This document shows positions 1 to 64,000 of a stretch of DNA of 64,000 nt, piece by piece. The stretch covers positions 868,057 through 932,056 of the forward strand of contig JAGTJU010000001.1 of NCBI GenBank assembly GCA_022184915.1, in the 5' to 3' direction. The first letter of the stretch is position 1. Each line of letters opens with the position of its first letter. The notes under the pieces were generated by a model, which searched no databases, was not told the origin of the DNA, and saw only the letters and a program-made list of their open reading frames with translations. Both the position numbers and the translations under genes were made by a program. Origin of the DNA: Myxococcales bacterium (GTDB lineage Bacteria; Myxococcota_A; Polyangia; Fen-1088).

Positions 1-77
1 TCGGTCAGCACCACCGTGATGCGTGCGGCTCGCGCGCGGAGCTCGGCGGGGGTCAGCAACGTGGCGGGGCTCACCAT
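1..77 (-). CDS. Hypothetical protein, 5' fragment only (MVSPATLLTPAELRARAARITVVLT...). The ATG at 77..75 overlaps the TGA of the upstream SDR gene (ATGgTGA).
   Basis: Read by eye on the minus strand; the ORF runs off the window edge; not in the ORF track because it has no stop. Confidence 0.25.
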   Translation of the reverse strand, partial: MVSPATLLTPAELRARAARITVVLT

Positions 78-907
78 GCCGTCCAGCCTCCGTCCACGGA
101 AAGCACGGCGCCGGTCACGTACGAAGCCGCATCACTTGCGAGGAATACGGCGGCTCCGGCGATCTCATCGGGCTCTGCCATGCGGCCAAGCGGCGTTCTC
201 GTAGCGTAACGTTCGACGAAATGGGATGCCTGGCCCTGGGCCACGCCGCCCGGACAGATGACGTTTGCGCGCACGCCGCGCGAGGCCCAATAGGTGGCCA
301 CGAAGCGGGTCAGCATCACCACGCCCCCCTTGCTGGCGGCGTAACCGGCCGATTTGAAGAACGCCTGGGTCCCGTCGGGCCGCTCATAGAGCCGTTGATC
401 GGGCGCCACCAGGCCGTAGGTCGAGCCGATGTTGACGATGCTGCCGCGGCCTCGCCGGGCCATTTCGGCCCCCAGGATCTGGCAGGTGAGGAAGCTGCCC
501 GTGAGGTTGACGTCGAGCTGGGATTGCCAGAGTGCCAGGGGATAGGACTCAAAGCGCGATTGCTCGGCCGCCGCGCCTTCGTCGAAGCGGTCGTTGATCG
601 CGGCGCTGTTCACCAAGATATCGATGCCGTCGAAGGCGTTGAGCGTGCGCACGCGCAGCGCTTCGATCGAGCGGCCTTCGGCCACGTCGAGCCCTGCGCC
701 CACGACGTCAGCCCCCGTGGCTTCGACCAAGGCCGCCGCGAAGGTGCGGGCTTGCTCTTCGTCGAGATCGGCGGCTACCACGCGGGCGCCCGCTCCGGCG
801 AGAGCCGCACAAAACCGCTGACCCAGAAGGCCGCAGGCGCCGGTGACGATCGCCACGCGGCCGTCGAGGGAAAAACGCGCGTTTTCGGGATAGACCTGTC
901 TTGCCAT
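71..907 (-). CDS. Short-chain dehydrogenase/reductase (SDR) family oxidoreductase
   Basis: TGxxxGxG Rossmann motif (VAIVTGACGLLG), NSAA and YxxSK (YAASKGG) catalytic motifs. Start trimmed to MARQVYPEN with a GGAG RBS (rc of 908-920). The longer ORF-track start at 1129 is unlikely. Confidence 0.8.
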   Translation of the reverse strand: MARQVYPENARFSLDGRVAIVTGACGLLGQRFCAALAGAGARVVAADLDEEQARTFAAALVEATGADVVGAGLDVAEGRSIEALRVRTLNAFDGIDILVNSAAINDRFDEGAAAEQSRFESYPLALWQSQLDVNLTGSFLTCQILGAEMARRGRGSIVNIGSTYGLVAPDQRLYERPDGTQAFFKSAGYAASKGGVVMLTRFVATYWASRGVRANVICPGGVAQGQASHFVERYATRTPLGRMAEPDEIAGAAVFLASDAASYVTGAVLSVDGGWTAW

Positions 908-909
908 CC

Positions 910-3241
<2,332 letters not shown>

Positions 3242-3259
3242 AGGGCTCCTTTGGGGCTT

Positions 3260-4120
3260 TCAGCGAACGATGAGAGGGGCGGACGTGAGGTGTGCCGGGG
3301 CGTGTCCGGCAAGCTCGTCACGCAGCATGGCCACCTCTTCGTCGCGCAGGCGCACGAACCAGCGGTCGGCACGGTTCTCGAGGCTCGGCAGGCCCTTGCC
3401 GCGCACGGTATGGGCGATCACCACCTGGGGGCGTCCCGTGGGTATGAGGTTCGTGAAGGTGCGCTCGAGATCGTCGAAGTCATGCCCATCCACCTCGCGC
3501 ACGCTGCACCCGAAAGCCTGAAACTTGGCCGCGAGGGGCTCGAGCGGGATCAGGGCCTCGGTGGCTTCATTGGCTTGAAACCCATTGCGATCGACCACGG
3601 CCACCAGGTTGTCGAGCCCGTGCGCGGCGGCCACCAGGAGGCCCTCCCAGATGCTGCCCTCGTTGAGTTCGCCATCGCCCAAGATCACGAAAACCCGGTT
3701 CGACGTGCCCCGGAGCTTCATGTCGAGCGCCACGCCGATGCCCACGGAGAGCAAGTGACCGAGCGAGCCTGAATGAAACTCGATGCCCGGGATGCTCCGG
3801 TTCGGATGCCAGTACACGTGATCGGTGGGGTCGAGGTGACGCGCGAGCCGCTCCCGCTCGATGAGGCCCAGCTCGGCGAAGGTGCCGTAAAGAGCAGGCA
3901 CATCGTGGCCCTTCGAGAGCAGAAGGTAGTCCCGCCCGGGATCCGTGAGGTTCTGCGGGTCGAGCGCAAGCACACGGCTATAAAGGTGAACCAGCAGGTC
4001 GGCACACGAGAGCGAGGCGCCAATGAAGCATCCACCGCCGCCCGCCATGCCGATGATGTGCTCGCGCACGCGCAGGGCGGTGGCCTGAAGATGGGCCTTG
4101 TCGTACGTCAGAGATCTCAT
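3260..4120 (-). CDS. Transketolase N-terminal (TPP-binding) subunit
   Basis: TPP-binding GDG..NEG motif (VILGDGELNEGSIWEG) and HSGSLGHLLSVGIG. Its start overlaps the stop of the cytidylyltransferase (TGATG). Confidence 0.8.
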   Translation of the reverse strand: MRSLTYDKAHLQATALRVREHIIGMAGGGGCFIGASLSCADLLVHLYSRVLALDPQNLTDPGRDYLLLSKGHDVPALYGTFAELGLIERERLARHLDPTDHVYWHPNRSIPGIEFHSGSLGHLLSVGIGVALDMKLRGTSNRVFVILGDGELNEGSIWEGLLVAAAHGLDNLVAVVDRNGFQANEATEALIPLEPLAAKFQAFGCSVREVDGHDFDDLERTFTNLIPTGRPQVVIAHTVRGKGLPSLENRADRWFVRLRDEEVAMLRDELAGHAPAHLTSAPLIVR

Positions 4121-4929
4121 CAGTCGTCCTCGAAGAGCACGGTCTGGCGCCGGCTCACCGTGCGTAGATCGGTCAAGTGATTGCGGTACCAGTTGACGCC
4201 GGCGAGGTGGGCGTTGATGCGGAACACCTCGGGGTTGTGGGCCACGTGCCGCAGGATGCTGGCCAGCGAAAAGGGCGTCGCGTCGGGCTTGTAGAGGGCC
4301 TCGTAGATCGCGCGAATGAAGTCGTAGTCTTCGGGGTAATCGATCGTGAACCTGTGGGTCATCGAGTAGTCGAGTCCCGTTTCCCAGGCGACGTTGCCGA
4401 CGCGGTAGCGCTCGGGCTGGTCCCAGACGAAGGGGGTCGTGTGCTCGCGCTCGTGCGGGCGCTTGGCCTCGGCGTGGGCCTCTTCGAGCACCGCCATGGG
4501 CAAAACCTCGACGTCGTTACCGTCGGGATAGGTGGCGGGGTGTAGGTTCGAAACGAAGTCGAAGCGATCGTGGTTCGACAAAAAGTGGGACACGACCCGA
4601 TCGATGATGCGGGGATCGATGAGCGGGCAGTCGGAGGGAATCTTCACGACCACCTCGGCCTCGTGCACCCGCCCCGCTTGCACGTGCCGATCGAGAAGAT
4701 CCGTCGGGTGTCCCGAAATACAAGGAACCCCAAGCACGCGCGCCAGCTCCCGGATGGGCTCGTCCTTCGCCTCGAAGGTGGTGGCCACCACCACCTGCTG
4801 CAGCGTCGTTGCGGCGCGCACCCGCTCGAGCATGCGCGCCAGGAGCGGCGCGCCCATGAGGGGCTTGAGCACTTTGCCCGGAAAGCGTGAGGAGCCCACC
4901 CGGGCCTGAACCACGGCCACGACCCTCAT
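4120..4929 (-). CDS. Sugar-acid cytidylyltransferase, CTP_transf_3 family (KdsB/NeuA/SpsF-like)
   Basis: N-terminal motif MRVVAVVQARVGSSRFPGKVLKPL is typical of the SpsF/NeuA/KdsB cytidylyltransferase family. Start trimmed to the ATG overlapping the upstream stop (ATGA) with a GGAG RBS. Confidence 0.7.
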   Translation of the reverse strand: MRVVAVVQARVGSSRFPGKVLKPLMGAPLLARMLERVRAATTLQQVVVATTFEAKDEPIRELARVLGVPCISGHPTDLLDRHVQAGRVHEAEVVVKIPSDCPLIDPRIIDRVVSHFLSNHDRFDFVSNLHPATYPDGNDVEVLPMAVLEEAHAEAKRPHEREHTTPFVWDQPERYRVGNVAWETGLDYSMTHRFTIDYPEDYDFIRAIYEALYKPDATPFSLASILRHVAHNPEVFRINAHLAGVNWYRNHLTDLRTVSRRQTVLFEDD

Positions 4930-5993
4930 GCTGACAGCTCCAGGTTGGCGGTTGCCAGGCCGCTCTGCCACGGCTCGCGGGCCGGGGCTTCGTCCATCAC
5001 CGTGCGACAGACCTGCGCGATGAGCTTCGCCGCACTTCGGTTCTGAACCGGAAGCAGCCGCGCGAGCTCTTCGGGGCGGTAGTGGCTGTGCACCTCTTTG
5101 CCCAAAGCCAGGCCCACGAAGGCGAGCGTGGAGTACTGGCAGACGAGCACCGCGCAGTTGGCCACCATCTGCTCTGCCGAGCCCGTCGTGTAGACCCGGG
5201 CGTGAGGGGCCATGTGCGCGATCTCGCGCTGGGCCCGCTCCCAGTCCTCGTTGGGGTGGAGCTTGAAGATGAGGGGGCGCCCCGCAGCAATGGCAAGGGC
5301 CCGTTCCAAAAAGCGCTTGCGGCTATCGAGCTTCAACGTCTCGCGGGCGTCCGACGTGCACACGAGCACGTAGTCGCGGTGCGGAAAGTCGTTGGCGTGG
5401 TACTCGGCGCAGTCGTCGAAGTTCGGGATGCCGGTGACCACCATCTTGTCGGGATCGGCGCCTCGCCGGGCGAAGAGGTCCTTGTAGCCTTGGCTTGCCA
5501 CACAGAAACGGTCGTAAGCGTTCGACGTGCCCGTCCAGGTGGTTCCCGCCGCCCACCGCGGCACGAAGGGAAACACGCGGCGCGCCCAGTACCAGAAGTT
5601 TTCGGGATCGGTGATCCCCTCCTGCACGGCCACCAGGCGCGAGCGCCTCGCGTTGCGCGGCACGATCACGTCGGAGCAGGTGACCGTGAGATCGTAGGCG
5701 TGCGTGCGGCCTTCGTAGTCCACGGACAGTCCGGCGCGCCTGCAGTAGCGAAGGGCTTCTTTGCGACGGCGCCACCCCAAGATCGTGAACTCGAGCATGC
5801 CGGCCTTGCGGAACCACTCGAGCAGGCCGTCACAGTAGTAGGGCGAGTAGTGCGCCTCCCAGTCCGGAAGCTCCTGCGCGATCTTGTGCATCTGGCGCGT
5901 TTGGTTGAGGGAGCCACAGATGAACAACACGCGGGGCCGGTGCTGCATGCGCCGTCCGGTGGGGGCAGAAGTTGAAGCCACGAAGTCATCCAT
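4926..5993 (-). CDS. Putative polysaccharide biosynthesis transferase, possibly of the KpsS/KpsC-like capsule-synthesis family
   Basis: 355 aa, GT-B-like N-terminus (RVLFICGS). An FKLHPNED segment and a following S/T-rich stretch resemble my memory of KpsS (HHP..). AGAAGGTG RBS before the 5993 ATG. It is translationally coupled (ATGA) to the downstream cytidylyltransferase. Family assignment is tentative. Confidence 0.35.
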   Translation of the reverse strand: MDDFVASTSAPTGRRMQHRPRVLFICGSLNQTRQMHKIAQELPDWEAHYSPYYCDGLLEWFRKAGMLEFTILGWRRRKEALRYCRRAGLSVDYEGRTHAYDLTVTCSDVIVPRNARRSRLVAVQEGITDPENFWYWARRVFPFVPRWAAGTTWTGTSNAYDRFCVASQGYKDLFARRGADPDKMVVTGIPNFDDCAEYHANDFPHRDYVLVCTSDARETLKLDSRKRFLERALAIAAGRPLIFKLHPNEDWERAQREIAHMAPHARVYTTGSAEQMVANCAVLVCQYSTLAFVGLALGKEVHSHYRPEELARLLPVQNRSAAKLIAQVCRTVMDEAPAREPWQSGLATANLELSA

Positions 5994-5996
5994 CGG

Positions 5997-7184
5997 TCAC
6001 CTTCTTTTCACGAAGTGAAGCGCCGCGGCCGCGACGATCCAGAAAACTTCTTTCGAACGTTTTGTGAACGCGAGCGCCGTCGCCGCGCCCGGGGCGCCAG
6101 GAACACCCAGAAGCTCGAGGAGCACGAACGAGCCCATCTCCTGGGCGCCGAGTCCGGCAGGGAGAAAGAAGGCCGCCGCGCGAATCGTCGAAACGAGAGA
6201 CTCCAGGAGAAGGGCGCTCGAGAAGGAGAGGGACACACCCAAAAGCCGCAGGATGACGTAGGTCTCGAGAGCCTCCATCAGCCACTGGCCGAGCGTGAAC
6301 ACCAGGCCGAACCCACAGGTGGTGTTGCCGCCCACGCCGAAGAAGCGAGAGAAGCTTCCCGCCGTGGCGTCGAACATGTGGGCCTTGTCACTGAGCCAAC
6401 GCCGAAAGCGCGGTACCGGGACCCGCGTGAGCGCACCGTGCACGAGGCGCAGGGCCAACCCGCCCCTCAGGGTGTGCAGCAGCCACATGCCCGCCAGCAG
6501 GAGGCCTGCGCCGAGCAGAGGCACGGAGCGCCACACCCAATGCGCGGGCCCGGTCAAGGTGGCAGCCGTTTCGCTCCAGGTGGTGTAGGCCAAGGCGAAC
6601 GCGAGCAGGATGTAAAGGCCCTCGGCCTGCACGATGAAGGCCTTCGTCAACGCCACGCTGGCCGTGCCTTCGGCGTAGGGAACGCCCAGGCGATGGCGCA
6701 GCCAGTAGGGCTTGCAGGTTTCTGCCAGCACAGGGCCTCCCGGCACGGCGACGACGACGGCCTCGGCCGCCACACGCAAGCGCAGCAGAGGAAAAAAGCG
6801 CGTGACGTAGCCGAGCTGGAACAAGGTGACTTGCCACGCCGCCGTGGCGCACACCATCGAACCCGCGAAGGGCAAAAGCACGAGAGGCCAGGCGTACCCG
6901 ATGTTGCCAAGCCGGGTGAGTGCGGTGGACCAGTCGCCGCGCGCCGCCAGGATCACGACGGCCGCTACGGCCACGCCCGCCATCAGCCAGCGCCAGGCCC
7001 GAATACGCGTGGCGGGAGCCGCAGGAGCGAGGGCGTCGGCTTCTAGCGATGCGGAATCATCCGCGCGGGAGGCGAGCGCGGTCTCGGGGCCGAGAGGCTG
7101 AAGGGTTGAAAGGGTCACGCGGTCAATGAGTAGGGAAGAGAGGAAGCCACGGAGCCCCATGCCGGCTGCCGCTGCGCCAGCCAA
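5997..7184 (-). CDS. Polytopic membrane protein, lysyl-phosphatidylglycerol-synthase-TM / flippase-like (UPF0104) family
   Basis: Multiple hydrophobic helices. This family is common in glycolipid and polysaccharide loci. The N-terminal about 60 aa of the ORF are low-complexity, so the true start may be internal. Confidence 0.45.
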   Translation of the reverse strand: MAGAAAAGMGLRGFLSSLLIDRVTLSTLQPLGPETALASRADDSASLEADALAPAAPATRIRAWRWLMAGVAVAAVVILAARGDWSTALTRLGNIGYAWPLVLLPFAGSMVCATAAWQVTLFQLGYVTRFFPLLRLRVAAEAVVVAVPGGPVLAETCKPYWLRHRLGVPYAEGTASVALTKAFIVQAEGLYILLAFALAYTTWSETAATLTGPAHWVWRSVPLLGAGLLLAGMWLLHTLRGGLALRLVHGALTRVPVPRFRRWLSDKAHMFDATAGSFSRFFGVGGNTTCGFGLVFTLGQWLMEALETYVILRLLGVSLSFSSALLLESLVSTIRAAAFFLPAGLGAQEMGSFVLLELLGVPGAPGAATALAFTKRSKEVFWIVAAAALHFVKRR

Positions 7185-7264
7185 GGTGTCACGGGCATGC
7201 GCTCGCTCCGGTGGCGCCCGTGCAACATGGGCGTGACGGCCTCGCTTCGTGCGCTTGCCAACGC

Positions 7265-7296
7265 GTCACAAACGGGCCGAAATTGTGACGGTCACA
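7265..7296. promoter_or_regulatory. Putative operator: inverted repeat GTCACAA-N11-TTGTGAC overlapping the 13-bp palindrome TGTGACGGTCACA, in a divergent promoter region
   Basis: Seen directly. The same 7-mer recurs at 8550-8556 and 12661-12667 in other intergenic regions of the cluster. Confidence 0.4.
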
Positions 7297-7328
7297 TCGT
7301 CGTGGCCTGGTAGGTGAGTGCGTGCCTC

Positions 7329-8516
7329 ATGCGCTCCAACACTTCCCTCACGGTCGTCGACGTCTCGAGTTTCTTCTCGACGTCGTGTGGTGGCATCAAG
7401 CGGTATTATCAGGAGAAGGCCCGGCATCTGCCGGCCCTGGGTGTGACGTGCCACTTCGTGGTGCCGGGTGAGTCCGATCGCGACGAGCCCTTCTTTGGAG
7501 GTTGGCTGCATCACGTGGCGGGACCGTTGCAGCCAGGCAACGCGGCTTACCGCCGCTTTAGCTTCAGCTCGCGGCTGCCCCAGCTTTTGCGCTCACTTGC
7601 GCCCGATGTCGTGGAGGTGGGCAGCCACTATCTTCTGCCGACGATGGTGCGCCGGGCGTTTGCGGCCTCGCCCCGCAGGCCGCGGCTGGTGGGGTTCTTT
7701 CACAGCCATCCCGAGCAGATCGTGCAAAACGTGACGGCACACTTGCCAAGGCGTCTCGGCACCGGGTGGCTCGGGCGTCGTGCGTGGTCGTTCTTTGCGC
7801 GCCAACACAAGTCTTACGCGTCGACCTTCGTGGCGTCGCGGCACATCGAAGCGCAGCTCGTGTCGCGACGGGTGCCCGGGGTGCTGCGGGTGGGGCTGGG
7901 CGTCGACGTACAAACCTTCCGCCCGCGCCCAAAAGCCGAAGGGAGCCCCAATGTGATCTACGCGGGGCGCTTCACGATCGACAAGGAGCTGCCGTTGCTG
8001 CTCGCGGCCTTCGATCAGGTCCACACGCGCACGGGGGCGGGCTTGACCCTCGTGGGAGATGGGCCGTTGAAGGGGCGGGTTCGCCAGCACGCGGCGTCGC
8101 GGCCGTGGATGCGGGTGCTCGACTATGTCGCCTCCGTGGACGACATGGCGCGCTTGTTGAGCGAGAGCACCGCCGTGGTCGTGCCCAGCCAGACGGAGAC
8201 CTTCTCCTTTACCACCGCGGAGGCTTTGGCCAGTGGCGTGCCCGTGGTGGGGGCCGATCGCGGGGCGGTGCGCGAGCTCGTGGAAGACAGCGGGGGGGGC
8301 GTGCTCTTCAAGGCGGGGGAGGCGCGCGGCTTGGCGCACGCCCTCGAGGGGCTGCTGGCAGCGCCCGCCGGGGCGCGGACCGCGATGGGGGCCGCAGGGC
8401 GTGCCCACATCGTCAAGGACTTCACGTGGCCGGCGGTGTGTGAGCGCCTGCGAGCGGCCTATGACGATGTGATTCACCCAGGTTCGAGCCCTGCCGGGGC
8501 CTCTGCTGCCCCCTGA
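7329..8516 (+). CDS. Glycosyltransferase family 4 (GT-B, retaining)
   Basis: C-terminal GT4 signature (AEALASGVPVVGADRGAVRELVEDSGGGVLF; E-x7-E). Start taken at ATG 7329; an alternative GTG is at 7314. Confidence 0.75.
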   Translation: MRSNTSLTVVDVSSFFSTSCGGIKRYYQEKARHLPALGVTCHFVVPGESDRDEPFFGGWLHHVAGPLQPGNAAYRRFSFSSRLPQLLRSLAPDVVEVGSHYLLPTMVRRAFAASPRRPRLVGFFHSHPEQIVQNVTAHLPRRLGTGWLGRRAWSFFARQHKSYASTFVASRHIEAQLVSRRVPGVLRVGLGVDVQTFRPRPKAEGSPNVIYAGRFTIDKELPLLLAAFDQVHTRTGAGLTLVGDGPLKGRVRQHAASRPWMRVLDYVASVDDMARLLSESTAVVVPSQTETFSFTTAEALASGVPVVGADRGAVRELVEDSGGGVLFKAGEARGLAHALEGLLAAPAGARTAMGAAGRAHIVKDFTWPAVCERLRAAYDDVIHPGSSPAGASAAP

Positions 8517-8672
8517 GGGTGCTTTGTGGGCCGCGTGCGCGCAGCTCCCGTCACAAACCTGCAGAGCTGCCACGGAGTCGTGGCCCATTCGTCAAAAATG
8601 CCGCGTTTCTTGTCGCAAAAAGGCGACCTCGCCCACCGTGTTCAGCCTGTAATTGAGGGGGAGAGATCTTCC

Positions 8673-10130
8673 ATGGTGTCGTTGCCCTTACGAAACGAAA
8701 GCACTTTGGCGCTCGCCTCCCCGGCGGCGCCCGGTTGGCCCCATCACATCGGCATCTTGAATGACTATGTGCGCATCCCGTATGCGAACGGGTCGTCGTT
8801 TGCATCGCAGCGCCTTTACCGGGAGTTCCGTCGGCGTGGGCATACGGTGACGGTGCTTGGCCCGCGTGACCCCGCGGCTGGGCCAGGTGATCTGCCCGCC
8901 CGCAGCTTGATGCTGCCCAGCCTTCCGCTCGAGAATCATCCGGGCGTCTATCTGCCCATGCCTTCGAGGGCCTCGCTCAAGGCCGCCCGACAGCAACACT
9001 TCGACCTACTTCTCTGTCAGACCGGCTCGGCCTTCACGGAGCTGGCCGTGTGGCTGCGCAAGACGGAGCGTGTGCCGTTTTTGTGCGTGAACACGATCCA
9101 CCTCCCCAGCGTTTACAACGTGGTGTTGCCCGATGGTTGGCATGACGTGCCTCGGGTGCGCGCGCTTTTCGAGCGTTTCGTGATCCCGCGGCTCGAGCGG
9201 CAGGCCGCACGGATCTACAACCGCAGTGATGGGCTCATCGTGCTGTCGCGGGGGCTCGAGATGTACTGGCGTGCCCGCGGGGTGACTGCGCCCATCTTCG
9301 TGATTCCCCGCAGCGTCGATGTGGACATGTTTGCCGAGCGGGGCCAGTCGGATCCCTTCGACCCCCGCGCCACCCCGGGCGGGCGCCTGCTGGTGTTGTG
9401 TCGCCACACGCGCGAAAAGGGGCTGGCGCGGCTCCTTCAGATCTTCGCCACGGAGATCGCGCCGCACAGTCCCGACGCCACCTTGACCCTGGTAGGTGAC
9501 GGACCCGATCACGATGCCTTCAAGGCGTTGGCCAAGTCACTGAAGATCGATGATCGCACGTTTTTCCCCGGCGAGTGCAGCGCGGCCTCTGCGCCGGCCT
9601 ACTACCGACATGCGGATCTCTTCGTGTACACGTCCTTGTCGGAGACCTACGGTCAGGTGGTGAGTGAAGCCGCCTTCTGTGGGCTTCCGGCGGTGGCCCT
9701 GGCAGACGACATGGGCGTCAGCCACCAGATCGAACACGAGCGGACGGGTATTCTCATCACGCCCACGCCCGAGCCCGCCGCCGATCGCGCGTTCGGAGAG
9801 GCCGTGTGTCACCTGCTCGCGAACCCCTTGCGCCGCCGCGCCTTTGCGGAAAGCGCCCGTCGCAGCGCCTTCGATCGTTGTGGCCCTGCCCAGGCGGTCG
9901 AACGGCACTACGCGGCCTTCGAGGCAGCCCGCAGCCACTGTCAGGCGCAGGAAACGCGCGACGAGCCTCTGGGGACGTGGCGAGCCCTGTCACGCTGGGC
10001 GGGGCTTCATGCCCTCGCGTACCTGACCGGGCTCCTGCGGGCGCCCGCGGTGGTGAACCGTCACAAGCGTCAAGCGCCGCCCTGGGACGAGGGGATCGAG
10101 GGGGCGCTTGGGCCCCTGTGCGCACCCTGA
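8673..10130 (+). CDS. Glycosyltransferase family 4
   Basis: GT4 C-terminal signature (SEAAFCGLPAVALADDMGVSHQIEHERTGILI). The ATG at 8673 is preceded by a GGGGGAGAG RBS. The 3' end overlaps the convergent MMPL gene by 61 nt. Confidence 0.75.
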   Translation: MVSLPLRNESTLALASPAAPGWPHHIGILNDYVRIPYANGSSFASQRLYREFRRRGHTVTVLGPRDPAAGPGDLPARSLMLPSLPLENHPGVYLPMPSRASLKAARQQHFDLLLCQTGSAFTELAVWLRKTERVPFLCVNTIHLPSVYNVVLPDGWHDVPRVRALFERFVIPRLERQAARIYNRSDGLIVLSRGLEMYWRARGVTAPIFVIPRSVDVDMFAERGQSDPFDPRATPGGRLLVLCRHTREKGLARLLQIFATEIAPHSPDATLTLVGDGPDHDAFKALAKSLKIDDRTFFPGECSAASAPAYYRHADLFVYTSLSETYGQVVSEAAFCGLPAVALADDMGVSHQIEHERTGILITPTPEPAADRAFGEAVCHLLANPLRRRAFAESARRSAFDRCGPAQAVERHYAAFEAARSHCQAQETRDEPLGTWRALSRWAGLHALAYLTGLLRAPAVVNRHKRQAPPWDEGIEGALGPLCAP

Positions 10131-12604
10131 GCGGAGGGTACGAGCCGGAGCAGGGCGGGCAAGAACACGAGGTTGGCCACGAGCGCACTGCCGAGCGCCA
10201 TGAGGGCCAAGGAGCCCAAAGAAGCGATGCCGGGGTTCTCGGCCGCGATCAGGCTTCCGAAGGCTGCCAAGGTGGTCAGCGTGGAGCCTGCGATCGCGAA
10301 GGCCGCCGTATGCCGGGCCGTGCGCGGCCCTTCGGCAGGCAACCACACGAGGTAGATGGCGCCGTCCACGCCGAGGCCGAAGGCGAGGGGCAGCACGATG
10401 AGGTTGTAGAGGTTCACCTTCACCCCAAAGGCGACGGCGATCCCCAAGGTGAGCACCATGGCCATCGCGAGAGGCGTGAGCACGAGCAACGTGCGCCGCA
10501 GCGAGCGCCCCATGAGCCATGTGCCCAGCGCAAGGCCCGCAAACGCCAGGCCCAAGATGAGGGGGGTGTCCGCGGCGAGCCCAGGAACCACCTCGCCCAC
10601 CTGCGCAGCCGGTGAGGCAAAGACAACGTGAGGAAAGGCCTGGCGCCAGCGCGCCATCTGCGAGGCCAGCCGCTGCATCTGGCGGGCGTCCGCGCCGCTG
10701 AGGTCGGTGTAGATGATGCCAAGCGAGCCCACCTGTCCGTTCCGTTCGACCAGCCAGTCCGCCACCCAGGGAGGCGCTTGCTCCACGGAAAAGGGCTGGT
10801 TTACGGCCACAAGGGGCGCCCATGTCGTCGTGAAGGCGCGTTGCTGCTCATCGCTCATGAACGGCACGGCCTCCTCGAGCGCAACACGTAGCCGCGCCAG
10901 CGCTGCGAGGCGGGCGCTTTGGTCGCGGGGAATGAAGCTCTCCGCCGTCACGAGCCAGGGCTCATCGGGGTTCGCCACCCCTTCGGGGCCCTGGGCCCGC
11001 AGCCGCTCCGCCACGGAGCGCATCTCGTCCCGGGAGCGCGCCAGCACGAACACCGGCACACGGGTGGTGCCGTGAAGGGCCTTGCCCCAGGGCAGGCCGT
11101 GGCTGACGCGGGAGGGGCGCAAGCGACGAAAGTCGTACTCGAACCCGATGCGCGTGGCCGCAAGACCCCCGGCGATCGTCACGACGAGGGCCACGGCCAC
11201 CACGATGCGGGCGCGGCGTTTCGTGCCCCGCACGCACGCGTCGAGCCAGCTGAAGACCCCGAGCCCCCGCAGGCGAAAGCGAAGAGGGCGTTCGGACCAC
11301 ACCCGATCCGTGGCGAAGACGAGCGGGGGCATGACCACCAGGAAGGCGGTCATGGAGATCACCACACCAAGCCCCGCCATGAGGCCCATCTGCGAAAAGC
11401 CACGGAAGCGTGCGGCGCTCAGGGCGGCGAATCCACACGCCGTCGTGGCGGTGGCGGTGACCATGGCGTTGCCCACGTGCACGAGCGTTTCGGTCAGGGC
11501 CGAAGCCAGGGGCTCGCCGCCCGCGCGGCGCTGGCTGTAATGAATGAAGAGGTGGATGCCGTAATCGATCCCCAGCCCCGCCAGCAGGGACAGCCCAAAG
11601 GCGCTGAGCAGGTTGAGCTGCGGATGCACAAGGCCGATGAGCCCCAGCGTCCACGCGATGCCTGCCACCAACGGCACGAGCAGCAACCACAGAATCCTCA
11701 ACGAGCGAAACTGCACCAACATCAGCAGCACGATGAGCCCCGCGCCCAGCAAGGTGGTGCGGCGGAGATCGTTCGACACGATCTGTTTTTCCATCGGGGC
11801 GTTGCGATAGGGGCCGCTCACCTCCAAACGAAGGCCGGAGGGCGCGTGGGGCGGCCTCAGCTTGGCGAACAGCGCCTCGGCCCGCTGGCTCATCGCCGTG
11901 GCGAAGCCCAGGTTGTCCGGATCCCCTCGCAGCGACGCTTCCACCGCGCACACCTGCCCATCGGGTGAACAGAGCGTGCCGGCCGGCGGCTTGCTCGTGC
12001 CGGTCGGTGCCGCATCCGCGGACGGGGCGGTGCTGTCCGCCCCCAAAAGGCCCAGCATCGCCTTGACGTTCGCGTCGTCGCGGAACGCCGCCCGTACCTC
12101 GGCCGCATCGGGCAAGGGCGGGCGCGTGTCGAGCGTGACACACATGGGGTTGGCTTCGCAGCGTTCCCACGTCAGCCGTTCCTGCACGCGCGTGGCGAAG
12201 CCATCGAGGGTCTCGGGCGGAAGAAAGAGCAAGCGCCGCTCGAGAAAGAAGCGGGGATCGCGTTTGGCCACGGCCCATCGTGTCTCGGGCCAGGCACGCA
12301 GTTCCTCGGCGAGGCGTTCGGCCAGGCGCATGTTGAGCGCGGGATCGCTCGAGGCGACCACGAGATACAGTGAGGCCGTGCTGCGCACCCGCTGTTTGAG
12401 CGTGGCGATCGCTTCCTGTGAAGGGCTCTCTGCCGGCAATAGTGCGGTGAGCGACGGATCGATGACGATGCGCCGGGCCGAAAAGACCCCTGCCGCGACC
12501 AGCACGCTCCACAGTGCCAAGAAGGCGAGGGGGCGGCGCTGCGCGCTTTTGACGTAGGCGGTTGCGAGGCGGCGCCAGGAAAATCGAAAGGTCACGGGCG
12601 GCAA
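10070..12604 (-). CDS. MMPL/RND-superfamily exporter (HpnN-like membrane transporter)
   Basis: 844 aa with two hydrophobic 6-TM-like bundles separated by periplasmic domains. Overall layout matches MMPL-family RND exporters. Confidence 0.65.
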   Translation of the reverse strand: MPPVTFRFSWRRLATAYVKSAQRRPLAFLALWSVLVAAGVFSARRIVIDPSLTALLPAESPSQEAIATLKQRVRSTASLYLVVASSDPALNMRLAERLAEELRAWPETRWAVAKRDPRFFLERRLLFLPPETLDGFATRVQERLTWERCEANPMCVTLDTRPPLPDAAEVRAAFRDDANVKAMLGLLGADSTAPSADAAPTGTSKPPAGTLCSPDGQVCAVEASLRGDPDNLGFATAMSQRAEALFAKLRPPHAPSGLRLEVSGPYRNAPMEKQIVSNDLRRTTLLGAGLIVLLMLVQFRSLRILWLLLVPLVAGIAWTLGLIGLVHPQLNLLSAFGLSLLAGLGIDYGIHLFIHYSQRRAGGEPLASALTETLVHVGNAMVTATATTACGFAALSAARFRGFSQMGLMAGLGVVISMTAFLVVMPPLVFATDRVWSERPLRFRLRGLGVFSWLDACVRGTKRRARIVVAVALVVTIAGGLAATRIGFEYDFRRLRPSRVSHGLPWGKALHGTTRVPVFVLARSRDEMRSVAERLRAQGPEGVANPDEPWLVTAESFIPRDQSARLAALARLRVALEEAVPFMSDEQQRAFTTTWAPLVAVNQPFSVEQAPPWVADWLVERNGQVGSLGIIYTDLSGADARQMQRLASQMARWRQAFPHVVFASPAAQVGEVVPGLAADTPLILGLAFAGLALGTWLMGRSLRRTLLVLTPLAMAMVLTLGIAVAFGVKVNLYNLIVLPLAFGLGVDGAIYLVWLPAEGPRTARHTAAFAIAGSTLTTLAAFGSLIAAENPGIASLGSLALMALGSALVANLVFLPALLRLVPSAQGAHRGPSAPSIPSSQGGA

Positions 12605-12730
12605 GAGCAGCGCACCTGCAGGGCAGGGTCAACGGCGTACTGGAAACTCTTTCGTGGCAATTGTGACGAGTTCGCAGCACTCGTGAGGCCACGGCGCACG
12701 GTGCACGTTCGCGTGCCAGGATGCGCGCGC

Positions 12731-13675
12731 ATGATTCCCGCAACGGCCCACTTCGTCTGGCTGGGATCCTGGTTTCCTTGGTTCAACGTGCTGGCCATCC
12801 GCTCCGCGCTCGAGCGGGGGGGCTTTTCGCGCGTGGTGTTGCACCACGATGAGGCGCTCGCGGCGTCGGCCTTGGGCCCCCTGCTTGCGGACCCGCGGGT
12901 GCACTTTCGTCCCATCGATCTCGAGGCGCTGTGTGCCGGGGCGGGCGTGGCCCCGGCGCCCTTCGCCGCGCTCATGTCCGAGCTCACCGCGCCGAGCGCG
13001 CGATCGAACGTGCTGCGTTGCCTGGCCCTGGCGGCCGAGGGGGGCGTTTACCTCGACACCGACACCGTGACCGTCAAGAGCCTCGACGATCTGCGCGCGT
13101 CCGGCGGCGCGTTCTGCGGACAGGAGCGTGTGGCGCGGCCGCTTCGCTGGATACAGAAGCGTCGCGCGGCCGACCAGCTGAAGTCGTGGGCCCTTCTGGG
13201 TTTGCGGCAAGCTTTTCGCCTGTGGCCGCGCGGCTACTTGCATTTTCGCATGGTCGAAGGGCTCTATCCTCTGGCGGTGAACAACGCTGTATTGGGCTGC
13301 GCCGCTCGTCACCCGTTCATGCTGGAGCTGCTCGCGCGCATGGTGAAGGTGCCACCCGCGCGACGGCGCGTGCGTTTTGCGCTGGGCACTCATCTGCTGC
13401 AGCGGCATGTGGCCGACTACGCGGGCGCCGGTCTCGTGGTGTATCCGCCAGAGTACTTTTACCCGTTGGCCCCCGAGATCGCCGACCACTGGTTTCGGCA
13501 TCACGCGCGCCACGACCTCGATCAGGTGTTGTCGCCGCAAACACGGATCGTGCATTGGTACGGTTCGACCCACCGGCGGCGTACCATGGTGAGGTTGGCC
13601 CCGGACTATGTATTGGCGAACGCGCGCCGCCAAATGTTGAGCCAGCTGGCCGCGCCCTTCGTGACCGAAGCCTGA
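12731..13675 (+). CDS. Glycosyltransferase with DXD motif, GT32 / Gly_transf_sug / capsule-synthesis-like
   Basis: SNVLRCLALAAEGGVYLDTDTVTV matches the DXD sugar-binding region of OCH1/GT32-type transferases. Start trimmed to MIPATAHFVWLG. Confidence 0.6.
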   Translation: MIPATAHFVWLGSWFPWFNVLAIRSALERGGFSRVVLHHDEALAASALGPLLADPRVHFRPIDLEALCAGAGVAPAPFAALMSELTAPSARSNVLRCLALAAEGGVYLDTDTVTVKSLDDLRASGGAFCGQERVARPLRWIQKRRAADQLKSWALLGLRQAFRLWPRGYLHFRMVEGLYPLAVNNAVLGCAARHPFMLELLARMVKVPPARRRVRFALGTHLLQRHVADYAGAGLVVYPPEYFYPLAPEIADHWFRHHARHDLDQVLSPQTRIVHWYGSTHRRRTMVRLAPDYVLANARRQMLSQLAAPFVTEA

Positions 13676-13701
13676 GCGCAGCCCTGCGCGCATGATCCCC
13701 G

Positions 13702-14550
13702 TCAGTGAAGCGCCACCGCAGGCCCGTCAGCGGCCAGCTCGACGCGCAGCTCGCCAAGCGGTGCGTTCGTGACCAGTGCCAGCGGCGTGTGTTCCGCGTT
13801 GTCCGACAGCCACAGCGTGATCGTGCGCGGCTTGCGCAGCGTCGAAGGGCGTCCCTGCCAGTCGATGGGTGCTGCCGCGAGCTCGTAGCGCAGGGCCGTG
13901 CGGGGGCCCGTGGCCAGCTTGATCGTCTCGGCCCGTGGGGGCGCAGCCGTCACGCTCCACAGCGCGCGGCCATCGAGCACCGGGGCGGTCCAGGGCTCCC
14001 GTTGGGGGCCGCGGGTGCGCAGCGCCAGCAGATATCCAAAGGGGTCGTACGTCGCCGCGCCCGCGTTCAGCGTGGCCCAGCTCTCGGGTTTTTTGCTGTG
14101 CAGGCGGTGCGTGCTCACCACGCCCGGGGCGCTTTGTGCGGCGTCGTCGCGGATCACGGCGCTGCCGGTGTCCCGTTCGACGGTCCACGCCCGCGCCAGC
14201 GCCGTCTGCGGATCGAAGGACAGCGAGAACTTGCTGCGGGTGCCAAAGCCCAGGAACGAGCCCGAGCCGAACCCCTCACCTGCCCACAGCGGCGCAGGGG
14301 ACGTCTCTGCCTTGACGAGCAGCGTGACTTCACCCACCTGTCCAGCCAGGGAGTGGCGAATCTGGAAGTGGAGGCGTTCGGGGAAGCGCAGCATCGGGGG
14401 CCCTTCGCTTAGTGTGGCGACCGGGGGGGCGTCAACCGAGGCCGGCGCAAGGCGTGGCGTGGTGGTGGCGCAGGCGGCGAGCATCGCCGCGGCCGCGCCG
14501 GGACCCAGAAGCGCGTAGAGGCCGCTTCGCTGACGAGAGAGACGTGCCAT
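13702..14550 (-). CDS. DUF3108-like lipoprotein
   Basis: Signal peptide with lipobox (MARLSRQRSGLYALLGPGAAAAMLAAC). The globular C-terminal 250 aa resemble the DUF3108 family. The 658-aa ORF-track extension upstream (14551..15678) is low-complexity P/A/R-rich and overlaps the start of the opposite-strand sulfatase-like gene (14702..17509), so it was trimmed. Confidence 0.5.
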   Translation of the reverse strand: MARLSRQRSGLYALLGPGAAAAMLAACATTTPRLAPASVDAPPVATLSEGPPMLRFPERLHFQIRHSLAGQVGEVTLLVKAETSPAPLWAGEGFGSGSFLGFGTRSKFSLSFDPQTALARAWTVERDTGSAVIRDDAAQSAPGVVSTHRLHSKKPESWATLNAGAATYDPFGYLLALRTRGPQREPWTAPVLDGRALWSVTAAPPRAETIKLATGPRTALRYELAAAPIDWQGRPSTLRKPRTITLWLSDNAEHTPLALVTNAPLGELRVELAADGPAVALH

Positions 14551-14701
14551 GAGTGTTGGACACCCAGAGTGCCCCCGCGATTCAGCCTTGCACAGGAAAA
14601 GCAGGAGCACCCCGGGCCGGGGGGCCGCGCGCGCGGCTCCGAGCCGCGCAAGTGGCTGCTTCTCCTGGTCAATTCGTGGCGCTCCTGGTAGCTCTTCGCT
14701 C

Positions 14702-17509
14702 ATGTCGAACCGCCCGTCCCTCGCCTCCGCCGTGCTTTCGGGCCTGGGCGCGGGTGCCGTGGTGGGTCTGGCCGACGGGGTGCGGGTGGCGCTGGGGGCA
14801 GGGCTTTCCCCCGCGGGCTTCGGGCGTACGGTGGCTTTGGCGCTGGCCGTGGACGCGATCGGGGGCGGCACGCTCGGGCTCGTGTGTTCGGTGTGGGGCT
14901 GGGTGCGGGTCTGGGGCCAGGCCGGATCCCCGGGGCCTGTCGCCCGTGTGGGGGGCGCGGCCGCGGCGGGCGCCCTTGCCGCCGGCCTGGGTGTGGCCAC
15001 GCTGCTTGCCACGGCGACGCGGGTCAACCGCTTTTTGGCTGCGGGCCTCGTGGTGCTGGCGCTGGGGCTTGGCTTTGCGCTGGCGGCCGCTTTTGGGCCT
15101 GCGCTCGCCAGGGCCTTTTCGCGGGGCGCGCCCCAAGCCGACGACAGCGATCGGCCCGCCGGGCTTTCGGTCCTCGGGCGCTGGCTTTTCGGTCCTTTGG
15201 CCTTGGGTCTCGTGTCGGGGGCTGCCTTTGTGATCGTGTGGCGCACGCGCGCGCCGCTGCGGGGCGCGGCCTTGCTCGAGCGGGGCGCCTGGGTGGCGCT
15301 GCTTGGCTTGGGCGGGCCCTGGTTCGTCGCCCGCGCGGCCCGGGCGGGCGCGCACGTCCGCGTGGGGGTCGCGGGCGCACGCGGGGTGAAGGTCGCGGTG
15401 CCGGGGCTCTGCCTGGCCGCCGCGGCGGGGCTGGGGGCGCTGCGCTGGGAGCGTGATCTGCAGTTCCTGCCCTGGGCCGACCTGATCGTGGCCGCCCTCA
15501 TCGCTGCCGTGGGGGTGGGCCTGCATCGTGCGGGGGCCTTTCGATCCCTGCGGCGGGCGGGAATGTACGCGGCCGTGGGACTCGGCCTGTGTGTGCCGCT
15601 CGCGCTTGCCAGCGCAGGCTCCGAGGTCGCACGCAAGGTGCTTTCGGCGCGGGGCGGCCTGGTGGGGCCTGCGCTCACCTACGGCAGCCGCGCGCTCGAC
15701 GCCGATCGTGATGGCTATGCCCGCCTGCTCGGCGGCGGCGACTGCAACGACGCCGAGCCCGAGATCAACCCCGGCGCCCTCGACTGGCCCGATGATGGCG
15801 TGGATCAGGATTGCGACGGCCACGACGCGGTCTTTGCCCCCCTCACGTCACCGCCGTTTCATGCCGTGCCCCAAACGGTGCCCCGGGACGCGAACATCCT
15901 GCTGGTCGCCATCGACACCTTGCGCGCCGATCGCCTCGGGGCCTATGGCTACCCTCGCAACACCTCTGCCCACCTCGACCGCCTGGCCCAAGAGGGGGTG
16001 GTGTTCGAGAACGGATGGGCGCATGCGCCTTCCACCCGTTATTCGATGCCGGCGCTCTTCACGGGGCGCTGGCCAAGCGCCCTCAGCTGGCAGGACTGCA
16101 ACGCGTGTCGCAGCTGGTGGCCGCGTCTGGCGCCTTCCGTGCGCACGCTGGGGCAGGCCCTCAAAGACGCGGGGCTCGTGACGGGCAGCCTGTGGGCGTA
16201 CAGCTATTTCGATGCGGACGAACGCCGGGGCTTCGAGCGGGGCATCGACGTCTACGACACGCGGCGGGCCGCTTTGCATACCAACGTGGCGGGGCCCGCC
16301 GAGTCGGTGGGCTCTTCGGCCCGCGAGATCACCGATGATGCTCTTGGCTTCATCGAAGCGCACAAAGACCAACGGTTCTTTCTTTCGGTTCACTACTACG
16401 ACCCCCACCTCTCCTACGAACGACACCCGGGCGCGCCCGATTTTGGCGCTGCGCCCGCGGATCTCTACGATCGCGAGGTGTGGTTCACCGACCAGCAGCT
16501 CGGGCGGCTCTTCGAGGGGCTCGTGCGTGAGGGCTTGTGGGAGCGCACCATCGTGGTGGTCACGGGAGATCACGGCGAAGGCTTCGGCGAACGCGGCGTG
16601 GTCGCGCACGGCTACCACCTTTACCCGCCCCAAACGAAGGTGCCCTTCATCGTGCGGGTTCCGGGGCTGCCCCCGCGGCGGGTGGCCACGCCCGTGAGCC
16701 ACGTCGATGTGGCACCCACCCTGGTCAATCTGCTGGGAGCGCCCCACGAAGAGAGCTTCCTGGGCCGCTCGTTCGTGGATCTGCTCGCCGGCACGCCGCG
16801 CCCCGAGGTGCCGATTGCGCCCGTGTTCCAGGAGGTGTCGTACGAAGGCGACAACAAAAAACGCGGCATCGTCACCGAGACCCATCAGCTGGTGTGGAAC
16901 TGGACGCCTCACAACACCACAGAGTGTTACGACCTGGCCCAGCCGAACGGTCCCGATCTGTGGGGCACGCCTGCCGGTGCCGACGTGTGCCCGGCCCTCA
17001 AGGCGCGTTTGCGACAGTGGATGGCCTGGCTCGCGGTGCCGCCCGACGCCCAAGCCCAGATCGCCAAAGGGGTGTTCGTCGAAGGCCGAAAGCCCCCCCC
17101 GCCCACCTTGCCCGTGCACGCGACCTTGGGGGCGGTGGTGCGCTTCAAAGGCGTGGATCTGTCGAACACCACGGTGGCACGCGGCGAGTCTTTCGAGGTG
17201 GCCTATCACTTCGAGGTGCTGGGCAAGATTCCCGAAGGTTGGAAGCTGTTTTTCCATCTCAACGGTCCGTCCGGTGTGTTCGTCAATCTGGATCACCCAC
17301 CGCTTGCGGGAGCGTTTCCCCTGGAACGGTGGCGCCAAGGCCAAACCATCGTGGATCGTCACGTTGCTGCGGTCCCCCCCCACCTGCCCCCGGGCAGCTA
17401 CACGCTGTACGTGGGCCTTTGGAAGGGCTCCGAACGGATGGACGTGGTGCCCACCGCCGCGAGCGACGGCAGCAAGCGCCTGATCGTGGGCACACTCACG
17501 GTGAACTGA
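14702..17509 (+). CDS. Membrane-anchored sulfatase-like (alkaline-phosphatase superfamily) hydrolase/transferase with MopE-like metal-binding motif
   Basis: About 300-aa polytopic Gly/Ala-rich N-terminus. A DCNDAEPEINPGALDWPDDGVDQDCDGHD (Cu-binding_MopE-like) motif. Then a sulfatase-fold core (ILLVAIDTLRADRLG, VVVTGDHGEGFGERG). The canonical C/S-x-P-x-R nucleophile motif is degenerate (HAPSTR). Confidence 0.65.
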   Translation: MSNRPSLASAVLSGLGAGAVVGLADGVRVALGAGLSPAGFGRTVALALAVDAIGGGTLGLVCSVWGWVRVWGQAGSPGPVARVGGAAAAGALAAGLGVATLLATATRVNRFLAAGLVVLALGLGFALAAAFGPALARAFSRGAPQADDSDRPAGLSVLGRWLFGPLALGLVSGAAFVIVWRTRAPLRGAALLERGAWVALLGLGGPWFVARAARAGAHVRVGVAGARGVKVAVPGLCLAAAAGLGALRWERDLQFLPWADLIVAALIAAVGVGLHRAGAFRSLRRAGMYAAVGLGLCVPLALASAGSEVARKVLSARGGLVGPALTYGSRALDADRDGYARLLGGGDCNDAEPEINPGALDWPDDGVDQDCDGHDAVFAPLTSPPFHAVPQTVPRDANILLVAIDTLRADRLGAYGYPRNTSAHLDRLAQEGVVFENGWAHAPSTRYSMPALFTGRWPSALSWQDCNACRSWWPRLAPSVRTLGQALKDAGLVTGSLWAYSYFDADERRGFERGIDVYDTRRAALHTNVAGPAESVGSSAREITDDALGFIEAHKDQRFFLSVHYYDPHLSYERHPGAPDFGAAPADLYDREVWFTDQQLGRLFEGLVREGLWERTIVVVTGDHGEGFGERGVVAHGYHLYPPQTKVPFIVRVPGLPPRRVATPVSHVDVAPTLVNLLGAPHEESFLGRSFVDLLAGTPRPEVPIAPVFQEVSYEGDNKKRGIVTETHQLVWNWTPHNTTECYDLAQPNGPDLWGTPAGADVCPALKARLRQWMAWLAVPPDAQAQIAKGVFVEGRKPPPPTLPVHATLGAVVRFKGVDLSNTTVARGESFEVAYHFEVLGKIPEGWKLFFHLNGPSGVFVNLDHPPLAGAFPLERWRQGQTIVDRHVAAVPPHLPPGSYTLYVGLWKGSERMDVVPTAASDGSKRLIVGTLTVN

Positions 17510-17527
17510 GTCTCGAAGGAGCCCCCC

Positions 17528-18085
17528 TTGTACCGCCCTGAACGCTGGGAATACCGCCTGACCTTGACCGACGTGGAGCGGGGCTTGAATGCCGACCGCA
17601 CCGTGGTGGTGGGACGCCACCCGTCCGAGACCACGGAGCATCTGGCTCTGCGCGTGCTTGCGTTTTGCCTGGTGTACGAAGAAGGGCTCAGCTTCGGGCC
17701 CGGCGTGTGCGTGGGGGATGCCCCGGATCTCATGGCCAACGACCTGACCGGCCACCTCAGTCTGTGGGTGGGCTGTGGCGACGTGTCCGCCGACCTGGCG
17801 AAGAAAGTGGTGCAACACAACCGCGACGCCAAAGCGCACATCGTCTTCGATGGCGAAGAGCGCTACGCGGCGTTCACGGAGAAGGTGCGCCACTGGCCGA
17901 AGTTGCCGCGCAACTGGGGCAACCTCACGGCCTGGCTGCCCCCGCCGAGCGTGCTTGCGTACCTCAAGGAGATGGAGACCCTGCGCCAGCGCTGGATCGT
18001 GACCCTTGCGGGCGGGCACCTCTACCTCGAAGCCGACGGTGTGGTCTTGGAAGGGCCCGTGCAGTCCTGGGTGGCCCCCACCTGA
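17528..18085 (+). CDS. yaeQ: YaeQ family protein
   Basis: Clear similarity to E. coli YaeQ (HPSETTEHLALRVLAF.., DAPDLMANDLTGHLSLWV). Confidence 0.8.
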   Translation: MYRPERWEYRLTLTDVERGLNADRTVVVGRHPSETTEHLALRVLAFCLVYEEGLSFGPGVCVGDAPDLMANDLTGHLSLWVGCGDVSADLAKKVVQHNRDAKAHIVFDGEERYAAFTEKVRHWPKLPRNWGNLTAWLPPPSVLAYLKEMETLRQRWIVTLAGGHLYLEADGVVLEGPVQSWVAPT

Positions 18086-18095
18086 AGGCCCGCGG

Positions 18096-18869
18096 TCAAT
18101 TGGCGTCGGTGGCGCCCGCGTCGGTGGCGCCCGCATCGGTGGGAGCCCCGCCATCAGGCAGGCTCGCCTCGGTGGTGGTGAGCCGCTGCCGAAAGTAGTC
18201 CTTGTCGCTCCACTTGTCCCAGCCGAGGGTGGGCAAAGACACGCTCGAGTCCGTGCGGGAGCCAATGAGCCGGCCAAAGGCGCCATCGATCGGCAAGCTG
18301 CCCATGTCGGTGACGGAGGCAAAGCCCACGGCCTGGTTCGGATCGAAGCCCACGGCGTAGTAGTGGCCGGGTCGCAAGAGGATCTGGAGCGGGCCCGCGC
18401 TCACGTAGGCCGGGCACGCCACGGTGTCGACCTGCAAGGTAAAGAGCGTGGTGAAAGGCGCCTGCTTCGAGGGCGCTTCGGCTACCGCCAGGGTCACCCG
18501 GGTGTTGGGCAGCGTAGGGTTGAGGAAGATTTCGACGCCCGTGAGCCAGCGCGGGCGGGTGACTTCGTAGATGTTGAGCCGCGCCAGGGCGGAGGCGTTT
18601 TTGGCGGGGGCCGCGTTGGGGCCGAACTCGTCGGGCACCCCGGCGTCACTGCCCCCGTCGCGCGCGGCCAGGAGGTCGCAGACGGAGGGGGCACCGGCCT
18701 CGATCGCCGCATCAACCGCCGCATCGGGCGTCGCCTCCCCCCCGCCCTGGCAAGCGACGGCCCCAAGGGGCACGAGCGCGAGCACGAGCGCCACCGTCTG
18801 CGCCCGTGTACCCAGGGCTACGCCCAGGGCCCGAGAGCGCGTGGGGAAAGACTGTGAACGGAACGTCAT
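18096..18869 (-). CDS. Secreted lipoprotein, hypothetical; C-terminal (DAGAT)n repeat
   Basis: Lipobox ALVPLGAVAC. C-terminus encoded by a 15-nt tandem repeat at 18100-18140. Start at MTFRS chosen to avoid overlap with the divergent TBDR gene; the ORF-track start is at 18947. Confidence 0.45.
   Translation of the reverse strand: MTFRSQSFPTRSRALGVALGTRAQTVALVLALVPLGAVACQGGGEATPDAAVDAAIEAGAPSVCDLLAARDGGSDAGVPDEFGPNAAPAKNASALARLNIYEVTRPRWLTGVEIFLNPTLPNTRVTLAVAEAPSKQAPFTTLFTLQVDTVACPAYVSAGPLQILLRPGHYYAVGFDPNQAVGFASVTDMGSLPIDGAFGRLIGSRTDSSVSLPTLGWDKWSDKDYFRQRLTTTEASLPDGGAPTDAGATDAGATDAN
18100..18140. repeat. 15-nt tandem repeat (GTCGGTGGCGCCCGC, about 2.7 copies) encoding the (DAGAT)n C-terminus
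   Basis: Seen directly. Confidence 0.6.
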
Positions 18870-18895
18870 GGAGTTGTTGCCCGGACGGTGAGCTG

Positions 18896-21800
18896 ATGTG
18901 GGTAGTTTGCCGCCTGACGGGTGCCCACCGTAGTGGGGCCTTTTCACTCATCGTGACTTTTCCACATCTTCTACACCTGCTCCTCACGTCATTGGCCCTG
19001 TCCGTTGCGCCCGACGGAGGCTCCGGGCCGCCCGCGGACGGGGGGGCGGACGCCGGCGCGAACACTGAGCCCCAGCCCCCGAGGGGCGGTCTTGCCGTGC
19101 TCGTGTTTCGACAAGTCACGGGCGAGCGGAGGGTGGTCATGGAGGACGTGCAGGTCGACGTGCTCGCGCAGACCGGGCGAACCAACATGGATGGCGCCGT
19201 GCGCTTGGAGGTCCCCGCGGGGGCTTACCCTCTGCGCTTCAGCTTTGGTTCCGACACGTTCTCCCCCGGGAACCCAGACGCGCCTGTGCGAAGCCTCGAG
19301 ACGCTGCCGGTGAAGGTCGTAGACGGCGAGACCACCGAGGTGATTGCCACCTTCAGCTCAGACGGCCACCTCGTCAATCTTCTGGTCGAAGTGCCAAACG
19401 CCGACGCTATGGCCGCGGCGCGGCCTGTCTCGCTCGAGGGACCCAAAGGCACCATCGAGGGGGTGGTGCGCGCGGATCAGACGGGCGCATTCGTACAAGA
19501 TGCGTACATCTTCGTGCGCGGCGCTGCGCTCGAGGTCAAGACGGACGCCCAGGGACGCTTTCGCCTGAGTTTACCGCAGGGCCAGTGGTTCCTGTCTGTC
19601 GTTCACCCCCGCTACGCCACGGACGCCGCGCGCCCCGTGAGCGTCGAAGCCGAAGCGACCACCAGCCTCGAGGTCAGGTTGCTGTCTTCGGAGGTGGAGC
19701 TGGACGATTTCGTGGTGTCGACACCGCGGCTGCAAGGCGGCGTGGTGGCGGTCACGCACGAGCGGCGGGAGACCACCGAAGTGGCCGACGTGCTGGGCGC
19801 CGAGGCGATGAAGAAGGCGGGCGATAGCGACGCAGCGGGAGCCCTCAAGCGCGTGGCGGGGCTGACCGTGGTGGGCGGTAAATACGTCTACGTGCGGGGT
19901 CTCGGAGAGCGCTACTCGTCCGTGCTCTTGGACGGCAGCTTTTTGCCCAGTCCGGACCCCTCCCGCCGGGTGATCCCGCTCGATCTGTTTCCGATCGACA
20001 TTCTCGAAAGCGTGGTCGTGCAAAAGACCTACTCGCCCGATCTGCCGGGGGATTTTTCGGGAGGGCTCGTGCTGCTGCGTACCCGGGGCGTGCCCGAGGC
20101 GTTTTTCTTCAACGCCTCGTTGACCCTCGGTGGAAACTCACAATCCACCTTTAGGGAAGGCCTTGGCTATCAAGGCGGGTCGCTCGATCGTTTGGGCATC
20201 GACGACGGCACGCGCGCGTGGCCACGGCTCGTGCAGGAGGCGACCAACGGCGGGCAGGACGACATCGGCCGTGTGAGCCCCGACGAGCTGAGGGACGCCG
20301 TGTGGCGGTCCTTTCCAAACGTGTGGGACGCGCGTCCCTTCACCATGGGGCCGGACTACGGCGTGGACGTCTCAGTGGGCAGCCGGCTTGCCGCCCGCGG
20401 CAGCACTGTCATCGGCTACAGGCTCTACGCGGGCTACGACACGAACACGCGCTTTAGGAACGAGCTCCGCAAGACCTTCTCCCTTCAACCGGGAGGTCTG
20501 CAGGTTCTGGACACGACGGATCTGTCGTGGACGGCGAAGAACGTGTCCCTGACGTCCATGGGCGCCTTGTCTGCCGAGTTCGGTCGTAACCACAAGATCG
20601 GCGCCTTTGCGATGATCACGCGCAGAACGCAGGACAGCGTGCTCTTCCGTGAGGTCGACAACGTGGGCGAGCAGCGCATTGAACGCTGGACGATGCTGGA
20701 GTGGCTCGAGCGCGAGATGGCCAGCGCGCAGCTTCGGGGTGAACACAAGGTGGGGGGCGAAAAGGGGCTCGGTGTGGATTGGGCGGTCGCCTACTCGCGG
20801 GCCGCGCAGGCATTGCCCGATCGGCGCGAGACGAAGTACGCCCGGCTCGAGCGCGCGCAGAACGATCCCTTTGCGCTTTCGTTCGGAACCGCCACGGGCG
20901 GGCGCCCCGCGGTGCGCAGCTACGAAGAGTTCACGGAAGACGCCTTTAGCTACGGGCTCAACCTCGTGGCGCCGCTGCGCCTGGGCTCGCAGGTCGAGGG
21001 ACGGGCGAAGCTCGGGGCCTCGCGGAGCGAAGCCAAACGCGAGGTACGGATCAACCGTTACAACTACGTCATCACCAACTTTTTCGGTCTTTCACCGGAC
21101 ATTCTGGAGCGCACGAGCAATCCCTCGGTCGAAGCAAACCTCGTTCCCGGCGCGCTCGGACGGGGCCGCTGGGAGATCGTGGACGGGGGCCTCAACGTTG
21201 ACAACTACGACGGCTTTTACGACGTGACCGGCCTTTACCTGGCGGGTGAGCTCGATCTGGGAAAGCGAGTGAAGGCGCAGGGCGGCGTGCGCTACGAGGA
21301 CGCGTCGATCGAAACACAAACCTTCGGTCTCAGGGCCACTGACCAGCGAGCCGTCTCCCGGTTGTCCGATACCCCCATCCTTCCCGCCCTGACCCTCACC
21401 TGGCTCACTTCGGACAAAACGCAAGTGCGCGCGGCCTACAGCCAAACGGTGAACCGTCCGCAGCTCAAGGAGCTGTCCGAGAACATCTTCGTCAATCCGG
21501 AAACCAGGTTCGAGGAGCGCGGCAATCCGAACCTCGAGGTCGCGCGCATTCGCAACGTGGACGCCCGCTTCGAGTACTATCCTTCGGTCACGGAGACGGC
21601 GTCCGTTGCCGTGTTCTACAAAGACTTCGACAACCCCATCGAGCAGGTGATCTTGGGGGGAGGGGCAGACAGCGGCGGGGTGCGCACCTTCGCGAACGTG
21701 CCCGCCGCGTCCAACTTTGGCCTCGAGCTCGAAGGTCGGCACGACCTCGAACGATGGGCCGATTGGATGGAGGGCCTGACGGCCGTCGCCAACGTGTCCG

Positions 21801-22183
21801 TGATCCGGTCCGAGGTGAACCTGGGCGAAGCCATCGGCACGAACACGAGCCAAAATCGACCTTTGCAGGGCCAATCGCCGTGGGTCGTGAACGCCCAGCT
21901 CGAGTACGACGATGGCGAAGACTGGCTCTCGGCGGCGCTGTCGTTCAACGTCTTCGGCGCCCGGATCAGCGACGTGGGCAACAAAGGCCTGCCCGACATC
22001 TACGAAAAGCCCGCCCCGCTGCTCGACTTTACGAGTCGTCTCAACTTCGGAAGCCGTGGCGCCCTGAAGCTGTCGCTCCGGAACCTCATGAATCCGACGT
22101 TCCGCTTCGAGCAGGGAGAGGGCGTTCAGCGGGCCTACAAACTAGGCGTGTCCGGCTCGTTGACCTACGCACTTAGCTACTGA
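18896..22183 (+). CDS. TonB-dependent outer-membrane receptor with N-terminal carboxypeptidase-regulatory-like domains
   Basis: CarbopepD_reg-like segments (VRADQTGAFVQDAYIFVRG..., PQGQWFLSVVHPRYA). TonB-box-like DDFVVSTP. Plug domain (GLTVVGGKYVYVRGLGERYSSVLLDG). Long beta-barrel region ending in an aromatic residue. The start is uncertain; the ORF begins at 18806. Confidence 0.7.
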   Translation: MWVVCRLTGAHRSGAFSLIVTFPHLLHLLLTSLALSVAPDGGSGPPADGGADAGANTEPQPPRGGLAVLVFRQVTGERRVVMEDVQVDVLAQTGRTNMDGAVRLEVPAGAYPLRFSFGSDTFSPGNPDAPVRSLETLPVKVVDGETTEVIATFSSDGHLVNLLVEVPNADAMAAARPVSLEGPKGTIEGVVRADQTGAFVQDAYIFVRGAALEVKTDAQGRFRLSLPQGQWFLSVVHPRYATDAARPVSVEAEATTSLEVRLLSSEVELDDFVVSTPRLQGGVVAVTHERRETTEVADVLGAEAMKKAGDSDAAGALKRVAGLTVVGGKYVYVRGLGERYSSVLLDGSFLPSPDPSRRVIPLDLFPIDILESVVVQKTYSPDLPGDFSGGLVLLRTRGVPEAFFFNASLTLGGNSQSTFREGLGYQGGSLDRLGIDDGTRAWPRLVQEATNGGQDDIGRVSPDELRDAVWRSFPNVWDARPFTMGPDYGVDVSVGSRLAARGSTVIGYRLYAGYDTNTRFRNELRKTFSLQPGGLQVLDTTDLSWTAKNVSLTSMGALSAEFGRNHKIGAFAMITRRTQDSVLFREVDNVGEQRIERWTMLEWLEREMASAQLRGEHKVGGEKGLGVDWAVAYSRAAQALPDRRETKYARLERAQNDPFALSFGTATGGRPAVRSYEEFTEDAFSYGLNLVAPLRLGSQVEGRAKLGASRSEAKREVRINRYNYVITNFFGLSPDILERTSNPSVEANLVPGALGRGRWEIVDGGLNVDNYDGFYDVTGLYLAGELDLGKRVKAQGGVRYEDASIETQTFGLRATDQRAVSRLSDTPILPALTLTWLTSDKTQVRAAYSQTVNRPQLKELSENIFVNPETRFEERGNPNLEVARIRNVDARFEYYPSVTETASVAVFYKDFDNPIEQVILGGGADSGGVRTFANVPAASNFGLELEGRHDLERWADWMEGLTAVANVSVIRSEVNLGEAIGTNTSQNRPLQGQSPWVVNAQLEYDDGEDWLSAALSFNVFGARISDVGNKGLPDIYEKPAPLLDFTSRLNFGSRGALKLSLRNLMNPTFRFEQGEGVQRAYKLGVSGSLTYALSY

Positions 22184-22199
22184 GCTGCGGCCGGTGGGT

Positions 22200-22233
22200 G
22201 GCGCCAGGCGAAACCCTGTGGTCTGCCTGGCGC
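22200..22233. terminator. GC-rich hairpin between the convergent TBDR and lipoprotein genes (possible bidirectional terminator)
   Basis: GGCGCCAGGC - 15 nt loop - GCCTGGCGC. No U-tract. Confidence 0.35.
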
Positions 22234-22245
22234 TTCACCGTGTCC

Positions 22246-23979
22246 TCACTCGAGGACGAAGGGCATCTGGCAGTCGAAGACCGAGTTCCGAATCAGCAGA
22301 TCATTGCTGGGCATCGTGGGGCTTGGCACGTGGGCGAACGTACCCAGGTCGTCAACGTCGATGCAGCCCGTCTTTGCGCGCGAAAAGACAGAGTTCCAGA
22401 TCTGCACCTTCGTTCCGCGTCGGAGAAGCACGGTGCCACCGGCGAACACACCGGGCCCGGGATTGGCCGGCCCCAGGATGGTGAGGTTCGCGAGCAGAGG
22501 GAACGAGACAGGGGCACGTGCGCTGTTCGTTTCGTCGTTGTCCGCTTCGATCCCGAAGTCTCCGAAGACATCGGATTGCAGGACCACCACGTGTTGGGCA
22601 CCACCGCGCCAGCCTTGTCCCCAGTCGAGGCTGTCGTCCCCGTTCGAGGTCAGAACCACGTGCCCAATGAAGTCTGCCGAGCCAAAGTGCTCGACGCCGT
22701 CGTCGAAGTTTCGATGGACTTGCACGTAGTCGGTGAGCGTGCCTGAGCCCGTGCCGAAGTAGGAGATCCCGTTGAGCTCATTGCCGTTTCCATCGACGTC
22801 GAAGCCCGCGTGACGGACGATCACGTACTTGAGAGAGCCGCTCGCATCGCTGTCGTCGTTGCCACCGTAGCTGCCCACCTGGCCCTCCGCCTCGACGTCG
22901 CAGTTCGCGTCGTTTTCAGTGACGCACTCGTTGCTCTTGGCGCGCCCCATCAGAACGAGTCCGCCCCATTCGGCGGCGTTGGTGTCGATGGGTGTGGAGG
23001 GACTGCCGTCGAAGCGGCCTTTGAGTTGATCCTCGGAGGTCATGACGATGGGGTTTTCCTTCGTGCCGTTGGCCATGATCTTCGAGCCTCGGGTGATGGC
23101 CAGAGCTTGCCCCCGAAACCCAAAGATCAAGGTGCCCGCCTCGATCTCGAGGACGGCCGTTACACGGCTGGCCGGTGGGACGACGGTTGTACGTTGGTAG
23201 CCGTTGCCGATGCGCACGGGCATGGCCGCCAAGCGGTAAACGTTGTCGTTCGTGAGCTTGATCGTCCCAGCTTGCTCGAAGGAAGTCAGCTCACAGATGT
23301 CGTAGTCGCCGGCGGCCACGAACAGCTTGGCCTCGTCGTTCGTGAGAGGGCCGAAGGTTTGTGCGAACGACTGCGCAGCCAGCGTGGTGCCCGCGGGACA
23401 GGATTTGTTGGCCACGGGGGCGGTTGCCGTTGCGAGTGCGGTGTTGGGCTCCCCCTTCGCGAAGTCCCAAACCGCGCTGTTGCCGTTGATGCCGATGGTC
23501 CAGCCGTCTGTCCACGCGGGCTTTCCTGGCTCGAAGGCACCTACGTACGCCGTGTTGGTGAAGTACGCAGGAACGGGAAAGCCATTCCACATGGCCGGTT
23601 TGGTGAAGGCAGCGCCGGTAAGGGTGCTTCCCGCGCCAGGCTGTCCCTTGTTGTCGATCCCGGACGGGCCCACCCGGTTGGCCAACGTGGGGAGCTCCAA
23701 ATAGCTCTTCAATGACCAAGGATCTGCCATGGTTCCCGGGGCGCCGCCGGTTCCGCCCGAAGTGCCCCCCATGGGCGTTGGTGCAGGCCCTGTGCCTCCC
23801 ACCGGGACCATCCCCATGCCTCCCGTACCGGCAGGGACGCCCCCGGTGCCTGCAGGCAGGTTGCCCGTGTTGCCGGTGCCGCCCCCGTTCGAGTCACCAC
23901 CGCAGGCGACGGCCAGGACGGCGGCCGTGCCGACCCCCCCCGCCAAGACCATGAGTGTTCCAAGTTGTTTACGAATCAT
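22246..23979 (-). CDS. Secreted lipoprotein, hypothetical (Gly-rich linker then beta-rich domain)
   Basis: Lipobox LAVACGG. A 70-aa G/T/P-rich linker. No recognisable catalytic motifs. Convergent with the TBDR gene. Confidence 0.45.
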   Translation of the reverse strand: MIRKQLGTLMVLAGGVGTAAVLAVACGGDSNGGGTGNTGNLPAGTGGVPAGTGGMGMVPVGGTGPAPTPMGGTSGGTGGAPGTMADPWSLKSYLELPTLANRVGPSGIDNKGQPGAGSTLTGAAFTKPAMWNGFPVPAYFTNTAYVGAFEPGKPAWTDGWTIGINGNSAVWDFAKGEPNTALATATAPVANKSCPAGTTLAAQSFAQTFGPLTNDEAKLFVAAGDYDICELTSFEQAGTIKLTNDNVYRLAAMPVRIGNGYQRTTVVPPASRVTAVLEIEAGTLIFGFRGQALAITRGSKIMANGTKENPIVMTSEDQLKGRFDGSPSTPIDTNAAEWGGLVLMGRAKSNECVTENDANCDVEAEGQVGSYGGNDDSDASGSLKYVIVRHAGFDVDGNGNELNGISYFGTGSGTLTDYVQVHRNFDDGVEHFGSADFIGHVVLTSNGDDSLDWGQGWRGGAQHVVVLQSDVFGDFGIEADNDETNSARAPVSFPLLANLTILGPANPGPGVFAGGTVLLRRGTKVQIWNSVFSRAKTGCIDVDDLGTFAHVPSPTMPSNDLLIRNSVFDCQMPFVLE

Positions 23980-24001
23980 GTACGTCTCTCCTCGTGTTTA
24001 C

Positions 24002-24030
24002 GAAAAAAGGCCGCCCAAAAAGCGGGCGGC
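24002..24030 (-). terminator. Rho-independent terminator ending the long minus-strand operon (37.7 to 24.0 kb)
   Basis: On the minus strand, GGCCGCCC-GCTTTTT-GGGCGGCC followed by TTTTTT. Confidence 0.75.
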
Positions 24031-24057
24031 CCTGGTTGCTGGTCGTGAAGGGGAAGC

Positions 24058-25170
24058 TCAAACGGCGGGTGCCGGCCGAGCCCCTCTGCGCCGGGCCCAC
24101 AGATAAATCGTCAACGCCGCCACGGCACCGAGCAATGCCGCAAGCGCCACGAACACCTTCGGCGCCTGAAAGCGGGGAAACGCCCTCTCGAGCTCGGCGC
24201 GCATCGAAGCTTTCATTTGTGCAGACAAACCAAGCGCCTCCATGCGTCCGATGATCGCCTCGGCGCCGGCTTGATTTTTTTCGGCGAGTGCCAACGCCCA
24301 GTCGAAAGGCAAGAGGTTGGGGTCTGGAACGCCCTGGCTCCGCAGCTGCGCCACGCACCGGCCGAGCCGGGCCGCATCGTTGAGGCGTACGGCGAACCGG
24401 CACTCCAAAAATCCCACCTCGGTGGGCAAGTGCATCACGGGGGCGGGTTCGCTCGCGGCGCCTTCGAGCTTCTCGCGCACCTTCTTGAGTTGAAGAGCCT
24501 TGACCGCCTCGATGATCTCTTCGCGGCTGCGTTTTCTGGGGGGCTCGGCTTGCGCAAGGGCTTGCGCCGCCGGCGGGGCGGGCGAAGGGGCGGGCTCAGT
24601 CTTGCCGCTCAGTTTCGCTTTGAACGCCTCGAGGGAAGGCTGGGGGTTCGCCTTGAGATGCTCCTGCAGATGCGCGAGGCTGGCTTCGATGTTGTTGATG
24701 TCGCGGGGTCCGAAGCGCTTCGCCTTGAGCGTGTATTCCACGAAGCGCAGGTGATCCATGACCTTGGCGCCGGTCAGCGATACGGCCTTGCCGCAGTTTC
24801 CTGCCGCGATGTCGAAGTTTCCTAGCTTTGCGTACGCCAGACAAAGGCGGCTGAACGAGACCCAAGCCTCGGGCACGGCTGTTGCGAGCGCTTCGTAATA
24901 TTTGACGGCGCCGGACCAATCCGAGGCCTTGAAGGCTCCTTCCGCGCGCGCAGCCATGTCCTGAAGGAAGTACGCGAACTCGAGGGGATCGGCGTTTCGC
25001 TCTGCCACGGACGGAATGTTCGCCTTGGGATTGTCGTCGTTCACCTTCCACTTCGAGGCGAGATCGCCAGACGCAAGTGCCGGCTGTTCCGAGGCATGCG
25101 TTGCCGGGCCGAAGCCGGCGGCAAGCGCGCCGACGAGAAAAAAGAGAGAGAGCCTAAAGGGTCTTTGCAT
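24058..25170 (-). CDS. Secreted helical-repeat (TPR-like) protein with C-terminal TM anchor, hypothetical
   Basis: Signal peptide, helical repeat composition, C-terminal hydrophobic helix plus RRRGARP tail. Followed by a canonical terminator. Confidence 0.45.
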   Translation of the reverse strand: MQRPFRLSLFFLVGALAAGFGPATHASEQPALASGDLASKWKVNDDNPKANIPSVAERNADPLEFAYFLQDMAARAEGAFKASDWSGAVKYYEALATAVPEAWVSFSRLCLAYAKLGNFDIAAGNCGKAVSLTGAKVMDHLRFVEYTLKAKRFGPRDINNIEASLAHLQEHLKANPQPSLEAFKAKLSGKTEPAPSPAPPAAQALAQAEPPRKRSREEIIEAVKALQLKKVREKLEGAASEPAPVMHLPTEVGFLECRFAVRLNDAARLGRCVAQLRSQGVPDPNLLPFDWALALAEKNQAGAEAIIGRMEALGLSAQMKASMRAELERAFPRFQAPKVFVALAALLGAVAALTIYLWARRRGARPAPAV

Positions 25171-25194
25171 CTTCGCTTCCTGAAGGGGTGGTTG

Positions 25195-28068
25195 CTACCG
25201 AGAGCCGCAGGCCGCCACGCAGCGTGCGATGGTCTCCTCGCTCTGTCCTGACATCCTGAGCTCAGTCGCGTGACCATTGCTTACATAAAGGTGGCAGTCG
25301 GCAAGGATGTTGGCCATGTACCAGGACGCCGGACGTCCCGGGGCGGGCTCGACCCTGAAGTAGTCGTCAAAGATCGCAGCGTTTGTCGGTGTCATCGCAA
25401 ACTGCGATTCGTAGGCCTTTCGAGACTGTTCCGCGCATACGCCTTTGGGCACGAAGTTGGGGTCTTCGCACATCTCGTTGTCTTCCGGGGTAGGTCCGCA
25501 GTAGCAGGCTTGCGGTGAGAATCCGAGGCCGCAGCGCGAGTCCAGGAGGCAATTGAGAAGTGCGAGGCAAGGGGCATCGTTGAGACACCCAATGTCTCGC
25601 CCCAGGTCCTTCTCCAGAGGAACCCCGTTGAGCAGAGGCTTGCCGCACTCGCCTTCAACGAGACCGATGCACTCGACGCACGCGCTCACACCGATGCGTT
25701 GGCACTTATCGTCGCAAACGGTGCCGTCGGGTGGGTCGCACACCTCGCCCTCTTGAACGATGCCGTTTCCGCAGACCTTGAGCTGGCAGTCCTTGGCGCA
25801 CCCGCAGGCCATGGGGTTGGCCTGCGCCTCCGCCACACTGCACACGGGGCCTGTGGAAGGCGGGTCGCACGCCTCGAAGTCGGCCGTGACCACACCGTCC
25901 CCGCACACGAACTCGCTCTTGCAGGCCGCATCGCATCCGTCGCCGGGAGTGGTGTTGCCATCGTCGCACGCTTCTCCCCTTTGGCGGATGCCGTTTCCGC
26001 AGGCCAGAAGGAGACATTGGTCGTCGCAATCGGGAGTGCTGTCGCATTCCTCGAAGGTGCAACCGAGTCCCGTGGGCGTGATGCCGTCGCTGCAGGTATT
26101 GGGAGTCCTGCCCACCATGAGTGTGGTGTTGACATCGAACGCAAGCGGCCTCTCCTGCTTGATGCCGTTGCCGCAGGCGAGGGGGGATACGCAGTCGGCA
26201 GCGCACGCCTGGCCTTGGCACGAGAGGAGCTGACCAACCGCGGCCACGACGGGAAAGCGCGTGTCAGAGCCGCCGAACCGCTGCATGATCGTGAGAGGGT
26301 CCACCGTTTCGAGGGCTTGCTCAATCTGCGCACGGCAGCTTCCGTTGGCACGTCCGGGTTCGAGGCAACCGGGGCCCGCGCTGCCGCAGTAGCAGTTCTC
26401 GAGCCGGCTTTCGCCTGCGGGTATGGATATGCTCGACGTCAAGCTCGGCCGGGTCGAGATGACCGTCTTACCGTCGCACCCGGTGCGCATGATGCACTCT
26501 CTTAGCCCCTCACACAGTGAGGCTTTCGCGCGGCCTTTGGCGGGGCCCGCGGCGGCTACGCCTTCGAGGCCCAGGCAGGCGTCCATGCGCGGGCGGCACT
26601 CGGCGATGGCGCAGTTGTCGCACGCAGTCTTGTTGCGGCAGGTTGGGGTGCACGAACCCGCAGCGGTGAAGGAGGTCGCGGCCTCGTCACAGGCCTCGCC
26701 CAACTCCCGCTTGCCGTTGCCGCAATCGAACTCTTTGCCACACACGGGACTGCAGCCGTCGCCCGAGAGCAGATTCCCATCGTCGCAGGTTTCCCCGTCG
26801 TTCAGCTGGCAGTTTCCACAGTTGGGGAAGAGCTCGGTGATGTTGGCGCCGCGCAGAGTGACATCATCCCAAGAGGCGGACGCCGATGCCCCCGCGGGAG
26901 CCACCACGCCCAATTTGATGAGCAGCGACGCTGCGGGGGACGAGGCCGCGAGGCTGGTCGTATCGATGAGGCGGCTATAGGTGAGCCATGTGTCCGGCTG
27001 AGCGCTTGGCGAGCTGGCGGCTCCTGTACTGACCGGCCTGCCCGTGCAGGTTCCGTTCGAGAAGGCCTGAAGTACGGCGAAGGCTTTGGCGCCTGCGGGC
27101 TGCCCTGCGGCGTTGCGGTAGGCGGCGCGGAACTCCAGGAAGGCTCCGGGGGAAAAAGCCACACAGCGGGCGACGCCGTCCACGCTGAACGGGGGCAAAG
27201 TGCCTGCTGTAAAGGTCACCTTGACGCTGCCGGGGCTCTTGGCTCCTGCGCTCGGGTCATGTTGCGCCTGCACCGCGGGCCCTACGCTCCAGCCCGCCAG
27301 GTTCGTGTCGAAAGTGCTGTTGGGCACGATATTCTCATCGGGCGCACCTGCGTCCGCCGCCCCCGCATCGGGCGTGACCACGCAACCCGGCAGACCGGCA
27401 TCAGGCATAGTCGCGCCTGCGCGCTTGCAGGCCCCCACGCATGAGATGCCGTTGACCGGTTCGCATTCCTCTCCCAGCTCGGCGTTGAGCCTGCCGTCGC
27501 CGCAGAAGGGCTTGAGCTTGCAGGCCGCCGTGCATGTGGTGCTGGAACCGTCGGCGGCGCGGGGCCCCAGTCCAGGCTCGCATTCTTCTCCTGCGGTCGC
27601 GTCCAGGAGCCCATCGCCGCATTCCTTGCGGCAGGCGCGACAGCCGTCACCTGATGCGGTGTTGGCGTCGTCGCACTCTTCGCCCGGATCCAGCGTGCCG
27701 TTGCCGCAGGTCACGTTCAAAAGGCCGCAGGTCGCGCTGCAGACGCCGGCGGCCGGGGGATCGCACGACTCCGAGGGATCGACGATGCCGTTGCCGCAGG
27801 TCTCCACCTGGCACAGCGAGCTACATCCGTCGCCCGCCACGAGGTTGCCGTCGTCACAGGTCTCGGGAAGAGCCACGAGTCCGTCGCCGCAAATGGGCGC
27901 GGTGGGGTCGGGACAACCCGCGTCGCTACACCCGCCGTCTGGGATCTCCACTGAGACATCAACCGGGCTTTGTGCGGGGACGTTGTCGCCACAGGCGGCC
28001 AGTGCCCCCAAGGCGGCAAGCCACAAAACGTGACGCGTGCAGAAAAAGGTGTGAAGAGGGCGCTTCAT
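25195..28068 (-). CDS. Myxococcus-type cysteine-rich repeat protein (secreted, 957 aa)
   Basis: More than 15 copies of CGNG(x)D(x)GE(E/A)CD(D)GN..GDGC repeats (TIGR02232-like). Lipobox LGALAAC. Start trimmed to MKRPLHTFF. Confidence 0.75.
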
Positions 28069-28096
28069 GGCCAGGCTCGGATGATCTTCAGAAGTG

Positions 28097-31000
28097 TCAA
28101 CGTTTGCATTCATCGAACCCGATCTTCGGCTGCAGCTTCTTCTTCGTCATGCCATCGAGGAAGTAGTACGCCGCGACGCCTGCGTTCATGGCACCCCGTC
28201 GCGTCCAATCGTCGAGCAAGCGGGGAACCAGCGCACTCGACCTCGGCCAAAGTTGATGAACCCCCTTGTTGCCAAAGGCGCGTGCCAGCACCGGTGAAGG
28301 ACAAAACGGCATGTCCTTTTCGTCGTCGACGCCTGCAAGGCGAAAGTGCGAAACCGCACGTTGACGGTCTTCTTCGCTCTTCGGTGCCACGCACCAGGCG
28401 AAAAGGTTGTTGGCGTTGATGCCTTTCTCCACACGCCCGTCCAGGGTGCCTACGGGGTGGTTTTGCGGGTAGAGCCACTCTCCCTCTGGACTTTTCGCCA
28501 GATAGACACTTCCGGTCGGTTCCCTGAACAGGTCGGCTGCATTTTCGGTGGCTGCCGGAGACGGGAACGCCTCGGTGAACACCCGGACCGTGGGTGTATT
28601 TCTGAACCCGCAAAGGGAGGCCCAAAGTTCCAAGTGGCCTGAGTTTTCCACGAAGGGAACGATCGATCGGGCGTCCAGGTACATGCCGGTCGCTGCCGTG
28701 GCCGGATTGCGGAAGAACTTCACCTCCCACGGCAGATCCAGCACGCTTCGACAGAGTGCGCGTGCAGACTCGAGCATGTTGGCGTCCTTGACGTTGTCGC
28801 CCGCTTTGGGTGCAGAACCGTAAAAGGGGCTGGTCGATACGAGCCGCACGGCGATGGGAGGAATGGCACTCAGTGTTCCGCCCATGCCCATGAACACCAT
28901 GTAGCGCGCCAACCAATCGGCGGGCGTGCCGCCCCCCTTCGCCCCTTGGAACTCTGTGTGGGCGAACTGGCCCGGAGCGGCCACCGGGCCCAGCATGCCA
29001 TCGAGGAAGTTCGCCACCCTGACCCCACCGCCGGTGAGCTCGAGGATGGTGGCCGCCAAGGGACTGCGTGAATCGATGTCTCGTCCGTGGCAATTCTGGC
29101 ATGTGGCACGGAAGACAGCCTCACCGCGGCTTTGTTGATGAACCCTTCGGGCCCCGTCGCGCAGCGCGAACCGTGGGCCCTCCTTCGCGACCAGCCACTG
29201 GTAGCCGGGGGAAGGGGAACTCGACGCAAGCTCCGCCTGCCACGCGGACAGACGCTTGGAGGACGTAGACGCCTCCTGGCTCTCGCTGCATTCGGGCGCC
29301 CAGAAGCCCATGGGCAAAGACTCGGTTGCGAACCGTTCCTGTTCGCTGTCGAGGAAGAGCCCCTGGAGCATGTCGACCACCGTCGACACCTCAGGGGACA
29401 CGGGTACCGAGGGGCTGCGATCAACCAAGATATCTTTCCACTGAGAGCGGCGCGGCTTCCACACGTCTTTTCGATCCGTGGTGTCGACAACCACCCAGTG
29501 CGCGCGGTCGGGGACGGCATCGCGCAATGTGCCCTGCGCGGCGACGTTCACACGCGCACCGTTCAGCCGCCCCTCGTCGATGGGTGCTTTGCGCTCACCC
29601 TTGGCCACGCCGGGATCGACCGTGTCGTCGTCGTCAGGGCAGTGGCTGCCGGTCAAGCTGTTGCGGAAGCGCTGGAGGCGCAGCTCGGCCTCAGTCACTG
29701 CGTTTTGGTACCCATACGCCCGTCCATCCCTGTCAGGCAGCTTGTTGCCATCGCCCGCAACCACGTTCTCGTAGGGGAACTCGCCCTCCTTGACCTCCTG
29801 ATAGGGCTGCTCAAAGCCCGTGGCACCCTTTTTGTACTGCTCGTGTCCAGGCACGAGGATCGTATTTGTGACGGGATCGTTGACCGCCAACTTCTTGAGC
29901 TTCGGAATGCTGGGGATGCTCAGCATCCACTCGGCCATGATCGTCTGCGCCCGGCAGTCGTAGCCCGGTACGTTGCGGGGCATGTGAATGAAGAGCGTAT
30001 TGTCCTCCTCGTAGGTGAAGGGCGTATACACGTTCCTCCAAATGAGGCTTCGCCAGGGGCCATAGAACTTGAAAATGCCCTCGACCGGGTCGAGTTCATC
30101 CAGGTTCTGGCCGGGATTGTTGGAGCGGGGCCCCACGGGTGGAAGATAGTCGAGCGTGGGAAAGAGCTCGCGGGAGGTCAGCTCTCGAAGCGTCTTCGTG
30201 TTTGGCTTTTCCGTTTCGGAGCCGGTGAACCCGTCCGTCAGTTCGAAGTCGCCGATCGCAGGCGTAATGTAGGGGTGCCGAAGCGTTTGCAGGGGACCCA
30301 CCTTCGCCCGTGGCGAGTACTTTTCCAAAGGAAACTGGAACACTCCCCCCGTGGCGCTCGGGAAAAGATCGAAGTCCTTCAGCACGGGATTTTGCACGGT
30401 GGGAAACCCGGTTGGGTTGTGGCAAAACGCGCAGTTGCCCATCATGTAGCCTTGCGCCACCGCTTCGTATTTGTTGCGAGGCTTGCGTGTACCTTGCGAC
30501 TCCTCGAGTTTCGCCTCACCCGGAGCAATGCCCTCAATCACACCCCACTCGATGAGGCGCTGGAGCTGTTCGAGCTCGTCCGCAAAGGGAGGCTCGAAGA
30601 CCCCGCTCATCTCGTCGTCAGCCGATCGTCGATCGACATGCCAGGGGGTGAACCCGAGGATGAAGGAGTGATTCTGAGAGCCCATGTGGCATTCCACGCA
30701 GCGTTCGCGGCTGGGCAAGGGATAGTGTCGAATCTTCCCGGAGGCGGCGTTCGCCAGCTCATCGGACGTCATGTACGTGCACGTATCGCGGTTGGATTCG
30801 GGACTGACGGGGTTCTTGTCGGGATCGCGCGGGGCGCGTTCGTCCGTCACGTAGGGGCAGAGGCGATCGGCCCAGGGGTCTCCGCTCTCGAGCGGATCGA
30901 TGATTTTCCTCGCCATCTGCTCGTCTTTGTCCCACGCATAGATGACCATCAACGATCGCACCGCGTAGCGTCCGTCCGGGAGGAGCTCGTCGGGGCGGGA

Positions 31001-32050
31001 CACGATGAGCCGCGTCTCCATTTTCCGGTAGCCCACCTCACCGTTCTTGTCGATCACCTTGCGCAAGAACGTCTTGTAGAACCGCGTGTTGGGCGGGATG
31101 AAGAAGTCCTTCGTCTCCGGGTTGTAGCGAATCTTTTGACCCACGGGCACGCGCACGTAGCGCATCTTCGAGGCGTTATCGGAAAACAGCGTGTACGTGG
31201 GGGCGTAGCTAAAGACTCCGCGGCGCGCGAGTTCCGCCGAGTCGAGCGTCGCGAGGTCGGTCTCCACGAGCGTGTCAGGCAGGTCCGCAAAAGACGTCAT
31301 GCTCGCGAAGCGCGCATCGAGCGCCTTCGCCTCGTCTTGCACGATCTCGAGCTTCTGGGTGGGCAGACAACTGCCGATGTTGGTCAAGCCCGCTGCCATG
31401 GTCGCTGGCAGCCGGTAAGGCGCGGATGAGGGCGCGGGACTGCCTCCGGCAAGAGGCTCGTTGGTCTGGACCTGGAACACGTCGGGGAACTGCTGCTCTT
31501 CCCAGGCGAGCATTCTTTCGGCCAAGAGACGAAGAGGCTCGTTGGCCGCACGGCGGCTTCCGTCTCCCGAGCCGGGGGGCATGACCTTGTCGCGGTCAGC
31601 GGACAGAATGCGGGCGTGCGAAAGGCTGCCCAGGTCCGCACGCTGGGTGAAGGTTTCCAGGTTGATGGTGAACGTGCCCGTCACCCCCGACTTCAGGTCG
31701 GGCCGCGGCGCCGCGCCGACCGCCACCCCGTGGCAGCCGGCCTGCCCACAGCTCTTCTCGAAGTCCGTCCAGAGTTCTTGCTTCGTAATGCTGCGCGTGT
31801 TGTTTCCACCGCCGCTCCCCGGAGCGCCAGCCGCCGTGACCTCGCGGCGCGCCGCCAGGAGCTCGGCCTTGACCTCGCGGCAGGAGCCCGGTTGGGAGGG
31901 TGTCCCCGGCGTGCTCGGCGACGTGGGAACGAACGTCGATCCTGGGTCGTACCCATCAAAGGGCGCCTTGTCCGTCTTCTCGCTACAGCTCGGAAAGACG
32001 AACGAGGCACACAGGACAACTCCGAAGACACCGGCGTGGGCGAGGCGCAT
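28097..32050 (-). CDS. Large lipoprotein (1317 aa) with N-terminal PSCyt1-like (planctomycete cytochrome c-like) domain and three CxxCH motifs
   Basis: Lipobox FVFPSC. PSCyt1-like signature (CGQAGCHG ... GS...MPPG...LLAERMLAW). Additional CVECH, CAFCH and CQNCH motifs. Confidence 0.6.
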
Positions 32051-32082
32051 GGCGAAGCTCCCGGGTTACGGTCGTTGAAGCG

Positions 32083-33615
32083 TCAGAAACACTCAGCGTT
32101 GCATTTGAGAAAGGCCTCGTCGACGATCACGGTGGCGTTCCCCATGGGGTAGTTGAAGTCGAAGTAGCGCGCCAGCACATCGGTATTCACAGGGTTGTTT
32201 CCCGCGCCGGCCTTCATCTCCGCCGCGCAGTCACCCTCGGGCACGAACGAGGGATTCTCGCACTCGTCGATCTTGGCCTGTGAGTTGCCGCAATAGCACG
32301 CTGCTGGCGCGATGGCCGTCCAGCAGGTGGGGCTGGCGAGAATGCAGGAGAGCACCGAAGCGCAGAGTGCGTCAGGCTGACAAACCGTTGCGTTGAACTC
32401 GCCGACTTCGGTCCGGGTGGCGATGCACTCCAGACACAGGTTGTTCTCCTGCACCTCGAGCTTACACTCGACACAGGCGGGGTTCATGCTGTCGTCGCAT
32501 TCCTCGGCACCCTCGACCACCCCGTTACCACAGATGGGCACGATGGTGCACGTGTCGCTGCAAAGCTGGTTGGCCTCGAGCCCTGCGTCTCCATCGCATT
32601 GTTCGGACGCCTGGTTGACCGCACCGTCGCCACAGGTCGCGGCCGAGGAGATCTGACACTCTGGTGTGCAGCCCTGGCCCTCGCTGAGACCAGCCGTGCC
32701 GTCGCAGGCTTCGCCGGTTTGCACGATGCCGTCGCCGCAGCGTTCGATGGCGCAGGTGGACGAGCAGCCGTCGTTGTTCGTGGTGTTGCCGTCATCACAG
32801 GCCTCCGTGCCCTCTTGCTGACCGTCTCCGCATACGTTGGCCTGAAGACAGGACAGCCACACCTCTTCGGTGTCGAGGCAATCGTCGTCCTCGTACGTCA
32901 CGGAGACAAAGACCCCCGCGGCGGGCAGACCCGTGAACGGATCCGCTGCGGAGGCTGTGCCCAGACCACTGCAGGTGAAGGCTTTGCATGCGAACGCGCC
33001 CTCGTGGCAGGTGCCGTCACCGAGCGTGCCCTGCGCAGTCTGGGCCGCGTCGTTGCGGAGCGACCAGGTCAACGAGGGCGTACCCACGACGGCAGCGTCG
33101 TGAAGAAGCACGTTCACCGCGGTGGAACTGCCCAGGAGCACGTCCGCAGGGGCCGCGTAGATCGTCTTGATCCGATCGGCGGAGCAGTCTTTGTACGCGA
33201 CGGTGGCGCGCACCCGTGCCCCGCCGCCGCCATTGGAGATGCCGCTGCAGAGCAGGGTGACCTGCACGTCTACCGTGGATGCGGGCACCACCGAGAAGGT
33301 CTTGCTGCCCTGACACTCGAAACCCTCGCCGGTCTTGGTGCCCAGGGTCACCACGCACTCTCCGGCCGCAAGGCCGCCGAAAACGGCCAGGATGCGTCCG
33401 TCTTGCACCTGCAACGTCCTGGTGATGTCCACGCCACTGCCGGCGCAGACGAGCTTCAGATCGACAGACTGCACGGTTTGGCCTTCCGGCACGTCCAGCT
33501 CGAAGCGAACGCTCCCCGTGGGGCGTCCCGATGTGTCCCCGTCGCCGCAAGCGACGAGGGACGTAACGAGGGCAAGGGCAAAAGCGGCGCGAAGACGCGT
33601 GAGGGTCTGGATCAT
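32083..33615 (-). CDS. Cys-rich-repeat lipoprotein, paralog A
   Basis: Lipobox LVTSLVAC. N-terminal Ig-like region, then CGDG/CDDGN repeats. The C-terminal 110 aa are highly similar to the paralog at 36150..37682. Start trimmed to MIQTLTRL (510 aa). Confidence 0.7.
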   Translation of the reverse strand: MIQTLTRLRAAFALALVTSLVACGDGDTSGRPTGSVRFELDVPEGQTVQSVDLKLVCAGSGVDITRTLQVQDGRILAVFGGLAAGECVVTLGTKTGEGFECQGSKTFSVVPASTVDVQVTLLCSGISNGGGGARVRATVAYKDCSADRIKTIYAAPADVLLGSSTAVNVLLHDAAVVGTPSLTWSLRNDAAQTAQGTLGDGTCHEGAFACKAFTCSGLGTASAADPFTGLPAAGVFVSVTYEDDDCLDTEEVWLSCLQANVCGDGQQEGTEACDDGNTTNNDGCSSTCAIERCGDGIVQTGEACDGTAGLSEGQGCTPECQISSAATCGDGAVNQASEQCDGDAGLEANQLCSDTCTIVPICGNGVVEGAEECDDSMNPACVECKLEVQENNLCLECIATRTEVGEFNATVCQPDALCASVLSCILASPTCWTAIAPAACYCGNSQAKIDECENPSFVPEGDCAAEMKAGAGNNPVNTDVLARYFDFNYPMGNATVIVDEAFLKCNAECF

Positions 33616-33770
33616 GAGAGGTCTCCCGGTTGGTGCCGAAGGCACGGGATGAACGCGATACGAGCCTTTCATACATCCCGGAACGCAGGGTCTTCGTGAC
33701 GATTCCGTGGCAGCTCGCGCAGGCGCGCGCAGAGGGCTGCCGATCTCCGGAGCAGCTCTTCGATAATCGG

Positions 33771-34691
33771 TCACCTCGCGCTCGGGCGCCTTCGCCACGG
33801 TCTTGCGGCAAGGCCAAGCGCAAGCACGAGCCACGCCCAATGTTCAGGGGTGGCCCTGTGTCGACTGGCAAACGTGCACCCGCCGGCTGCCTCCGGCGGG
33901 ACTGCGGCGCAGGCTGTCGGATTCAAGGCGGCAGGCGTTGATGGGGTGGGCGTACAGGCGAGCGCTGGGGCTACGGGCGGGAAGAGGGCGCAGATGCCGG
34001 CCACGTCGTCGGCGGTGAGCCCCCGATAAGCCTCGACCGCATACGAGCGAAACATCAGAGCCTGCGGGTCCTGCGAGTGGGCCAGCCCCAGCGCGTGACC
34101 GGCTTCGTGGAGCGCCACGGTGGCAAGGTGGCCGCGTACCGATGCTGCATCGTCGCGGCGCAACTGTAGCCACAATTCGTTCAGTTCCACGTCGGCGTCG
34201 AAGACGCGTCCGTCGGGGAGTGTGAAAACGGGCGTGGTTCTTCCGGCCACGACCCCCGTGGCGAGTGTGATGACCGGCGGGTTCGGAAACTGGGGGCTGA
34301 TGCCCCAAACGTCGATGTTGTCTTCAGGAAGCGCTGTGCACGCAAACGGCAAGGCCGCATCAACCGGCGCCGCCACACTCACGGCGAAACGCGGTGGCGC
34401 TCCCGCACAGTCGACGGAAGCCCACGTCTCGAAGGCCTGTCGCACGAGCGCGGTCAGCTCGTCGTCGCTCACGCCCACCCGCACGCCGCTGCTTCGTTGA
34501 ACCGCCAGAGTCAGGCACGGGCTGCTGCGCCTGAGCGGTGCGCCTTGTATCGAGCACCCAGCCGCGTCGCGCTGGCAGGCCGCCCCGTCCGTTGCATCGG
34601 GATCGCATTGCCTCGCCAGGCAAAATGCCATCGCACGACTCTGTCCGAACCCGAACGCCACAAGGACCAAAAGCAACCTTGCAGCGCGCAT
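33771..34691 (-). CDS. Secreted M10-family (matrixin-like) zinc metalloprotease with MYXO-CTERM-like sorting tail
   Basis: HEAGHALGLAHS (HExxHxxGxxH) plus Met-turn ALMF. C-terminal GGC...hydrophobic helix...RRRPSAR tail. Confidence 0.75.
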   Translation of the reverse strand: MRAARLLLVLVAFGFGQSRAMAFCLARQCDPDATDGAACQRDAAGCSIQGAPLRRSSPCLTLAVQRSSGVRVGVSDDELTALVRQAFETWASVDCAGAPPRFAVSVAAPVDAALPFACTALPEDNIDVWGISPQFPNPPVITLATGVVAGRTTPVFTLPDGRVFDADVELNELWLQLRRDDAASVRGHLATVALHEAGHALGLAHSQDPQALMFRSYAVEAYRGLTADDVAGICALFPPVAPALACTPTPSTPAALNPTACAAVPPEAAGGCTFASRHRATPEHWAWLVLALGLAARPWRRRPSAR

Positions 34692-34718
34692 GTGGAGGAC
34701 CTGGCCAAAGTTCGTTGG

Positions 34719-35909
34719 CTAGTGACCCTGGGAAACCGAGCCCGCGCCCAAATCCTGAAGGGCTGCGTGGGCCTTCCGTGACAACGCCGAGGCGGCGTCG
34801 CCCTCGGCGAAACGTGTGGCGAGGGCCAAGGTCTCCTTGTCCGGAAACTGTTCCGCCAGGATTCCAAGGGCTTGCACCCGCTCGCCCTCCCGCGCGTTGG
34901 CATCCTTGACCACTGCCAAGGCGAGCTTCTTGAGGCGCGAACATTGGGCTCGGGTCGGGTCGCCATACGCATTGCGGGCGTCGGCGCCACAGAGGCTCTG
35001 GTATACGTCGAGTCCTGCCGCCAGGGGCTTTCCCGCCGCAAGCCGCGCCTCGTCGCTGGCCAAAACGTTTTCGAGGTAGGGGCTTCCACACGAGGCCAAA
35101 AAGGCGTGGGCCCGCGTGACGATGACGGCCCGCGTGTCCTTCGTGAGGTCCTTCATCCAGTCGCATACCTGCTTGTTTTCTTCGAGGGTGCGCCCGCCCA
35201 GGGCGCGGGGCGCTTCCACGGCAGCCACAGACACCTCGAGCGAGTCACTCCGGGCAACGTCCCAGAGCTTCTCGAAGACCCTCAACCGGGCCGTGGTCAT
35301 GATGTTGCGGTAAACCGCGGAGGCCAGTTTCTGCTTTCCAGGCTGGTCGATGAGCGGGTAAAGCTCGCCCTCGAGACCCACGGAGCCCACGACATGGGTG
35401 AGCACGGGTGCCACGTCGAGCGCCTGGGCCTCGGGAAGCGCTGCAAACTGCGCCATGAGCTTGCGCGTGATCTCCTTGTTCGGCACCGTGCCTGCGTTCT
35501 TGGCGTAGGCGCGCGCCAAAAGCTCGGCGGCGGCCGTTTTCATCTTGTCATCGCCGGTTTCGAGGACGAACGAGACCGTCTGCAGAACGCCGTGGCGCGG
35601 CTTGAGCCCCCGTGCACAGATCTTGACGATGTTCTCGAAGTAGTCGGAGTTGCACGACAAGGCCGAACGGGCCACATCGACGTTGCACCGGCGGGCCATG
35701 TTCCAAAAACCCTTGTAGACGTCCTTGTCTACGAAGGTGGGCAGCTTGGCCAGGGTCTCTTCGAGCTCCACCGCGGGATCGGCGGGCTTGACCTGAACGG
35801 GTGCCTGGGGCACCGCGGGTTTCCGCTTGCAACCGGGAAAACACGCTCCCACGAACGCAAAGAGCCAGAGCGAGCGGAGAACATTCTTCGAGGTGAGGGT
35901 TCTTTTCAT
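34719..35909 (-). CDS. Helical-repeat (HEAT/ARM-like) lipoprotein, hypothetical
   Basis: Lipobox LFAFVGAC. Alpha-helical repeat composition. Start trimmed to MKRTLTSKN; the ORF-track start is at 36131. Confidence 0.45.
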   Translation of the reverse strand: MKRTLTSKNVLRSLWLFAFVGACFPGCKRKPAVPQAPVQVKPADPAVELEETLAKLPTFVDKDVYKGFWNMARRCNVDVARSALSCNSDYFENIVKICARGLKPRHGVLQTVSFVLETGDDKMKTAAAELLARAYAKNAGTVPNKEITRKLMAQFAALPEAQALDVAPVLTHVVGSVGLEGELYPLIDQPGKQKLASAVYRNIMTTARLRVFEKLWDVARSDSLEVSVAAVEAPRALGGRTLEENKQVCDWMKDLTKDTRAVIVTRAHAFLASCGSPYLENVLASDEARLAAGKPLAAGLDVYQSLCGADARNAYGDPTRAQCSRLKKLALAVVKDANAREGERVQALGILAEQFPDKETLALATRFAEGDAASALSRKAHAALQDLGAGSVSQGH

Positions 35910-36076
35910 GGCGTCACCAGACATTGGGGCACCGGCGGCATGTTCCCGCCTGAGCGCTCCGCTCGTTTGCCATTCCGTCGGTTCGCAAGCCAGACCAGAA
36001 GAGCCCGTACGGCGAACTTTTCCCGCGCCGTAACCAAACCGATGATTGACTTTCACCGAGCCGCCACATTTTGAGC

Positions 36077-36114
36077 CCGGCGTGCCAAAAAAGAAAAGGG
36101 GCCCGCGGCCTAAG
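36077..36114 (-). terminator. Terminator-like hairpin with T-rich tail after Cys-rich lipoprotein paralog B
   Basis: On the minus strand, GGGGCCC...GGGCCCC stem followed by TTTTCTTTTTT. Confidence 0.55.
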
Positions 36115-36149
36115 CCGGGGCCCCTCGTCAAGCTTCTCTCTTTAGTAGC

Positions 36150-37682
36150 TTAGAAGCACTGGGCGTTGCAGCTGATGAAAGCCGAGTCCCAGATGACCGT
36201 CGCGTTGCCCATCGAGTAGTTGAAGTCGAAGTAGCGCGCGAGCACGTCTGCGTTCGCAGGGTTTTCGCCGGCGCCGGCCTTCATGATGGCCGCGCAGTCA
36301 CCCTGCGGAACGAAGCTGGGGTTTTCACAAGCGTCGATGTCCGCTTGGCTATTGCCACAGTAGCACGCTGCAGGAGCGATCTCGGTCCAGCAGGTGGGGT
36401 TGGCCTTGAGGCAGGACAGAACGTCCGCACAAGCCTGGTCGGGCGTACACACGCCGGCCAGGAACTCGCCGATCTCGGGAAGAGTCGAAAGGCAAGGCGT
36501 GCAGAGGTCCTCTGCGACGCGCTTACAAGCCACGCAGGTTGCGGAGGTCTCGTCGCACTCCTCACCGGCCTCGACCACACCGTTGCCACACGCCACGACG
36601 ATCTTGCAGTCGGCGCCGCAGGTTTGGCCAGGCACGATGCCGTCGGTGCCGTCGCACTCTTCAGAGGGCTGATTCTTGGCGCCGTCGCCGCAGACGGGGT
36701 TGTTGATGAGCGACTTGCAGTCCGAAGCGCAAGCCTGATTGGCGCCCACGCCCACCGTGCCGTCACACACTTCTTGCAGACCGGCCTGGATGATGCCGTC
36801 GCCACAGCTTTCGACCACGCAGCTCGCCGAGCAGCCGTCCTCGCTGGTGAGGTTGCCGTCGTCACAAGCCTCGGCGCCTTCCTTGGCACCGTCGCCACAC
36901 TGGCTGGCCTGAACGCACTGTACCCACACCTCTTCGGTGTCGAAGCAGTCGTCGTCCTCGAACTTCAGGCTGACGAACACGCCCGCCGAAGGCAGACCCG
37001 TGCGGGTGTCGACCACGGGGCTCGCGCCAAGGCCGGTGCAGGTGAAGGCCTGGCAGGCCGACGAGCCGGCTGCGCAGGTGGCCGTGGCCAAAGTGCCCAC
37101 GCCCGTGTTGGTCGCGTCATTGCGCACCGACCAAGAGAAGGCGGGGGTTCCCACGACCGCGCCGGCGTGCACCTCGGCCTCGACCGTGGTGCTCTCGCCC
37201 GTGAGGACGTTGGCGGGGATGGCGTAGACCTTCTTGATACGGTCAGCGCTGCAAGCACGCTTGTCGAACGTGGGGATGACCACGGCGGCGCCGTCATCGC
37301 TCATGTTCACAGCCTGGCAGAGCAAGGTGACCTCCACCTCGACGGTCTGTCCGGCCACAACGGTGAAGGCCTTCGAGCCGGTGCAGTCCGTGCCGTCAGA
37401 GGCCTGCGTGGCCAGGCTCACGGTGCAGTCGCCGGGGGTGAGACCACCGAACGAAGCCGTTACCGATCCCTTGACCACATTCAGCACGTGGCTCTGGGTC
37501 ACGTTGCTGGCGGGGCACGAGATCTGGAGGTTGATGGTGTCGACCGTCTGCTCGTCGGGCAGGGTCAGGTCGAAGTTGACGGACCCGGTGGTGGGCGAGT
37601 TGGCGCCCTCGGGGCCGCCGCTACAAGCGGCCAGCGTAAGGCCGGCGACAAGCGCGCCGACGGTTCCGAAGTTCTTGAACAT
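36150..37682 (-). CDS. Cys-rich-repeat lipoprotein, paralog B
   Basis: Same architecture and length (510 aa) as 32083..33615. Lipobox LTLAAC. GGAG RBS. About 80% nt identity over the 3' 250 nt by eye. Confidence 0.7.
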   Translation of the reverse strand: MFKNFGTVGALVAGLTLAACSGGPEGANSPTTGSVNFDLTLPDEQTVDTINLQISCPASNVTQSHVLNVVKGSVTASFGGLTPGDCTVSLATQASDGTDCTGSKAFTVVAGQTVEVEVTLLCQAVNMSDDGAAVVIPTFDKRACSADRIKKVYAIPANVLTGESTTVEAEVHAGAVVGTPAFSWSVRNDATNTGVGTLATATCAAGSSACQAFTCTGLGASPVVDTRTGLPSAGVFVSLKFEDDDCFDTEEVWVQCVQASQCGDGAKEGAEACDDGNLTSEDGCSASCVVESCGDGIIQAGLQEVCDGTVGVGANQACASDCKSLINNPVCGDGAKNQPSEECDGTDGIVPGQTCGADCKIVVACGNGVVEAGEECDETSATCVACKRVAEDLCTPCLSTLPEIGEFLAGVCTPDQACADVLSCLKANPTCWTEIAPAACYCGNSQADIDACENPSFVPQGDCAAIMKAGAGENPANADVLARYFDFNYSMGNATVIWDSAFISCNAQCF

Positions 37683-38097
37683 GGTTTGCTCCTGGTTGTC
37701 TTTGTGGTTGAACACGATGATCTGTCGCGCGGCATGAACCTGGCGACGTGGTCTGAATCGAGTCCCTCGTATACCCCGCAAGGGCGGAGGCCCGGTGTGA
37801 CGATCCGGTCGCAAGTCTTCGACGGAACACGTCCGCTTCTCCTGGAATCGGTGAGGTCACCGATTCAAAGTGTTCGATTATCGGAGATATCGTCATGGCG
37901 GGCGTGGCCCGTGCGTCCAAGGCTTGGTCGCGCGACAGATGCGGTCGATGCGTGGTCTTTTGGTCGCGGTTCGTTTTCTGAATCGTAACCCCTCGCGGGG
38001 AATGCCCGGGCTATACGACTCCTGCCTCGAAAGGGTATTCCGCCAACTTCGAACCGCTTGGTCGCTGCACATGAGCGATCATCCAGGAGGAACGACA

Positions 38098-40074
38098 ATG
38101 AATCGCACCATGAGACTCGTAGCGGGTTCCGTGTTCGTGCTGGGCATGACGAGCCCGGCATTCGCACAGAATCCCAACTTCATCGACACCACCCGCGCCA
38201 CGCCCAACGCCATCTCGGGCTCCGACACGCTCAACAAGGTGATGGACGACCTGCTCCTTCAGCTTCCGCTTTCGGGCGGCATCAACACCTACTTCGGCTG
38301 CGGTTCGTCCTGCGGCGAGCGTCAACTTGCCGGCTCGCCCAGCTCCGGCGATGGTGCCAACAATGGTTGTACACCCTCTGACGGCAACGGTGCTCCCGAA
38401 GCCAACCCTGGCTGCCAGGAGATCTCGGGCATGTCCCGCCCGCTTCAAAGCGGCATCTGCGATGACGACCCCAACTTCCCCGGCAGCACGAACGATCAGG
38501 CCGAGGGCCTTGCGTTCTGCGCCGACGGCCTCGTGATCCTCGGCAACAACGATTCCATCGGCGCCTACGGCACCGACGCAGCATCGTGCGCCGCCTACTT
38601 CGCGTCGTCCACCACGCCGAACACGGGTAACCAGTTCCCGGATCGTGGAGTGGGCGCTCTCCGCAACAGCGGTACCCTGGCCAGCGGGTATCAGATCGCG
38701 GACTGGAAAGACGTGATTCGGCTCGTATACACGGGCTGTACCAACGCCGACGGCACCTGCGCGAACACCACCAACCGCGTGACCCGCTGTGGGAGCGCCG
38801 TGCGCCGCGAAGTCGTCGAGAACTGGGGAAATCTTTTCCAGGGCGTGGCTTGCTCGCAGAGCGGCGGCTGCCCTTCGGGCCTCGTGCGCGCGTTCCGTCG
38901 CGACGATGCCTCTGGTACGACCGGCGTGTTCCTCGAGCTCATCGGCGTGGCGTTCAACGTGTCCACCAACATCACCTCACGCGCAGACGTGGTTTCGGGC
39001 ATTCCCCGCGCCATCACGCCCATGCCTGCGAACCTCTCGTTCTGCGACGGTGGCGACATCGAAGGTGTGATCCCAACGAACTTCGGCCCGAGTGGTGAAG
39101 CCGCCTTCGATCTGGGCGACCCGATCCGCACGGCGTGCCTTGCCGAGGACGACATCTGCGCCCGCGACGGCCGGCTCGGTCTCGTCCGCGCCATCCGCTC
39201 CACCGACACGGCCACCGTGGCCCAGGCCTATCCGGACTATCAATGCAAGCGCCTCTTCGCCTACCAGCAGTACATCAACGCGGCCTTGAACATTTGCCCC
39301 GACGGCACGAAGACCTCGGCGGGTCGCTGCCGCTTCCCCTACTACGAGGACGGCGCCTTCCGTACCTTCAACTGCATCGCGAACCAACGCTCTGCGTCTC
39401 CGGCCGCTCCGGCGGGCACCGACGGCCGTTCGTACAACTTCGTGGTCCACGCAGACGACGGCACCGTCTCCTTTGCCGACTTGAACCGCCGTCTGCCCGT
39501 CACCGCCTACTGGCGTCACAACATGGCCGTGCTGAACAACAGCGCGCTCGCCAACGGCAAGGTCCTCACGGCCGCCGACGTGGTCTGCCAGGAGAGCGAC
39601 GCCACGCGGAACATCGGTTGCCTCACGGCCAACTCGAAGTGCACCCTGGGCTACGCAGGCCGCGAAGCGGCGTTCAACAACTCGCAGCCCACGGTTCACC
39701 TGTCAAACGAGCCCGTCAAGCTGAATGGCTTTCCACCCTCGGGTGAGGCCGTTTCGGCCGGCAGCTACCCGTTCTCGCGCCTCCTCTTCATGAACGCCTC
39801 GCGCGGCTTCGAGAACATCATGGAGGATTGCAAGAACCGGGGCGGCACGAAGGCCTACTGCGAGGACCAGGTCCGCATCGCGCAGGAGTTCTTCACGGTG
39901 GGGCAGCCGGGCAACGTGCTCGGCGACATCTGCAGCAACGCGGGCTTCATTCCGCTGCCTGCCGCGCTGTGCGTGGGTGCTCAGGGCAGCGCTGGCTGTG
40001 GCGCTCCTTCGAGCCAGCCCCTCTCGGCATGCGCGATCGACGCCCGTTCGTATGACTCGCTCGTGAACAACTAA
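38098..40074 (+). CDS. PstS-like (PBP superfamily) secreted binding protein with large Cys-rich insertions
   Basis: AGGAGG RBS 8 nt upstream. Signal peptide ending AFAQ. GS.CG and SYPFSRLLFMN motifs resemble the PstS family's YP.SRPLY. At 659 aa it is about twice the usual length, with many paired Cys. Confidence 0.5.
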   Translation: MNRTMRLVAGSVFVLGMTSPAFAQNPNFIDTTRATPNAISGSDTLNKVMDDLLLQLPLSGGINTYFGCGSSCGERQLAGSPSSGDGANNGCTPSDGNGAPEANPGCQEISGMSRPLQSGICDDDPNFPGSTNDQAEGLAFCADGLVILGNNDSIGAYGTDAASCAAYFASSTTPNTGNQFPDRGVGALRNSGTLASGYQIADWKDVIRLVYTGCTNADGTCANTTNRVTRCGSAVRREVVENWGNLFQGVACSQSGGCPSGLVRAFRRDDASGTTGVFLELIGVAFNVSTNITSRADVVSGIPRAITPMPANLSFCDGGDIEGVIPTNFGPSGEAAFDLGDPIRTACLAEDDICARDGRLGLVRAIRSTDTATVAQAYPDYQCKRLFAYQQYINAALNICPDGTKTSAGRCRFPYYEDGAFRTFNCIANQRSASPAAPAGTDGRSYNFVVHADDGTVSFADLNRRLPVTAYWRHNMAVLNNSALANGKVLTAADVVCQESDATRNIGCLTANSKCTLGYAGREAAFNNSQPTVHLSNEPVKLNGFPPSGEAVSAGSYPFSRLLFMNASRGFENIMEDCKNRGGTKAYCEDQVRIAQEFFTVGQPGNVLGDICSNAGFIPLPAALCVGAQGSAGCGAPSSQPLSACAIDARSYDSLVNN

Positions 40075-40127
40075 GCCCTTGGGGCTTTACTGAGGGGCGC
40101 CTGTCCAGGGCGCTCCGGGACGGAAAA

Positions 40128-40160
40128 GGGCAGGTCACCTCGTGGGGCCTGCCCTTTTTT
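40128..40160 (+). terminator. Rho-independent terminator after the PstS-like gene
   Basis: GGGCAGG-loop-CCTGCCC followed by TTTTTT. Confidence 0.75.
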
Positions 40161-40248
40161 GTATCCGGATCCTCGTGGCAAGGGTTGTCACCGTAAGTTG
40201 ACACGACTGTTCGCTTCCGCCCGCCACGGCCCGTGTATAAGACGGTAG

Positions 40249-41385
40249 ATGCGACTCCCTCGGCATCGTTCAGCACAGACCCGTGCGCGGGGCGTCCTGG
40301 TTGCCTTGATGACGGCCTGGTCCCTTGCGTCCTGCGGAGACGACGTGCTGGCCCCCGAAGGCCCGAGCAACCCGGACCTGGTGCGTGAGGCGCGTGCCCT
40401 GGTGAGGGTCCAAGAGGTTCCCGAGGGGGTGCGCTGCCTGCGCGTCACGGTGGCGGGGGTGTTTACGATGCAGTTTTCCTTGGACGTCGAGGCGGGCAAG
40501 GTCACGTCTCTCTCCGCGGGGGGCCTGCCCACCGGCATTGTTCATTTTCAGGCGGAAGCCTTCGAGTCGGCCTGCGCTTCGGTGACGACCTCGGACATCG
40601 CTGAGTGGCGCAGCGCCCCGCAGACACAGACTTTGGTTGCGGGCACCACGGCTGTTTTGACGCTCGTGCTCCGCCGAAACGGGGTGGCGGAGGTAGGATT
40701 TGGCTTCGAGTTCGCAAAGCCCTGTGCGCCAGGCGCAAACGCCTGCAGCAGCGACGAGCTTTGTTTCGTGCTGGCCTGCGGGGACGCCTCCGGCGGATGC
40801 CTGAAGAGGCCGCTCACCTGTTCGCAACAATACGACCCCGTCTGCGGCTGTGATGGCGTGACCTATGCCAACGCGTGCGAAGCCGCCGCGGCAGATCGTT
40901 CGGTGGCCCACGCAGGCGCCTGCAGCTGCGGAGGCCCAAATGCTGTCACCTGCGCGGCAGGTTATGCGTGTACGTATCCGGACGGCGTCTGCGCCAGTCC
41001 TGGCCAAACGGGTGTATGTACGGCGGCGCCGGTGGCGTGCCCCAGTGTGTCCGAGCCCGTGTGTGGCTGCGACGGAAGAACGTATGCGAACCGCTGTCTG
41101 GCGGCAGCGGCTGGGGCATCGGTTCTCGCGGAAGGCGCTTGCGCGCCGATCCCCTGCGGAGGTCCGGTGAACGCAGGCTGTCCGGCCTCCATGTTCTGCT
41201 CGTTTGCGGACGGAACGTGCGCGGACCCGGTGCGCGTCGGTGTTTGCGTGGAGCGCCCTCGTCTTTGCCCCACGATACAGTACGCCCCCGTGTGCGCATG
41301 CAACGGCAAACAGTACACGAACGTCTGCCTCGCCAATGCGGTGGGCGCCTCCGTGGCCAACCGCGGCCCCTGCGTGTCCCCGTAG
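40249..41385 (+). CDS. Lipoprotein with three Kazal-type serine-protease-inhibitor domains
   Basis: Lipobox SLASC. Three PVCGCDG.TYAN.C repeats (Kazal signature). Confidence 0.7.
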   Translation: MRLPRHRSAQTRARGVLVALMTAWSLASCGDDVLAPEGPSNPDLVREARALVRVQEVPEGVRCLRVTVAGVFTMQFSLDVEAGKVTSLSAGGLPTGIVHFQAEAFESACASVTTSDIAEWRSAPQTQTLVAGTTAVLTLVLRRNGVAEVGFGFEFAKPCAPGANACSSDELCFVLACGDASGGCLKRPLTCSQQYDPVCGCDGVTYANACEAAAADRSVAHAGACSCGGPNAVTCAAGYACTYPDGVCASPGQTGVCTAAPVACPSVSEPVCGCDGRTYANRCLAAAAGASVLAEGACAPIPCGGPVNAGCPASMFCSFADGTCADPVRVGVCVERPRLCPTIQYAPVCACNGKQYTNVCLANAVGASVANRGPCVSP

Positions 41386-41397
41386 CAAGGCGCGGTC

Positions 41398-41952
41398 ATG
41401 TCGACGAGAAGCGGTCCCATGAACGCGCGCACGAGAATCAACCTGGCTCTACTCGTCGGTGCTTTGTGCGTGTCCTGCGGCGATGGGCTTTGGTCGCCCG
41501 ACGCGGGTGCAGACGCGGCCCTCGTGGCGAGCGATGGCCCTCGCTTCGATTTCGAGACAGGCCCCCTTCCCGCCTGCGAAACGCCGCGCGTGAAGATCGT
41601 CGCTGCGTACCCTGGCGAAATCGCCGTGGGACAGTCCGCTCGGATCGAGGCGGCTTTGCTGACCTTCCCAGATGCTGATGGCGGTACGCCACAGCTCTCC
41701 TGGTGGCTTCAGCGTGCGGGCGCCGCTTCACCCACGGCGACTCTCGAGGTCCGCGGAGCTTGTGGTGCGGGTGCCGCCGCGTGTGCCACGGTCACGTGTA
41801 CCGATGCGCCTTCGGCTTTCGAGGCGGGCGACGCCGCGCTCAGCGATACGGAGATACAGGTCATGGTGCGCTACGACGACGGCTCGTGCTTCGATGCCAG
41901 TCGTATCTTCGTGCCGTGTCGGCCCGTCTCCCAGCGAGATGCGGGCTCCTGA
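41398..41952 (+). CDS. Lipoprotein, hypothetical
   Basis: Lipobox ALCVSC. Cys-rich. 13 nt after the Kazal gene. Confidence 0.4.
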   Translation: MSTRSGPMNARTRINLALLVGALCVSCGDGLWSPDAGADAALVASDGPRFDFETGPLPACETPRVKIVAAYPGEIAVGQSARIEAALLTFPDADGGTPQLSWWLQRAGAASPTATLEVRGACGAGAAACATVTCTDAPSAFEAGDAALSDTEIQVMVRYDDGSCFDASRIFVPCRPVSQRDAGS

Positions 41953-42029
41953 AGGCTGTGCGTGTCGCCGTCCGTACGTCATCAAGTCGTCACTTGCCAC
42001 GGCCAGGCGCAGTAGGATAGGCACTGGGC

Positions 42030-42674
42030 GTGATTCGGCACGAACGCCCCTGCAAACCTGCAATCGCCAGCTGCAAGCGGATCGCTCTTGCCATGGCGTG
42101 CTGGGTTTGTTTCGTGCCCGGCTGCAATGACGTGGATGAGCGTCCCGCGGAGTGGGCCTTCATCGCGCCCGTCATCATTGCGCCCAACTGCGCCACGGCC
42201 AGCTGTCACTCTGCGCAGGCCGCAGCCGCAGGGCTTGATCTCTCGGAGCCTGGGAAGGCCTACGAGAGCTTGCTCGCGCAGGAGGCGCAGTACCTCGACC
42301 CTGGGGCCGTGGGCGTGGCGCCTGCCGTCTGCAGGGCAGAGCGGGGTGGGATCTTGTGTCCGACGACGAGACCCCTCGTGGCGCCCTGTCGCCCTGACGA
42401 GTCGAGGTTGGTGAACACCCTTTTCGCACGCGGCACGCAGCAGATGCCGCCGGATCGGCCGCTCCCCCTCGCGGATATCGAGCTCATCGAGCGCTGGATC
42501 CTGGCGGGTGCCAAGCGAAGTCCGCAGGACCTCCTCCCCCGTTGCGGAGAACCGTTGGCACCGGGCGCCGATGCGGGCGCACCGGATGCCGCCGCTCCTG
42601 CCGCGAACCTGGACGCAGCGTCAGCGTCTGATGCGGACGTTGGCGGAGCCAACGACGGCGGAGGTGTGGGATGA
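42030..42674 (+). CDS. PSCyt1-like domain lipoprotein (CX4CH variant)
   Basis: GTG start. Lipobox FVPGC. APVIIAPNCATASCHS...GLDLS...MPPDRPLPLADIELIERWILAGA follows the PSCyt1 pattern, but with C-x4-CH spacing. Confidence 0.5.
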   Translation: MIRHERPCKPAIASCKRIALAMACWVCFVPGCNDVDERPAEWAFIAPVIIAPNCATASCHSAQAAAAGLDLSEPGKAYESLLAQEAQYLDPGAVGVAPAVCRAERGGILCPTTRPLVAPCRPDESRLVNTLFARGTQQMPPDRPLPLADIELIERWILAGAKRSPQDLLPRCGEPLAPGADAGAPDAAAPAANLDAASASDADVGGANDGGGVG

Positions 42675-43846
42675 AACGTGGGGGCAAGACCTCGTTCCTT
42701 GGTTTCCTTGCTCTCCTTGGGCTGGGGCTTGTCGTCATGCTGCTCGCGCCCCGCGCCGCGCAGGCTTATCCCCAGTGGCAGTTCTCTGCGGGAGCCACAC
42801 GCTGCAATCAGTGCCACTACGCCCCCACGGGCGGTGGCCTCATCAACGGCTATGGTCGCGATGCGATCGGTGAGGAGCTCTCGACGTGGCAGGGCGACGG
42901 GGCGTTTCTTCACGGCGCCGCGGACCTTCCTCGTGTCTTGAAGTTGGGGCTCGACCTGCGTTTCGCGATGTTATCGAACGACAACGGCGGCCCCGATCAA
43001 CCAAAGAACGCCTTCTTTCCCATGCAGCTCGACGCACACGTGCGCCTCGAGGCGGGAGCGTTCGCATTTCAGGGCATCGTGGGGGGACGTGCCCAGGTGC
43101 GAAGCGCCGACGCCCCGGTGCCGCAAAGCAACTTCCAGCCCGAGAGCGGCAGCCGCCTCGTCTCGCGTGAGCACTGGGCGATCTGGCAGCCTGCCGCGCG
43201 TGGCATGTACGTGCGGGCTGGGCGCTTTTTTGCCCCCTTTGGCCTTCGGCTCGCCGAACACCTCGTGTACGTGCGCCGCGACCTCGGCTTCAACATCCTG
43301 GAAGAAACGTACAACGTCTCTGCGGGTTTCCTCGACAACGGCTGGGAAGCGCATCTGACGCTCTTTGCCCCGGACTTCCTTCAAAACGGAAGCCAAGAGA
43401 CCGGGGTGGCCGCCTACGCCGAAAGACGGGTGCTGAACGAACTCGCCAGCGTCGCCGTCCAGGGCCGCTTTGCCAGCCGTGAGGGCGCCCAGCGGGGCAT
43501 CGGAGGCGTGGTGCTCAAGGGCTACATCGAGCCCGCACGTCTTCTCGTCATGGGCGAGGGCAATTACATCCAGAACATGCCGGAGGGGGTCGACGCCGTG
43601 GGGCAGTTTGCCGGGCTGCTGGGCGCCTCGTGGCTGCCCCCGCTGCGCGGCTTCCTGGTGACGTTGTGGGGCGAACGGCTGCAGACCGACCTCGCCACGC
43701 AGAACACGGCGTTGAATGCGCTCACGGGCCTCGTGTCGTGGTTTCCCTATCCCCACTTCGAGCTTCAGCTGGTGGCGCGCCACCAAGCCGCCGACGGTGC
43801 CCGCGCGATGACCACGCTGCTCGCGCAGCTCCACTACTTCCTGTGA
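42671..43846 (+). CDS. Secreted protein with N-terminal CxxCH motif and beta-rich (possible outer-membrane barrel) body
   Basis: ATGA overlap with the upstream gene. Signal peptide ...AAQA. CNQCH at mature residue about 15. Alternating hydrophobic pattern and an aromatic C-terminus (HYFL). Confidence 0.5.
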   Translation: MKRGGKTSFLGFLALLGLGLVVMLLAPRAAQAYPQWQFSAGATRCNQCHYAPTGGGLINGYGRDAIGEELSTWQGDGAFLHGAADLPRVLKLGLDLRFAMLSNDNGGPDQPKNAFFPMQLDAHVRLEAGAFAFQGIVGGRAQVRSADAPVPQSNFQPESGSRLVSREHWAIWQPAARGMYVRAGRFFAPFGLRLAEHLVYVRRDLGFNILEETYNVSAGFLDNGWEAHLTLFAPDFLQNGSQETGVAAYAERRVLNELASVAVQGRFASREGAQRGIGGVVLKGYIEPARLLVMGEGNYIQNMPEGVDAVGQFAGLLGASWLPPLRGFLVTLWGERLQTDLATQNTALNALTGLVSWFPYPHFELQLVARHQAADGARAMTTLLAQLHYFL

Positions 43847-43850
43847 GGCC

Positions 43851-44570
43851 ATGGTGAAGGTTTTATCGTGGTTGCCAATCGTTGCTTTCGCCGTGGGGGG
43901 CGCTTGTTCACCGCCTGACGCGGCCACAGACCCCACGTGGGCCGATGTGTATCCGATCCTTCAGGGGCAGTGCCTGCACTGTCACGGCTCGACGGCCGCC
44001 AAGGACGGTGGCAACTATCGCTTCGACCTGCTCGACGCCTCGAGCGTCTGCAAACAAGAGGAGGCTGACGACCTCGTTGCGGGGCTCTCACCTCCGTCAT
44101 CGTTCTATGCGGCGCGGCGGCTCATCCTCGCCGACATCACGCCCTATGCCGCGGGATTCCGTCCGAAGATGCCGCCCGAGCCGGGGCGCGCGCTCGAGGG
44201 GTGGCAAGCAGAGACGCTCGAGAGGTTCGTGGCGAAGCTCGATGCGTTGCCCTTCACCGAGGCGATGACGGCAGGTCTGGGCCCTCTTCCGGCAGACGCG
44301 CGATCGCCAACCATTTCCGCAAGCTACGCCCGCAACGGGAACACCCTGGTCGTCGACTACGTGGTCGAAGACGAAAACGCCGATGCGGTGGTGGGTCAGC
44401 TTCGGGTGGGTCAGGGCCTGCGGTCCCCGATCGAGGGATCGGGGCGGGGCCAGGCGCGCTTCGACCTCGGCGGAACCACGGGACCCTGGCCCATCGATGC
44501 CCGGCTCTGCGATGGATGGGATGTTCGTACACGCGGCGCCCCCGACGGCTTGCCCACGGTGCCACCCTGA
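43851..44570 (+). CDS. PSCyt1-like domain lipoprotein (canonical CxxCH)
   Basis: Starts 5 nt after the upstream stop. Lipobox AVGGAC. WADVYPILQGQCLHCHGS...YRFDLL...KMPPEPGRAL.GW matches the PSCyt1 consensus. Confidence 0.55.
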   Translation: MVKVLSWLPIVAFAVGGACSPPDAATDPTWADVYPILQGQCLHCHGSTAAKDGGNYRFDLLDASSVCKQEEADDLVAGLSPPSSFYAARRLILADITPYAAGFRPKMPPEPGRALEGWQAETLERFVAKLDALPFTEAMTAGLGPLPADARSPTISASYARNGNTLVVDYVVEDENADAVVGQLRVGQGLRSPIEGSGRGQARFDLGGTTGPWPIDARLCDGWDVRTRGAPDGLPTVPP

Positions 44571-44716
44571 CCTGCACCCTCTCGAAACCGGAGGCTACGG
44601 TCGCTCGCGACACGCCCTGGCTCTGAAACGTCACACGCGTCGCAAAAGGGCGTTGGTATAAGACCGCCGTCCAGAACGGTGCCCATCGGGGGCGCCTGCC
44701 AGGAAGGGTTTCGACC

Positions 44717-45634
44717 ATGACCAGCTTACACGGTGGCTTGACCGTGAGTCCATCGGGATTGGCACGTGTGCACGCCTCGTCACGCGTAATGCTCGACGTC
44801 GTCGAGCAGGTGAGGCGTCTCGCTCGTAGCCAGGTCAACGTACTGTTCCTGGGTGAGACCGGCACGGGCAAAGCCCTCTTGGCGCGCGCGCTGCATGAGG
44901 AAAGTCACCGCGCCCACGCGCCTTTCGTGCGCGTCGACTGTCGAGACGTGCACGCCGACGCGCGGGACCTCTTCGACGACGACGCACCGGGCGCCCCGGC
45001 GCGCGCGGGGGGCGGAACGCTCTTTTTGGACGAGGTCGCTGAGCTTCCGGGCCCGCTTCAACAGAGCCTCTTGCGCTGGCTGGACGGGCGAAGCTCGTTC
45101 GGCGACATGCCTGTAGGGGCGGGGGAGGTCCGCGTCGTTTCCGCGAGCTGCCGCGCGATCGAAGCGGTCGCTTCGTCTGCCGCCTTTCGGCAGGATCTCT
45201 ATTTTCGTCTCGCCGTGGCCCTGGTTCACGTGCCTCCCCTGCGCGATCGCGTGGAAGATCTGCCGCGGCTCGCGAATGATCTGCTCGCCGAGTTGGGGCG
45301 CCCCGAGCTCTTGCTGAGCCCGGAGACTCTCGTGTTGCTGAGTGCGCACCTTTGGCCTGGGAACGTCAGGGAACTGAAGAACGCCTTGGCAGCGGCCCTC
45401 GCCTTGGCGGACGGGGGCACCCTCGAGCCCAGGCACTTCAGATCGCTTGGCCACGAAGGCGCGCCCTCGGTGCTCGAGCGCCTCCCGCTGGGAGGCCAGA
45501 GATTGGAACATCTCGAACGCGCGGCCATCAAGCAAACGCTCACGCAGACCCGGGGGAACAAAGTGCAGGCAGCGCGTACGCTGGGGATCGCGCCCTCGAC
45601 GCTCTACGAGAAGCTCAAGCGCTACGGCCTCTGA
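44717..45634 (+). CDS. Sigma-54-dependent transcriptional activator (bacterial enhancer-binding protein), AAA+ plus Fis-type HTH, no N-terminal sensor domain
   Basis: Walker A GETGTGK. GAFTGA-region equivalent. ESELFGH-like, arginine finger. C-terminal HTH (RGNKVQAARTLGIAPSTLYEKLKRYGL). Confidence 0.75.
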   Translation: MTSLHGGLTVSPSGLARVHASSRVMLDVVEQVRRLARSQVNVLFLGETGTGKALLARALHEESHRAHAPFVRVDCRDVHADARDLFDDDAPGAPARAGGGTLFLDEVAELPGPLQQSLLRWLDGRSSFGDMPVGAGEVRVVSASCRAIEAVASSAAFRQDLYFRLAVALVHVPPLRDRVEDLPRLANDLLAELGRPELLLSPETLVLLSAHLWPGNVRELKNALAAALALADGGTLEPRHFRSLGHEGAPSVLERLPLGGQRLEHLERAAIKQTLTQTRGNKVQAARTLGIAPSTLYEKLKRYGL

Positions 45635-45640
45635 GCTCCG

Positions 45641-46960
45641 TCACGCAAAGCCCCCTCGTCCCTGAAACGAAAACGCCCCCGGCACAGGCTTCGTGGCCAT
45701 CTGCGGAAGAAAGCCCTCGAGCTTCTCGAGCACGCGCAGCTGGCGTCCCGCGTGCTGATCGGCCCTCAGGTGTACGCCAAGACCGTAGCGTACGAAGAGC
45801 TCATCGATGAGCAGCGCACGCATCTGCCCGCGCAGGTGTTGCGAGTAAAGGGCCGACAAACTCTCCTCGGGGCTTGCGATCTTACCCATGCGGTAGCGCG
45901 TGGCGGGGGCAAGCACCAAGCGGGCGCGCGCGAGCGCTTCGGTCCAGGGGGCCTCGTCCTGAGACAGCCGCCACAGCGGGTCGGCGTCGCTCGGCGCGCG
46001 CTCTCGTGACGCTTCGTCTGCGTTCGGGGGCTCAATCACGTGCTCGACCGGACCAATGCCACTCATGAGGTGCAGCGCCTGTGCGGCAGCGGGCGCGAGG
46101 CCCTCGATGGTCAAGGCCCGCAGCAACGTGGGCACGAGGGCGCCATCTCCCAGCAGGCCCGCCGCGAAGGTGGCGAAGGCGTCGCCGGTCTCGATGTGTT
46201 TGGCGAGGAGGGATGCGGCGCGGGGACCTCCGAGGAACGCCAACACCACGGGCGCCCATGCTTGGTTCAGCGCTTGCGCCAGCAGCCAGTGCGCCAGCTG
46301 CGGGTCTTCTGTCCGGCACAAGGCCAGTGCCGCGGCGCGGGCCACCGGGGCTTCGCTTGCCCCCAGCGCTTCGATGAGGGCATCGCGCGCGGGCGCCTCA
46401 CCGATTTGCCCCAAAGCCCAGAGCCACGTGGCAGGGGTCGGCACGCCCTGGCGAAGGCCCGCCAACAAGGCCGGCCCCACGTCCCAGCGTTGGTAACCGG
46501 CGGCATAGGCCAACGCCTCGGCCTCCGGCGCCGCGCCTCCGGCAACGAGCGTCGCCTGCACGTCGCCGAGGTCACCTCCCCAGGGCTCGTGGGCCAGGGC
46601 CGTTCTCAGCGCTTCGGCAGGGGAGGGCTCCCGCGCCGCCAGGCGGTTGGGATCCACGTTCAGCGCCAGCGCCTCGTTCGCCGTGACCCTCAAGGCCGCC
46701 ATGTTCCCCGCATGCGCGAGCGTTCGCGTGGCCGCGTACACGGCTCCTCCGCCGTCGAGCGGGACCGCACGACAGAAGTCTGCTGCGTCTTTGCCGCCGA
46801 AAAACAGCAGATCCAGATGGGCGTCGAGACGGTCATCGAGGGATCGCACCTGAGACAGGCCGAGCTCGGGAGGATCCAGGTCCTGGCAGCGCCGCACGAA
46901 GAGCGTGCCCGCCTCCTCTAGGCTCTCCTCGAACAGCTCTTGGTTGAAGCGAATGGCCAT
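45641..46960 (-). CDS. TIGR02270-like hypothetical protein (paralog of 47531..48847)
   Basis: Its N-terminal E-E-S-x-x-E-A-x-x-L pattern and helical-repeat composition resemble the downstream TIGR02270-like protein. The family is described as being of unknown function and T6SS/VgrG-associated in Proteobacteria. Confidence 0.4.
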   Translation of the reverse strand: MAIRFNQELFEESLEEAGTLFVRRCQDLDPPELGLSQVRSLDDRLDAHLDLLFFGGKDAADFCRAVPLDGGGAVYAATRTLAHAGNMAALRVTANEALALNVDPNRLAAREPSPAEALRTALAHEPWGGDLGDVQATLVAGGAAPEAEALAYAAGYQRWDVGPALLAGLRQGVPTPATWLWALGQIGEAPARDALIEALGASEAPVARAAALALCRTEDPQLAHWLLAQALNQAWAPVVLAFLGGPRAASLLAKHIETGDAFATFAAGLLGDGALVPTLLRALTIEGLAPAAAQALHLMSGIGPVEHVIEPPNADEASRERAPSDADPLWRLSQDEAPWTEALARARLVLAPATRYRMGKIASPEESLSALYSQHLRGQMRALLIDELFVRYGLGVHLRADQHAGRQLRVLEKLEGFLPQMATKPVPGAFSFQGRGGFA

Positions 46961-47073
46961 GCTGCCAGCGCCAGCCTATCGCAGTCCCGTCGCTTTTGGG
47001 CAGGCGGCCTATGGACTTGGCGCCCGCACCCGGCGAAACTCGCGGGATGGAGAGCCCGAGGTCTAAGGAGCGT

Positions 47074-47529
47074 ATGTCACCGCTGGCCCTGGGGCAGGCG
47101 CGGACGGCGGCGCTGGTGGCGGCGAACGAGGACGAGGCGGGGCGGGTCTGGGCCTGGGTGGATGTGGGGCAGGGCCCCGAGCGGGCCGCGCTGCAGGTGC
47201 CGCTGTCGGCCGCGCGCCTCGAGCGCATCGCCGCCGAGCAACGCCCCGTCATCGTGTTCAGGGCCCCGGGAGGTCTCGAGGTGGTGGCCGTGGTGGGCCT
47301 GGCGTTGGCGCCGCCGCTGGCGCCGCTGGCGCCCGCGGGTGCGCCCATCGAGGCCGACGTCGACGGACAGCGACTGCGTCTTCATGCCGAGCGCGAGATC
47401 GTGCTTTCTTGCGGCAAAGCCTCGATCACCTTGCGCGCCAATGGCCGTGTGATCATTCAAGGCACGCAGATCGAGTCCTACGCCGAAGGCACGAACCGGA
47501 TCAAGGGTGGGCAAGTTCGCATCAACTGA
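47074..47529 (+). CDS. Small hypothetical protein with VgrG/gp5 C-terminal-like beta-helix repeats
   Basis: AGGAG RBS. The C-terminus (GKASITLRANGRVIIQGTQIESYAEGTNRIKGGQVRIN) resembles VgrG tail repeats. The ORF track extends it to a TTG at 46996. Confidence 0.4.
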   Translation: MSPLALGQARTAALVAANEDEAGRVWAWVDVGQGPERAALQVPLSAARLERIAAEQRPVIVFRAPGGLEVVAVVGLALAPPLAPLAPAGAPIEADVDGQRLRLHAEREIVLSCGKASITLRANGRVIIQGTQIESYAEGTNRIKGGQVRIN

Positions 47530-47530
47530 C

Positions 47531-48847
47531 ATGCCCATGCGCTCACGGCTCCCTGTTTTGTGGCCCCTCGTCGAAGAGAGCTTCGACGAGGCCGAGTTTT
47601 TGTGGCGTTCCTGGGAGGAGAGCCTCGACACCCACGCGCGCCACCTCGGCCAGGTCTGGTTTTGGACCGACGACCGCCTGCAGGGGGCCCTCGAAGGTGT
47701 GCGGCTCGGCGGGCGCCGGGCGCTCGACGAACTCTTGTTGCCCGCGCTGGCACGCCCCGAATCCCCTTTTCGGGTGCGGGCCACGGTGCACGTGCTGGCT
47801 TCCCACGCGACACCGGCGTGGGGCGCCCTGGGGGAAAGTCTGCGGGGGACAGCGTCCCTCGGCTTCGACATCGAGCGCGGCCTGCAAACGCTCACCGAGC
47901 CGCGCCAGGTGAGCGCGCTCGAAGCGTGGCTCGCGCATCAGGGTGAGGCCTCGCGGGCTCTCCGGGTGTCCTTGCGTGTGTTTCGCAAGCAAGCTTCACC
48001 GCCCGACGAGGTGAGCGCGCTTGCCGTGTCCCACGTGCCGGCGCACCGGCGGGTGGCCATGGCGGCAGCCCAGCACCTTCCGCCGGGGCTGGCCAAGCCG
48101 CTCCTGGTTCGCGGCCTCGACGACATCGAGGGCGAGGTGGCCAACGCCGCGGTCGGCGCGGGGCTCGTGCACGGCTTGCCTGCGGCGTGGGCACGCTGCT
48201 GCGAACGGGCCGCGGCACAATCATCGGCGCTCTTCGTGTTCCTGGCGGCCTGCCTCGGGGGGCCCCGCGAACGGCGTCTCGTCGAAGCCTCGCTGGGGCT
48301 TGCGCGCACACGGCCCTTTGCCCTTTCGGCCCTGGGGTTTTTGGGCACACGCAGGGCGGCCGATCTGGCCCTCGAGCTGATGAACGAAGACGCGCAGGCG
48401 CGCCTGGCGGCCGAGGCCTTTTGTGCCATCACGGGGCTCGACCTGGCCGCAGAAAACGCCGCCTTGCCGGAGCCTTTGCCGCCCGCGGGGCCCGTGCCTT
48501 TCGAGCTCGACGATCTGGATGCAGACCTCGTGCCCAAACCGGATGACCTGCTTCCCGCCCCCGACGTGGCGCGGGTTTCTGCGTGGTGGGCGGCCCACCG
48601 CAACCGCTTCGATGAGCACACCCGCTACATCGGAGGGCGGCCCCTGTCGCCCACCGCCTTGTGGGACGCGCTCGCGCGGGGGCCCATGCGTCGCCGGCAC
48701 GTGCTGGCCTTCGAGCTGGCCGTCCGCACCGCAGGGGCTTGTGACCTTCAGACCCGCGCCTTCACTTCGTTCCAGCGCCAGCAGCTCCGGCAGTTCACCG
48801 CAGAGCTCGCTGACATACCCTTTGCGATGAACGCCTTCGCCTCCTGA
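47531..48847 (+). CDS. TIGR02270-like hypothetical protein
   Basis: ATG 2 nt after the upstream TGA. N-terminal LVEESFDEAEFLWRSWEESL. HEAT-like repeats. Confidence 0.45.
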   Translation: MPMRSRLPVLWPLVEESFDEAEFLWRSWEESLDTHARHLGQVWFWTDDRLQGALEGVRLGGRRALDELLLPALARPESPFRVRATVHVLASHATPAWGALGESLRGTASLGFDIERGLQTLTEPRQVSALEAWLAHQGEASRALRVSLRVFRKQASPPDEVSALAVSHVPAHRRVAMAAAQHLPPGLAKPLLVRGLDDIEGEVANAAVGAGLVHGLPAAWARCCERAAAQSSALFVFLAACLGGPRERRLVEASLGLARTRPFALSALGFLGTRRAADLALELMNEDAQARLAAEAFCAITGLDLAAENAALPEPLPPAGPVPFELDDLDADLVPKPDDLLPAPDVARVSAWWAAHRNRFDEHTRYIGGRPLSPTALWDALARGPMRRRHVLAFELAVRTAGACDLQTRAFTSFQRQQLRQFTAELADIPFAMNAFAS

Positions 48848-48857
48848 GCCTGGCCCC

Positions 48858-49880
48858 ATGTTGCAGCTCGAAAACGCGTCCGGCCTGCCGGCTTCCCTGG
48901 CCGTGTTTCCCGATCCCCACGGCATCGATACTCTCTACACCGTCGTCAAAGCTACGTTCGCCTTGCGACCGCGGCTGGCCTTGGCCGATGAGCAGCTGCC
49001 CGTGTCGGCGGTCGACGCGTGGCGGGGCGAGCCCGGCAAGAGCAGCCTCACCGAGGTCAGCGAATTTCACCTCGGCAAACCGGGCACCGACGTGCTCCTC
49101 ACCGGGCACGCCGTGGCCCCGCAGGGCCGGCCCGCCCCGCAGAGCGCCGTGCGCCTGGTGGTTGCCAATCGGCAGAAAACGGCGGCCATTTTTGGCAAGC
49201 GCGTGTGGCGGCGCGGGGGCACGCTCTGCCCGCCCGAGCCCTTCGAGAAGGTCCCGCTCGTGTGGGAACACGCTTACGGTGGTTGCCACGAGGTGACGCC
49301 CGGTGGGGCCCTGCTGGGCGAAGACGCCAATCCCCTGGGGGTGGGCTTCGTGGGCCGCCGCTCCGCCGAGAGCTTCATCAGCACACCGGCCCCGCAGATC
49401 GAAGATCCTGCGGCCCTCATGCAAACACTCGGGGACAGGCCCCCCCCTGTGGGCTTTGGGCCGATGCCCGCCGCCTGGGCCGCGCGTCGGCGCTTTGCTG
49501 GCACCTACGATGCGGCCTGGCAGCGCACGCGGGCGCCCTACCTGCCCGCCGATTTCGATCCTCGCTTTTTTCACGTGGCCCCCGCGCCCTTCGCCTTCGC
49601 GCACCCGCTGCAAGGCGGTGAACCGGTCTCTGTCATTGGCGTGTCTTACGACGGACCCTATGCCTTTGCGGTGCCACGTCTCGTGGTGGGGGTCCACGTC
49701 GTGCTGGCGCGCCGGCAGCAGATCGTGCAAGCGATGCTCGAGACCCTGTGGATCCACGCCGACACGGCCCGCGTGAGCTTGTCCTACCGGGCCGCGCTCG
49801 CGTGCGACAAAGAGGTCCTCGCGGTGAAGAAGGTGCGAATCGAGGTGGCTGGCCTCGAGGAAGTAGGGCTGGCCGCGTGA
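48858..49880 (+). CDS. DUF2169-family protein (T6SS effector adaptor/chaperone family)
   Basis: N-terminal MLQLENASGLPASLAVFPDPHGIDTLYTVVKATFAL matches the DUF2169 N-terminal signature. 340 aa is typical. Confidence 0.65.
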   Translation: MLQLENASGLPASLAVFPDPHGIDTLYTVVKATFALRPRLALADEQLPVSAVDAWRGEPGKSSLTEVSEFHLGKPGTDVLLTGHAVAPQGRPAPQSAVRLVVANRQKTAAIFGKRVWRRGGTLCPPEPFEKVPLVWEHAYGGCHEVTPGGALLGEDANPLGVGFVGRRSAESFISTPAPQIEDPAALMQTLGDRPPPVGFGPMPAAWAARRRFAGTYDAAWQRTRAPYLPADFDPRFFHVAPAPFAFAHPLQGGEPVSVIGVSYDGPYAFAVPRLVVGVHVVLARRQQIVQAMLETLWIHADTARVSLSYRAALACDKEVLAVKKVRIEVAGLEEVGLAA

Positions 49881-50938
49881 ATCAACCCGTGTACCTCTTG
49901 GCAAGCGGAGCTCTTTGCGCCCTCGGCATCGGCGTGGCGCAGATTTGGGCGGCGGCGCGTGCGGGGCTCTCGCGCACCGCCGCGTCGCCCCTACGAGGCG
50001 GCTCCGGTGAGCCCCTCACTCTGGCGCTGGTGCCCGAAGACGCGCTGGCACCGCTTGACCCCGCGCTCGAAGCACAGCATCCCGCGCAGGTCGAAGGTCG
50101 GCTGCTGCGCTTGATGGCGTCGCCTTTGGCCGAAATCGCGAGCGGGCCGCTCGCTTCCGCACCCCTGCCTCTTTATCTCGGCATGCCCGAGCCCGAGCCG
50201 GGGTTCGGTCGAGCCTTCGATGACAGGCGGTTTTTGTCGCAGGTGGCGCAGCTTGCCGCCGTGCCGATCGACCCCGCGCGCAGCCGTGTGTTTCGGCAGG
50301 GACGGGCGGCGGGCTTCTTTGCGTTGGCTGCGGCTGAGGAGGCGCTCGCGCGCGGAGACTTTACGCACGTTCTCGTGGGCGGGGTGGATAGCTACCTCGA
50401 TCCCGTTCGCCTCGCGCGTCTGGACGCCGAAGGGCGGCTCTTGGGTCCCCACACGATGGACGGCTTCATCCCCGGTGAAGGGGCGGCCGTGCTGCTTCTC
50501 GCGAAGGTGCCCCCTGCTGCGGGGGTGGCGGCGTGTAGGCTCTCCGGTGTGGCCACGGCGTTTGATGCCGGGCATCGCTACGCCGAAGCGCCTGCCCTGG
50601 GTGAAGGCCTTGCGGCCGCCCTTGAGAGCCTGCGCGCGGCGGGGCGTGGCCCCCAAGGTCCCGCAGAGGTCGTCTTCGCCGGGCTCACCGGCGAGAGCTT
50701 CGGCGCGAAGACCTGGGGCGTGGCGCAGCTACGCCACCGCGACCTCATCTCACCCGAAGCCCTGCTCGAGCACCCCGCGGAGGGGTTCGGCGACGTGGGA
50801 GCGGCGATGGGCCCGCTTTTGCTAGCGCTCGCCGATGCGTCCCTGGTGCTCGGGCACCGGGACGGCCCCGCGCTCGTATGGGCCAATGCGGATCGGGGTC
50901 CCTGCGGCTGTGCGTTCATCGAAACCGCTACACCCTGA
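49877..50938 (+). CDS. Beta-ketoacyl-synthase-like (thiolase-fold) protein lacking the canonical catalytic Cys
   Basis: GTG start overlapping the DUF2169 stop (GTGA). KAS-like N-terminus (VYLLASGALCALGIG..IWAAARAG) and FIPGEGAAVLLL. No TACSS-type Cys motif at the expected position. Confidence 0.55.
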   Translation: MNQPVYLLASGALCALGIGVAQIWAAARAGLSRTAASPLRGGSGEPLTLALVPEDALAPLDPALEAQHPAQVEGRLLRLMASPLAEIASGPLASAPLPLYLGMPEPEPGFGRAFDDRRFLSQVAQLAAVPIDPARSRVFRQGRAAGFFALAAAEEALARGDFTHVLVGGVDSYLDPVRLARLDAEGRLLGPHTMDGFIPGEGAAVLLLAKVPPAAGVAACRLSGVATAFDAGHRYAEAPALGEGLAAALESLRAAGRGPQGPAEVVFAGLTGESFGAKTWGVAQLRHRDLISPEALLEHPAEGFGDVGAAMGPLLLALADASLVLGHRDGPALVWANADRGPCGCAFIETATP

Positions 50939-50956
50939 GCTAACGAGGAGACCGCC

Positions 50957-51341
50957 ATGGCACAGACCACCTTCGCGAACATGCGTGGCATCGTCCACAA
51001 GGGCTCGGGGGGCACGAGCCCCGTGTTTCCTGACGTCTGCAAAACGCCTGCCCCTCCGGCCGGGCCCCTGCCCATTCCTTACCCCAACATGGGGCAAGCC
51101 AGTCACACGAGCGGGGGGCCCACGAAGGTGAAGGTCGACGGGCAGATGCCCATGACCAAGGGTGCAAAGTACCAGATGAGCGCGGGGGGACGAGGCCGGC
51201 GCGGTGGGGGGCGTGATGAGCGGAAAGATCAAGGGCGCGTGTGAGTTCATGATGTACTCCTTCGACGTGAAGTTCGAAGGCAAAAACGTGTGCCGCATGG
51301 GCGATCCGCTCTTCCACAACGAAAAGAATGCGATGGGTTGA
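50957..51341 (+). pseudogene. PAAR-like DUF4150 (Tox-PAAR-like) gene disrupted by a frameshift in a G6 homopolymer (51184-51189)
   Basis: GAGGAG RBS. The N-terminal part (VHKGSGGTSPVFPDVCKTPAPPAGPLPIPYPN...) is in the ORF-track frame to 51244. The C-terminal part (GVMSGKIKGACEFMMYSFDVKFEGKNVCRMGDPLFHNEKNAMG*) is in the -1 frame, ending at the TGA at 51339-51341. Confidence 0.6.
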
Positions 51342-51346
51342 CTGAC

Positions 51347-52123
51347 ATGCAGCTCGGAGAAGCCATAGCCGTCATGGTGGCCGCGCCCGACGAGGGCGCG
51401 TGCTGGGCCTGCGAAGCGCCCCCACCCGAAGATCCCAAACCCAACGATCTCGCCGAAGATCCCGATTCGGCAAGCGCCGCCGAGAACAATCTGCACAACG
51501 ACTCGAGCAAGCTCGGCCGCAACCTTGGCCGTAGGCCTTCGTGGAACATCACGGTGCCAGACCGAGACGCGAGCGGTGGCACCATGACCCGCTCGGTGAC
51601 CGTGGTTCCGGGCGCCCATCACTTGATTCCGGGGAACGCCTCGCTCAAAAAAACGCCCTCGCTGCTCGCGCTCATGGAGAAACAAAAGGGCAAGGTGCGC
51701 GAGGACATCGGGTACGACGTCAACGGCGCCAAAAACGGCATTTGGCTACCAGCGAACTATGGGGTGAGGTCCGATTCGGAGTTCGGCAAGGCCTGGAGCG
51801 CTTACGGCTTTCAGAACGACTACGCCCTGGCGGCCATGAAGCGCGCCGGCGCGCAGTTTCACGACGCACACCCGGACTATAGCCGCAACGTGCAGCGCAC
51901 CCTCCGGGCCCTCGCTGACAAGATCAAGCTGCACGCCCCCGAAAAGTGTGGCATCTGCGAAAAAGAGATCTCCGACAAGGCGCGCCCTCCCTACGGCCTC
52001 GTGGGGCGCCTCGATGGGGTGTCACGCCAACACCGGGCCTTCTTGGCCGGTCCCGTGCGCAAGTGGCCCATCGCCAGTGGGTACTACACGTCCGCGCGTT
52101 CGGCGCTCATGAAGGGGAGTTAA
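51347..52123 (+). CDS. AHH-family nuclease toxin (HNH/EndoVII superfamily)
   Basis: GAHHLIP ... NGIWLP ... H motif arrangement characteristic of Tox-AHH. ATG is 5 nt after the PAAR-like stop. Confidence 0.65.
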   Translation: MQLGEAIAVMVAAPDEGACWACEAPPPEDPKPNDLAEDPDSASAAENNLHNDSSKLGRNLGRRPSWNITVPDRDASGGTMTRSVTVVPGAHHLIPGNASLKKTPSLLALMEKQKGKVREDIGYDVNGAKNGIWLPANYGVRSDSEFGKAWSAYGFQNDYALAAMKRAGAQFHDAHPDYSRNVQRTLRALADKIKLHAPEKCGICEKEISDKARPPYGLVGRLDGVSRQHRAFLAGPVRKWPIASGYYTSARSALMKGS

Positions 52124-52683
52124 TGAGTTACTTCGTTCTGCAAGCGCGCACCCCCGTGGACGACGAGGGCGGCTACTACGACATCGGCGACGGCATCGAG
52201 CTCGACGGCGTGCGCAGCTGGGCCCTGGGGGTGCCGATCACCGCTTCTCTCGCCACGCCCCTCGTGGTTCCGCTCACCCCCATCGAGGGCTTCACGGGTG
52301 ATGTGCCCGCGTTGGCCGATGGGTATCTGTGTCTCATGAGCCATCCCCTCGTCGAGGCGCTGCGTGCAGCCGGTGTGGATAACCTTCAGACCTTCGATGC
52401 GGTCTTGGTCGACGAGACCCACGGGCGCACGTTTGCCTATCAGGCCGTCAACATCATCGGCATGGTCGCCGCGGCCGATCTGCAAGCGTCCCAGTGGGAG
52501 AACCTGGATGGCCCCGCGAAGATGGACACTCACTTCGACGAGCTGAAGATCGACCCCGATCGCGCGCTGGGCTTGCTTCTCTTTCGCCTGGCGGAGAACA
52601 CCGGGATCATCGTCGTTCACGAGCGCATCAAAAAGGCGCTCGAGGCGGCCGGGATCCCCACGTTGGTGTTTTTGCCGGCCTGA
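52123..52683 (+). CDS. Putative cognate immunity protein (possibly Imm11/DUF1629-like)
   Basis: TAATG overlap with the toxin gene. GGGGAG RBS. 186-aa acidic protein starting MSYFVLQ. The position is typical for immunity genes. Confidence 0.5.
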   Translation: MSYFVLQARTPVDDEGGYYDIGDGIELDGVRSWALGVPITASLATPLVVPLTPIEGFTGDVPALADGYLCLMSHPLVEALRAAGVDNLQTFDAVLVDETHGRTFAYQAVNIIGMVAAADLQASQWENLDGPAKMDTHFDELKIDPDRALGLLLFRLAENTGIIVVHERIKKALEAAGIPTLVFLPA

Positions 52684-52690
52684 GCTGCCG

Positions 52691-53698
52691 TCAGCGCATG
52701 AGGTCGATCACCCGTGTGGTGAAGGCCTCGGTCGTGCTCGTTCCGCCAATGTCCACCGTGGTGTACTTGCCCTCGGCGATGGCCGCTCTGACCGCGTTTT
52801 CCAGGCGCTGCGCGCGCTCTCGTTGCCCCAGACGATCCAGCATCATGGCCCCGGCCAGCATCACCGCCGTGGGGTTCGCCTTGCCTTGCCCGGCGATGTC
52901 GGGGGCCGTGCCGTGAACGGCTTCGAAAATGGCGGCGCTTTCGCCGATGTTGGCACCCGCCGTGAGCCCCAGGCCCCCCACCAGGCCCGCCGTCAGGTCC
53001 GACAGAATGTCTCCGAACAGGTTCGTGGTGACGATGATGTCGAAGCGTGAGGGATCGCGCACCAGCTGCATCGCGCAGTTGTCGACGATGAGGTCCTCGA
53101 ACACGATGTCGGGGTAGCTGCGCGCGATGTCGCGGCCCGTGTCCAGGAACAGGCCCGACGTCATCTTCAAGATGTTCGCTTTGTGGACCAGGGTCACCTT
53201 CTTGCGCCCGGCAGCCCGCGCGAACTCGAAGGCGAAGCGAATGATCCTATCGCAGCCGTGCCGCGTGATGATGCTGATCGCCTCGGCCGCGCTGCGCGTG
53301 GGGTCGATGTAATGTTCGATGCCCACGTACTCCCCTTGCGTGTTTTCCCGCACAACGAAAAGGTCCACCGTGTCGTAGCGCCCCTTGATGCCCTCGAACT
53401 TCCGCGCGGGCCGCAAGTTGGCGTAAAGATCGAACTCGAGCCGCAAGGAGACGTTCACGCTCTTGTAGCCGCCCCCCACGGGTGTGGCCAAGGGCCCCTT
53501 GAGGCAGACCTGGTTGGCACGGATCGATGCCAACGTGGCCTCAGGCAGCGGGGCGCCATGTTTCGGCACCGCGCTCGCCCCCGCGTCCTGCGGGTCCCAG
53601 GTGAGCGCTGCGCCCGTGGCCTCGATCGCGCGCACGGCGGCGTCCACGACCTCCGGCCCAATTCCATCCCCCCGAATCAACGTGACCTTGGTTGACAT
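52691..53698 (-). CDS. Isocitrate/isopropylmalate dehydrogenase family protein (likely NAD-dependent isocitrate or homoisocitrate dehydrogenase)
   Basis: [12 protein letters not shown]-terminus, NLFGDILSD motif, 335 aa. Confidence 0.8.
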
Positions 53699-53737
53699 CT
53701 CGATTTCGGAGTATAGGGGAACTCCCCAGCAAACATC

Positions 53738-56080
53738 GTGTTAGTCCCCCCGTCACACCTCGAATTTCTCGATTGGCCCGCCGTGGTCGACCGTCTGGCC
53801 GCGGGAGCCCAGTCCGACCGCGGCAGGGAATTTTGCCGCGCGCTGCTGCCCCTGGAAAACATGGAGGAAGCCCGCGCGCGGGGGCAGTGGGCCCGCGAGC
53901 TCATGGACATCTTGGTCCGCGAGGGCCGCATGCCGTCGCTGGCCTTCCCGGAGATCGAGCCTCACCTGCAACTCGCGCAGCAGGGGGGCGTGCTGGGGGC
54001 GGACGAGATGAGCCGGATCGGGGCATTTTGCGAGATCGGGGCCACCTGTCGGCGCTTCTTCGCGCGCTTTGCGCCGGGCGCAGGCGTGCACGAGGCCGCT
54101 GGCGTGTGGGGCCTGGTGGCGCCGCTCGGCGAGTGGGGCGAGCTGGCGCGGCTTGCGCGCGAGACCTTCGACGCCTCGGGGGAGATCCGTGACAGCGCCT
54201 CCCCGGTGCTGGCCCGGCTGCGCCGCGAGCGCGATCTGCTCGCCGCCCGCATCCGCGAGCAGGCCGAGGCGCTGCTCCTGTCGGAGGCGTACGAGCCCCT
54301 GCTGCAAGATCGCTTCGTCACCCAGCGCGGGGATCGCTTCGTGTTGCCGGTGCGCGCGTCGTTCAAGTCGATGGGCATGGGCATCGTGCACGATACGTCG
54401 CGCACCGGAGAGACCGTGTTCATCGAGCCCACGGCCCTCGTCGAGCTGAACAACAGGCTCAAGGTGCTCGAGCTCGAGATCCGCCACGAATGCCGCCGCA
54501 TCCTGGAGGAGCTCGCCGCCCTGGTGGCCGAAGCGGCTCCCGCCCTTCGCACCGATCTCGCGCGGCTCGGCCAGCTCGATTTTCTCGTGGCGCTGGCCCG
54601 TTACGGCGTGGCGTGTGACGGCACCCTGCTGACGCTCGTCGATGGCCCCGAACTCGATCTGTGCGATCTGCGCCACCCGCTGCTCGTGCTCCGCGCGCGG
54701 AGTGAAGGCTTTGCCGTGGTCGCGAACGAGGTGCACCTCGGGGGCTCTCTGGGCGCGCAGCTGCTGGTGGTGAGTGGACCCAACGCGGGCGGCAAAACGG
54801 TGTTCCTGAAGGCCGTGGGGCTGGCCGTGCTCTCGGCCCATGCGGGTTTGCCCGTGCCGGCCAGCGCACGTTGCCGCGTGGGGCGCTTTTCGGCGGTGCT
54901 GGCCGATATCGGCGACCAGCAAAGCGTGCTCGGCGATCTGTCCACGTTCTCGGCGCACCTGGCGAACATGGCAGGCATCCTCGAGACCGTGGCCGCCACG
55001 GGGGGGCAGCCGGCGCTCGTGCTCTGCGACGAGCTCATGGCGGGCACCAACCCGGACCAAGGGGCTGCGCTCGCACGGGCTTGCCTGGAAGCGATGGCAG
55101 AGGGCCGGGCCTTGGGCGTCTGCACCACCCACTACGACGCGCTCAAGGCTTTGGCCGACGGCGATGCGCGCTTTCGCAACGCGGGCATGGAATACGATCC
55201 CGAGAACCTGCGCCCCACCTTTCGGATGCGGGAAGGCTTGCCGGGGCGTAGCTACGCGCTCGACATCGCGGGGCGCATGGGCCTGCCCGTGACGGTGTTG
55301 GCCCGCGCGCAGGAGCTCGTGGGGGCGCCGTCGGTGGGGCTCGAGACGGTGTTGCGCGATCTCGAGCTGCGGGAGGCCTCGCTTGCCGCACAGGAGGCCG
55401 CCCTCGCGGAGGCCCGGGCGGAGTTCGAGCACCAAGCCGAGCGAGAAAAGTCCGCGACCGAGGCCCTCGTCAAGCGCGAACGTGAGCTGGCGGTGAAGAT
55501 CCGGGAAACGATCGAGACTTCCGTCAAACAAGCGCGCGAGCAGCTTCGGGAGATCGTGCAGACCGCACGCAACGAAGCGGCAAACAAGGGCGTCGATCGC
55601 GCGGTCGCAGCGGCGCGGGAGGCGCTGGCGCGCACGGCGGAGGCGGCCCGCGAGGGCTTGCCCGAGGCGGACCCCAAGCTGGATCTCGAGCGGCTCAAGA
55701 AGGCCTGGGCCCGCCGGGGCTTTCGCGGCCTCAAGGGCGAGGGGGTGGTGGCGGCGGGGCCTGTGAAGCCCCCACCCGGCAAGCCGATGGCCGCCCCGGC
55801 CCCCGAGGACGAGTTCGCAGGGGTCCTCAAATCTCGGCGCAACAGCATCGATGTGCGCGGCCTGCGGGTCGATGACGCCTTGGCCACGGTCGAGTCGCGG
55901 CTCGACGAAGCCCTGCGCGAGGGCGCCGATGCCGTGTTCGTGATTCACGGTTACGGCTCGGGCGCGCTCCGTAAAGCCGTGCGGGAGTTCCTGTCGCTCT
56001 CTCCCGCGGTTGCACGGCAGCGTCCTGGTCAGCGCGAAGAGGGTGGTGATGGCGTCACCGTGGCAATCGTGAGGGGCTAG
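53738..56080 (+). CDS. mutS2: Endonuclease MutS2 (MutS domain plus C-terminal Smr domain)
   Basis: Walker A (SGPNAGGKTVFLKAVG). MutS signature (LCDELMAGTNPDQGAALA). C-terminal Smr (IDVRGLRVDDALATVESRLDEA...VIHGYGSGALRKAV). Confidence 0.85.
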   Translation: MLVPPSHLEFLDWPAVVDRLAAGAQSDRGREFCRALLPLENMEEARARGQWARELMDILVREGRMPSLAFPEIEPHLQLAQQGGVLGADEMSRIGAFCEIGATCRRFFARFAPGAGVHEAAGVWGLVAPLGEWGELARLARETFDASGEIRDSASPVLARLRRERDLLAARIREQAEALLLSEAYEPLLQDRFVTQRGDRFVLPVRASFKSMGMGIVHDTSRTGETVFIEPTALVELNNRLKVLELEIRHECRRILEELAALVAEAAPALRTDLARLGQLDFLVALARYGVACDGTLLTLVDGPELDLCDLRHPLLVLRARSEGFAVVANEVHLGGSLGAQLLVVSGPNAGGKTVFLKAVGLAVLSAHAGLPVPASARCRVGRFSAVLADIGDQQSVLGDLSTFSAHLANMAGILETVAATGGQPALVLCDELMAGTNPDQGAALARACLEAMAEGRALGVCTTHYDALKALADGDARFRNAGMEYDPENLRPTFRMREGLPGRSYALDIAGRMGLPVTVLARAQELVGAPSVGLETVLRDLELREASLAAQEAALAEARAEFEHQAEREKSATEALVKRERELAVKIRETIETSVKQAREQLREIVQTARNEAANKGVDRAVAAAREALARTAEAAREGLPEADPKLDLERLKKAWARRGFRGLKGEGVVAAGPVKPPPGKPMAAPAPEDEFAGVLKSRRNSIDVRGLRVDDALATVESRLDEALREGADAVFVIHGYGSGALRKAVREFLSLSPAVARQRPGQREEGGDGVTVAIVRG

Positions 56081-56083
56081 GCC

Positions 56084-58033
56084 GTGCTGCCTCTTCGGCT
56101 CCACCGCGCTCTGGCTGCCCTGGCCGCTGCCCTGGCCGCAGGTCCCGCCGGGGTGGCCCTGGCGTGGCTCTTTCAGCTTTTCGCGGCCCGCCTCACGTTC
56201 GCCCTTGACCTCGAGTGGATGGAGGGAGGCCTGCTGCTTCACGCGCAGCGCCTGCAGCAGGGCCTCGAAATTTACGTTCCGCCCTCGCTCGACTTCATTC
56301 CTTATCTCTACACGCCCTTTTATCCGCAGCTTCTCGCGTGGCTCGGGCATGTGTTTCCCCTGGGCTACGGGCTTGGCCGTTCGGTGTCCGTGCTGGCGTT
56401 CGCAGGGGTGTGCCTGCTTGCACCCGTTTTGGCGGTGGTTCCCGCATGGCGCTTGGACGCGGGGGCGCGGCGGTGGGGGGCGTTGCTGGCGGGGGCGCTG
56501 GGGCTGGGGGCCGCAGGGCCCATCGCAGCCAGCTACGTGTTCACGGGCACCTTTTACGATCTCGTCCGCGCCGATTCTTTGGCCATGTTGCTCATCGGCT
56601 TGTCCGCGACGTGCGGCTTTCTCGGGCGGCGTACGCTGTCCGCGGTGGCCGCGGGGCTCTTGATCGCGCTTGCCTTCTTCACGAAACAAACGGCGTCCTT
56701 GCCGGGCATCGCCGTGGGACTCGGGCTGCTCGTGGCAAACTTGCGACGCGGATTCATCTACGGCGTCACCGCCGCTTTGGCGCTGGGAGCCGGTGTGCTC
56801 TACTGGCAGGCCCGCAGCGGCGGTTGGTTTTGGACGTACGTCTTCGAGCTCCACCAAAGCCACGGATTCAACCGCGCTCTGGCCTATCGTGAAACGCCGC
56901 TGCGGCTCCTGCGTCAGGCCTGGCCGCTTTACAGTGCGCTTGCGCTTGCCACCGTGGGCCTGGCACTCGGGCGGCGGTTGCGAAGGATCGACGCGCTGCC
57001 CTTGTTGCTTGCCGTTTCGGGGTTCGTGGTCGCATGCGTCGGCTTTGGCACCCAGTGGGCCTTCGATAACGCCTTCATACCCGCCATCGTCTTTCCGGCT
57101 TGGGCCGTGGCGGCCCTTGGCGGGCGGCTCGTGGCCGTGGCGCCCGTGCGCCTGGGTGCGGTGGCGCTCGCGGTGCTGGTGGCTTCGGGCCTCGGCTTCG
57201 CGAGCGTGAGGGACGGCGCCCCTGACAAAAGCGCGCTTGCGCCCTCGCGCACCGATCGGCGCGCGGCCGTCCGTCTGCTCGAGATCTTGCGCGGCCTGCC
57301 GGGCGAGGGGTTCATTCCCTTTCACCCCTTTTACGCCGTGCTTTCGGGGCACAAGCCCTTCGTGCACCGCATGGGGGTGATGGACGTGGGCGCCCAGCTC
57401 GGCCGCCCCGCGGGGCTCGACCAAGCCATCGCCGAACAGCGTTTCGACTTCATCGTGCTCGACTGGAAGTCTCGCCCCTACGAATGGCCGGGGCTCGACA
57501 ACCGCTATCACGTGGTCAAGACGCTCACCGAAGGCCTCGACTCCGTACGAATGTTTTCAGGGGCACAAACCTCGCCTCGCCAGATCCTGCTGCCGATTCG
57601 ATCGCCTCCCGCCTTGCCCCCCGGCGCCACCGTGCTCTTCGACTTCGAGCAGGGCATCTGGGCGGGCTTTCAGCCCGAGGGCAACGCCTGGGACCCGACA
57701 CCGTCCCCTGCGCCCCCGGGCGCGTTTGGGCGCTTTGCCGCCGATTCGCGGGTGCTGGGCCGCCACACCAAAGGTGTGCTGCGCTCTTCTCCCTTCGTGC
57801 TCTCGGGCGGAGCCCTCCGGTTGTGGCTCGACGGAGATCGCCATCCCGGTCTGCGCGTGGCCCTGCTCGTGGGCCCCGAGGTGGTGCACGAAGCGGCCCC
57901 CAAGGGCGAACCCGCCACCCTCACCTGGCCGGTCGAGGCGTACAAAGGCCAGACCGCCACACTCATGATCGAAGACAACTCCGATGTGGGGGGCCTGGCG
58001 GTGGATCAGGTGATCGACCTCGGCACGCCCTAG
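56084..58033 (+). CDS. GT-C-type membrane glycosyltransferase-like protein (ArnT/PMT, GT39/GT83-like) with C-terminal soluble domain
   Basis: GTG start 4 nt after the mutS2 stop. 10 or more TM helices with conserved loop features of GT-C enzymes. Assignment tentative. Confidence 0.45.
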   Translation: MLPLRLHRALAALAAALAAGPAGVALAWLFQLFAARLTFALDLEWMEGGLLLHAQRLQQGLEIYVPPSLDFIPYLYTPFYPQLLAWLGHVFPLGYGLGRSVSVLAFAGVCLLAPVLAVVPAWRLDAGARRWGALLAGALGLGAAGPIAASYVFTGTFYDLVRADSLAMLLIGLSATCGFLGRRTLSAVAAGLLIALAFFTKQTASLPGIAVGLGLLVANLRRGFIYGVTAALALGAGVLYWQARSGGWFWTYVFELHQSHGFNRALAYRETPLRLLRQAWPLYSALALATVGLALGRRLRRIDALPLLLAVSGFVVACVGFGTQWAFDNAFIPAIVFPAWAVAALGGRLVAVAPVRLGAVALAVLVASGLGFASVRDGAPDKSALAPSRTDRRAAVRLLEILRGLPGEGFIPFHPFYAVLSGHKPFVHRMGVMDVGAQLGRPAGLDQAIAEQRFDFIVLDWKSRPYEWPGLDNRYHVVKTLTEGLDSVRMFSGAQTSPRQILLPIRSPPALPPGATVLFDFEQGIWAGFQPEGNAWDPTPSPAPPGAFGRFAADSRVLGRHTKGVLRSSPFVLSGGALRLWLDGDRHPGLRVALLVGPEVVHEAAPKGEPATLTWPVEAYKGQTATLMIEDNSDVGGLAVDQVIDLGTP

Positions 58034-58042
58034 GCGCGACTT

Positions 58043-59656
58043 TCAGCGTGGGCGCACGCGCATCATCACGTAGGCGTCGAACCGGGCCTGCTTGTAGGTG
58101 TGGCTCTTCTCGGGGGCGTAGAGCTTGAAGGGCCTTTGCCCGCGCGCGCTGAAGCGCGTGCCCGAGCGACCGTAGAACGTCACCGGCAGACCTCGCCGCA
58201 CCAGCGGGGCGAAGTTTCCGTCGACTTTGTCGGCCACCGCGGATGCGGCTGTCGTCTCCGCGGTCTTCGTGGCGAAGTTCACCAGGCCCGCAACGCCCCC
58301 CGAGAGAAATGAGTTGGTCGCTCGTTCGGCCACGCCGATCCCGAGCCGCGTCTGCGCCTCGGCAAGCAGCGCGTCCTCCGCGCCGAGTGCCCCGGGGGCA
58401 AGCTTGGCCCGCATCATCGCCAGCACATCGCGAGAATGAGCCAGCTGGGAGATCGCATAGACGTCGCTGCCGGCGTCGGCCCAGCCCATGGCTTCGGCCA
58501 ATCCCCAGGCCGCCTCGGCACGGCCTGCCAGCGTGAAGACCCACGTGTCGCGTCCCCCGCCCGCGACGATGCCGGGCGCGCAGCTCACACCAAACTTCCC
58601 CCGACGGTTCACATCGGCGTACGTCACGAGCGTGTTCACCGGCCCGGGGCGCAAGCCGCCTTCGGGCAGGTACTTGACGACCGCGTAGCGCTCTTCCCCA
58701 TGAGGCACGGCGCCCACGAAGACGTAAAGCTTCGACCCGCTCACCAGGTAGTCCCAGCCGATCACATCTTCCACCGTGAGCCCCGACGGCACGTCGATCT
58801 CGACCCAGGTGTTTCGTACGGCGGTTCGCAAGATGGCGTTCGCCTCGCGCTGAAAAATGGCGGGAATGTCCGCAGGCGATCCCACGAAGTGATAGGTGCC
58901 GCCGCCCGCGTCGGCCATGCCCTGCATGAGGAGTTCGTCGTGGGCAGGGCCAAACCCAATGGTGGTGGTGCCCACGCCATGCTCGGCCGCCCGCGCAGCG
59001 ATGCGGAACAAGGCCTCGGGTGCTGCAAGGCCCTTCGTGGGCTGGCCGTCCGAGAACAACACCAGCTGGTTGACTTGCCACGCCGAAAACGCAGAGAACG
59101 TCTCCGAGAGGCCCGCCAAATATCCTCCTGAAAGCCAAGTGCCCCCGCCGTTGGCCAGGGCGCGGATCCGGGTGATGGCTTCGGTCCTCGTGGAGGCGTC
59201 GATCGTCAAAGGAGGCAACGCCTCGAATACGCCGTCGGAGAACACGACCAGCGAAACTTTGTCACCCTCGCGGAACGCCGCGACGAAGGCCTCGGCCGCC
59301 TGCAACATGGCGGCGAAGGGCCGGCCGCGCATCGAGCCCGAGCGGTCGAGCACGAGGCCCACGTTGAGCGGTGCCACCTCCCCGTTCATCGTCCTGCCGC
59401 GCACGCTGAGGGCGGTGTAGAGGCGCCCATTCGGCAACAGAGGGGCCACGCCGCAGGACACCTCCACCGACGCCTTCGTGGGATCCTCCGGCGCCACCGT
59501 GGGCCATTCCGGCGGGGGCGCGTTTGCGAATACCTCCGGCTCCGTCAACAGCTCGAGAGCAGGTGTGCGGGGTAAAGGGGTTGCGGAAGCGCACGCGCCC
59601 ATCAATCCCAGCACGGCCCACGCCAACCCAAACCGAAATCCCTCCCCGTGATTCAT
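58043..59656 (-). CDS. von Willebrand factor type A (VWA) domain lipoprotein
   Basis: Lipobox LGLMGAC. VWA MIDAS motif (LVLDRSGSM) and LVLFSDGQPT. Confidence 0.7.
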   Translation of the reverse strand: MNHGEGFRFGLAWAVLGLMGACASATPLPRTPALELLTEPEVFANAPPPEWPTVAPEDPTKASVEVSCGVAPLLPNGRLYTALSVRGRTMNGEVAPLNVGLVLDRSGSMRGRPFAAMLQAAEAFVAAFREGDKVSLVVFSDGVFEALPPLTIDASTRTEAITRIRALANGGGTWLSGGYLAGLSETFSAFSAWQVNQLVLFSDGQPTKGLAAPEALFRIAARAAEHGVGTTTIGFGPAHDELLMQGMADAGGGTYHFVGSPADIPAIFQREANAILRTAVRNTWVEIDVPSGLTVEDVIGWDYLVSGSKLYVFVGAVPHGEERYAVVKYLPEGGLRPGPVNTLVTYADVNRRGKFGVSCAPGIVAGGGRDTWVFTLAGRAEAAWGLAEAMGWADAGSDVYAISQLAHSRDVLAMMRAKLAPGALGAEDALLAEAQTRLGIGVAERATNSFLSGGVAGLVNFATKTAETTAASAVADKVDGNFAPLVRRGLPVTFYGRSGTRFSARGQRPFKLYAPEKSHTYKQARFDAYVMMRVRPR

Positions 59657-59837
59657 GGCGCTCGATTGTAACGCAACCCAGGCCGGTTGGCGCCGCCTCG
59701 AGATAAGTGTCGATGCACACAGGGGGGCACACTCGGCGCTCCTTGCGGGGCGAGACTCGGTGAGGGTGGTATGAAACTTGTACGTAGGGGAGGCATGACG
59801 GACGCCGGCACGCGCCGTTCAAAGCCAGCGAGGGCAC

Positions 59838-60488
59838 ATGGAAGAGCCAGAGCACAAGCGTTTCGTCACCGTCCTGCGAACTAACGATCCGCTGCGCGGG
59901 CGCTTCCTTGCCGCCGCCCTCAAGCAGGCAGGCCTTCCCGTTCAGCACCCGGGGCTCGAACATGCGTCCATGCTTCCGGGGTTCCGCATCCTCGACATCG
60001 ACCTGCGGGTGCCTCTCGAGCGGGCCGAAGAGGCGCGCCAGCTCATCGAGGCGCTAGAGCCTCCTGTCGACGTGGTCGACCCCATGCCCGCCCTGGACGC
60101 GCGCAGCGGGTTGCCTTACCGCCAGGCCCCCCAGCGGGTCGCCTTCAGGGTGCCCACCGATCGCTCGAGCCTGCTGTGTGGCGCAGGGCTGACGCTGGCG
60201 ATGGCCGTGGTGATGATGTTGAGGCCGCTTGGCTTGGTGCCCGTCTCGCTCATCATGTTGGGCTTCCCGATCATCGGCTACGTGATGGGAGGCTCCTTCC
60301 TGGCGCTCACCTGCTCGGGGCCTCGCTGTGGCGGGCGCTTGCTTCGCGCGGCCGAACAGTGTCCCCACTGCGGGGCACGTATCGTGGGCGACATTCGCCG
60401 CCACACCCATCACGCCACGGCGCTCGAGGCTCATCTGAGTCGTGACGCCCAAGACGACGCGCGCCAGCTCGAGACGAACCAACGCTGA
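59838..60488 (+). CDS. Hypothetical membrane protein with DUF2007-like N-terminal domain and C-terminal zinc ribbon
   Basis: N-terminus resembles the putative signal-transducing DUF2007 fold. Two TM segments. C-x4-C...C-x2-C. Confidence 0.4.
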   Translation: MEEPEHKRFVTVLRTNDPLRGRFLAAALKQAGLPVQHPGLEHASMLPGFRILDIDLRVPLERAEEARQLIEALEPPVDVVDPMPALDARSGLPYRQAPQRVAFRVPTDRSSLLCGAGLTLAMAVVMMLRPLGLVPVSLIMLGFPIIGYVMGGSFLALTCSGPRCGGRLLRAAEQCPHCGARIVGDIRRHTHHATALEAHLSRDAQDDARQLETNQR

Positions 60489-60512
60489 CCTCGCAATGTC
60501 TCTTCGTGCGCC

Positions 60513-61286
60513 TCACGGGCGCAGAGGGTGCAGGGCGGCTCGCTGACGCCTGCGTTCTTTGACGCTGCGGCGGTTCTCGAACAGCTTCACCATCAGCACC
60601 CCCGCGGCGAACCCGCCGATGTGCGCCCACACCGCCACGCCCCCCGAGATCTCGGACTTCATGCTGTTGAGCTGGGGCAGTCCCGCAAGCAGCTGAAAGC
60701 CGATCCACCAAAGCAACACCAGATAGGCGGGAAGGGGAATGATGCGAATGAAGATAAAGAAGATGAAGAGGATGTTGACCCGGACGCGGGGGTAAAGCAC
60801 GAGGTAGGCGCCCAGCACGCCCGCGATCGCCCCCGAGGCGCCCACCATGGGAACGGGGGAGGCCGGATTGACGGCGATCTGCGCCGCCGCTGCCGCAAGC
60901 CCGCACAGCAGGTAAAACGCCACGAAGCGCAAGCGCCCCATGCTGTCTTCGACGTTGTTGCCAAAGACCCAAAGGAAAAGACCGTTTCCCAGCAAGTGCA
61001 TCCAGCTGCCGTGCAGGAACATCGACGTCACGGGCGTCAGCACGTTGATGGGCTCGCGATCCACGACGCAGGCCATGCCCTCGGCAATGGGAACGCCGAA
61101 CCCCACCTCGGCCGCCCGGGTCAGCTCGCCCGGCACGAGGCCGAGGTTGCAGACCGATGCCGCCAGGGCATTGGCATCAAGTCCAGCCCCTTGCACGAAC
61201 ACCCACACCAGGGCCAGCATCGCCAGCAACGCCCAGGTCACCACCGGCGTGCGAAGCGTCGGGTTGTCGTCGCTGATCGGAATCAT
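60513..61286 (-). CDS. Rhomboid-family intramembrane serine protease
   Basis: GASGAIAGVLGAY (GxSG) and HLLGN/HIGG His motifs. 6-7 TM. Confidence 0.8.
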   Translation of the reverse strand: MIPISDDNPTLRTPVVTWALLAMLALVWVFVQGAGLDANALAASVCNLGLVPGELTRAAEVGFGVPIAEGMACVVDREPINVLTPVTSMFLHGSWMHLLGNGLFLWVFGNNVEDSMGRLRFVAFYLLCGLAAAAAQIAVNPASPVPMVGASGAIAGVLGAYLVLYPRVRVNILFIFFIFIRIIPLPAYLVLLWWIGFQLLAGLPQLNSMKSEISGGVAVWAHIGGFAAGVLMVKLFENRRSVKERRRQRAALHPLRP

Positions 61287-61418
61287 GATACGAAAGCATG
61301 AGGCCCCGTGAGTGTCTGAGCAACGGCGCGCCCTGTAGCCCGCCGGGGTGCTGCCCTCGTTCGCGGGCTCTCGAAGGAGGCTCGTTTCGTCAGGCTCCGT
61401 CGACTACACTCTGGCGCC

Positions 61419-61910
61419 GTGAGCCGCATCGACGAACTCATTGCCTTGTTGAAGCTCGCGCCGCATCCCGAGCGGGGATACTTCGCAGAAACCCATCGGA
61501 CGCCCGTGCAGGTCCAGTCTCCCACGCACCCGGGGCCACGGGCTGCCAGCACCGCCATCTATTTCCTGCTCGGCGAGGACCAGGGGGCCACGTACCTTCA
61601 CCGCTTGCGCTCGGACGAGGTCTTCCACCTCTACGAAGGAGGTCCGCTCGACGTGCTCATGCTGGGGCCGGACGACGACGGGCAGGTGCGGCGCCTCGGC
61701 CGCGACCTCCGAGCCGGTGAGCGTCCCCAGCTCGTCATCCCCGCCGGCACCTGGTTCGGCACCGCGCTGCCCCCGGGCGTGTCCCACTGCCTCTTCGGAT
61801 GCACGGTGGCTCCCGGCTTCGCGTTCGAGGACTTCGAGCTGGCCACGGGCCCAGACTTGGCGGCTCGCTACCCCCGGTATCGCGAGCTCATCACCCGCAT
61901 GAGCCGGTGA
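61419..61910 (+). CDS. Cupin-superfamily protein (DUF985-like)
   Basis: GTG start. ERGYFAET...IYFLL...FHLYEGGPL pattern typical of DUF985 cupins. Confidence 0.6.
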   Translation: MSRIDELIALLKLAPHPERGYFAETHRTPVQVQSPTHPGPRAASTAIYFLLGEDQGATYLHRLRSDEVFHLYEGGPLDVLMLGPDDDGQVRRLGRDLRAGERPQLVIPAGTWFGTALPPGVSHCLFGCTVAPGFAFEDFELATGPDLAARYPRYRELITRMSR

Positions 61911-61961
61911 GACGACGGCCGGCCGAGGACGAGAAAACGCCATGCGTCACGCGTAAGTGGA

Positions 61962-62813
61962 TTGCAGACCTGCTCAGGTCGTGGAATGGTCTTGACGCCT
62001 GACATGTCGAGCCCTTCCGATGAATTGACCCAAACCATTCGAGACGTCGCCCTTCAGATCAATGCCGCGCAGGAGCGCGCTGAAGATCGCGAGGTCGTCA
62101 CCGCCGCTCACATGGCGGTGGAAAAACTGTCGCAGCAGTTCAAGTCGTTCTACGACGCGCTCAGCGACGGTGAAAAGATGAAAGTGGATCGTACGCTCGG
62201 CCGGCGGGTTCAGGACATTCGGCGCTCCGCTTCGCTTCTGCCTCGCATCGGCGTCATTGCCGGCAGCACTCCCGATCGCGATCCCCACAAGGTGTCGAAG
62301 GTCGGTGAGCGGCACATCACGGGCGTGTCCTGGGGCGCCGGTCAAGGGGCGGGCGCGGGACGTCGCGGATTCCGGGTGGGGGGCGAGGTGGAAGCCTGGT
62401 GTGGCCCCTGCGGCGGGCTTACCGACCACACCATCGTGGCGATGGTGGGCGAAGATCCGAAGCAGGTGATCTGCCAGGCCTGCAACGGCCGCCATGGCTA
62501 CCGCACCACACCCGCGCGCAAGACTCCTTCTGCCGAGGTCTCCTCGGGCGGATACGATGACGACGTTGCCGTGGTCACGGCTCCCATCAAAGCAAGTCCC
62601 CAGAAAACCAAAGAAGGCAGTCTGCTGTTGGCACAGGTGGCGGAGGCCGTCGAGAACGGCACCGTGCGCGACTTCGACCCGAAGGAGCGGTACAAAACAG
62701 GTGAGATCATCTACCACCCAGAGTTCGGCCGAGGCCGCATCGAAACGGTGTTGCGGGCGAGCTTGCTGGTGAAGTTCGTCCAGGGCGGGCTCAAGGCCGT
62801 TTCTCTGCGCTGA
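61962..62813 (+). CDS. Hypothetical protein with CxxC...CxxC zinc-ribbon-like motif
   Basis: No recognisable family. The start may be the internal MSSPSDELTQ. Confidence 0.35.
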   Translation: MQTCSGRGMVLTPDMSSPSDELTQTIRDVALQINAAQERAEDREVVTAAHMAVEKLSQQFKSFYDALSDGEKMKVDRTLGRRVQDIRRSASLLPRIGVIAGSTPDRDPHKVSKVGERHITGVSWGAGQGAGAGRRGFRVGGEVEAWCGPCGGLTDHTIVAMVGEDPKQVICQACNGRHGYRTTPARKTPSAEVSSGGYDDDVAVVTAPIKASPQKTKEGSLLLAQVAEAVENGTVRDFDPKERYKTGEIIYHPEFGRGRIETVLRASLLVKFVQGGLKAVSLR

Positions 62814-62843
62814 ACGCCATCGCGGCCATGGTACCTTGTTTCC

Positions 62844-63458
62844 ATGGCGGAACGGGCACCGGGGCGGGACAGAGAGCGGCTGAACGCCCTGCTCGACGAA
62901 CGGAACGAGCACCCCGAACGCCTGGCCGACATCGATCGGCGTATCCGACAGGCCTTCGCAGAGACCCACGCGATCCTGGTTCTGGACATGTCTGGGTTCT
63001 CGCGCTTGGTGGCCCGCCACGGTACCACGCACTACCTGGCCATGATCCGCAGAATGCAGCTGACGGCGGGGCCCGTCGTCAGCGACCACCGGGGGCGGGT
63101 GGTGAAGGCCGAAGCCGACAACCTGTTCTGCGTGTTTCCCGCCGTGGCGGCGGCTGTCGATGCGGCTTGGGCGCTCGAAGCGGCGTTCGCCGAGGCGAAT
63201 CGCTTCCTACCCGAGGACTGGGATGTTTTGGTGGGCGTGGGCATCGGCTTCGGCGAGGTGCTGATGTTGGACCACTGTGATCTCTTTGGTCACGAGATGA
63301 ACCTGGCCTCGAAGCTGGGCGAGGATGTCGCGGCACCGGGCGATGTGCTGCTCACGGAGGCCGCTTTCGCCCGTTTGGCGCCCGCACCTGTGGCTCACAG
63401 CGATGAGGCACGCTTCGGCGACCTGCGTCTGCCGTTTTGGCGCCTCGCACGGCCGTGA
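62844..63458 (+). CDS. Class III adenylate/guanylate cyclase catalytic-domain protein (stand-alone, 204 aa)
   Basis: ILVLDMSGFSRL (metal-binding Asp region). FGHEMNLASKLGEDVAAPGDVLLTEAAF matches the CHD C-terminal motif. Confidence 0.6.
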   Translation: MAERAPGRDRERLNALLDERNEHPERLADIDRRIRQAFAETHAILVLDMSGFSRLVARHGTTHYLAMIRRMQLTAGPVVSDHRGRVVKAEADNLFCVFPAVAAAVDAAWALEAAFAEANRFLPEDWDVLVGVGIGFGEVLMLDHCDLFGHEMNLASKLGEDVAAPGDVLLTEAAFARLAPAPVAHSDEARFGDLRLPFWRLARP

Positions 63459-63582
63459 CCACCTCGTGGGCCGGCCCCCGGCAGGCACGCGTCGATCCCC
63501 CACTGTTTAGGGTGGTTCAGGCCTTTTGCGGCCCCGCTGCGGCCCCCACGGGCGGGGGAATCGGTTAGTCTTCGCCGCGCCC

Positions 63583-64000
63583 GTGAACGAACGAACGCCC
63601 TTCACCTTCAAAAAACACCTGCCCGGCCTCGGAGGCCTGGCCGTGCTGCTTTTGGCCGTGGTGGAGACGGTCAACGCCGTCAGTGCCCCGGCACGTGCGC
63701 CCTCTGAAGCCGATTGGCAAGCTGCCAGCCAGACCATCCGGTCGGCGTTTCGGCCGGGCGACCTGATCGTGGCGGCACCGGCCTGGGCCGACCCGGTGAT
63801 GCGTCTGCACCTGGGTGATCTCGTCTCGGTGGACATGGCCACGCGCCTCGATGCGGCCGCCTACGGCCGCGTCTGGGAGGTGACCCAAAGAGGCGCAAGG
63901 GCGCCGGAAGCCACGGGGCGGGTGGTCTTCGAGTCGCGCCACGGAAACCTCACCGTGCGTCGCCTCGAGCGGACCCCGGCCGAGGTGAAGTTCGACTTCG
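63583..64000 (+). CDS. Hypothetical protein, 3'-truncated by window end
   Basis: The frame from a GTG is open to the edge. Signal/TM-like LAVLLLAVVETVNAVSAP. Not in the ORF track because it has no stop. Confidence 0.35.
   Translation, partial: MNERTPFTFKKHLPGLGGLAVLLLAVVETVNAVSAPARAPSEADWQAASQTIRSAFRPGDLIVAAPAWADPVMRLHLGDLVSVDMATRLDAAAYGRVWEVTQRGARAPEATGRVVFESRHGNLTVRRLERTPAEVKFDF

Follow-up and report, generated by a model that had tools for sequence, protein, structure and literature searches.

A multi-phylum operon that may build a CMP-amino-ulosonate and place it on a membrane lipid

Introduction

The left end of a 64,000-nucleotide stretch of Myxococcales bacterium contig JAGTJU010000001.1 (positions 868,057 to 932,056; the window) carries six closely packed genes that combine a cytidylyltransferase, a split transketolase-like enzyme, an aminotransferase and a short-chain dehydrogenase/reductase (SDR) with a 355-residue protein, X355. 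Which compound do these enzymes make, and what does X355 do with it? A first-pass annotation had answered with an amino or keto sugar built by ketol transfer without an aldolase-type synthase, activated as a CMP-sugar and transferred in the manner of KpsS/KpsC.

Results

All six open reading frames are present on the minus strand, and profile searches assign families to them except for X355 (355 aa; 4926..5993), which is without any Pfam hit. X355 is followed by the cytidylyltransferase (PF02348; 4120..4929 from the probable ATG, with a longest ORF of 4120-4971), the transketolase-like thiamine diphosphate (ThDP)-binding subunit (286 aa; 3260..4120; PF00456), the pyrimidine-binding and C-terminal subunit (320 aa; 2279..3241; PF02779 and PF02780), a class-III, HemL-like pyridoxal phosphate aminotransferase (458 aa; 910..2286; PF00202) and a classical SDR oxidoreductase (278 aa; 71..907; PF13561 and PF00106). 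Translational coupling of the six genes can be read directly from their junctions, which are ATGA (X355/cytidylyltransferase), TGATG (cytidylyltransferase/ThDP subunit), ATGGCTGA (C-terminal subunit/aminotransferase) and TGAggATG (aminotransferase/SDR); the two transketolase-like genes are separated by 18 nt that include AAAGGAG and precede a GTG start. The overlap ATGgTGA, previously counted among these junctions, does exist but lies outside the six genes, at 71-77, where the SDR stop overlaps the ATG of a seventh gene. An eighth coupled gene directly upstream of X355 (5997..7184, minus strand) encodes an HpnL-like integral membrane protein of the MprF-type flippase-like family PF03706.

The same six-gene cassette recurs in other genomes. 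The order from X355 to the SDR is found in about 34 of 80 genome loci, with protein identities of 50-70%, in Bacteroidota (including Ignavibacteria, Chlorobia and Kapaibacteria), Acidobacteriota, Nitrospirota and Myxococcota, which places the cassette far beyond chance. The six form genes 2 to 7 of a larger operon, which is shared by several bacterial phyla and has at least eight genes within the window and 9-10 in relatives. Its full order is PF03706 protein, X355, CMP-synthetase, transketolase-like alpha and beta subunits, class-III aminotransferase, SDR, KdsC-type phosphatase, NeuB-type synthase and OlsE-like lipid hydroxylase. In the nearest relative (locus L083), the proteins from X355 to the SDR share 66-73% identity with those of the window and the flippase-like protein 52%, and the flanking genes are the same.

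The seventh gene leaves the window at its left edge. Its start codon, the ATG at 77-75, shares the sequence ATGGTGA with the SDR stop, and its first 25 codons (1..77, minus strand) align with the N-termini of the HAD phosphatases of relatives. The translated fragment, MVSPATLLTPAELRARAARITVVLT, can be aligned in register with the first residues of the HAD proteins encoded after the SDR there, and four of its five best short-BLAST matches are to these same N-termini, each individually non-significant. Position and overlap are identical in L083, whose HAD protein scores 117 bits against the KdsC family TIGR01670 (cut-off, 107); the best NCBIfam match of the cassette HAD is a KDN-9-P phosphatase model (134 bits, under the equivalog cut-off). 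In relatives, the SDR is followed, in this order, by the KdsC-like HAD gene (37 of 84 related loci), NeuB (41/84) and the lipid hydroxylase (FA_hydroxylase; 29/84), the OlsE-like protein that ends the operon. The NeuB proteins of these relatives are 63-74% identical to that of the nearest relative, and 53-60% identical in variant operons. At 300 aa, the cassette NeuB matches positions 1-278 of the 329-position NeuB model, below the equivalog cut-off, and appears to lack the C-terminal domain. Judged from synteny and the 25-codon HAD fragment, NeuB is most likely present in this genome just off the window edge. The earlier statement that transketolase is the only carbon-carbon-bond enzyme is thus an artefact of the window edge: since NeuB continues the operon in relatives, an aldolase-type synthase belongs to the pathway.

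The transketolase-like pair itself has a non-canonical active site. The ThDP-binding subunit scores 89 bits against PF00456 (Transketolase_N), is nearest in structure to the split-chain transketolase 6YAK (173 bits) and retains H66, H100, G114, D155 and N185. However, Phe replaces both donor-binding histidines, H26 and H261, in 15/15 aligned cassette proteins. The second subunit is matched about equally well by transketolase and DXS models; compared with 6YAJ and E. coli TktA, it keeps E411 and H473, has V for H461, N for D469 and A or T for R520, and has lost S385. Taken together, the pair has kept its ThDP residues, but both histidines for donor binding and most residues of the phosphate site are gone. 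Such an active site speaks against classical ketol transfer from one sugar phosphate to another, and two-carbon transfer becomes doubtful without the pair of histidines that would hold the C1-OH of the ketol. From the sequence, a pyruvate-type (hydroxyethyl) carboligation or another accessory modification is the favoured role. The transketolase-like genes are conserved in about 36-40 loci, as a ketol-built sugar would have it, but the Melioribacter and Rosettibacter loci lack them while retaining the other cassette genes, and whole lineages are without such an enzyme at the locus. The operon structure in relatives, with NeuB and the KdsC-type phosphatase, already contradicts the first-pass model, and we regard it as very improbable.

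Activation as a CMP-sugar fares better. The cytidylyltransferase scores 101 bits against PF02348 (CTP_transf_3; cut-off, 22.6) and probably starts at 4929, giving 269 aa. The KdsB and PseF equivalog models match partially and far under their cut-offs, and the nearest structure is the uncharacterised 6OEW (141 bits; KdsB structures, ~36 bits). Pfam, NCBIfam and structure matches agree with the original assignment to the ulosonic-acid family rather than to hexose-1-phosphate nucleotidyltransferases, and characterised PF02348 members make CMP-ulosonates. The subfamily differs among X355 loci (6OEW-like versus PseF-like), a swap indicating that the linkage is functional and not merely inherited.

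Between NeuB and activation, the operon offers an oxidation and a transamination. The SDR (PF13561, 164 bits; PF00106, 128 bits) follows the aminotransferase in 50/84 loci and would oxidise a sugar hydroxyl to a carbonyl before transamination. The aminotransferase, which presumably aminates the oxidised ulosonate, scores 169 bits against PF00202 (Aminotran_3); its best NCBIfam match is HemL-like PRK06209 (NF004856; 379 bits, under the cut-off of 486), and its nearest solved structures are GSA aminomutases (203 bits), followed by sugar C-6' and aminopentol aminotransferases (145-151 bits). The sugar genes that accompany X355 always comprise a PF02348 enzyme, a dehydrogenase and an aminotransferase, drawn from differing families: SDR and class-III aminotransferase in the main cassette, SDR and DegT in locus L024, GFO and SDR in Poribacteria, with a class-III aminotransferase in one locus, and an iron-dependent alcohol dehydrogenase (Fe-ADH) with DegT beside the PF02348 enzyme in Chlorobiaceae X355 operons, from which NeuB is absent. 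KdnA, the Shewanella aminotransferase, is likewise of the DegT type. By analogy, the Chlorobiaceae pair would be of the type that makes Kdo8N (8-amino-Kdo), the match lying in the Fe-ADH: KdnB, also an Fe-ADH, serves there as the Kdo 8-oxidase (PMC5125639), and Kdo becomes Kdo8N directly, before incorporation (PMC4402001).

X355 is a GT-B-fold protein of a family without a Pfam model. Its predicted start is ambiguous (M1 at 5993 or M16 at 5948), and it has more than 4,800 homologues, at 55-73% identity, across phyla. The HP-containing segment FKLHPNED picked out earlier is present, with K244, L245, H246, P247, N248 and E249 (KLHPNE) invariant in 34 homologues, as are D108, E125, D129, R217 and E218; the N-terminal domain contains a family-specific aromatic, basic segment, DPENFWYWARRVFPFVPRW. 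An AF2 model (pLDDT, 89; pTM, 0.86) has as top Foldseek matches UDP-GlcNAc and UDP-ManNAc3NAcA 2-epimerases (including NeuC), TagF and TagF-like enzymes, and the Bcs3-CMP complex, the epimerase and TagF matches at probability 1.0, TM about 0.5 and 9-15% identity. Weak Pfam matches are to Epimerase_2, Glyphos_transf (TagF-like) and MGDG_synth, with no family threshold reached. Likening X355 to KpsS/KpsC does not hold: PF05159 matches 0/34 family members even at E<=10, and kps-type neighbours of X355 are absent. Its role as a CMP-sugar-using transferase nevertheless remains plausible. We argue that it binds a cytidine nucleotide, given the GT-B fold with TagF and Bcs3-CMP matches, the invariant HP motif and a weak profile match to TagF-like Cps3D; X355 is proposed to be a peripheral GT-B enzyme whose HP motif binds the nucleotide phosphate.

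The structural matches would also fit a different role for X355, that of a NeuC/LegG-like hydrolase or 2-epimerase acting on a nucleotide sugar to release the aldose that NeuB condenses, in a self-contained nonulosonic-acid pathway with its transferase encoded elsewhere. Consistent with the top Foldseek matches, PF02350 is weakly matched by 27/34 family members, acidic D108, E125 and D129 are placed like the catalytic residues of UDP-GlcNAc 2-epimerases, and three motifs correspond to those of E. coli WecB (TGIPNFD/TGNTVID, TSDARET/TGHRRES and KLHPNE/PVHLNPN). Some database records of the family are named '2-epimerase'. Yet hhalign gives X355 and WecB a probability of just 0.3%, Chlorobiaceae operons have X355 without NeuB, and a hydrolysing epimerase would not supply the phosphorylated NeuB substrate that the KdsC-type phosphatase implies. 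Together with X355 loci that lack sugar genes and with its fusion to a 300-residue membrane flippase-like domain, a poor fit for a soluble precursor enzyme (both described below), this makes such a role improbable.

Somewhat less probable still is a TagF-like phosphotransferase that moves the phospho-headgroup of a CDP-activated alcohol or acid to a lipid. TagF and TagF-like polymerases rank high among the fold matches, Cps3D, over a motif corresponding to LITDYSS, is the only PDB profile match, and PF04464 is touched in 12/34 members. However, every TagF match is marginal (E, 0.008-0.06), the cytidylyltransferase belongs to PF02348, whose characterised members make CMP-ulosonates, and the operon holds NeuB and a phosphate-removing phosphatase. 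A precedent for this chemistry is the Caulobacter sphingolipid pathway, which employs the cytidylyltransferase CpgD (PMC13228409), with CDP-glycerate proposed as the activated form in ceramide phosphoglycerate synthesis.

Gene context hints at a lipid as the acceptor. The flippase-like gene (PF03706, 72.5 bits; cut-off, 33.4) ends 3 nt before the X355 ATG. In 16 related loci as well as in the window, the gene immediately preceding X355 encodes a PF03706 protein; the 16 loci span four phyla (Chlorobia, other Bacteroidota, Acidobacteriota, Myxococcota and one Deltaproteobacteria MAG). The arrangement is also found in Chlorobaculum parvum and on a contig carrying the Chlorobium phaeobacteroides protein. 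Four or more separate cluster representatives at 50% identity (P0242, P0246, P0248 and P0387) are full-length, in-frame PF03706-X355 fusions, as is P0114. In Planctomycetota, the order is FAAL-ACP-(Spt/BioF-like oxoamine synthase), ABC-2 ATPase, permease, X355 and GNAT, with an HpnA-like reductase nearby; in Desulfobacterota, X355 adjoins a reductase, a GNAT and a type I PKS. Sugar genes are absent from both contexts, whose gene content suggests ceramide-like lipid clusters. None of the loci combines the sugar cassette with ceramide-like genes, and X355 is the sole link between the two contexts. From the PF03706 adjacency and fusions, these clusters and the OlsE-like hydroxylase, we infer that X355 acts on a lipid.

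The flanking genes bear on an ordinary surface-glycan pathway, in which X355, as a functional analogue of WaaA or KpsS, would add a CMP-(amino)ulosonic acid to LPS core/lipid A, a capsule primer or another polysaccharide, the PF03706 protein handling a polyprenyl- or lipid-linked intermediate. PF02348, NeuB and KdsC-type genes are typical of LPS and capsule sugar pathways, and the closest chemical analogue, Kdo8N, is an LPS inner-core sugar (PMC4402001). Two divergent GT4 glycosyltransferase genes (7314-8516 and 8526-10130, plus strand; GT4 Pfam domains) also lie nearby; the first is nearest to the GlcNAc-phosphatidylglycerol synthase model NF053787 (152 bits, under the cut-off of 480). The pair is syntenic only in the closest relatives, L083 and L084, and may act on the same lipid. 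A loosely associated MMPL/RND-family transporter gene (10070..12604, minus strand; PF03176, 95 bits) follows, and MMPL genes occur near the operon in L081 and L083 too, arranged differently. Nevertheless, Wzx/Wzy, KpsMT-DE and O-antigen genes are absent from the window neighbourhood, and X355 occurs in ceramide-like clusters without sugar genes and fused to an MprF-type flippase domain. Its identity across phyla, 50-73%, is, moreover, unusually high for a surface-glycan transferase. We consider a surface-glycan role unlikely, though less so than the hydrolase or phosphotransferase roles.

Discussion

The reading to which we give slightly better than even odds, from sequence, fold and gene context, is that the operon makes a CMP-amino-ulosonate that X355 transfers to a membrane lipid, which is then flipped. 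As family membership and synteny suggest, NeuB would join PEP to a phosphorylated aldose, and the KdsC-type phosphatase would free the 3-deoxy-2-ulosonic acid. By the logic that leads from Kdo to Kdo8N, the SDR would then oxidise one hydroxyl and the aminotransferase convert it to an amine; the PF02348 enzyme, firmly placed by family and presumptively by substrate, would form the CMP-sugar. Gene fusion and context suggest that X355 would move the amino-ulosonate onto a membrane lipid at the cytoplasmic face, and that the adjacent or fused PF03706 protein would then flip the product, the two acting as synthase and flippase in the manner of MprF. A membrane lipid, ceramide-like or other, is the probable acceptor.

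Several known systems resemble parts of this scheme. In the Kdo8N pathway of Shewanella oneidensis (KdnB, KdnA, KdsB and WaaA), a free 3-deoxy-ulosonic acid is oxidised, transaminated, CMP-activated and put on a lipid, in that case lipid A (PMC5125639, PMC4402001), and the Chlorobiaceae operons match it at the Fe-ADH. In contrast, the window has an SDR and a class-III aminotransferase, the ulosonate would come from a dedicated NeuB and phosphatase instead of KdsA/KdsC, and the transferase would be X355, coupled to a flippase-like protein, instead of the GT30 enzyme WaaA. Kdn and sialic-acid pathways, such as that for KDN in Bacteroides, similarly unite NeuB, a HAD-IIIA phosphatase and a PF02348 enzyme in one operon, but here all scores are below equivalog cut-offs, NeuB has only 300 aa, the cytidylyltransferase is of the 6OEW type, and aminotransferase, SDR and transketolase-like steps are added. 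The nearest solved structure to the cassette NeuB is SpsE (144 bits) of the Bacillus subtilis sps legionaminic acid system, in which SpsF is a putative cytidylyltransferase required for legionaminic acid transfer (PMC7439481); the cassette differs in its target and is without UDP-sugar dehydratase, acetyltransferase and hydrolase genes.

For the transfer step, KpsS/KpsC beta-Kdo transferases (PF05159) share with X355 the HP motif and, presumably, the use of a CMP-ulosonate and a lipid acceptor, but X355 shows no detectable sequence relationship to them, has other structural neighbours and lies outside any kps export context. Its best fold matches and only weak HMM matches come from TagF-like CDP-glycerol phosphotransferases and UDP-GlcNAc 2-epimerases, whereas the low identity, the missed family thresholds and the family-specific N-terminal segment set it apart from them. 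Planctomycetota X355 loci recall bacterial ceramide synthesis through their Spt/BioF-like oxoamine synthase, GNAT and epimerase-family reductase, which are putative counterparts of Spt, bCerS and CerR. In bacterial ceramide loci, the lipid genes have dedicated flippase and transport genes beside them (PMC11324152), and in Caulobacter a cytidylyltransferase activates the headgroup of ceramide (di)phosphoglycerate (PMC13228409), although headgroup chemistry and transferase family differ there.

The arrangement of the last two steps resembles that of MprF, a lysyl-phosphatidylglycerol synthase fused to a PF03706 flippase domain. In both, a PF03706 membrane domain precedes a cytoplasmic synthase of lipid headgroups, either within one polypeptide or as the gene just before it, and the predicted result is a membrane lipid with an added amine. 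The catalytic module differs, being GT-B and presumably CMP-sugar-using in the cassette, versus an aminoacyl-tRNA-dependent GNAT-fold synthase in MprF. If the proposed pathway is correct, its lipid product would bear both a carboxylate and an amine.

Operon organization

The operon lies on the minus strand of the window, which has a G+C content of about 67%. In transcription order, it begins with a membrane protein of family PF03706 (LPG_synthase_TM, HpnL-like; 5997-7184), followed by a 355-amino-acid protein without a Pfam match (4926-5993), hereafter X355, which is identical to the database "hypothetical protein" KA712_03615 of a Myxococcales metagenome-assembled genome (MAG). The genes that follow were assigned with Pfam, all on the same strand, and encode a PF02348 cytidylyltransferase (4120-4929/4971), a transketolase-like enzyme split into two subunits (3260-4120 and 2279-3241), a class III, HemL-like aminotransferase (910-2286; also NCBIfam), and an SDR (71-907). 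The junctions read ATGA, TGATG, 18 nt with a Shine-Dalgarno sequence between the two transketolase-like genes, ATGGCTGA, and TGAggATG, and no terminator-like site was found on the coding strand of the operon. Coordinates and junctions were read directly from the window sequence; the gene order and coupling of the six genes from X355 to the SDR thus agree with the first-pass annotation. Its interpretation, a CMP-sugar built by two-carbon ketol transfer in a cassette devoid of an aldolase-type synthase, is partly supported.

The synthase argument concerns the left edge of the window. At 71-77 (ATGGTGA), an ATG overlaps the SDR stop codon and opens a frame that exits the window after 25 codons. 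The resulting peptide aligns in register with the N termini of the HAD genes located 3' of the SDR in relatives. Based on this alignment and on the orthologue in the nearest related locus (L083), positions 77-1 on the minus strand are the start of a gene for a KdsC-family HAD-IIIA phosphatase. The L083 orthologue scores 117 bits against TIGR01670 (cut-off, 107), and the HAD protein also matches the KDN-9-P phosphatase model of NCBIfam (134 bits). In L083, whose X355-to-SDR proteins are 66 to 73% identical to those of the window and whose flanks also match, the operon runs PF03706, X355, cytidylyltransferase, N- and C-terminal transketolase-like subunits, aminotransferase, SDR, HAD phosphatase, NeuB, and fatty acid hydroxylase; a second locus, L081, has the same order.

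Of 84 loci, 41 have NeuB 3' of the SDR, 37 have the HAD gene, and 29 have the hydroxylase; many of the loci without these genes are truncated by contig ends. NeuB matches PF03102 (248 bits) and shares 63 to 74% identity with that of L083 in loci with the main cassette and 53 to 60% in variant operons (Poribacteria, L024). The hydroxylase, the final gene of the operon, resembles the lipid hydroxylase OlsE. NeuB itself is not inside the window, which is cut just past the HAD start, and an identical 6.8-kb Logan contig, retrieved with X355, the cytidylyltransferase, and the N-terminal transketolase-like subunit, ends inside the aminotransferase. With a HAD start at the edge and NeuB in the operons of relatives, the missing synthase is therefore probably an artefact of the window cut. 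This is a caution for scanning work, as the apparent lack of an aldolase probably arose from a window boundary.

Conservation across genomes

Scanning one genome for each GTDB species, we found at least 592 loci encoding X355 and examined the best 80. The six-gene cassette was found in the same order in approximately 34 of these 80 loci, with protein identities of 50 to 70%, in Bacteroidota (including Ignavibacteria, Kapaibacteria, and Chlorobiales), Acidobacteriota, Nitrospirota, and Myxococcota, including cultured Sorangium. In Melioribacter and Rosettibacter, the loci lack the genes for the transketolase-like enzyme but retain all others of the cassette, and in two Myxococcota loci, a diverged transketolase-like pair has moved to the operon end. 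Separately, the Melioribacter and Rosettibacter loci (L029, L032, L057, and L058, at approximately 15.4 to 17.7 kb) encode a secreted protein of about 650 amino acids between NeuB and the lipid hydroxylase, where other lineages have no gene; on visual inspection, the protein resembles a glycoside hydrolase. Literature searches for transketolase together with cytidylyltransferase, GSA-aminotransferase, NeuB, and nonulosonic returned nothing.

X355 belongs to a GT-B family without a Pfam assignment

X355 is part of a large, tightly conserved family, with more than 4,800 matches and 793 cluster representatives at 50% clustering (E ≤ 0.001). The window protein has no Pfam match at an E value of ≤0.01, the Capsule_synth model PF05159 included, and none of 34 family members matches PF05159 even at an E value of ≤10. 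The AlphaFold model adopts a GT-B fold (pLDDT, 89; pTM, 0.86). Invariant residues of the family include D108, E125, D129, R217-E218, and K244-L-H-P-N-E249. The HP motif, previously used to liken the protein to KpsS/KpsC, is indeed present as an invariant KLHPNE in the nucleotide-binding Rossmann-type domain. This motif is common to many GT-B families and is therefore not diagnostic of KpsS/KpsC. Moreover, the neighbours of X355 (PF03706, GT4, MMPL, DUF3108, and TonB-dependent receptor genes) do not include kpsMT/kpsDE export or kpsFU genes. Lacking both the PF05159 match and the kps context, X355 does not hold up as KpsS/KpsC-like; the two share the GT-B fold and the HP motif alone, and X355 probably binds a cytidine nucleotide. 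NeuB and a PF02348 enzyme could also belong to an ordinary pathway for an LPS or capsule sugar, which we regard as an unlikely reading of the operon.

Marginal Pfam matches among the 34 family members are to Epimerase_2 (27/34), Glyphos_transf (12/34), and MGDG_synth (10/34). Those to the UDP-GlcNAc 2-epimerase family PF02350 are weak (best E value, 4e-5), and the window protein has none. The best PDB matches of the model are UDP-sugar 2-epimerases, TagF, and a complex of the TagF-like Bcs3 with CMP. Alignment with the Escherichia coli 2-epimerase WecB is at the level of motifs, and hhalign against this single sequence is not sensitive enough to settle homology. A NeuC-like hydrolase or epimerase, suggested by these epimerase matches, appears distinctly improbable: the fusion of X355 to a flippase domain and its occurrence in contexts without sugar genes, both described below, count most strongly against it. 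The structural matches also raise the reading of X355 as a TagF-like phosphotransferase. Against PDB sequences, the X355 profile gives one weak match, to the TagF-like Cps3D, over a C-terminal "LITDYSS"-type motif, and we regard this assignment as very unlikely.

Sugar genes vary around a constant X355

The window cytidylyltransferase scores 101.2 bits against PF02348 (cut-off, 22.6; model positions 1 to 207 of 217), above the gathering score, which upholds its placement in the ulosonic acid family of KdsB, NeuA, PseF, LegF, and SpsF. It does not reach the equivalog level of KdsB (39 to 67 bits versus cut-offs of 155 to 281) or PseF (33 bits versus 206), and its nearest structure is the uncharacterized 6OEW. 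Beside it, the window encodes a dehydrogenase and an aminotransferase (SDR and Aminotran_3). A PF02348 enzyme, a dehydrogenase, and an aminotransferase are common to the X355 loci with sugar genes, while their families vary by lineage: SDR with the class III enzyme in the main cassette, SDR with DegT in L024, GFO and SDR with a PseF-like cytidylyltransferase, HAD, and NeuB in Poribacteria, and Fe-ADH and DegT with a PseF-like cytidylyltransferase in Chlorobiaceae, where NeuB is absent. Each component is thus swapped for a non-orthologue around a constant X355, and this context argues strongly for a CMP-activated amino-ulosonic acid as the substrate of X355. In the Poribacteria loci (L019, L020, L022, L033, L038, L041, L055, and L067), the genes beside X355 comprise GFO/IDH/MocA, SDR, PseF-like cytidylyltransferase, HAD, NeuB, and PAP2 phosphatase genes, and transketolase-like genes are absent.

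The Shewanella aminotransferase KdnA is of the DegT type. In the Shewanella route to Kdo8N, KdnB, an Fe-ADH, acts on Kdo as the C8 oxidase (PMC5125639); an aminotransferase then forms Kdo8N, which is subsequently activated with CMP (PMC4402001). The Chlorobiaceae X355 operons match this route at the Fe-ADH step, whereas the window enzymes, an SDR and a class III aminotransferase, belong to families other than KdnB and KdnA and are not their orthologues.

The transketolase-like enzyme has a noncanonical active site

The transketolase-like pair matches PF00456, PF02779, and PF02780. Its N-terminal subunit is closest to the split-chain transketolase 6YAK (173 bits) and its C-terminal subunit to 6YAJ (153 bits), with DXS close behind. 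Both were aligned with E. coli transketolase TktA and 6YAK/6YAJ for 15 cassette proteins (the window and 14 relatives). The ThDP and metal residues H66, H100, G114, D155, N185, E411, and H473 (E. coli numbering) are kept in all 15. The histidine pair that contacts the C1 hydroxyl of the donor, H26 and H261, is replaced by two phenylalanines in the window and all 14 relatives (GHPGGSLS and EWHG in 6YAK versus CFIGASLS and RWFV in the window). At the sugar-phosphate/acceptor site, only R358 remains; V replaces H461, N replaces D469, A or T replaces R520, and S385 is lost. Of the transketolase proposed in the first-pass annotation, the three domains and the cofactor residues thus stand, while the donor histidines and most acceptor-site residues do not. 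Given its more hydrophobic pocket and the missing phosphate site, this ThDP enzyme is not a classical transketolase, and the annotation of 2279-4120 (minus strand) as such is probably wrong. Our tentative choice for its reaction is a carboligation of the hydroxyethyl (pyruvate) type, with a sugar carbonyl as the acceptor, or some other accessory modification. As the Melioribacter and Rosettibacter loci lack these genes, the enzyme may be dispensable for the core pathway. An analogy with rifamycin aminoshikimate synthesis (RifL/K/M with the split transketolase Rif15A/B) was rejected, as the transketolase-like site is noncanonical and the synthase present is of the NeuB rather than the DAHP type.

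X355 lies beside a flippase-like partner and probable lipid genes

The window PF03706 protein scores 72.5 bits (cut-off, 33.4). A PF03706 gene directly precedes X355, in the same orientation, both in the window and in 16 related loci from four phyla, and it is also 5' of X355 in Chlorobaculum parvum and on the contig carrying the Chlorobium phaeobacteroides protein. In addition, full-length in-frame PF03706-X355 fusions of 690 to 713 amino acids are encoded by at least four different representatives of 50%-identity clusters (P0242, P0246, P0248, and P0387) and by P0114. An apparent fusion in L014 was rejected as an ORF-caller artefact, since it consists of two ORFs in different frames. The fusions share their architecture, a flippase domain plus a headgroup synthase, with MprF. 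In MprF, the synthase is an aminoacyl-tRNA-dependent C-terminal domain; X355 has no match to this LPG-synthase domain and adopts a GT-B fold instead. Two further fusion proteins, P0251 (551 amino acids) and P0249 (637 amino acids), are either real or gene-calling artefacts; one carries a C-terminal FA_desaturase-like region (27.5 bits, just under the cut-off) and one an N-terminal fragment of a class III aminotransferase.

Among Planctomycetota (Phycisphaerae and relatives), X355 shares a conserved cluster with a FAAL-ACP-oxoamine synthase, an ABC-2 ATPase and permease, a 378-amino-acid GNAT protein, and an epimerase-family reductase. The oxoamine synthase scores 353 bits against bioF and 265 to 296 bits against serine palmitoyltransferase models. 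The cluster looks like a self-contained ceramide-like lipid cluster. The tri-domain protein of about 1,120 amino acids (fatty acyl-AMP ligase, ACP, and Spt/BioF-like oxoamine synthase) is encoded in L002, L009, L015, L027, L040, L049, L059 (4548-7913), L076, and others, together with the ABC-2 transporter, X355, the GNAT protein, and the reductase, which is HpnA-like. In Desulfobacterota, X355 adjoins a reductase, a GNAT protein, and a type I polyketide synthase (PKS), which may represent a PKS-derived sphingolipid-like pathway. In L066 (13335-20942), L070, and L073, this synthase (NMO/ER, KS, AT, ACP, and KR) exceeds 2,400 amino acids and exits the locus. As judged from sequence, the gene types in both phyla are those of bacterial ceramide-like lipid synthesis, and both are reported to be likely sphingolipid producers (PMC11334938). 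We read the flippase-like partner, the fusions, these clusters, and the OlsE-like hydroxylase as evidence for action of X355 on a membrane lipid. Within 28 kb, the window has no Spt or ceramide genes. A hopanoid link, raised by HpnL-, HpnA-, and HpnN-like names, was rejected because scores fall far under the cut-offs (84 versus 196; 108 versus 368); most host phyla are not known to produce hopanoids.

A pair of divergently transcribed GT4 genes and a gene for an MMPL transporter lie close to the window operon. The GT4 gene at 7314-8516 (plus strand), syntenic in L083 and L084, has GlcNAc-phosphatidylglycerol synthase as its best NCBIfam match (152 bits; cut-off, 480). The window also contains four long minus-strand ORFs without a Pfam match, at 12629-13693 (354 amino acids), 15848-18322 (824), 22246-23979 (577), and 24058-25170 (370). 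Close to them are genes for a protein of family DUF3108 (13702-15678), a TonB-dependent receptor (18806-22183), and a 972-amino-acid DUF4215-repeat protein (25195-28113).

A candidate locus for the Chlorobium aminoglycosphingolipid

Among the 120 best matches to X355 are orthologues with 70 to 85% identity from cultured Chlorobiaceae and many Chlorobiaceae MAGs. The Chlorobiaceae operon encodes PF03706, X355, a PseF-like cytidylyltransferase, Fe-ADH, and DegT (Chlorobaculum parvum CP001099, L087:8937-14196; also L088), and a long-chain acyl-CoA-ligase-like gene lies divergently 5' of it. We consider this operon a candidate locus for the Chlorobium aminoglycosphingolipid. The sugar of this lipid was reportedly given as neuraminic acid in 1991. 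A literature search on Chlorobium, sphingolipid, and neuraminic acid found nothing. The source of the described lipid was Chlorobium limicola, according to the citation of Jensen 1991 in PMC11762602.

Proposed pathway and implications

The cassette appears to be an uncharacterized variant of CMP-ulosonate pathways, coupled to a transferase family without a Pfam assignment and to a flippase-like protein. NeuB and the phosphatase would yield a free ulosonate, the SDR and the aminotransferase would install the amine, and the PF02348 enzyme would form the CMP-sugar. X355 would then transfer the sugar to a membrane lipid, which in some lineages would be ceramide-like, and the PF03706 protein would flip the product. 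As a tentative extension, and one with more against it than for it, X355 and PF03706 could form an MprF-like two-module machine, widespread among environmental bacteria, that adds a CMP-activated amino-ulosonic acid (Kdo8N-, neuraminic-, or amino-Kdn-like) to ceramide-like or other lipids, giving a "ganglioside-like" zwitterionic class. The same proposal includes the genetic basis of the 1991 Chlorobium aminoglycosphingolipid and, for the histidine-less transketolase-like enzyme, a new ThDP-dependent sugar modification.

MprF is relevant to antimicrobial-peptide resistance, and so is Kdo8N (PMC4402001). If true, the proposal would describe a new pathway for a lipid headgroup, with a bearing on outer-membrane charge and on such resistance, and it would single out a ThDP enzyme named "transketolase" that almost certainly has another role. 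The 30-year-old Chlorobium aminoglycosphingolipid would become genetically testable, and lipid biomarker studies would gain a gene marker. Finally, it would give a function, the addition of a doubly charged sugar acid to membrane lipids coupled to a flippase, to thousands of "hypothetical protein" members of the X355 family across Bacteroidota (including Chlorobia and Ignavibacteria), Acidobacteriota, Nitrospirota, Myxococcota, Planctomycetota, Poribacteria, and Desulfobacterota.

Follow-up and report, generated by a model that had tools for sequence, protein, structure and literature searches.

The gene of interest lies within a 64,000-nucleotide stretch of DNA from a Myxococcales bacterium, referred to here as the window, and encodes a 1317-aa protein that is predicted to be a lipid-anchored c-type cytochrome. 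This protein is identical to the NCBI MAG protein KA712_03685, which carries the title "hypothetical protein, Myxococcales bacterium". The genes and features that surround it are as follows, by position in the window.

19139..22183, plus strand: TonB-dependent receptor (CarboxypepD_reg, Plug, and barrel, in that order; TonB-Xanth-Caul-like)
22246..23979, minus strand: 577-aa beta-helix protein in a separate transcription unit (precomputed Pfam match PF28492, Beta_helix_4)
24007..24033, minus strand: intrinsic terminator-like hairpin of 11 bp with 8 G-C pairs and a T tail, closing the putative operon
24058..25170, minus strand: 370-aa TPR-like protein that has a signal peptide and, at its C-terminal side, a hydrophobic stretch and then RRR; final gene in the putative operon
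25195..28068, minus strand: 957-aa DUF4215/myxo_disulf_rpt protein, downstream of and co-oriented with the cytochrome gene (TIGR02232, 146 bits)
28097..32050, minus strand: whole gene for the 1317-aa putative tetraheme c-type cytochrome lipoprotein (ORF and translation, ATG start)
32083..33615, minus strand: 510-aa DUF4215/myxo_disulf_rpt Cys-rich repeat protein, upstream of and co-oriented with the cytochrome gene
38098..40074, plus strand: 658-aa Cys-rich secreted protein, distantly related to PstS/PBP_like_2; the commonest neighbor among related loci

Co-transcription of the cytochrome gene with the two Cys-rich repeat genes and the TPR-like gene, which had been claimed in a first-pass annotation of this DNA, is supported by the short gaps that separate them and by the 11-bp terminator located straight after the TPR-like gene. 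The gap between the upstream DUF4215 gene and the cytochrome gene is 32 nt and contains a GGGAG ribosome-binding site, while the gaps on either side of the 957-aa DUF4215 gene are 28 nt (to the cytochrome gene) and 24 nt (to the TPR-like gene). The order of the cytochrome and 957-aa DUF4215 genes is kept in related loci L002, L004, L007-L009, and L011, indicating that this partner is conserved in the clade to which the window belongs. The 370-aa protein matches TPR_2 weakly (E = 0.002, below the Pfam cut-off), and a segment related to it is present in 51 of 86 loci. Rfam and tRNA scans revealed no RNA gene bearing on the locus.

The surroundings of the operon are also partly conserved. A tblastn search with the 658-aa protein gave matches in 62 of 86 loci, and in 52 of these the match spans 50% or more of the query; one homolog reaches PF12849 at 29.4 bits (cut-off 27), and the window's own protein has no Pfam match reaching threshold. 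Homologs of the beta-helix protein adjoin the cytochrome in about 10 independent loci of roughly 80, in arrangements that vary. When the window is counted with the approximately nine other independent loci that have a beta-helix gene beside the cytochrome, a TonB receptor is found in all but one; receptor and beta-helix gene occur together beside the cytochrome in nine independent loci. The 577-aa protein of the window has no NCBIfam match, no BLASTP similarity to a genuine TIGR03805 protein, and no PDB similarity. As a side observation, ars genes lie within 8 kb of the cytochrome gene in three independent loci of the family; there are none in the window.

The features predicted within the cytochrome gene are listed below in the direction of transcription.

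31985..32050, minus strand: signal peptide up to the lipobox residue Cys22 (residues 1-22), a Cys retained by 90% or more of the homologs
After Cys22 to about residue 85, minus strand: Pro/Ser/Thr/Gly-rich tether
31481..31795, minus strand: PSCyt1-like/class-I monoheme cytochrome c domain (residues ~86-190; PF07635 and PF13442 matches in the family)
31730..31750, minus strand: heme motif 1, C101-x4-C106-H107; C101, C106, and H107 invariant
31577..31582, minus strand: M157-P158 of an MPP motif, candidate distal Met ligand of heme 1; invariant, at a position matched by the PSCyt1 profile
30371..31303, minus strand: SO2930/HNE_0200-type diheme module (residues ~250-560), a beta-sandwich followed by a helical two-heme region (TIGR03806, hhalign, AF2)
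30686..30700, minus strand: heme motif 2, C451-V-E-C454-H455; invariant, in register with the first CxxCH of SO2930 proteins
30419..30433, minus strand: heme motif 3, C540-A-F-C543-H544; invariant, in register with the second CxxCH of SO2930 proteins
29903..30058, minus strand: conserved block PWRSLIWRN...H689-M690-P691-RN...DCRA...W708-M709 (residues 665-716; conservation, pLDDT 85-95)
28736..29158, minus strand: class-I (CcoP-like) monoheme cytochrome c domain (residues ~965-1105; PF13442, PDB CcoP matches)
29087..29101, minus strand: heme motif 4, C984-Q-N-C987-H988; invariant
28100..28729, minus strand: C-terminal beta-rich domain and long terminal helix (residues 1108-1317; AF2, pLDDT mostly 80-97)

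All of the motif strings quoted in the first-pass annotation are present in the translation, namely CGQAGCH (residues 101-107), VMPPGSG (156-162), LLAERMLAW (175-183), CVECH (451), CAFCH (540), and CQNCH (984). The three CxxCH motifs compare with a chance expectation from composition of 0.0056 per protein, and none of 20,000 shuffled 1317-aa sequences contained three or more. Alignments of 31, 60, and 117 homologs show that the C, C, and H are invariant in each of the four Cys/His motifs, and because of this invariance the protein is identified as a tetraheme c-type cytochrome, with heme attachment predicted from sequence. The annotation had counted three dispersed CxxCH motifs; these stand, and it is best to add the N-terminal C-x4-CH to them as the fourth heme site, since it aligns with the canonical CxxCH of the larger clade. 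Among 74 readable related loci the spacing between the two Cys at this site is 2 residues in 62, 4 in 10, 5 in one, and 7 in one, which identifies the C-x4-CH, as judged by alignment, as a variant of an ancestral CxxCH. The graded series of CxxCH, Cx4CH, Cx5CH, and Cx7CH at one homologous site offers a natural test set for the tolerance of the heme-attachment machinery.

The protein was initially regarded as an oddity; it is instead one member of a family of hundreds. Full-length homologs share 33-58% identity with it, and the family comprises at least 414 clusters at 50% identity from at least 192 species-level genomes, some with two copies, which makes the cytochrome a conserved component. 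The best 80 of 192 genome matches are nearly all titled Myxococcota or Polyangia, the rest being unspecific; all are MAGs, and none of these 80 bears a Planctomycetota title. The family is a big one, and its members in this analysis come from MAGs of myxobacterial (Polyangia-type) origin. Polyangia abound in soil as predators and have very large genomes; few of them have been cultured, and little has been described of the redox biology of their envelope.

The location of the protein was previously given as extracellular. The conserved Cys22 supports an extracytoplasmic, lipid-anchored protein, and the support reaches no further. The lipobox of the window protein (F-P-S-C22) is atypical, while most homologs have a clear lipobox-like context (e.g., LLAC, LIGC, VAAC, and FAGC). 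The protein contains 22 Cys, and ten non-heme Cys are conserved in the family (57, 228, 699, 804, 921, 1100, 1147, 1220, 1250, and 1315), which fits an oxidizing compartment. The earlier description of a large c-type cytochrome, probably of lipoprotein type, that has few hemes in relation to its length is upheld.

The N-terminal domain resembles PSCyt1 at the family level. Among 21 family members, 15 match PF13442 and 14 match PF07635 with E values of 1 or lower, the best being 3e-5, although the window protein itself scores 12.9 bits against PF07635 (E = 0.18), below the 22-bit gathering threshold; the PSCyt1-like N-terminus of the first-pass annotation is upheld at this level. Weak class-I cytochrome matches to residues ~86-190 were also obtained in the PDB profile search. 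Similar to PSCyt1, the domain has a heme motif, about 50 residues, an MPP, and a C-terminal helix ending in W, and M157 of this MPP may serve as the distal ligand of heme 1. In contrast to PSCyt1, its heme motif is C-x4-CH and not CxxCH. The companions of PSCyt1 in planctomycete proteins (PSCyt2/DUF1549, PSD1/DUF1553, and DUF1585-1595) have no Pfam match in the window protein at E up to 0.1.

The sequence beyond this domain had been called otherwise unassignable, which no longer applies, as CVECH and CAFCH belong to an SO2930/HNE_0200-type diheme module and CQNCH to a class-I cytochrome c domain. The window protein matches TIGR03806 at 77.7 bits (E = 8.7e-22), short of the 313.3-bit cut-off, with residues 258-354 aligned to profile positions 2-94 and residues 438-560 to positions 128-239. 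Its relatives score 94-118 bits; of the genuine members, one exceeds the cut-off at 351.5 bits and another falls short of it at 172.7 bits. Alignment of the family with genuine SO2930 proteins by hhalign gives probabilities of 99.2% and 99.6% (E = 1.2e-19 and 1.8e-23), both CxxCH motifs are in register, and the blocks PxYxL(F/W)(S/T)DxAxKxR, (N/G)T(R/V)..K(T/E)F, (M/V)ETR(L/Y), YxWxxDE, and NCxxCH are common to the two groups. The AF2 secondary structure agrees with the layout of a beta-sandwich followed by a helical two-heme region. Genuine SO2930 proteins also match PSCyt1, after their second heme. They stand alone at 350-400 aa, whereas the module of the window protein is embedded in 1317 aa that add two monoheme domains, ~500 aa of unmatched sequence, and an insertion of about 70 aa after heme 3. 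The protein is best read as a new architecture of an already known but uncharacterized kind of cytochrome.

Within the block that follows the module, M690, P691, W708, and M709 are invariant and H689 is conserved at 95%. It was considered whether residues 662-718 (HMPRN...W) correspond to the MPP...W end of SO2930 proteins; this gained no support, as the block HMM scored no better than shuffled sequences, and M690 consequently stays a conjectural distal ligand of heme 3. A spliced construct lacking the post-heme-3 insertion matched no Pfam family. In the heme-4 region, residues 973-991 match PF13442 at 31.2 bits (cut-off 27) over positions 3-21 of a 68-position profile, and thus in part, and the family profile matches CcoP chains in the PDB (E = 9e-6). 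As in CcoP (cbb3 oxidase subunit III), an invariant Met occurs 66 residues after the His, making M1054 the candidate distal ligand of heme 4; M1092 is also invariant. The alignment with CcoP is limited to the first ~20-45 residues around the heme motif, and the single domain of the window protein sits inside a far larger protein with no oxidase context.

The AF2 model (pLDDT 84.3, pTM 0.87) is compact, with residues 196-1317 predicted to form one body. A single-sequence search of the PDB with the protein returned nothing relevant, the family-profile search returned class-I cytochrome matches only (at hemes 1, 3, and 4), and Foldseek searches of the PDB with two models gave no match with E below 0.18. 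The Pfam models for P460, CCP_MauG, MtrC, and c7/c3 gave no significant matches, and the window protein has no match to PF03150 (di-heme cytochrome c peroxidase/MauG). No characterized homolog accounts for the entire length of the protein, in agreement with the earlier annotation. Literature searches for SO2930, SO_2931, TIGR03805/TIGR03806, HNE_0200, and myxobacterial multiheme cytochromes returned listings and no functional study.

The gene context of the SO2930 proteins provides a further comparison. On a Novosphingobium plasmid, a TIGR03805 beta-helix gene and a TonB receptor immediately precede a genuine TIGR03806 gene; ars genes occur 5.6 kb from this TIGR03806 gene. A beta-helix protein and a TonB-dependent receptor nearby are thus common to this locus and the window. 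The beta-helix neighbor in the window, in contrast to the partner in the SO2930 gene pair, has no TIGR03805 similarity, so the context is analogous to that of the SO2930 pair and not the same. Sandaracinus has an SO2930-like gene and, next after it, a gene of its own for a diheme class-I cytochrome, an arrangement consistent with the fused class-I domain of the window protein acting as a redox partner of the core.

Based on these comparisons, it is proposed, with slightly better than even confidence, that the protein is a lipid-anchored extracytoplasmic tetraheme redox protein built from an SO2930-type core and two monoheme relay domains and working with partners encoded by neighboring genes. 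Four covalent hemes would be distributed over five parts anchored outside the cytoplasm: the PSCyt1-like domain, the SO2930-type module, a ~270-aa helical region, the class-I (CcoP-like) domain, and the C-terminal beta-rich domain. The SO2930-type module would be the functional core, and the residues that it shares with canonical SO2930 proteins (K295, R297, E345-T346-R347, W373, and E377) would make up a site next to heme 2 for a substrate or a partner. The His/Met-type monoheme domains (M157 and M1054) would carry electrons between this core and soluble or membrane redox partners, along a path that is assumed. The cytochrome may act with the co-transcribed Cys-rich DUF4215 and TPR-like partners. 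Together with the neighboring beta-helix protein and the TonB-dependent receptor, it may also handle something at the outer membrane, as in the canonical SO2930 pair examined; against a role for these neighbors, the beta-helix gene of the window sits beyond the terminator, its product shows no relation to TIGR03805, and only about 10 of roughly 80 independent loci have the beta-helix/TonB pair.

Other functions can be envisioned for the same set of domains. The beta-sandwich and heme 2 could form a catalytic center with a five-coordinate, open heme similar to P460 or cytochrome c'-beta, in which case the other three hemes would only feed or drain electrons and heme 2 would bind or convert a small compound, for example, NO, hydroxylamine, peroxide, or some sulfur species. 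A beta-sheet domain precedes the CxxCH in P460 and c'-beta as it does in the window module, a likeness that is a lead only, and these proteins recur among the top Foldseek matches (2je2 and 7ead; with the second model 7ead, 2je2, 7zqz, 9hqt, and 7zs4), although the matches are insignificant (E ≥ 0.19, probability ≤ 0.2, TM ~0.3, rmsd ~8 Å). One sister protein matches PF16694 at heme 2 very weakly (E = 0.55), but neither the window protein nor its close relatives have a Pfam P460 match. H689 and H851 are the only His residues, other than the proximal ones of the four hemes, with conservation above 90%, so the protein may provide no distal ligand for one heme or more; against this, the invariant M690 and M709 and the near-invariant H851 could supply ligands. 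Such an enzyme is considered unlikely, and the same holds for its extension to a hitherto unrecognized, Polyangia-specific class of lipid-anchored tetraheme oxidoreductases with an open P460-like catalytic heme in the SO2930-type core, in which the TonB receptor, beta-helix, and PstS-like proteins would help to oxidize or reduce a substrate captured at the envelope. If this were true, the widespread SO2930/TIGR03805 gene pair would for the first time have a function assigned to it. We find it no less doubtful that the protein is an outer-surface conduit for extracellular electron transfer, like the outer-membrane lipoprotein cytochromes of Shewanella and Geobacter. The lipoprotein anchor would suit this role, and SO_2931, which adjoins SO_2930 by locus number, has been handled in Shewanella work as an outer-membrane multiheme cytochrome homolog (PMC10986466; PMC5829830; PMC4837345). 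However, with four hemes in 1317 aa the protein comes nowhere near MtrC/OmcA-type wires in heme density, matches to the MtrC/MtrF and c7/c3 Pfam models are insignificant (PF22113, E = 0.07-0.27, below the cut-off), and the gene neighborhoods read contain no MtrAB-like porin-cytochrome partner.

It appears distinctly unlikely that the cytochrome helps in redox handling of an oxyanion of a metal or metalloid (Cu, Fe, As, or P species) that would enter through the TonB-dependent receptor or be bound by the PstS-like protein. This reading draws on the NosD-like beta-helix partner of canonical SO2930 proteins adjoining TonB receptors, on the PstS/PBP_like_2-like protein near the cytochrome in 62 of 86 loci, and on the ars genes near three family loci and the Novosphingobium gene. 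Only about 3 of 80 loci show the ars linkage, however, and the window is not among them; an arsenic link was rejected as an explanation on these grounds. In addition, the window's PstS-like protein falls below every Pfam threshold, no metal-binding motif was identified, and TonB-Xanth-Caul-type receptors are more often linked to carbohydrate uptake. It is hardly credible that the CxxCH motifs are chance or non-heme (disulfide or metal) features of a non-redox surface protein: the 22 Cys and the Cys-rich DUF4215 proteins around it would fit, but three CxxCH plus the C-x4-CH far exceed the 0.0056 motifs expected, none of the four sites varies in its C, C, or H, and every site is homologous to bona fide cytochrome c families.

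Whichever function applies, the family newly connects the SO2930 diheme module, PSCyt1-type cytochrome domains, and the myxobacterial Cys-rich DUF4215 proteins. Residues 1108-1317, which have no match in Pfam, NCBIfam, or the PDB, contain the conserved Cys 1147, 1220, 1250, and 1315, and a sister architecture of ~900 aa mostly lacks this domain. Overall, ~500 residues outside the assigned domains are confidently folded in the model with no PDB counterpart, making them a reasonable structural target.

The open reading frame at 28097..32050 (-) opens with an ATG, lies behind a GGGAG ribosome-binding site, starts 32 nt past the stop of the upstream gene and encodes 1317 amino acids. The product is a probably lipid-anchored, extracytoplasmic cytochrome whose four conserved heme-attachment sites belong to three recognisable kinds of cytochrome domain within what is predicted to be one folded body. 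The reading frame and every motif reported in the first-pass annotation were confirmed, with CGQAGCH at residues 101-107, VMPPGSG at 156-162, LLAERMLAW at 175-183, CVECH at 451, CAFCH at 540 and CQNCH at 984. Composition (22 Cys, 20 His) predicts 0.0056 CxxCH motifs per protein, and 0 of 20,000 shuffles of the sequence contained at least three. An identical protein from an NCBI metagenome-assembled genome is entered as 'hypothetical protein KA712_03685 [Myxococcales bacterium]'.

Alignments of 31, 60 and 117 sequences show no variation in the Cys, Cys and His residues at any of the four motifs. The larger clade of relatives carries CxxCH at the heme-1 site, and the clade of the window has Cx4CH, Cx5CH, Cx6CH or Cx7CH there; across related loci the two Cys residues are separated by 2 residues in 62 cases, 4 in 10, 5 in 1 and 7 in 1. 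Because CxxCH occupies the same site in the larger clade, the C-x4-CH of the window (C101, C106, H107) represents an expanded canonical heme-attachment site. Judged from these alignments, the N-terminal motif counts as a fourth heme site beside the other three. The spacings form a graded series at one homologous heme site, which can be followed from window residues 101-107 (31730..31750) through the related loci L007-L012, L047 and L066.

The N-terminal domain (residues ~86-190) scores only 12.9 bits against PSCyt1 in the window copy. Of 21 family members, 14 match PSCyt1 (best E = 3e-5) and 15 match Cytochrome_CBB3. The earlier description of this end as PSCyt1-like is borne out at the family level; the interpretation as a whole is supported in part, its count of three CxxCH motifs giving way to four heme sites. 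The central module (~250-560) matches TIGR03806, the model of the SO2930 family of diheme c-type cytochromes, in two stretches, residues 258-354 (profile positions 2-94) and residues 438-560 (profile positions 128-239), with a score (77.7 bits, E = 8.7e-22) far under the 313-bit membership cut-off. For a direct test of homology, two SO2930-type proteins were obtained by tblastn against plasmids, one from Novosphingobium sp. EMRT-2 (351.5 bits on TIGR03806, over the cut-off) and one from Sandaracinus amylolyticus pSa001 (172.7 bits, under it). Alignment of the family profile with these proteins using hhalign gave probabilities of 99.2 % and 99.6 % (E = 1.2e-19 and 1.8e-23). The alignments bring the two CxxCH motifs of each side into register and show shared conserved blocks at K295/R297, E345-T346-R347 and W373...E377. 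The heme-4 region reaches 31.2 bits on Cytochrome_CBB3 (Pfam threshold 27) and matches CcoP chains in the PDB (E = 9e-6).

Regions of the cytochrome with no match in Pfam, NCBIfam or the PDB
Residues 665-716: conserved block
Residues ~781-975: helical region
Residues 1108-1270: beta-rich C-terminal domain, then a long helix

The 1300-aa architecture is not covered by any curated model, and it is new among proteins of this known but still uncharacterised kind. The finding is one of a solid and conserved family of 'dark' proteins, not of a surprising mechanism.

Met residues are invariant in the family at positions 157 (in MPP), 690 (in HMP), 709, 1054 and 1092, and the only well-conserved His residues besides the proximal ones are H689 (95 %) and H851 (93 %). 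Candidate distal heme ligands are M157, M690 or M709, H851 and M1054. Ten non-heme Cys residues are also conserved, as would suit a protein with disulfides in an oxidising environment. At least 90 % of members keep Cys22, mostly in lipobox-like contexts followed by low-complexity tethers; the lipobox of the window copy, F-P-S-C, is atypical. An AlphaFold2 model of residues 196-1317, built from the 60-sequence alignment, is confident (mean pLDDT 84.3, pTM 0.87, with 574 residues reaching a pLDDT of 90 or more), which suggests that this part of the chain forms one compact multi-domain body. A second model, of residues 58-720, has a pLDDT of 78.6 and a pTM of 0.71.

On the minus strand, the cytochrome takes fifth place in a run of seven genes of the same orientation.

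Genes of the run containing the cytochrome
Gene 1, (-): DUF4215 protein
Gene 2, (-): 396-aa protein, no family match
Gene 3, 33771..34691 (-): M10 metalloprotease
Gene 4, (-): DUF4215 protein, 510 aa
Gene 5, 28097..32050 (-): the cytochrome
Gene 6, (-): DUF4215 protein, 957 aa
Gene 7, (-): TPR-like protein, 370 aa

Gaps of 32 and 28 nt flank the cytochrome and one of 24 nt precedes the TPR-like gene, and a strong terminator-like hairpin (24033..24007) follows this last gene. Past the terminator lie a 577-aa beta-helix protein (precomputed Pfam match PF28492) and a convergent TonB-dependent receptor. The M10 (matrixin) metalloprotease of the operon weakly resembles the 'myxosortase-dependent metalloprotease MXAN_2677/2678' family (49 bits; cut-off 250). 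A few kb from the operon, a 346-aa protein (~40345..41385 (+), 666-1706 in the extracted window locus L001) carries Kazal-type protease-inhibitor domains.

Neighbouring genes were compared by tblastn over 86 related loci. The order cytochrome, ~950-aa DUF4215 protein, TPR-like protein is kept in the clade of the window (L002, L004, L007-L009 and L011). In the larger CxxCH clade, a signal-peptidase-I (S26) gene lies directly downstream of the cytochrome on the same strand in 51 loci and is absent from the window; the copy in locus L005 (13645-14670) scores 105 bits on PF10502 and carries SMVPT and KRVIGLPGD motifs. A type I signal peptidase gene is tightly linked to a lipoprotein gene in that clade. 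Both clades also have a Cys-rich protein of ~650 aa, distantly PstS/PBP_like_2-like, within 8-10 kb of the cytochrome (62 of 86 loci).

Window copy of the Cys-rich neighbour
38098..40074 (+): Cys-rich secreted protein, 658 aa

The Pfam PBP_like_2 (PstS-type) threshold is passed by one relative of this protein and not by the window copy. A beta-helix gene stands beside the cytochrome in ~10 independent loci, in both clades and in several arrangements, and is accompanied by a TonB receptor in nine of them; locus L040 has the beta-helix gene only.

The Novosphingobium plasmid offers the same kind of trio: a TonB receptor and a TIGR03805 (NosD-like) parallel beta-helix gene lie immediately ahead of its genuine SO2930 gene. 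Unlike that partner, the beta-helix protein of the window has no sequence similarity to TIGR03805. On the Sandaracinus plasmid, a separate gene for a diheme class-I cytochrome comes after the SO2930-like gene; this arrangement is consistent with the fused class-I domain of the window cytochrome acting as redox partner of its SO2930-type module. The stand-alone Sandaracinus gene (L088 7917-9583; 'hypothetical protein', 173 bits on TIGR03806) comes from a cultured member of the Polyangia, overlaps the start of the diheme cytochrome c-553 gene and could be an experimentally tractable proxy.

The SO2930-type module would be the functional core of the cytochrome, and the residues common to it and the stand-alone SO2930 family probably line a site beside heme 2. 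The N- and C-terminal His/Met-type domains may provide the points of electron entry and exit. Its operon partners, and perhaps the adjoining beta-helix/TonB pair, would act together with the protein on something dealt with at the outer membrane.

Other roles are weakly supported. A P460-like catalytic heme is one of these: the sole recurring theme in Foldseek searches was a very weak likeness to cytochrome P460 and cytochrome c'-beta (7ead, 2je2, 7zqz, 9hqt and 7zs4; TM ~0.3, probability at most 0.2), and neither model had a match in the PDB with E < 0.18; this similarity is treated as a lead, not as evidence. A weak case can likewise be made for an extracellular electron conduit. A literature search found no functional work on the SO2930 family; the papers found list SO_2930 and SO_2931 among Shewanella cytochromes, or take SO_2931 as an outer-membrane cytochrome homologue. 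Participation in metal or metalloid handling is also weakly supported. Three independent loci have genes of the ars type (ArsR, Acr3, ArsC) no more than 8 kb from a family member (L005 16023-18715, L006 6300-8237 and L037), and such genes also occur on the Novosphingobium plasmid (at L087 14666-16558), 5.6 kb from its genuine SO2930 gene; there are none in the window, and the numbers elsewhere are small.

The cytochrome belongs to a large family. More than 348 relatives were returned by a word-indexed search. When 1.84 billion representatives were searched exhaustively with a profile, 414 clusters at 50 % identity reached E ≤ 1e-30, and the number rose to 789 at E ≤ 1e-10. Full-length relatives have 1150-1400 aa and 33-58 % identity to the cytochrome, and their JGI label is only 'mono/diheme cytochrome c family protein'. 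A shorter sister architecture (~880-990 aa) keeps all four heme motifs and is missing most of the C-terminal domain. Among GTDB species representatives, 192 genomes contain a relative, several of them with two copies. The best 80 of these 192 are all metagenome-assembled genomes, with no isolates and no planctomycetal genomes among them. Isolate names and sources of the metagenome-assembled genomes point to soil, peat and freshwater as their origin. Most of the 80 have Myxococcota/Polyangia-type titles (Polyangiaceae, Polyangiales, Sandaracinaceae, Haliangiales or 'Myxococcales'), and the remaining titles are broad (for example 'Deltaproteobacteria', 'Proteobacteria' or 'uncultured bacterium') apart from one Luteimonas sp.

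A search of the whole window against Rfam at the gathering threshold gave no match. ARAGORN called a tRNA-Arg(tcg) at 54137..54226 (+), which at 90 nt is long for this tRNA.

Follow-up and report, generated by a model that had tools for sequence, protein, structure and literature searches.

At positions 42030 to 44570 of the window (the whole 64,000-nt stretch of DNA that was analysed), three open reading frames lie in a row on the + strand, a gene arrangement that had been proposed in an earlier, sequence-only reading and that the ORF coordinates and the sequence bear out. Gene A (42030..42674, GTG start) encodes a 214-aa lipoprotein with lipobox Cys32 and one class-I-like cytochrome c domain, gene B (42671..43846) a 391-aa predicted fused monoheme cytochrome-porin, and gene C (43851..44570) a 239-aa lipoprotein with lipobox Cys19. 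The ATG of B and the TGA of A share the four letters ATGA, and between B and C lie the 4 nt 'ggcc' and not 5 nt, as had been stated before. The proposed translational coupling and co-transcription of the three genes look right in view of the overlap and the 4-nt gap, and the tight spacing is repeated in five other gene-called loci. Sequences and alignments also agree with the earlier view that each of the three products carries an export signal and a heme-type motif, and that A and C are lipoproteins.

The cassette recurs far above chance. For B, which matches KA712_03730 of a Myxococcales MAG with 100% identity, clustering at 90% yields more than 556 homologues and clustering at 50% identity about 1,960 clusters. 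The homologues of A number more than 258, and linkage of A, B, and C was found in most of 85 independent Polyangia loci. Among these 85, the gene order is ABC or ABCC in 46, and other loci show BAC, ACB, or C'A'/B. In about a quarter of the loci, B occurs with neither A nor C within 6 kb, and A and C are therefore non-obligatory partners. The centre and conserved core of the system is B, which is kept even where A and C are missing, and not the PSCyt1-like proteins that the sequence-only reading had emphasized, thereby overlooking the predicted Cyc2-type fused cytochrome-porin nature of B. Genomes often carry several paralogous copies of the cassette, the MAG sources of the hosts are soil and wetland, and the family is abundant in Myxococcota of soil, peat, and permafrost.

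In B, residues 1-32 are the Sec signal peptide, residues 33-89 or so make up the N-terminal heme module, and the 16-strand beta-barrel takes up about 90-390, with HYFL as the C-terminal end. In the signal peptide, MKRGGKTSFLGFLALLGLGLVVMLLAPRAAQA followed by YPQ, a hydrophobic core and an A-x-A site can be recognised by inspection, and both are kept in the family alignment A1. The heme motif lies beyond the end of this peptide (AQA/Y). This CNQCH motif (RCNQCH; residues 45-49, 42803..42817, + strand) is the sole putative heme-binding motif of B and stands in the family signature AYPQWQ..G..RC.QCH..P.GGGL..YGRD. C45, C48, and H49 are invariant in an alignment of 117 sequences. Exactly one CxxCH is present in all 120 close homologues and in 88 of 91 full-length representatives, 87 of the 91 have a CxxCH inside their first 90 residues, and the pattern CxxCH-xx-P-x-GGG (CH-x-x-P-x-G-G-G-L) was found in 200 of 211 B-family proteins. 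Neither Pfam nor NCBIfam contains a model for this family.

That B might be an outer-membrane barrel had been suggested from the sequence, and the AF2 model (pLDDT 84.6, pTM 0.80) agrees with this suggestion, as it has 16 strands and its top PDB matches in Foldseek are porins (VhChiP with 8.7e-12, OprB, Omp32, and OprO, 4rjw, with 5e-8). The most conserved stretch of the whole family, FAPFGLRLAEH..Y.RRDLGF, is loop L3 between strands 5 and 6 of the barrel (residues 187-212 approximately in the DSSP strand map; 43229..43306, + strand), in which P189, G191, R193, E196, H197, R203, D204, L205, and G206 are invariant in the alignments. From the analogy with classical porins, L3 is likely to reach into the pore. 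Many invariant His, Arg, Glu, and Asp residues are found in the barrel lumen.

The architecture of B resembles that of Cyc2, a fused monoheme cytochrome-porin that acts as Fe(II) oxidase in Acidithiobacillus, Zetaproteobacteria, Gallionellaceae, and Chlorobi, and to which Cyt572/Cyc572 is related. Cyc2 is the main genetic marker for mapping environmental neutrophilic iron oxidation. Its definition comprises a signal peptide, a single N-terminal CXXCH, the motif AXPXFAR[Q/K][T/Y] ahead of the heme site and PXL about 4 residues behind it, a C-terminally fused 16-stranded beta-barrel, and a length of at least 365 aa, and OprO has been reported as a structural homologue (Keffer et al., 2021, PMC8406198). 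B shares with Cyc2 the Sec signal peptide, the one CxxCH near the mature N-terminus, the length of more than 365 aa, and, in the AF2 model, the 16-strand porin with OprO/OprP-like fold. Small c-type cytochrome genes lie downstream in both cases; in plasmid-borne Cyc2 genes they are next in line, and the operon design is thus alike. The heme modules can be aligned by the common pattern A-x-P-x-[FW]...G..C..CH...P...L..YGR, and hhalign of B against seven motif-defined Cyc2-like proteins gave a probability of 84% with the close family and of 95.1% (E 3e-8) with the diverse superfamily, whereby the confident columns, about 48, cover the heme module only. The reversed-sequence control gave 1%.

There are also differences from Cyc2. 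PxFAR[QK][TY], searched as P.F[AS][RA][QK][TY], was found in none of the 211 B-family proteins, B having AYPQWQFS at this place, and a PxL with the spacing of Cyc2 after the heme site was likewise found in none of the 211. As the defining motif of Cyc2 is absent throughout, B belongs to a separate family. B-family proteins have a median length of 384 aa, in contrast to about 440-510 for Cyc2, and their barrel is strongly conserved (MQxD, L3 with FAPFGLRLAEH..RRDLGF, FPYPHxE, HYFL), unlike the Cyc2 porin, which shows little conservation. Neither of the partner cytochromes, A or C, is related to Cyc1/c4, and the Polyangia hosts also differ from those of Cyc2. From its sequence and its model, B is thus predicted to be a fused monoheme cytochrome-porin that has the Cyc2 architecture and lacks the Cyc2 motif. 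We tentatively go one step further and suggest that B may represent a second large family of fused cytochrome-porins that has escaped recognition until now and is remotely related to Cyc2 as a sister group, with its own FoxE/PSCyt1-like lipoprotein partners, one of them with an invariant C-x4-CH, although we hold this wider claim with less than even confidence.

The GTG start at 42030 gives A the lipoprotein signal KRIALAMACWVCFVPG directly in front of the lipobox Cys, and this start is needed because the internal ATG at 42093 leaves just 10 residues ahead of that Cys. By sequence inspection, the lipoboxes read VCFVPG/C32 in A and AVGGA/C19 in C, and the lipobox Cys is conserved in at least 90% of the A homologues and invariant in the C homologues. 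A contains a putative variant covalent heme site of the C-x4-CH type (NCATASCH/CATASCH; 42189..42209, + strand), which is invariant across 117 homologues, and an MPP (42444..42452, + strand) whose Met is a candidate distal heme ligand, with M118 and P119 invariant in the alignments. In the family alignments A3 and A5, no variation occurs at C-A-T-x-S-C-H, M-P-P, and W-I..G-A. C has an N-terminal cytochrome c domain with the family-invariant putative heme-binding motif CLHCH (QCLHCHG; 43971..43985, + strand) and the MPPEPG motif (44169..44177, + strand), as well as a conserved C-terminal domain with D..GDPV.G and LCDGW motifs; invariant in its alignment A4 are C19, C41, C44, H45, C67, M107-P109, and C220-D-G-W. 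A and C are homologous (hhalign 95.5%, E 1.6e-8), and the Cx4CH of A aligns to the CxxCH of C with a 2-residue insertion.

PSCyt1 domains usually occur in fusion with DUF1549/DUF1553 in Planctomycetes-type proteins. The assignment of A and C to PSCyt1 in the sequence-only reading corresponds to a similarity that remains below the gathering threshold of the model (PF07635, 'Planctomycete cytochrome C', 22 bits), as A reaches 17.1-17.5 bits and C 13.4 bits. At E<=0.01, PSCyt1 was matched by 18 of 27 A homologues (best 1.9e-5) and by none of 25 C homologues, so that C, which had been considered canonical, is not a canonical PSCyt1 protein. The heme motif, GL.L, S.L, MPP, and L..WI..GA are common to PSCyt1 and the A/C pattern, but A differs by its C-x4-CH, with C having CLHCH. 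Neither A nor C contains a further Pfam domain or a DUF1549/DUF1553 (PSD1) fusion, and both are stand-alone lipoproteins in an operon with a porin.

The best and only significant PDB relative of A is FoxE (5mab, E 2.8e-4), although the similarity is weak. FoxE is a soluble periplasmic diheme c-type cytochrome that serves as Fe(II) oxidoreductase in Rhodobacter ferrooxidans SW2. The alignment spans the heme-site region, with the shared context ..C..CH...GL.LS, and the region R-M-P(P)...[IL]..WI..GA, which in FoxE carries the distal Met; Met residues are the distal heme ligands in FoxE (PMC10654088). The MPP of A aligns with RMP/RMPP of FoxE and also with VPMPP of the cytochrome c (c552) 2d0s. 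FoxE is diheme and soluble and has CxxCH sites, whereas A is a putative monoheme lipoprotein with C-x4-CH. With the AF2 model of A (pLDDT 82.3), which is an apo model, Foldseek found no solved fold at E<1 and did not recover FoxE. For C, the best PDB relative is PccH (4rlr), with a non-significant E of 0.11. From their motifs, A and C look like class-I His/Met cytochromes.

As C-x4-CH is non-canonical, it could be argued that no heme is involved at all, that B is a specialised solute porin, and that A and C are accessory lipoproteins in which CxxCH and Cx4CH serve as metal-binding or disulfide sites. The Foldseek matches of B are indeed ordinary diffusion porins, and B also weakly matches the siderophore porin LbtU (E 0.014). 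However, the combination of an invariant C..CH and a subsequent invariant M-P-P is a hallmark of class-I cytochromes c, the heme-motif/MPP region of A aligns to the real cytochromes FoxE and 2d0s, the Cx4CH of A takes the place of a CxxCH in C, and the module of B can be aligned to the Cyc2 heme site. The same exchange of motifs occurs in a further protein of the window, the 1317-aa lipoprotein E with four heme motifs (28097..32050, - strand, identified by tblastn), whose first heme motif is CGQAGCH (C-x4-CH) here and CGGCH in orthologues, an alternation that is expected if both forms bind heme. We consider a heme-free cassette highly improbable on these grounds.

E shares 34% identity over 1270 aa (tblastn E 5.5e-170) with E proteins that adjoin B elsewhere, and its homologues were found in 13-19 of the 85 loci. 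Its first domain has the CxxCH...MPP...W pattern of A and C, and it also contains a diheme domain of the SO2930 family (TIGR03806, 8.7e-22). On the same strand, at 24058..25170, lies a gene for a TPR-like protein (tblastn E 2.5e-24, faint TPR_2 match) that is related to D, a membrane protein of about 490 aa encoded directly ahead of B in D-B-EBP loci; homologues of D are present in 14-22 of the 85 loci. No cytochrome-maturation or terminal-oxidase genes were found in the window.

Downstream of C, at 44717..45634 on the + strand, Pfam and NCBIfam identify an EBP-like AAA+ regulator with matches to Sigma54_activat (111.6 bits), AAA_lid_14 (54 bits), and HTH_8 (54 bits) and with no N-terminal receiver or sensor domain, which confirms that the downstream neighbour is a sensor-less EBP. 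Homologues with about 50% identity adjoin B in about 20 of the 85 loci and in several orientations, which indicates that the pairing is not accidental. As in PspF-type EBPs, there is only the AAA+ sigma-54-interaction domain and a C-terminal Fis-type HTH, and this composition implies control in trans.

The sequence-only reading had proposed that A-B-C is transcribed from a sigma-54 promoter under activation by this EBP. The conserved neighbourhood is in line with such a model, and 10 of 12 neighbour EBPs indeed have an exact GAFTGA (ELFGHE[RK]GAFTGA), with GSFTGA in one more. However, alignment with these 12 homologues and with a PspF reference sequence showed a degenerate region in the window EBP (44966..45007, + strand; DLFDDDAPGAPARA as compared to ELFGHERGAFTGAHAEHPGAFERA in the homologues), where a deletion of about 10-12 residues, in common with the EBP of one other locus (L024), removes the GAFTGA sigma-54 contact loop and leaves DLFDDDA----PGAPARA. 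In addition, no GG-N10-GC site scoring at least 8/12 exists in 41300..42150 upstream of A, and no consistent high-scoring -24/-12 site precedes the cassette in the 20 EBP-bearing loci. The loss of GAFTGA and the absence of a -24/-12 promoter before A make canonical sigma-54 control doubtful here, and in these points, as well as in the lack of a detectable PspA-like partner, the window EBP differs from the PspF type. What does precede the EBP gene is a promoter-like element in two conserved parts, AACGTCACACG-N19-GTATAAG (44629..44662, + strand), of which 27 copies occur in 1.87 Mb of B loci, each a short distance ahead of a gene for D, the EBP, or A. Where a -24/-12 promoter would have its invariant GG, the form shared by the upstream regions of D and the EBP has TT, which also speaks against the sigma-54 model. 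We thus regard activation of A-B-C from a sigma-54 promoter by the adjacent EBP as rather improbable in this genome. The shared element would mark a small regulon of A/B/C, D, E, and the EBP.

Given the conserved link to a sensor-less EBP and the TPR membrane protein D, a protective or sensory module is conceivable that detoxifies peroxide or other reactive species entering the pore, or that reports the redox state of the envelope to D and the EBP. A PspF-like EBP needs a regulator in trans, E holds a diheme domain of unknown function, and the polar invariant residues of the barrel lumen would also suit such a role. Yet A, B, and C have no similarity to the diheme peroxidases CCP/MauG, the tight stoichiometric coupling of three cytochromes looks like an electron relay, and several paralogues per genome suit metabolism better than signalling, and we therefore judge a protective or sensory function improbable.

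Our preferred interpretation, to which we assign a probability of roughly 0.55, is that A-B-C forms an outer-membrane redox conduit that consists of a single-heme porin and two lipid-anchored cytochromes. B would be exported by the Sec pathway, receive one c-type heme at its N-terminal CNQCH module, and form a 16-strand porin in the outer membrane, with its heme module placed at the periplasmic opening of the pore or within this opening, a design known from Cyc2. A and C would be lipid-anchored His/Met monoheme cytochromes on the periplasmic side, A with its heme attached via C-x4-CH, and would relay electrons between the heme of B and carriers in the periplasm or the inner membrane, a role that probably falls to the tetraheme lipoprotein E in related loci. 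If the analogy with Cyc2 and FoxE applies, a small soluble reductant, such as Fe2+, would come in through the pore and be oxidised at the B heme, and the electrons would pass on via A and C towards a terminal oxidase. The direct results behind this interpretation are the coupling of the genes, their conservation and that of their neighbours, the motifs, the barrel fold, and the remote similarity to Cyc2 and FoxE; heme attachment, topology, contacts between the proteins, the direction of the electrons, and the substrate are inferred. Some aspects count against a conduit: B lacks the defining motif of Cyc2, part of the loci have B with neither A nor C nearby, genes for cytochrome maturation or a terminal oxidase are absent from the window, no solved fold matches the model of A, the barrel of B is far more conserved than that of Cyc2, which may point to a different chemistry, the similarity to Cyc2 is limited to the confident columns of the heme module, and the sequence matches to FoxE and PccH are weak. 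Moreover, the hosts are not known as iron oxidisers and presumably live as aerobic heterotrophs or predators.

A monoheme porin is in principle direction-neutral, and the same hardware could let electrons flow outward to an extracellular or pore-bound acceptor such as Fe(III) chelates, Mn(IV), or humic quinones, or could serve reductive iron assimilation, with Fe(III) being reduced in the pore and Fe2+ being imported. PccH, the weak best match of C, works in electrode electron exchange, genes for TonB-dependent receptors are found close to the system both in the window (18806..22183) and at two other loci (L004/L005), and the soil and wetland origin of the MAGs suggests heterotrophic hosts. 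On the other hand, the two relatives that have been characterised, Cyc2 and FoxE, oxidise Fe(II), the PccH match is not significant, Fur-boxes or iron-uptake genes are not consistently linked, and none of the other 85 loci has a homologue of the TonB-dependent receptor of the window. We consider outward electron flow unlikely.

In its operon logic, with a barrel, a periplasm-side cytochrome, and a lipoprotein cytochrome, the proposed A-B-C conduit resembles MtrCAB, PioAB/MtoAB, and the Geobacter Pcc system OmbB-OmaB-OmcB. In these systems, barrels of 20-26 strands sheathe membrane-spanning multiheme cytochromes with 8-10 hemes. The predicted barrel of B differs in having 16 strands and its own single heme motif, with one motif each in A, B, and C.

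Should no heme be bound, a conserved porin-lipoprotein cassette of unknown function would remain. If the system is active as a conduit, uncultured soil and wetland Polyangia, as well as bacteria with the stand-alone form of B, would be able to oxidise Fe(II), or to exchange electrons with the outside in another way, across their outer membrane, and current marker-gene surveys would overlook this ability because B is excluded by screens for the Cyc2 motif. With three genes and one putative heme each, the small cassette would be a tractable model for the hand-over of electrons from porin to periplasm and for the maturation of C-x4-CH sites. A second cytochrome-porin family of comparable size would shift estimates of electron exchange with dissolved iron and other redox solutes, and it would give predatory or heterotrophic Polyangia an unexpected redox capability of the cell envelope.

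The three open reading frames lie on the plus strand where they had been placed from the sequence, namely gene A at 42030..42674 (starting with GTG), gene B at 42671..43846, and gene C at 43851..44570, and their third-position GC contents of 0.76-0.80, obtained by analyzing GC by codon position, are consistent with real genes. The ATG of B and the stop codon of A do overlap as ATGA, and C closely trails B as proposed, although the spacing is 4 nt and not 5. No intrinsic terminators were found between A, B, C, and the downstream gene for a sigma-54 enhancer-binding-protein-like regulator (EBP; 44717..45634, plus strand). The GTG start of A is required because a proper lipoprotein signal, KRIALAMACWVCFVPG followed by C32, arises only from this codon; translation from the internal ATG at 42093 would leave only ten residues ahead of the lipobox. 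A carries the heme-type motif NCATASCH (C-x4-CH) together with MPP. In B, the signal peptide ends with AQA, directly before YPQ, and RCNQCH comes after, and C has the lipobox AVGGA in front of C19, then QCLHCHG and MPPEPG. B is 100% identical to the hypothetical protein KA712_03730 of a Myxococcales MAG.

B has no family assignment in Pfam or NCBIfam. Its only matches there, to TIGR01904 (E 0.011) and to the siderophore porin LbtU (14.9 bits versus a cut-off of 90, E 0.014), were rejected as noise, and the B profile matched no PDB sequence, even at E<=10. There are more than 556 homologues of about 385 aa, every one annotated as "hypothetical", and these have in common the invariant N-terminal signature AYPQWQ[FL]S.G..RC.QCH..P.GGGL..YGRD, many invariant polar residues, and a C-terminal HYFL. 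The AlphaFold2 model of B, generated with 117 sequences (pLDDT 84.6, pTM 0.80), consists of a short helical N-terminal module (residues 44-82) and 16 beta-strands (90-390), and Foldseek searches of the PDB with this model matched solely outer-membrane porins of 16-18 strands (VhChiP at 8.7e-12, OprB, Omp32, PorB, and OprO 4rjw at 5e-8). The signature, the modeled strands, and the porin matches together point to B as a predicted outer-membrane barrel that is exported by Sec and has a single heme-type motif at its N-terminus, on the periplasmic side, and the earlier suggestion that the middle protein may be an outer-membrane barrel is thus borne out. The longest conserved stretch of B, FAPFGLRLAEH..Y.RRDLGF, is found between strands 5 and 6, which is the position of the constriction loop L3 in classical porins, and by analogy this stretch may fold into the pore. 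Met118 in the superfamily-conserved MQxD was considered as distal heme ligand and set aside, as strand alternation may point this residue to the lipid.

HMMER was run exhaustively against 1.84 billion cluster representatives (clusters at 50% identity) and assigned 1,959 clusters to the B superfamily at E<=1e-3, 1,139 at 1e-10, and 235 at 1e-30. Of the full-length representatives, 87/91 carry a CxxCH within residues 1-90, and exactly one CxxCH is present in 88/91. Distant members have a lower GC content and can be stand-alone, as in locus L128, and they keep FPE..RHGY..C..CH.SP.GGG.L..YGR, MQxD, FPRPHxE, and HYYL. Such distant members (L128:6001-7176, which is P0407, and P0345-P0412) are on contigs of lower GC (56% in L128), with A and C absent nearby. 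One distant member has a faint precomputed match to Porin_O_P, the porin family that Cyc2 resembles. The best 80 loci in GTDB species-representative genomes all belong to uncultured Myxococcota/Polyangia MAGs from soil, fen, permafrost, sediment, and activated sludge, and two to four B copies per MAG are common.

The architecture of B is that of the fused cytochrome-porin Cyc2, an Fe(II) oxidase with a signal peptide, a single CXXCH, and a 16-strand OprO/OprP-like porin of at least 365 aa in total (PMC8406198); Cyt572 is built like Cyc2 (PMC10654088). Cyc2 is defined by the motifs AXPXFAR[Q/K][T/Y] upstream and PXL downstream of the CXXCH, and sequences without the FAR motif were explicitly discarded from the published Cyc2 datasets (PMC8406198). 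Among 211 full-length B-family proteins, neither FAR[QK][TY] (0/211) nor PXL with Cyc2 spacing (0/211) was found, and CxxCH-xx-P-x-GGG was present in 200 and the strand-2 MQx[DE] in 201 of them. For direct comparison, Cyc2-like genes were collected from plasmids by tblastn with a consensus peptide as query, and the matches bear the published motif (seven genes, from Methylocystis, Caballeronia, Ralstonia, Ideonella, Acidithiobacillus, Polymorphobacter, and Paraburkholderia). Alignment of the close B family with these seven by hhalign gave 84% probability (E 7.4e-6) over 48 columns that comprise the signal-peptide end and the heme module. With 88 diverse B superfamily representatives, the probability was 95.1% (E 3e-8), and a reversed-sequence control of this comparison gave 1%. 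The aligned core is A-x-P-x-[FW]-...-G-..-C-x-x-C-H-...-P-...-L-x-x-Y-G-R. B is therefore probably a remote sister of Cyc2 on the basis of these profiles, and we conclude that B can be predicted to work like Cyc2, but B is outside the Cyc2 family as presently defined. Cyc2 is also longer than B, and its porin part is poorly conserved, whereas the B barrel is strongly conserved. The plasmid Cyc2 genes are followed by genes for small c-type cytochromes, which are Cyc1/c4-like. The HMMs of A and C detected none of these Cyc1-like cytochromes, and the partners are thus analogous and not detectably homologous: both systems have a common operon logic, but the partner cytochrome families differ.

The cytochrome-like lipoproteins A and C form conserved families of their own. 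A has more than 258 homologues with an invariant lipobox Cys, C-A-T-x-S-C-H, M-P-P-D-R-P-L, and D-I..[IL]-E-x-W-I..G-A. Invariant in the C family are the lipobox Cys, P-T-W..D-V.P-I..G.C..C-H-G, and M-P-P.P...L..W; its members further share a conserved C-terminal domain with D..GDPV.G and LCDGW, and two more invariant cysteines that possibly form a disulfide. In the cytochrome domain, A and C align by hhalign with 95.5% probability (E 1.6e-8), CATASCH of A being aligned with C--HCH of C by a two-residue insertion, and the two proteins are homologous over this domain. The sequence-only reading had described both as PSCyt1-like (PF07635). With a cut-off of 22 bits, the scores are 17.1 bits for A and 13.4 bits for C, and 18/27 A homologues but 0/25 C homologues match at E<=0.01. 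"PSCyt1-like" is therefore a fair description of A, albeit below the threshold, and "canonical PSCyt1" is unsupported for C.

Among solved structures, the A profile significantly matches only FoxE (5mab), a diheme Fe(II) oxidoreductase from Rhodobacter ferrooxidans, with E 1.8e-3 for a profile of 27 sequences and 2.8e-4 for one of 117 sequences. This match spans the surroundings of the heme site as well as the R-M-P(P)...WI..GA segment, and in the alignment of A with the cytochrome c552 2d0s the corresponding region is VPMPP...DIE.I.RW. Since both FoxE hemes are ligated by His and Met (PMC10654088), we infer that the invariant methionine of MPP may be the distal heme ligand. For C, the best solved match, PccH of Geobacter, falls short of significance (E 0.11). 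A was modeled confidently by AlphaFold (pLDDT 82), and Foldseek with this model found nothing in the PDB at E<1, with small cytochromes c no better than E 5-9; models of apo-cytochromes are poor queries. An alternative to the cytochrome assignment is that A, B, and C form a porin-lipoprotein system without heme. Whether residue +2 is a lysine bears on the membrane destination of lipoproteins in Myxococcus, and as neither A nor C has Lys at this position, the sorting rule suggests that both are in the outer membrane.

All six gene-called homologous loci contain a small A-like gene, B, and a C-like gene for about 230 aa, with overlaps or gaps of <=16 nt in nearly all cases and with unrelated flanking genes. 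When 85 non-redundant loci were scanned with HMMs for A, B, and C, the order was ABC or ABCC in 46, BAC in 3, and ACB in 1, and 4 were divergent (C'A'/B or B C'A'); 9 were partial, often at contig ends, and 22 had only B within ±6 kb. B is the constant member, and the linkage, which persists even where gene order or strand has changed, speaks for a functional unit. P0339 (688 aa) looks like a B-C fusion, but the signal peptide and lipobox of C are still present internally, so that a missed stop or a frameshift in the metagenome assembly is the probable cause. In 16 loci of a divergent B sub-branch (L061-L086, e.g., L061:3737-5527 and L063:1-3159; B about 42% identical), one or two genes for PMT_2 membrane glycosyltransferases (ArnT/protein-mannosyltransferase-like) are directly upstream of A on the same strand. 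These genes are a hint that the envelope or some component may be glycosylated.

Three further genes recur beside B. EBP proteins about 50% identical to the window copy occur in about 20 loci, where the gene can follow B, diverge from A, or separate C'A' from B. A TPR-like membrane protein of about 490 aa, D, is found in 14-22 loci, and in "B-only" loci the gene order is D-B-EBP. Lipoprotein E, which has four CxxCH motifs in about 1,200-1,300 aa, is found in 13-19 loci; its first domain again has the pattern CxxCH...MPP...L..W, although the A and C HMMs did not detect it, and E also holds an SO2930-family diheme domain. The window itself encodes an E homologue, a 1317-aa tetraheme lipoprotein (28097..32050, minus strand; 34% identity over 1,270 aa, E 5.5e-170). 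It belongs to a tightly packed minus-strand row with a DUF4215 protein (25195..28113), a TPR-like D homologue (24058..25170), and a 577-aa protein of no recognized kind (22246..23979). As E and D homologues recur beside B in other genomes, the row is likely to be the system's second part, 10-18 kb away. In the window's E, the CGGCH that orthologues have as first heme motif is replaced by CGQAGCH, and this second, independent change from CxxCH to Cx4CH in the same genome suggests that the host maturation system tolerates the longer spacing.

Other genes of the region were considered as parts of the system and dropped. A three-Kazal-domain lipoprotein (40345..41385), DUF4215 proteins, and an M10 metallopeptidase (33771..34691, minus strand) have no counterparts in other B loci, and the TIGR02270/DUF2169 T6SS-type genes downstream are not conserved with B. 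The latter comprise TIGR02270-family HEAT-like proteins at 45641..46960 (minus) and 47507..48847 (plus) and a DUF2169 protein at 48858..49880, within 45641..49880; these families usually go with T6SS VgrG/PAAR effectors. The stretch 32083..41385 is a secreted-protein cluster, typical of myxobacterial genomes, that includes three Cys-rich DUF4215 proteins and a 658-aa protein of no recognized kind. Whether the 184-aa ORF at 41398..41952 is coding is doubtful, and it is uncalled in the Logan assembly. Just past the E-D row, a TonB-dependent receptor with an N-terminal CarboxypepD_reg domain is encoded at 18806..22183 (plus); such receptors are also near B in L004/L005, and no homologues of the window's receptor were found in other loci.

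The EBP had been called sensor-less, and this holds, as its only domains are AAA+ and HTH_8. Its association with B is conserved across loci. We aligned the window copy with 12 neighbor EBPs and PspF. ELFGHE[RK]GAFTGA is kept in 10/12 neighbor EBPs, with GSFTGA in one, and the window copy reads DLFDDDA----PGAPARA at residues 84-97 (44966..45007), a deletion of about 10-12 residues by which the sigma-54 contact loop (GAFTGA) is gone. Because the closest relative, in L024, is degenerate as well, the loss suggests lineage-specific rewiring or decay of the regulator. Upstream of A, no GG-N10-GC site scored >=8/12, and no sigma-54 site was consistently present in the 20 EBP-bearing loci. Another conserved bipartite element, typically AATCGTCACAT-N19-GTATAAG, occurs in 27 copies in 1.87 Mb, each immediately preceding a gene for D, for an EBP, or, in L002, for A. 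In the window it precedes the EBP gene (44629..44662), and elsewhere it is found in L002, L018, L020, L022, L025, L028, L029, L032, L034, L036, L041, L043, L046-L048, L050, L051, and L058. The ATG of D genes with the element is 8-12 nt past TATAAG, so these copies would give nearly leaderless mRNAs. The D-upstream copies carry an additional TGTTTTCAC half on the 5' side, which puts TTTCAC-N5-TTGCA in sigma-54 register with TT replacing the invariant GG.

The best-supported reading is that A, B, and C form an outer-membrane redox conduit, with all functional claims being predictions, from heme attachment, topology, and contacts to direction and substrate. In B, a narrow 16-strand pore would have a module with a single c-type heme at or inside its periplasmic mouth, and A and C, as lipid-anchored monoheme His/Met cytochromes, would pass electrons between B and deeper carriers, with the tetraheme E as a possible relay in the D-B-EBP loci. 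The two characterized relatives, Cyc2 and FoxE, oxidize Fe(II), and one heme alone cannot reach across the membrane, so that the most likely substrate by analogy is a small soluble one such as Fe2+; it would enter the pore, and electrons would flow inward. Among the alternatives, outward electron flow, including reductive iron uptake, ranks first, followed by a protective or sensory role of the module and then by the porin-lipoprotein system without heme.

Literature searches on Cyc2 with Myxococcota and on PSCyt1 gave no description of the B system. A fused cytochrome-porin with adjacent periplasmic cytochromes, as the conduit would be, is a known kind of system. What appears to be undescribed is the B family, which has a signature of its own and a highly conserved barrel, together with the FoxE/PSCyt1-like lipoproteins dedicated to it (one of them with an invariant C-x4-CH), the link of B to a sensor-less EBP, D, and E, and the abundance and multiple copies of B in Polyangia.
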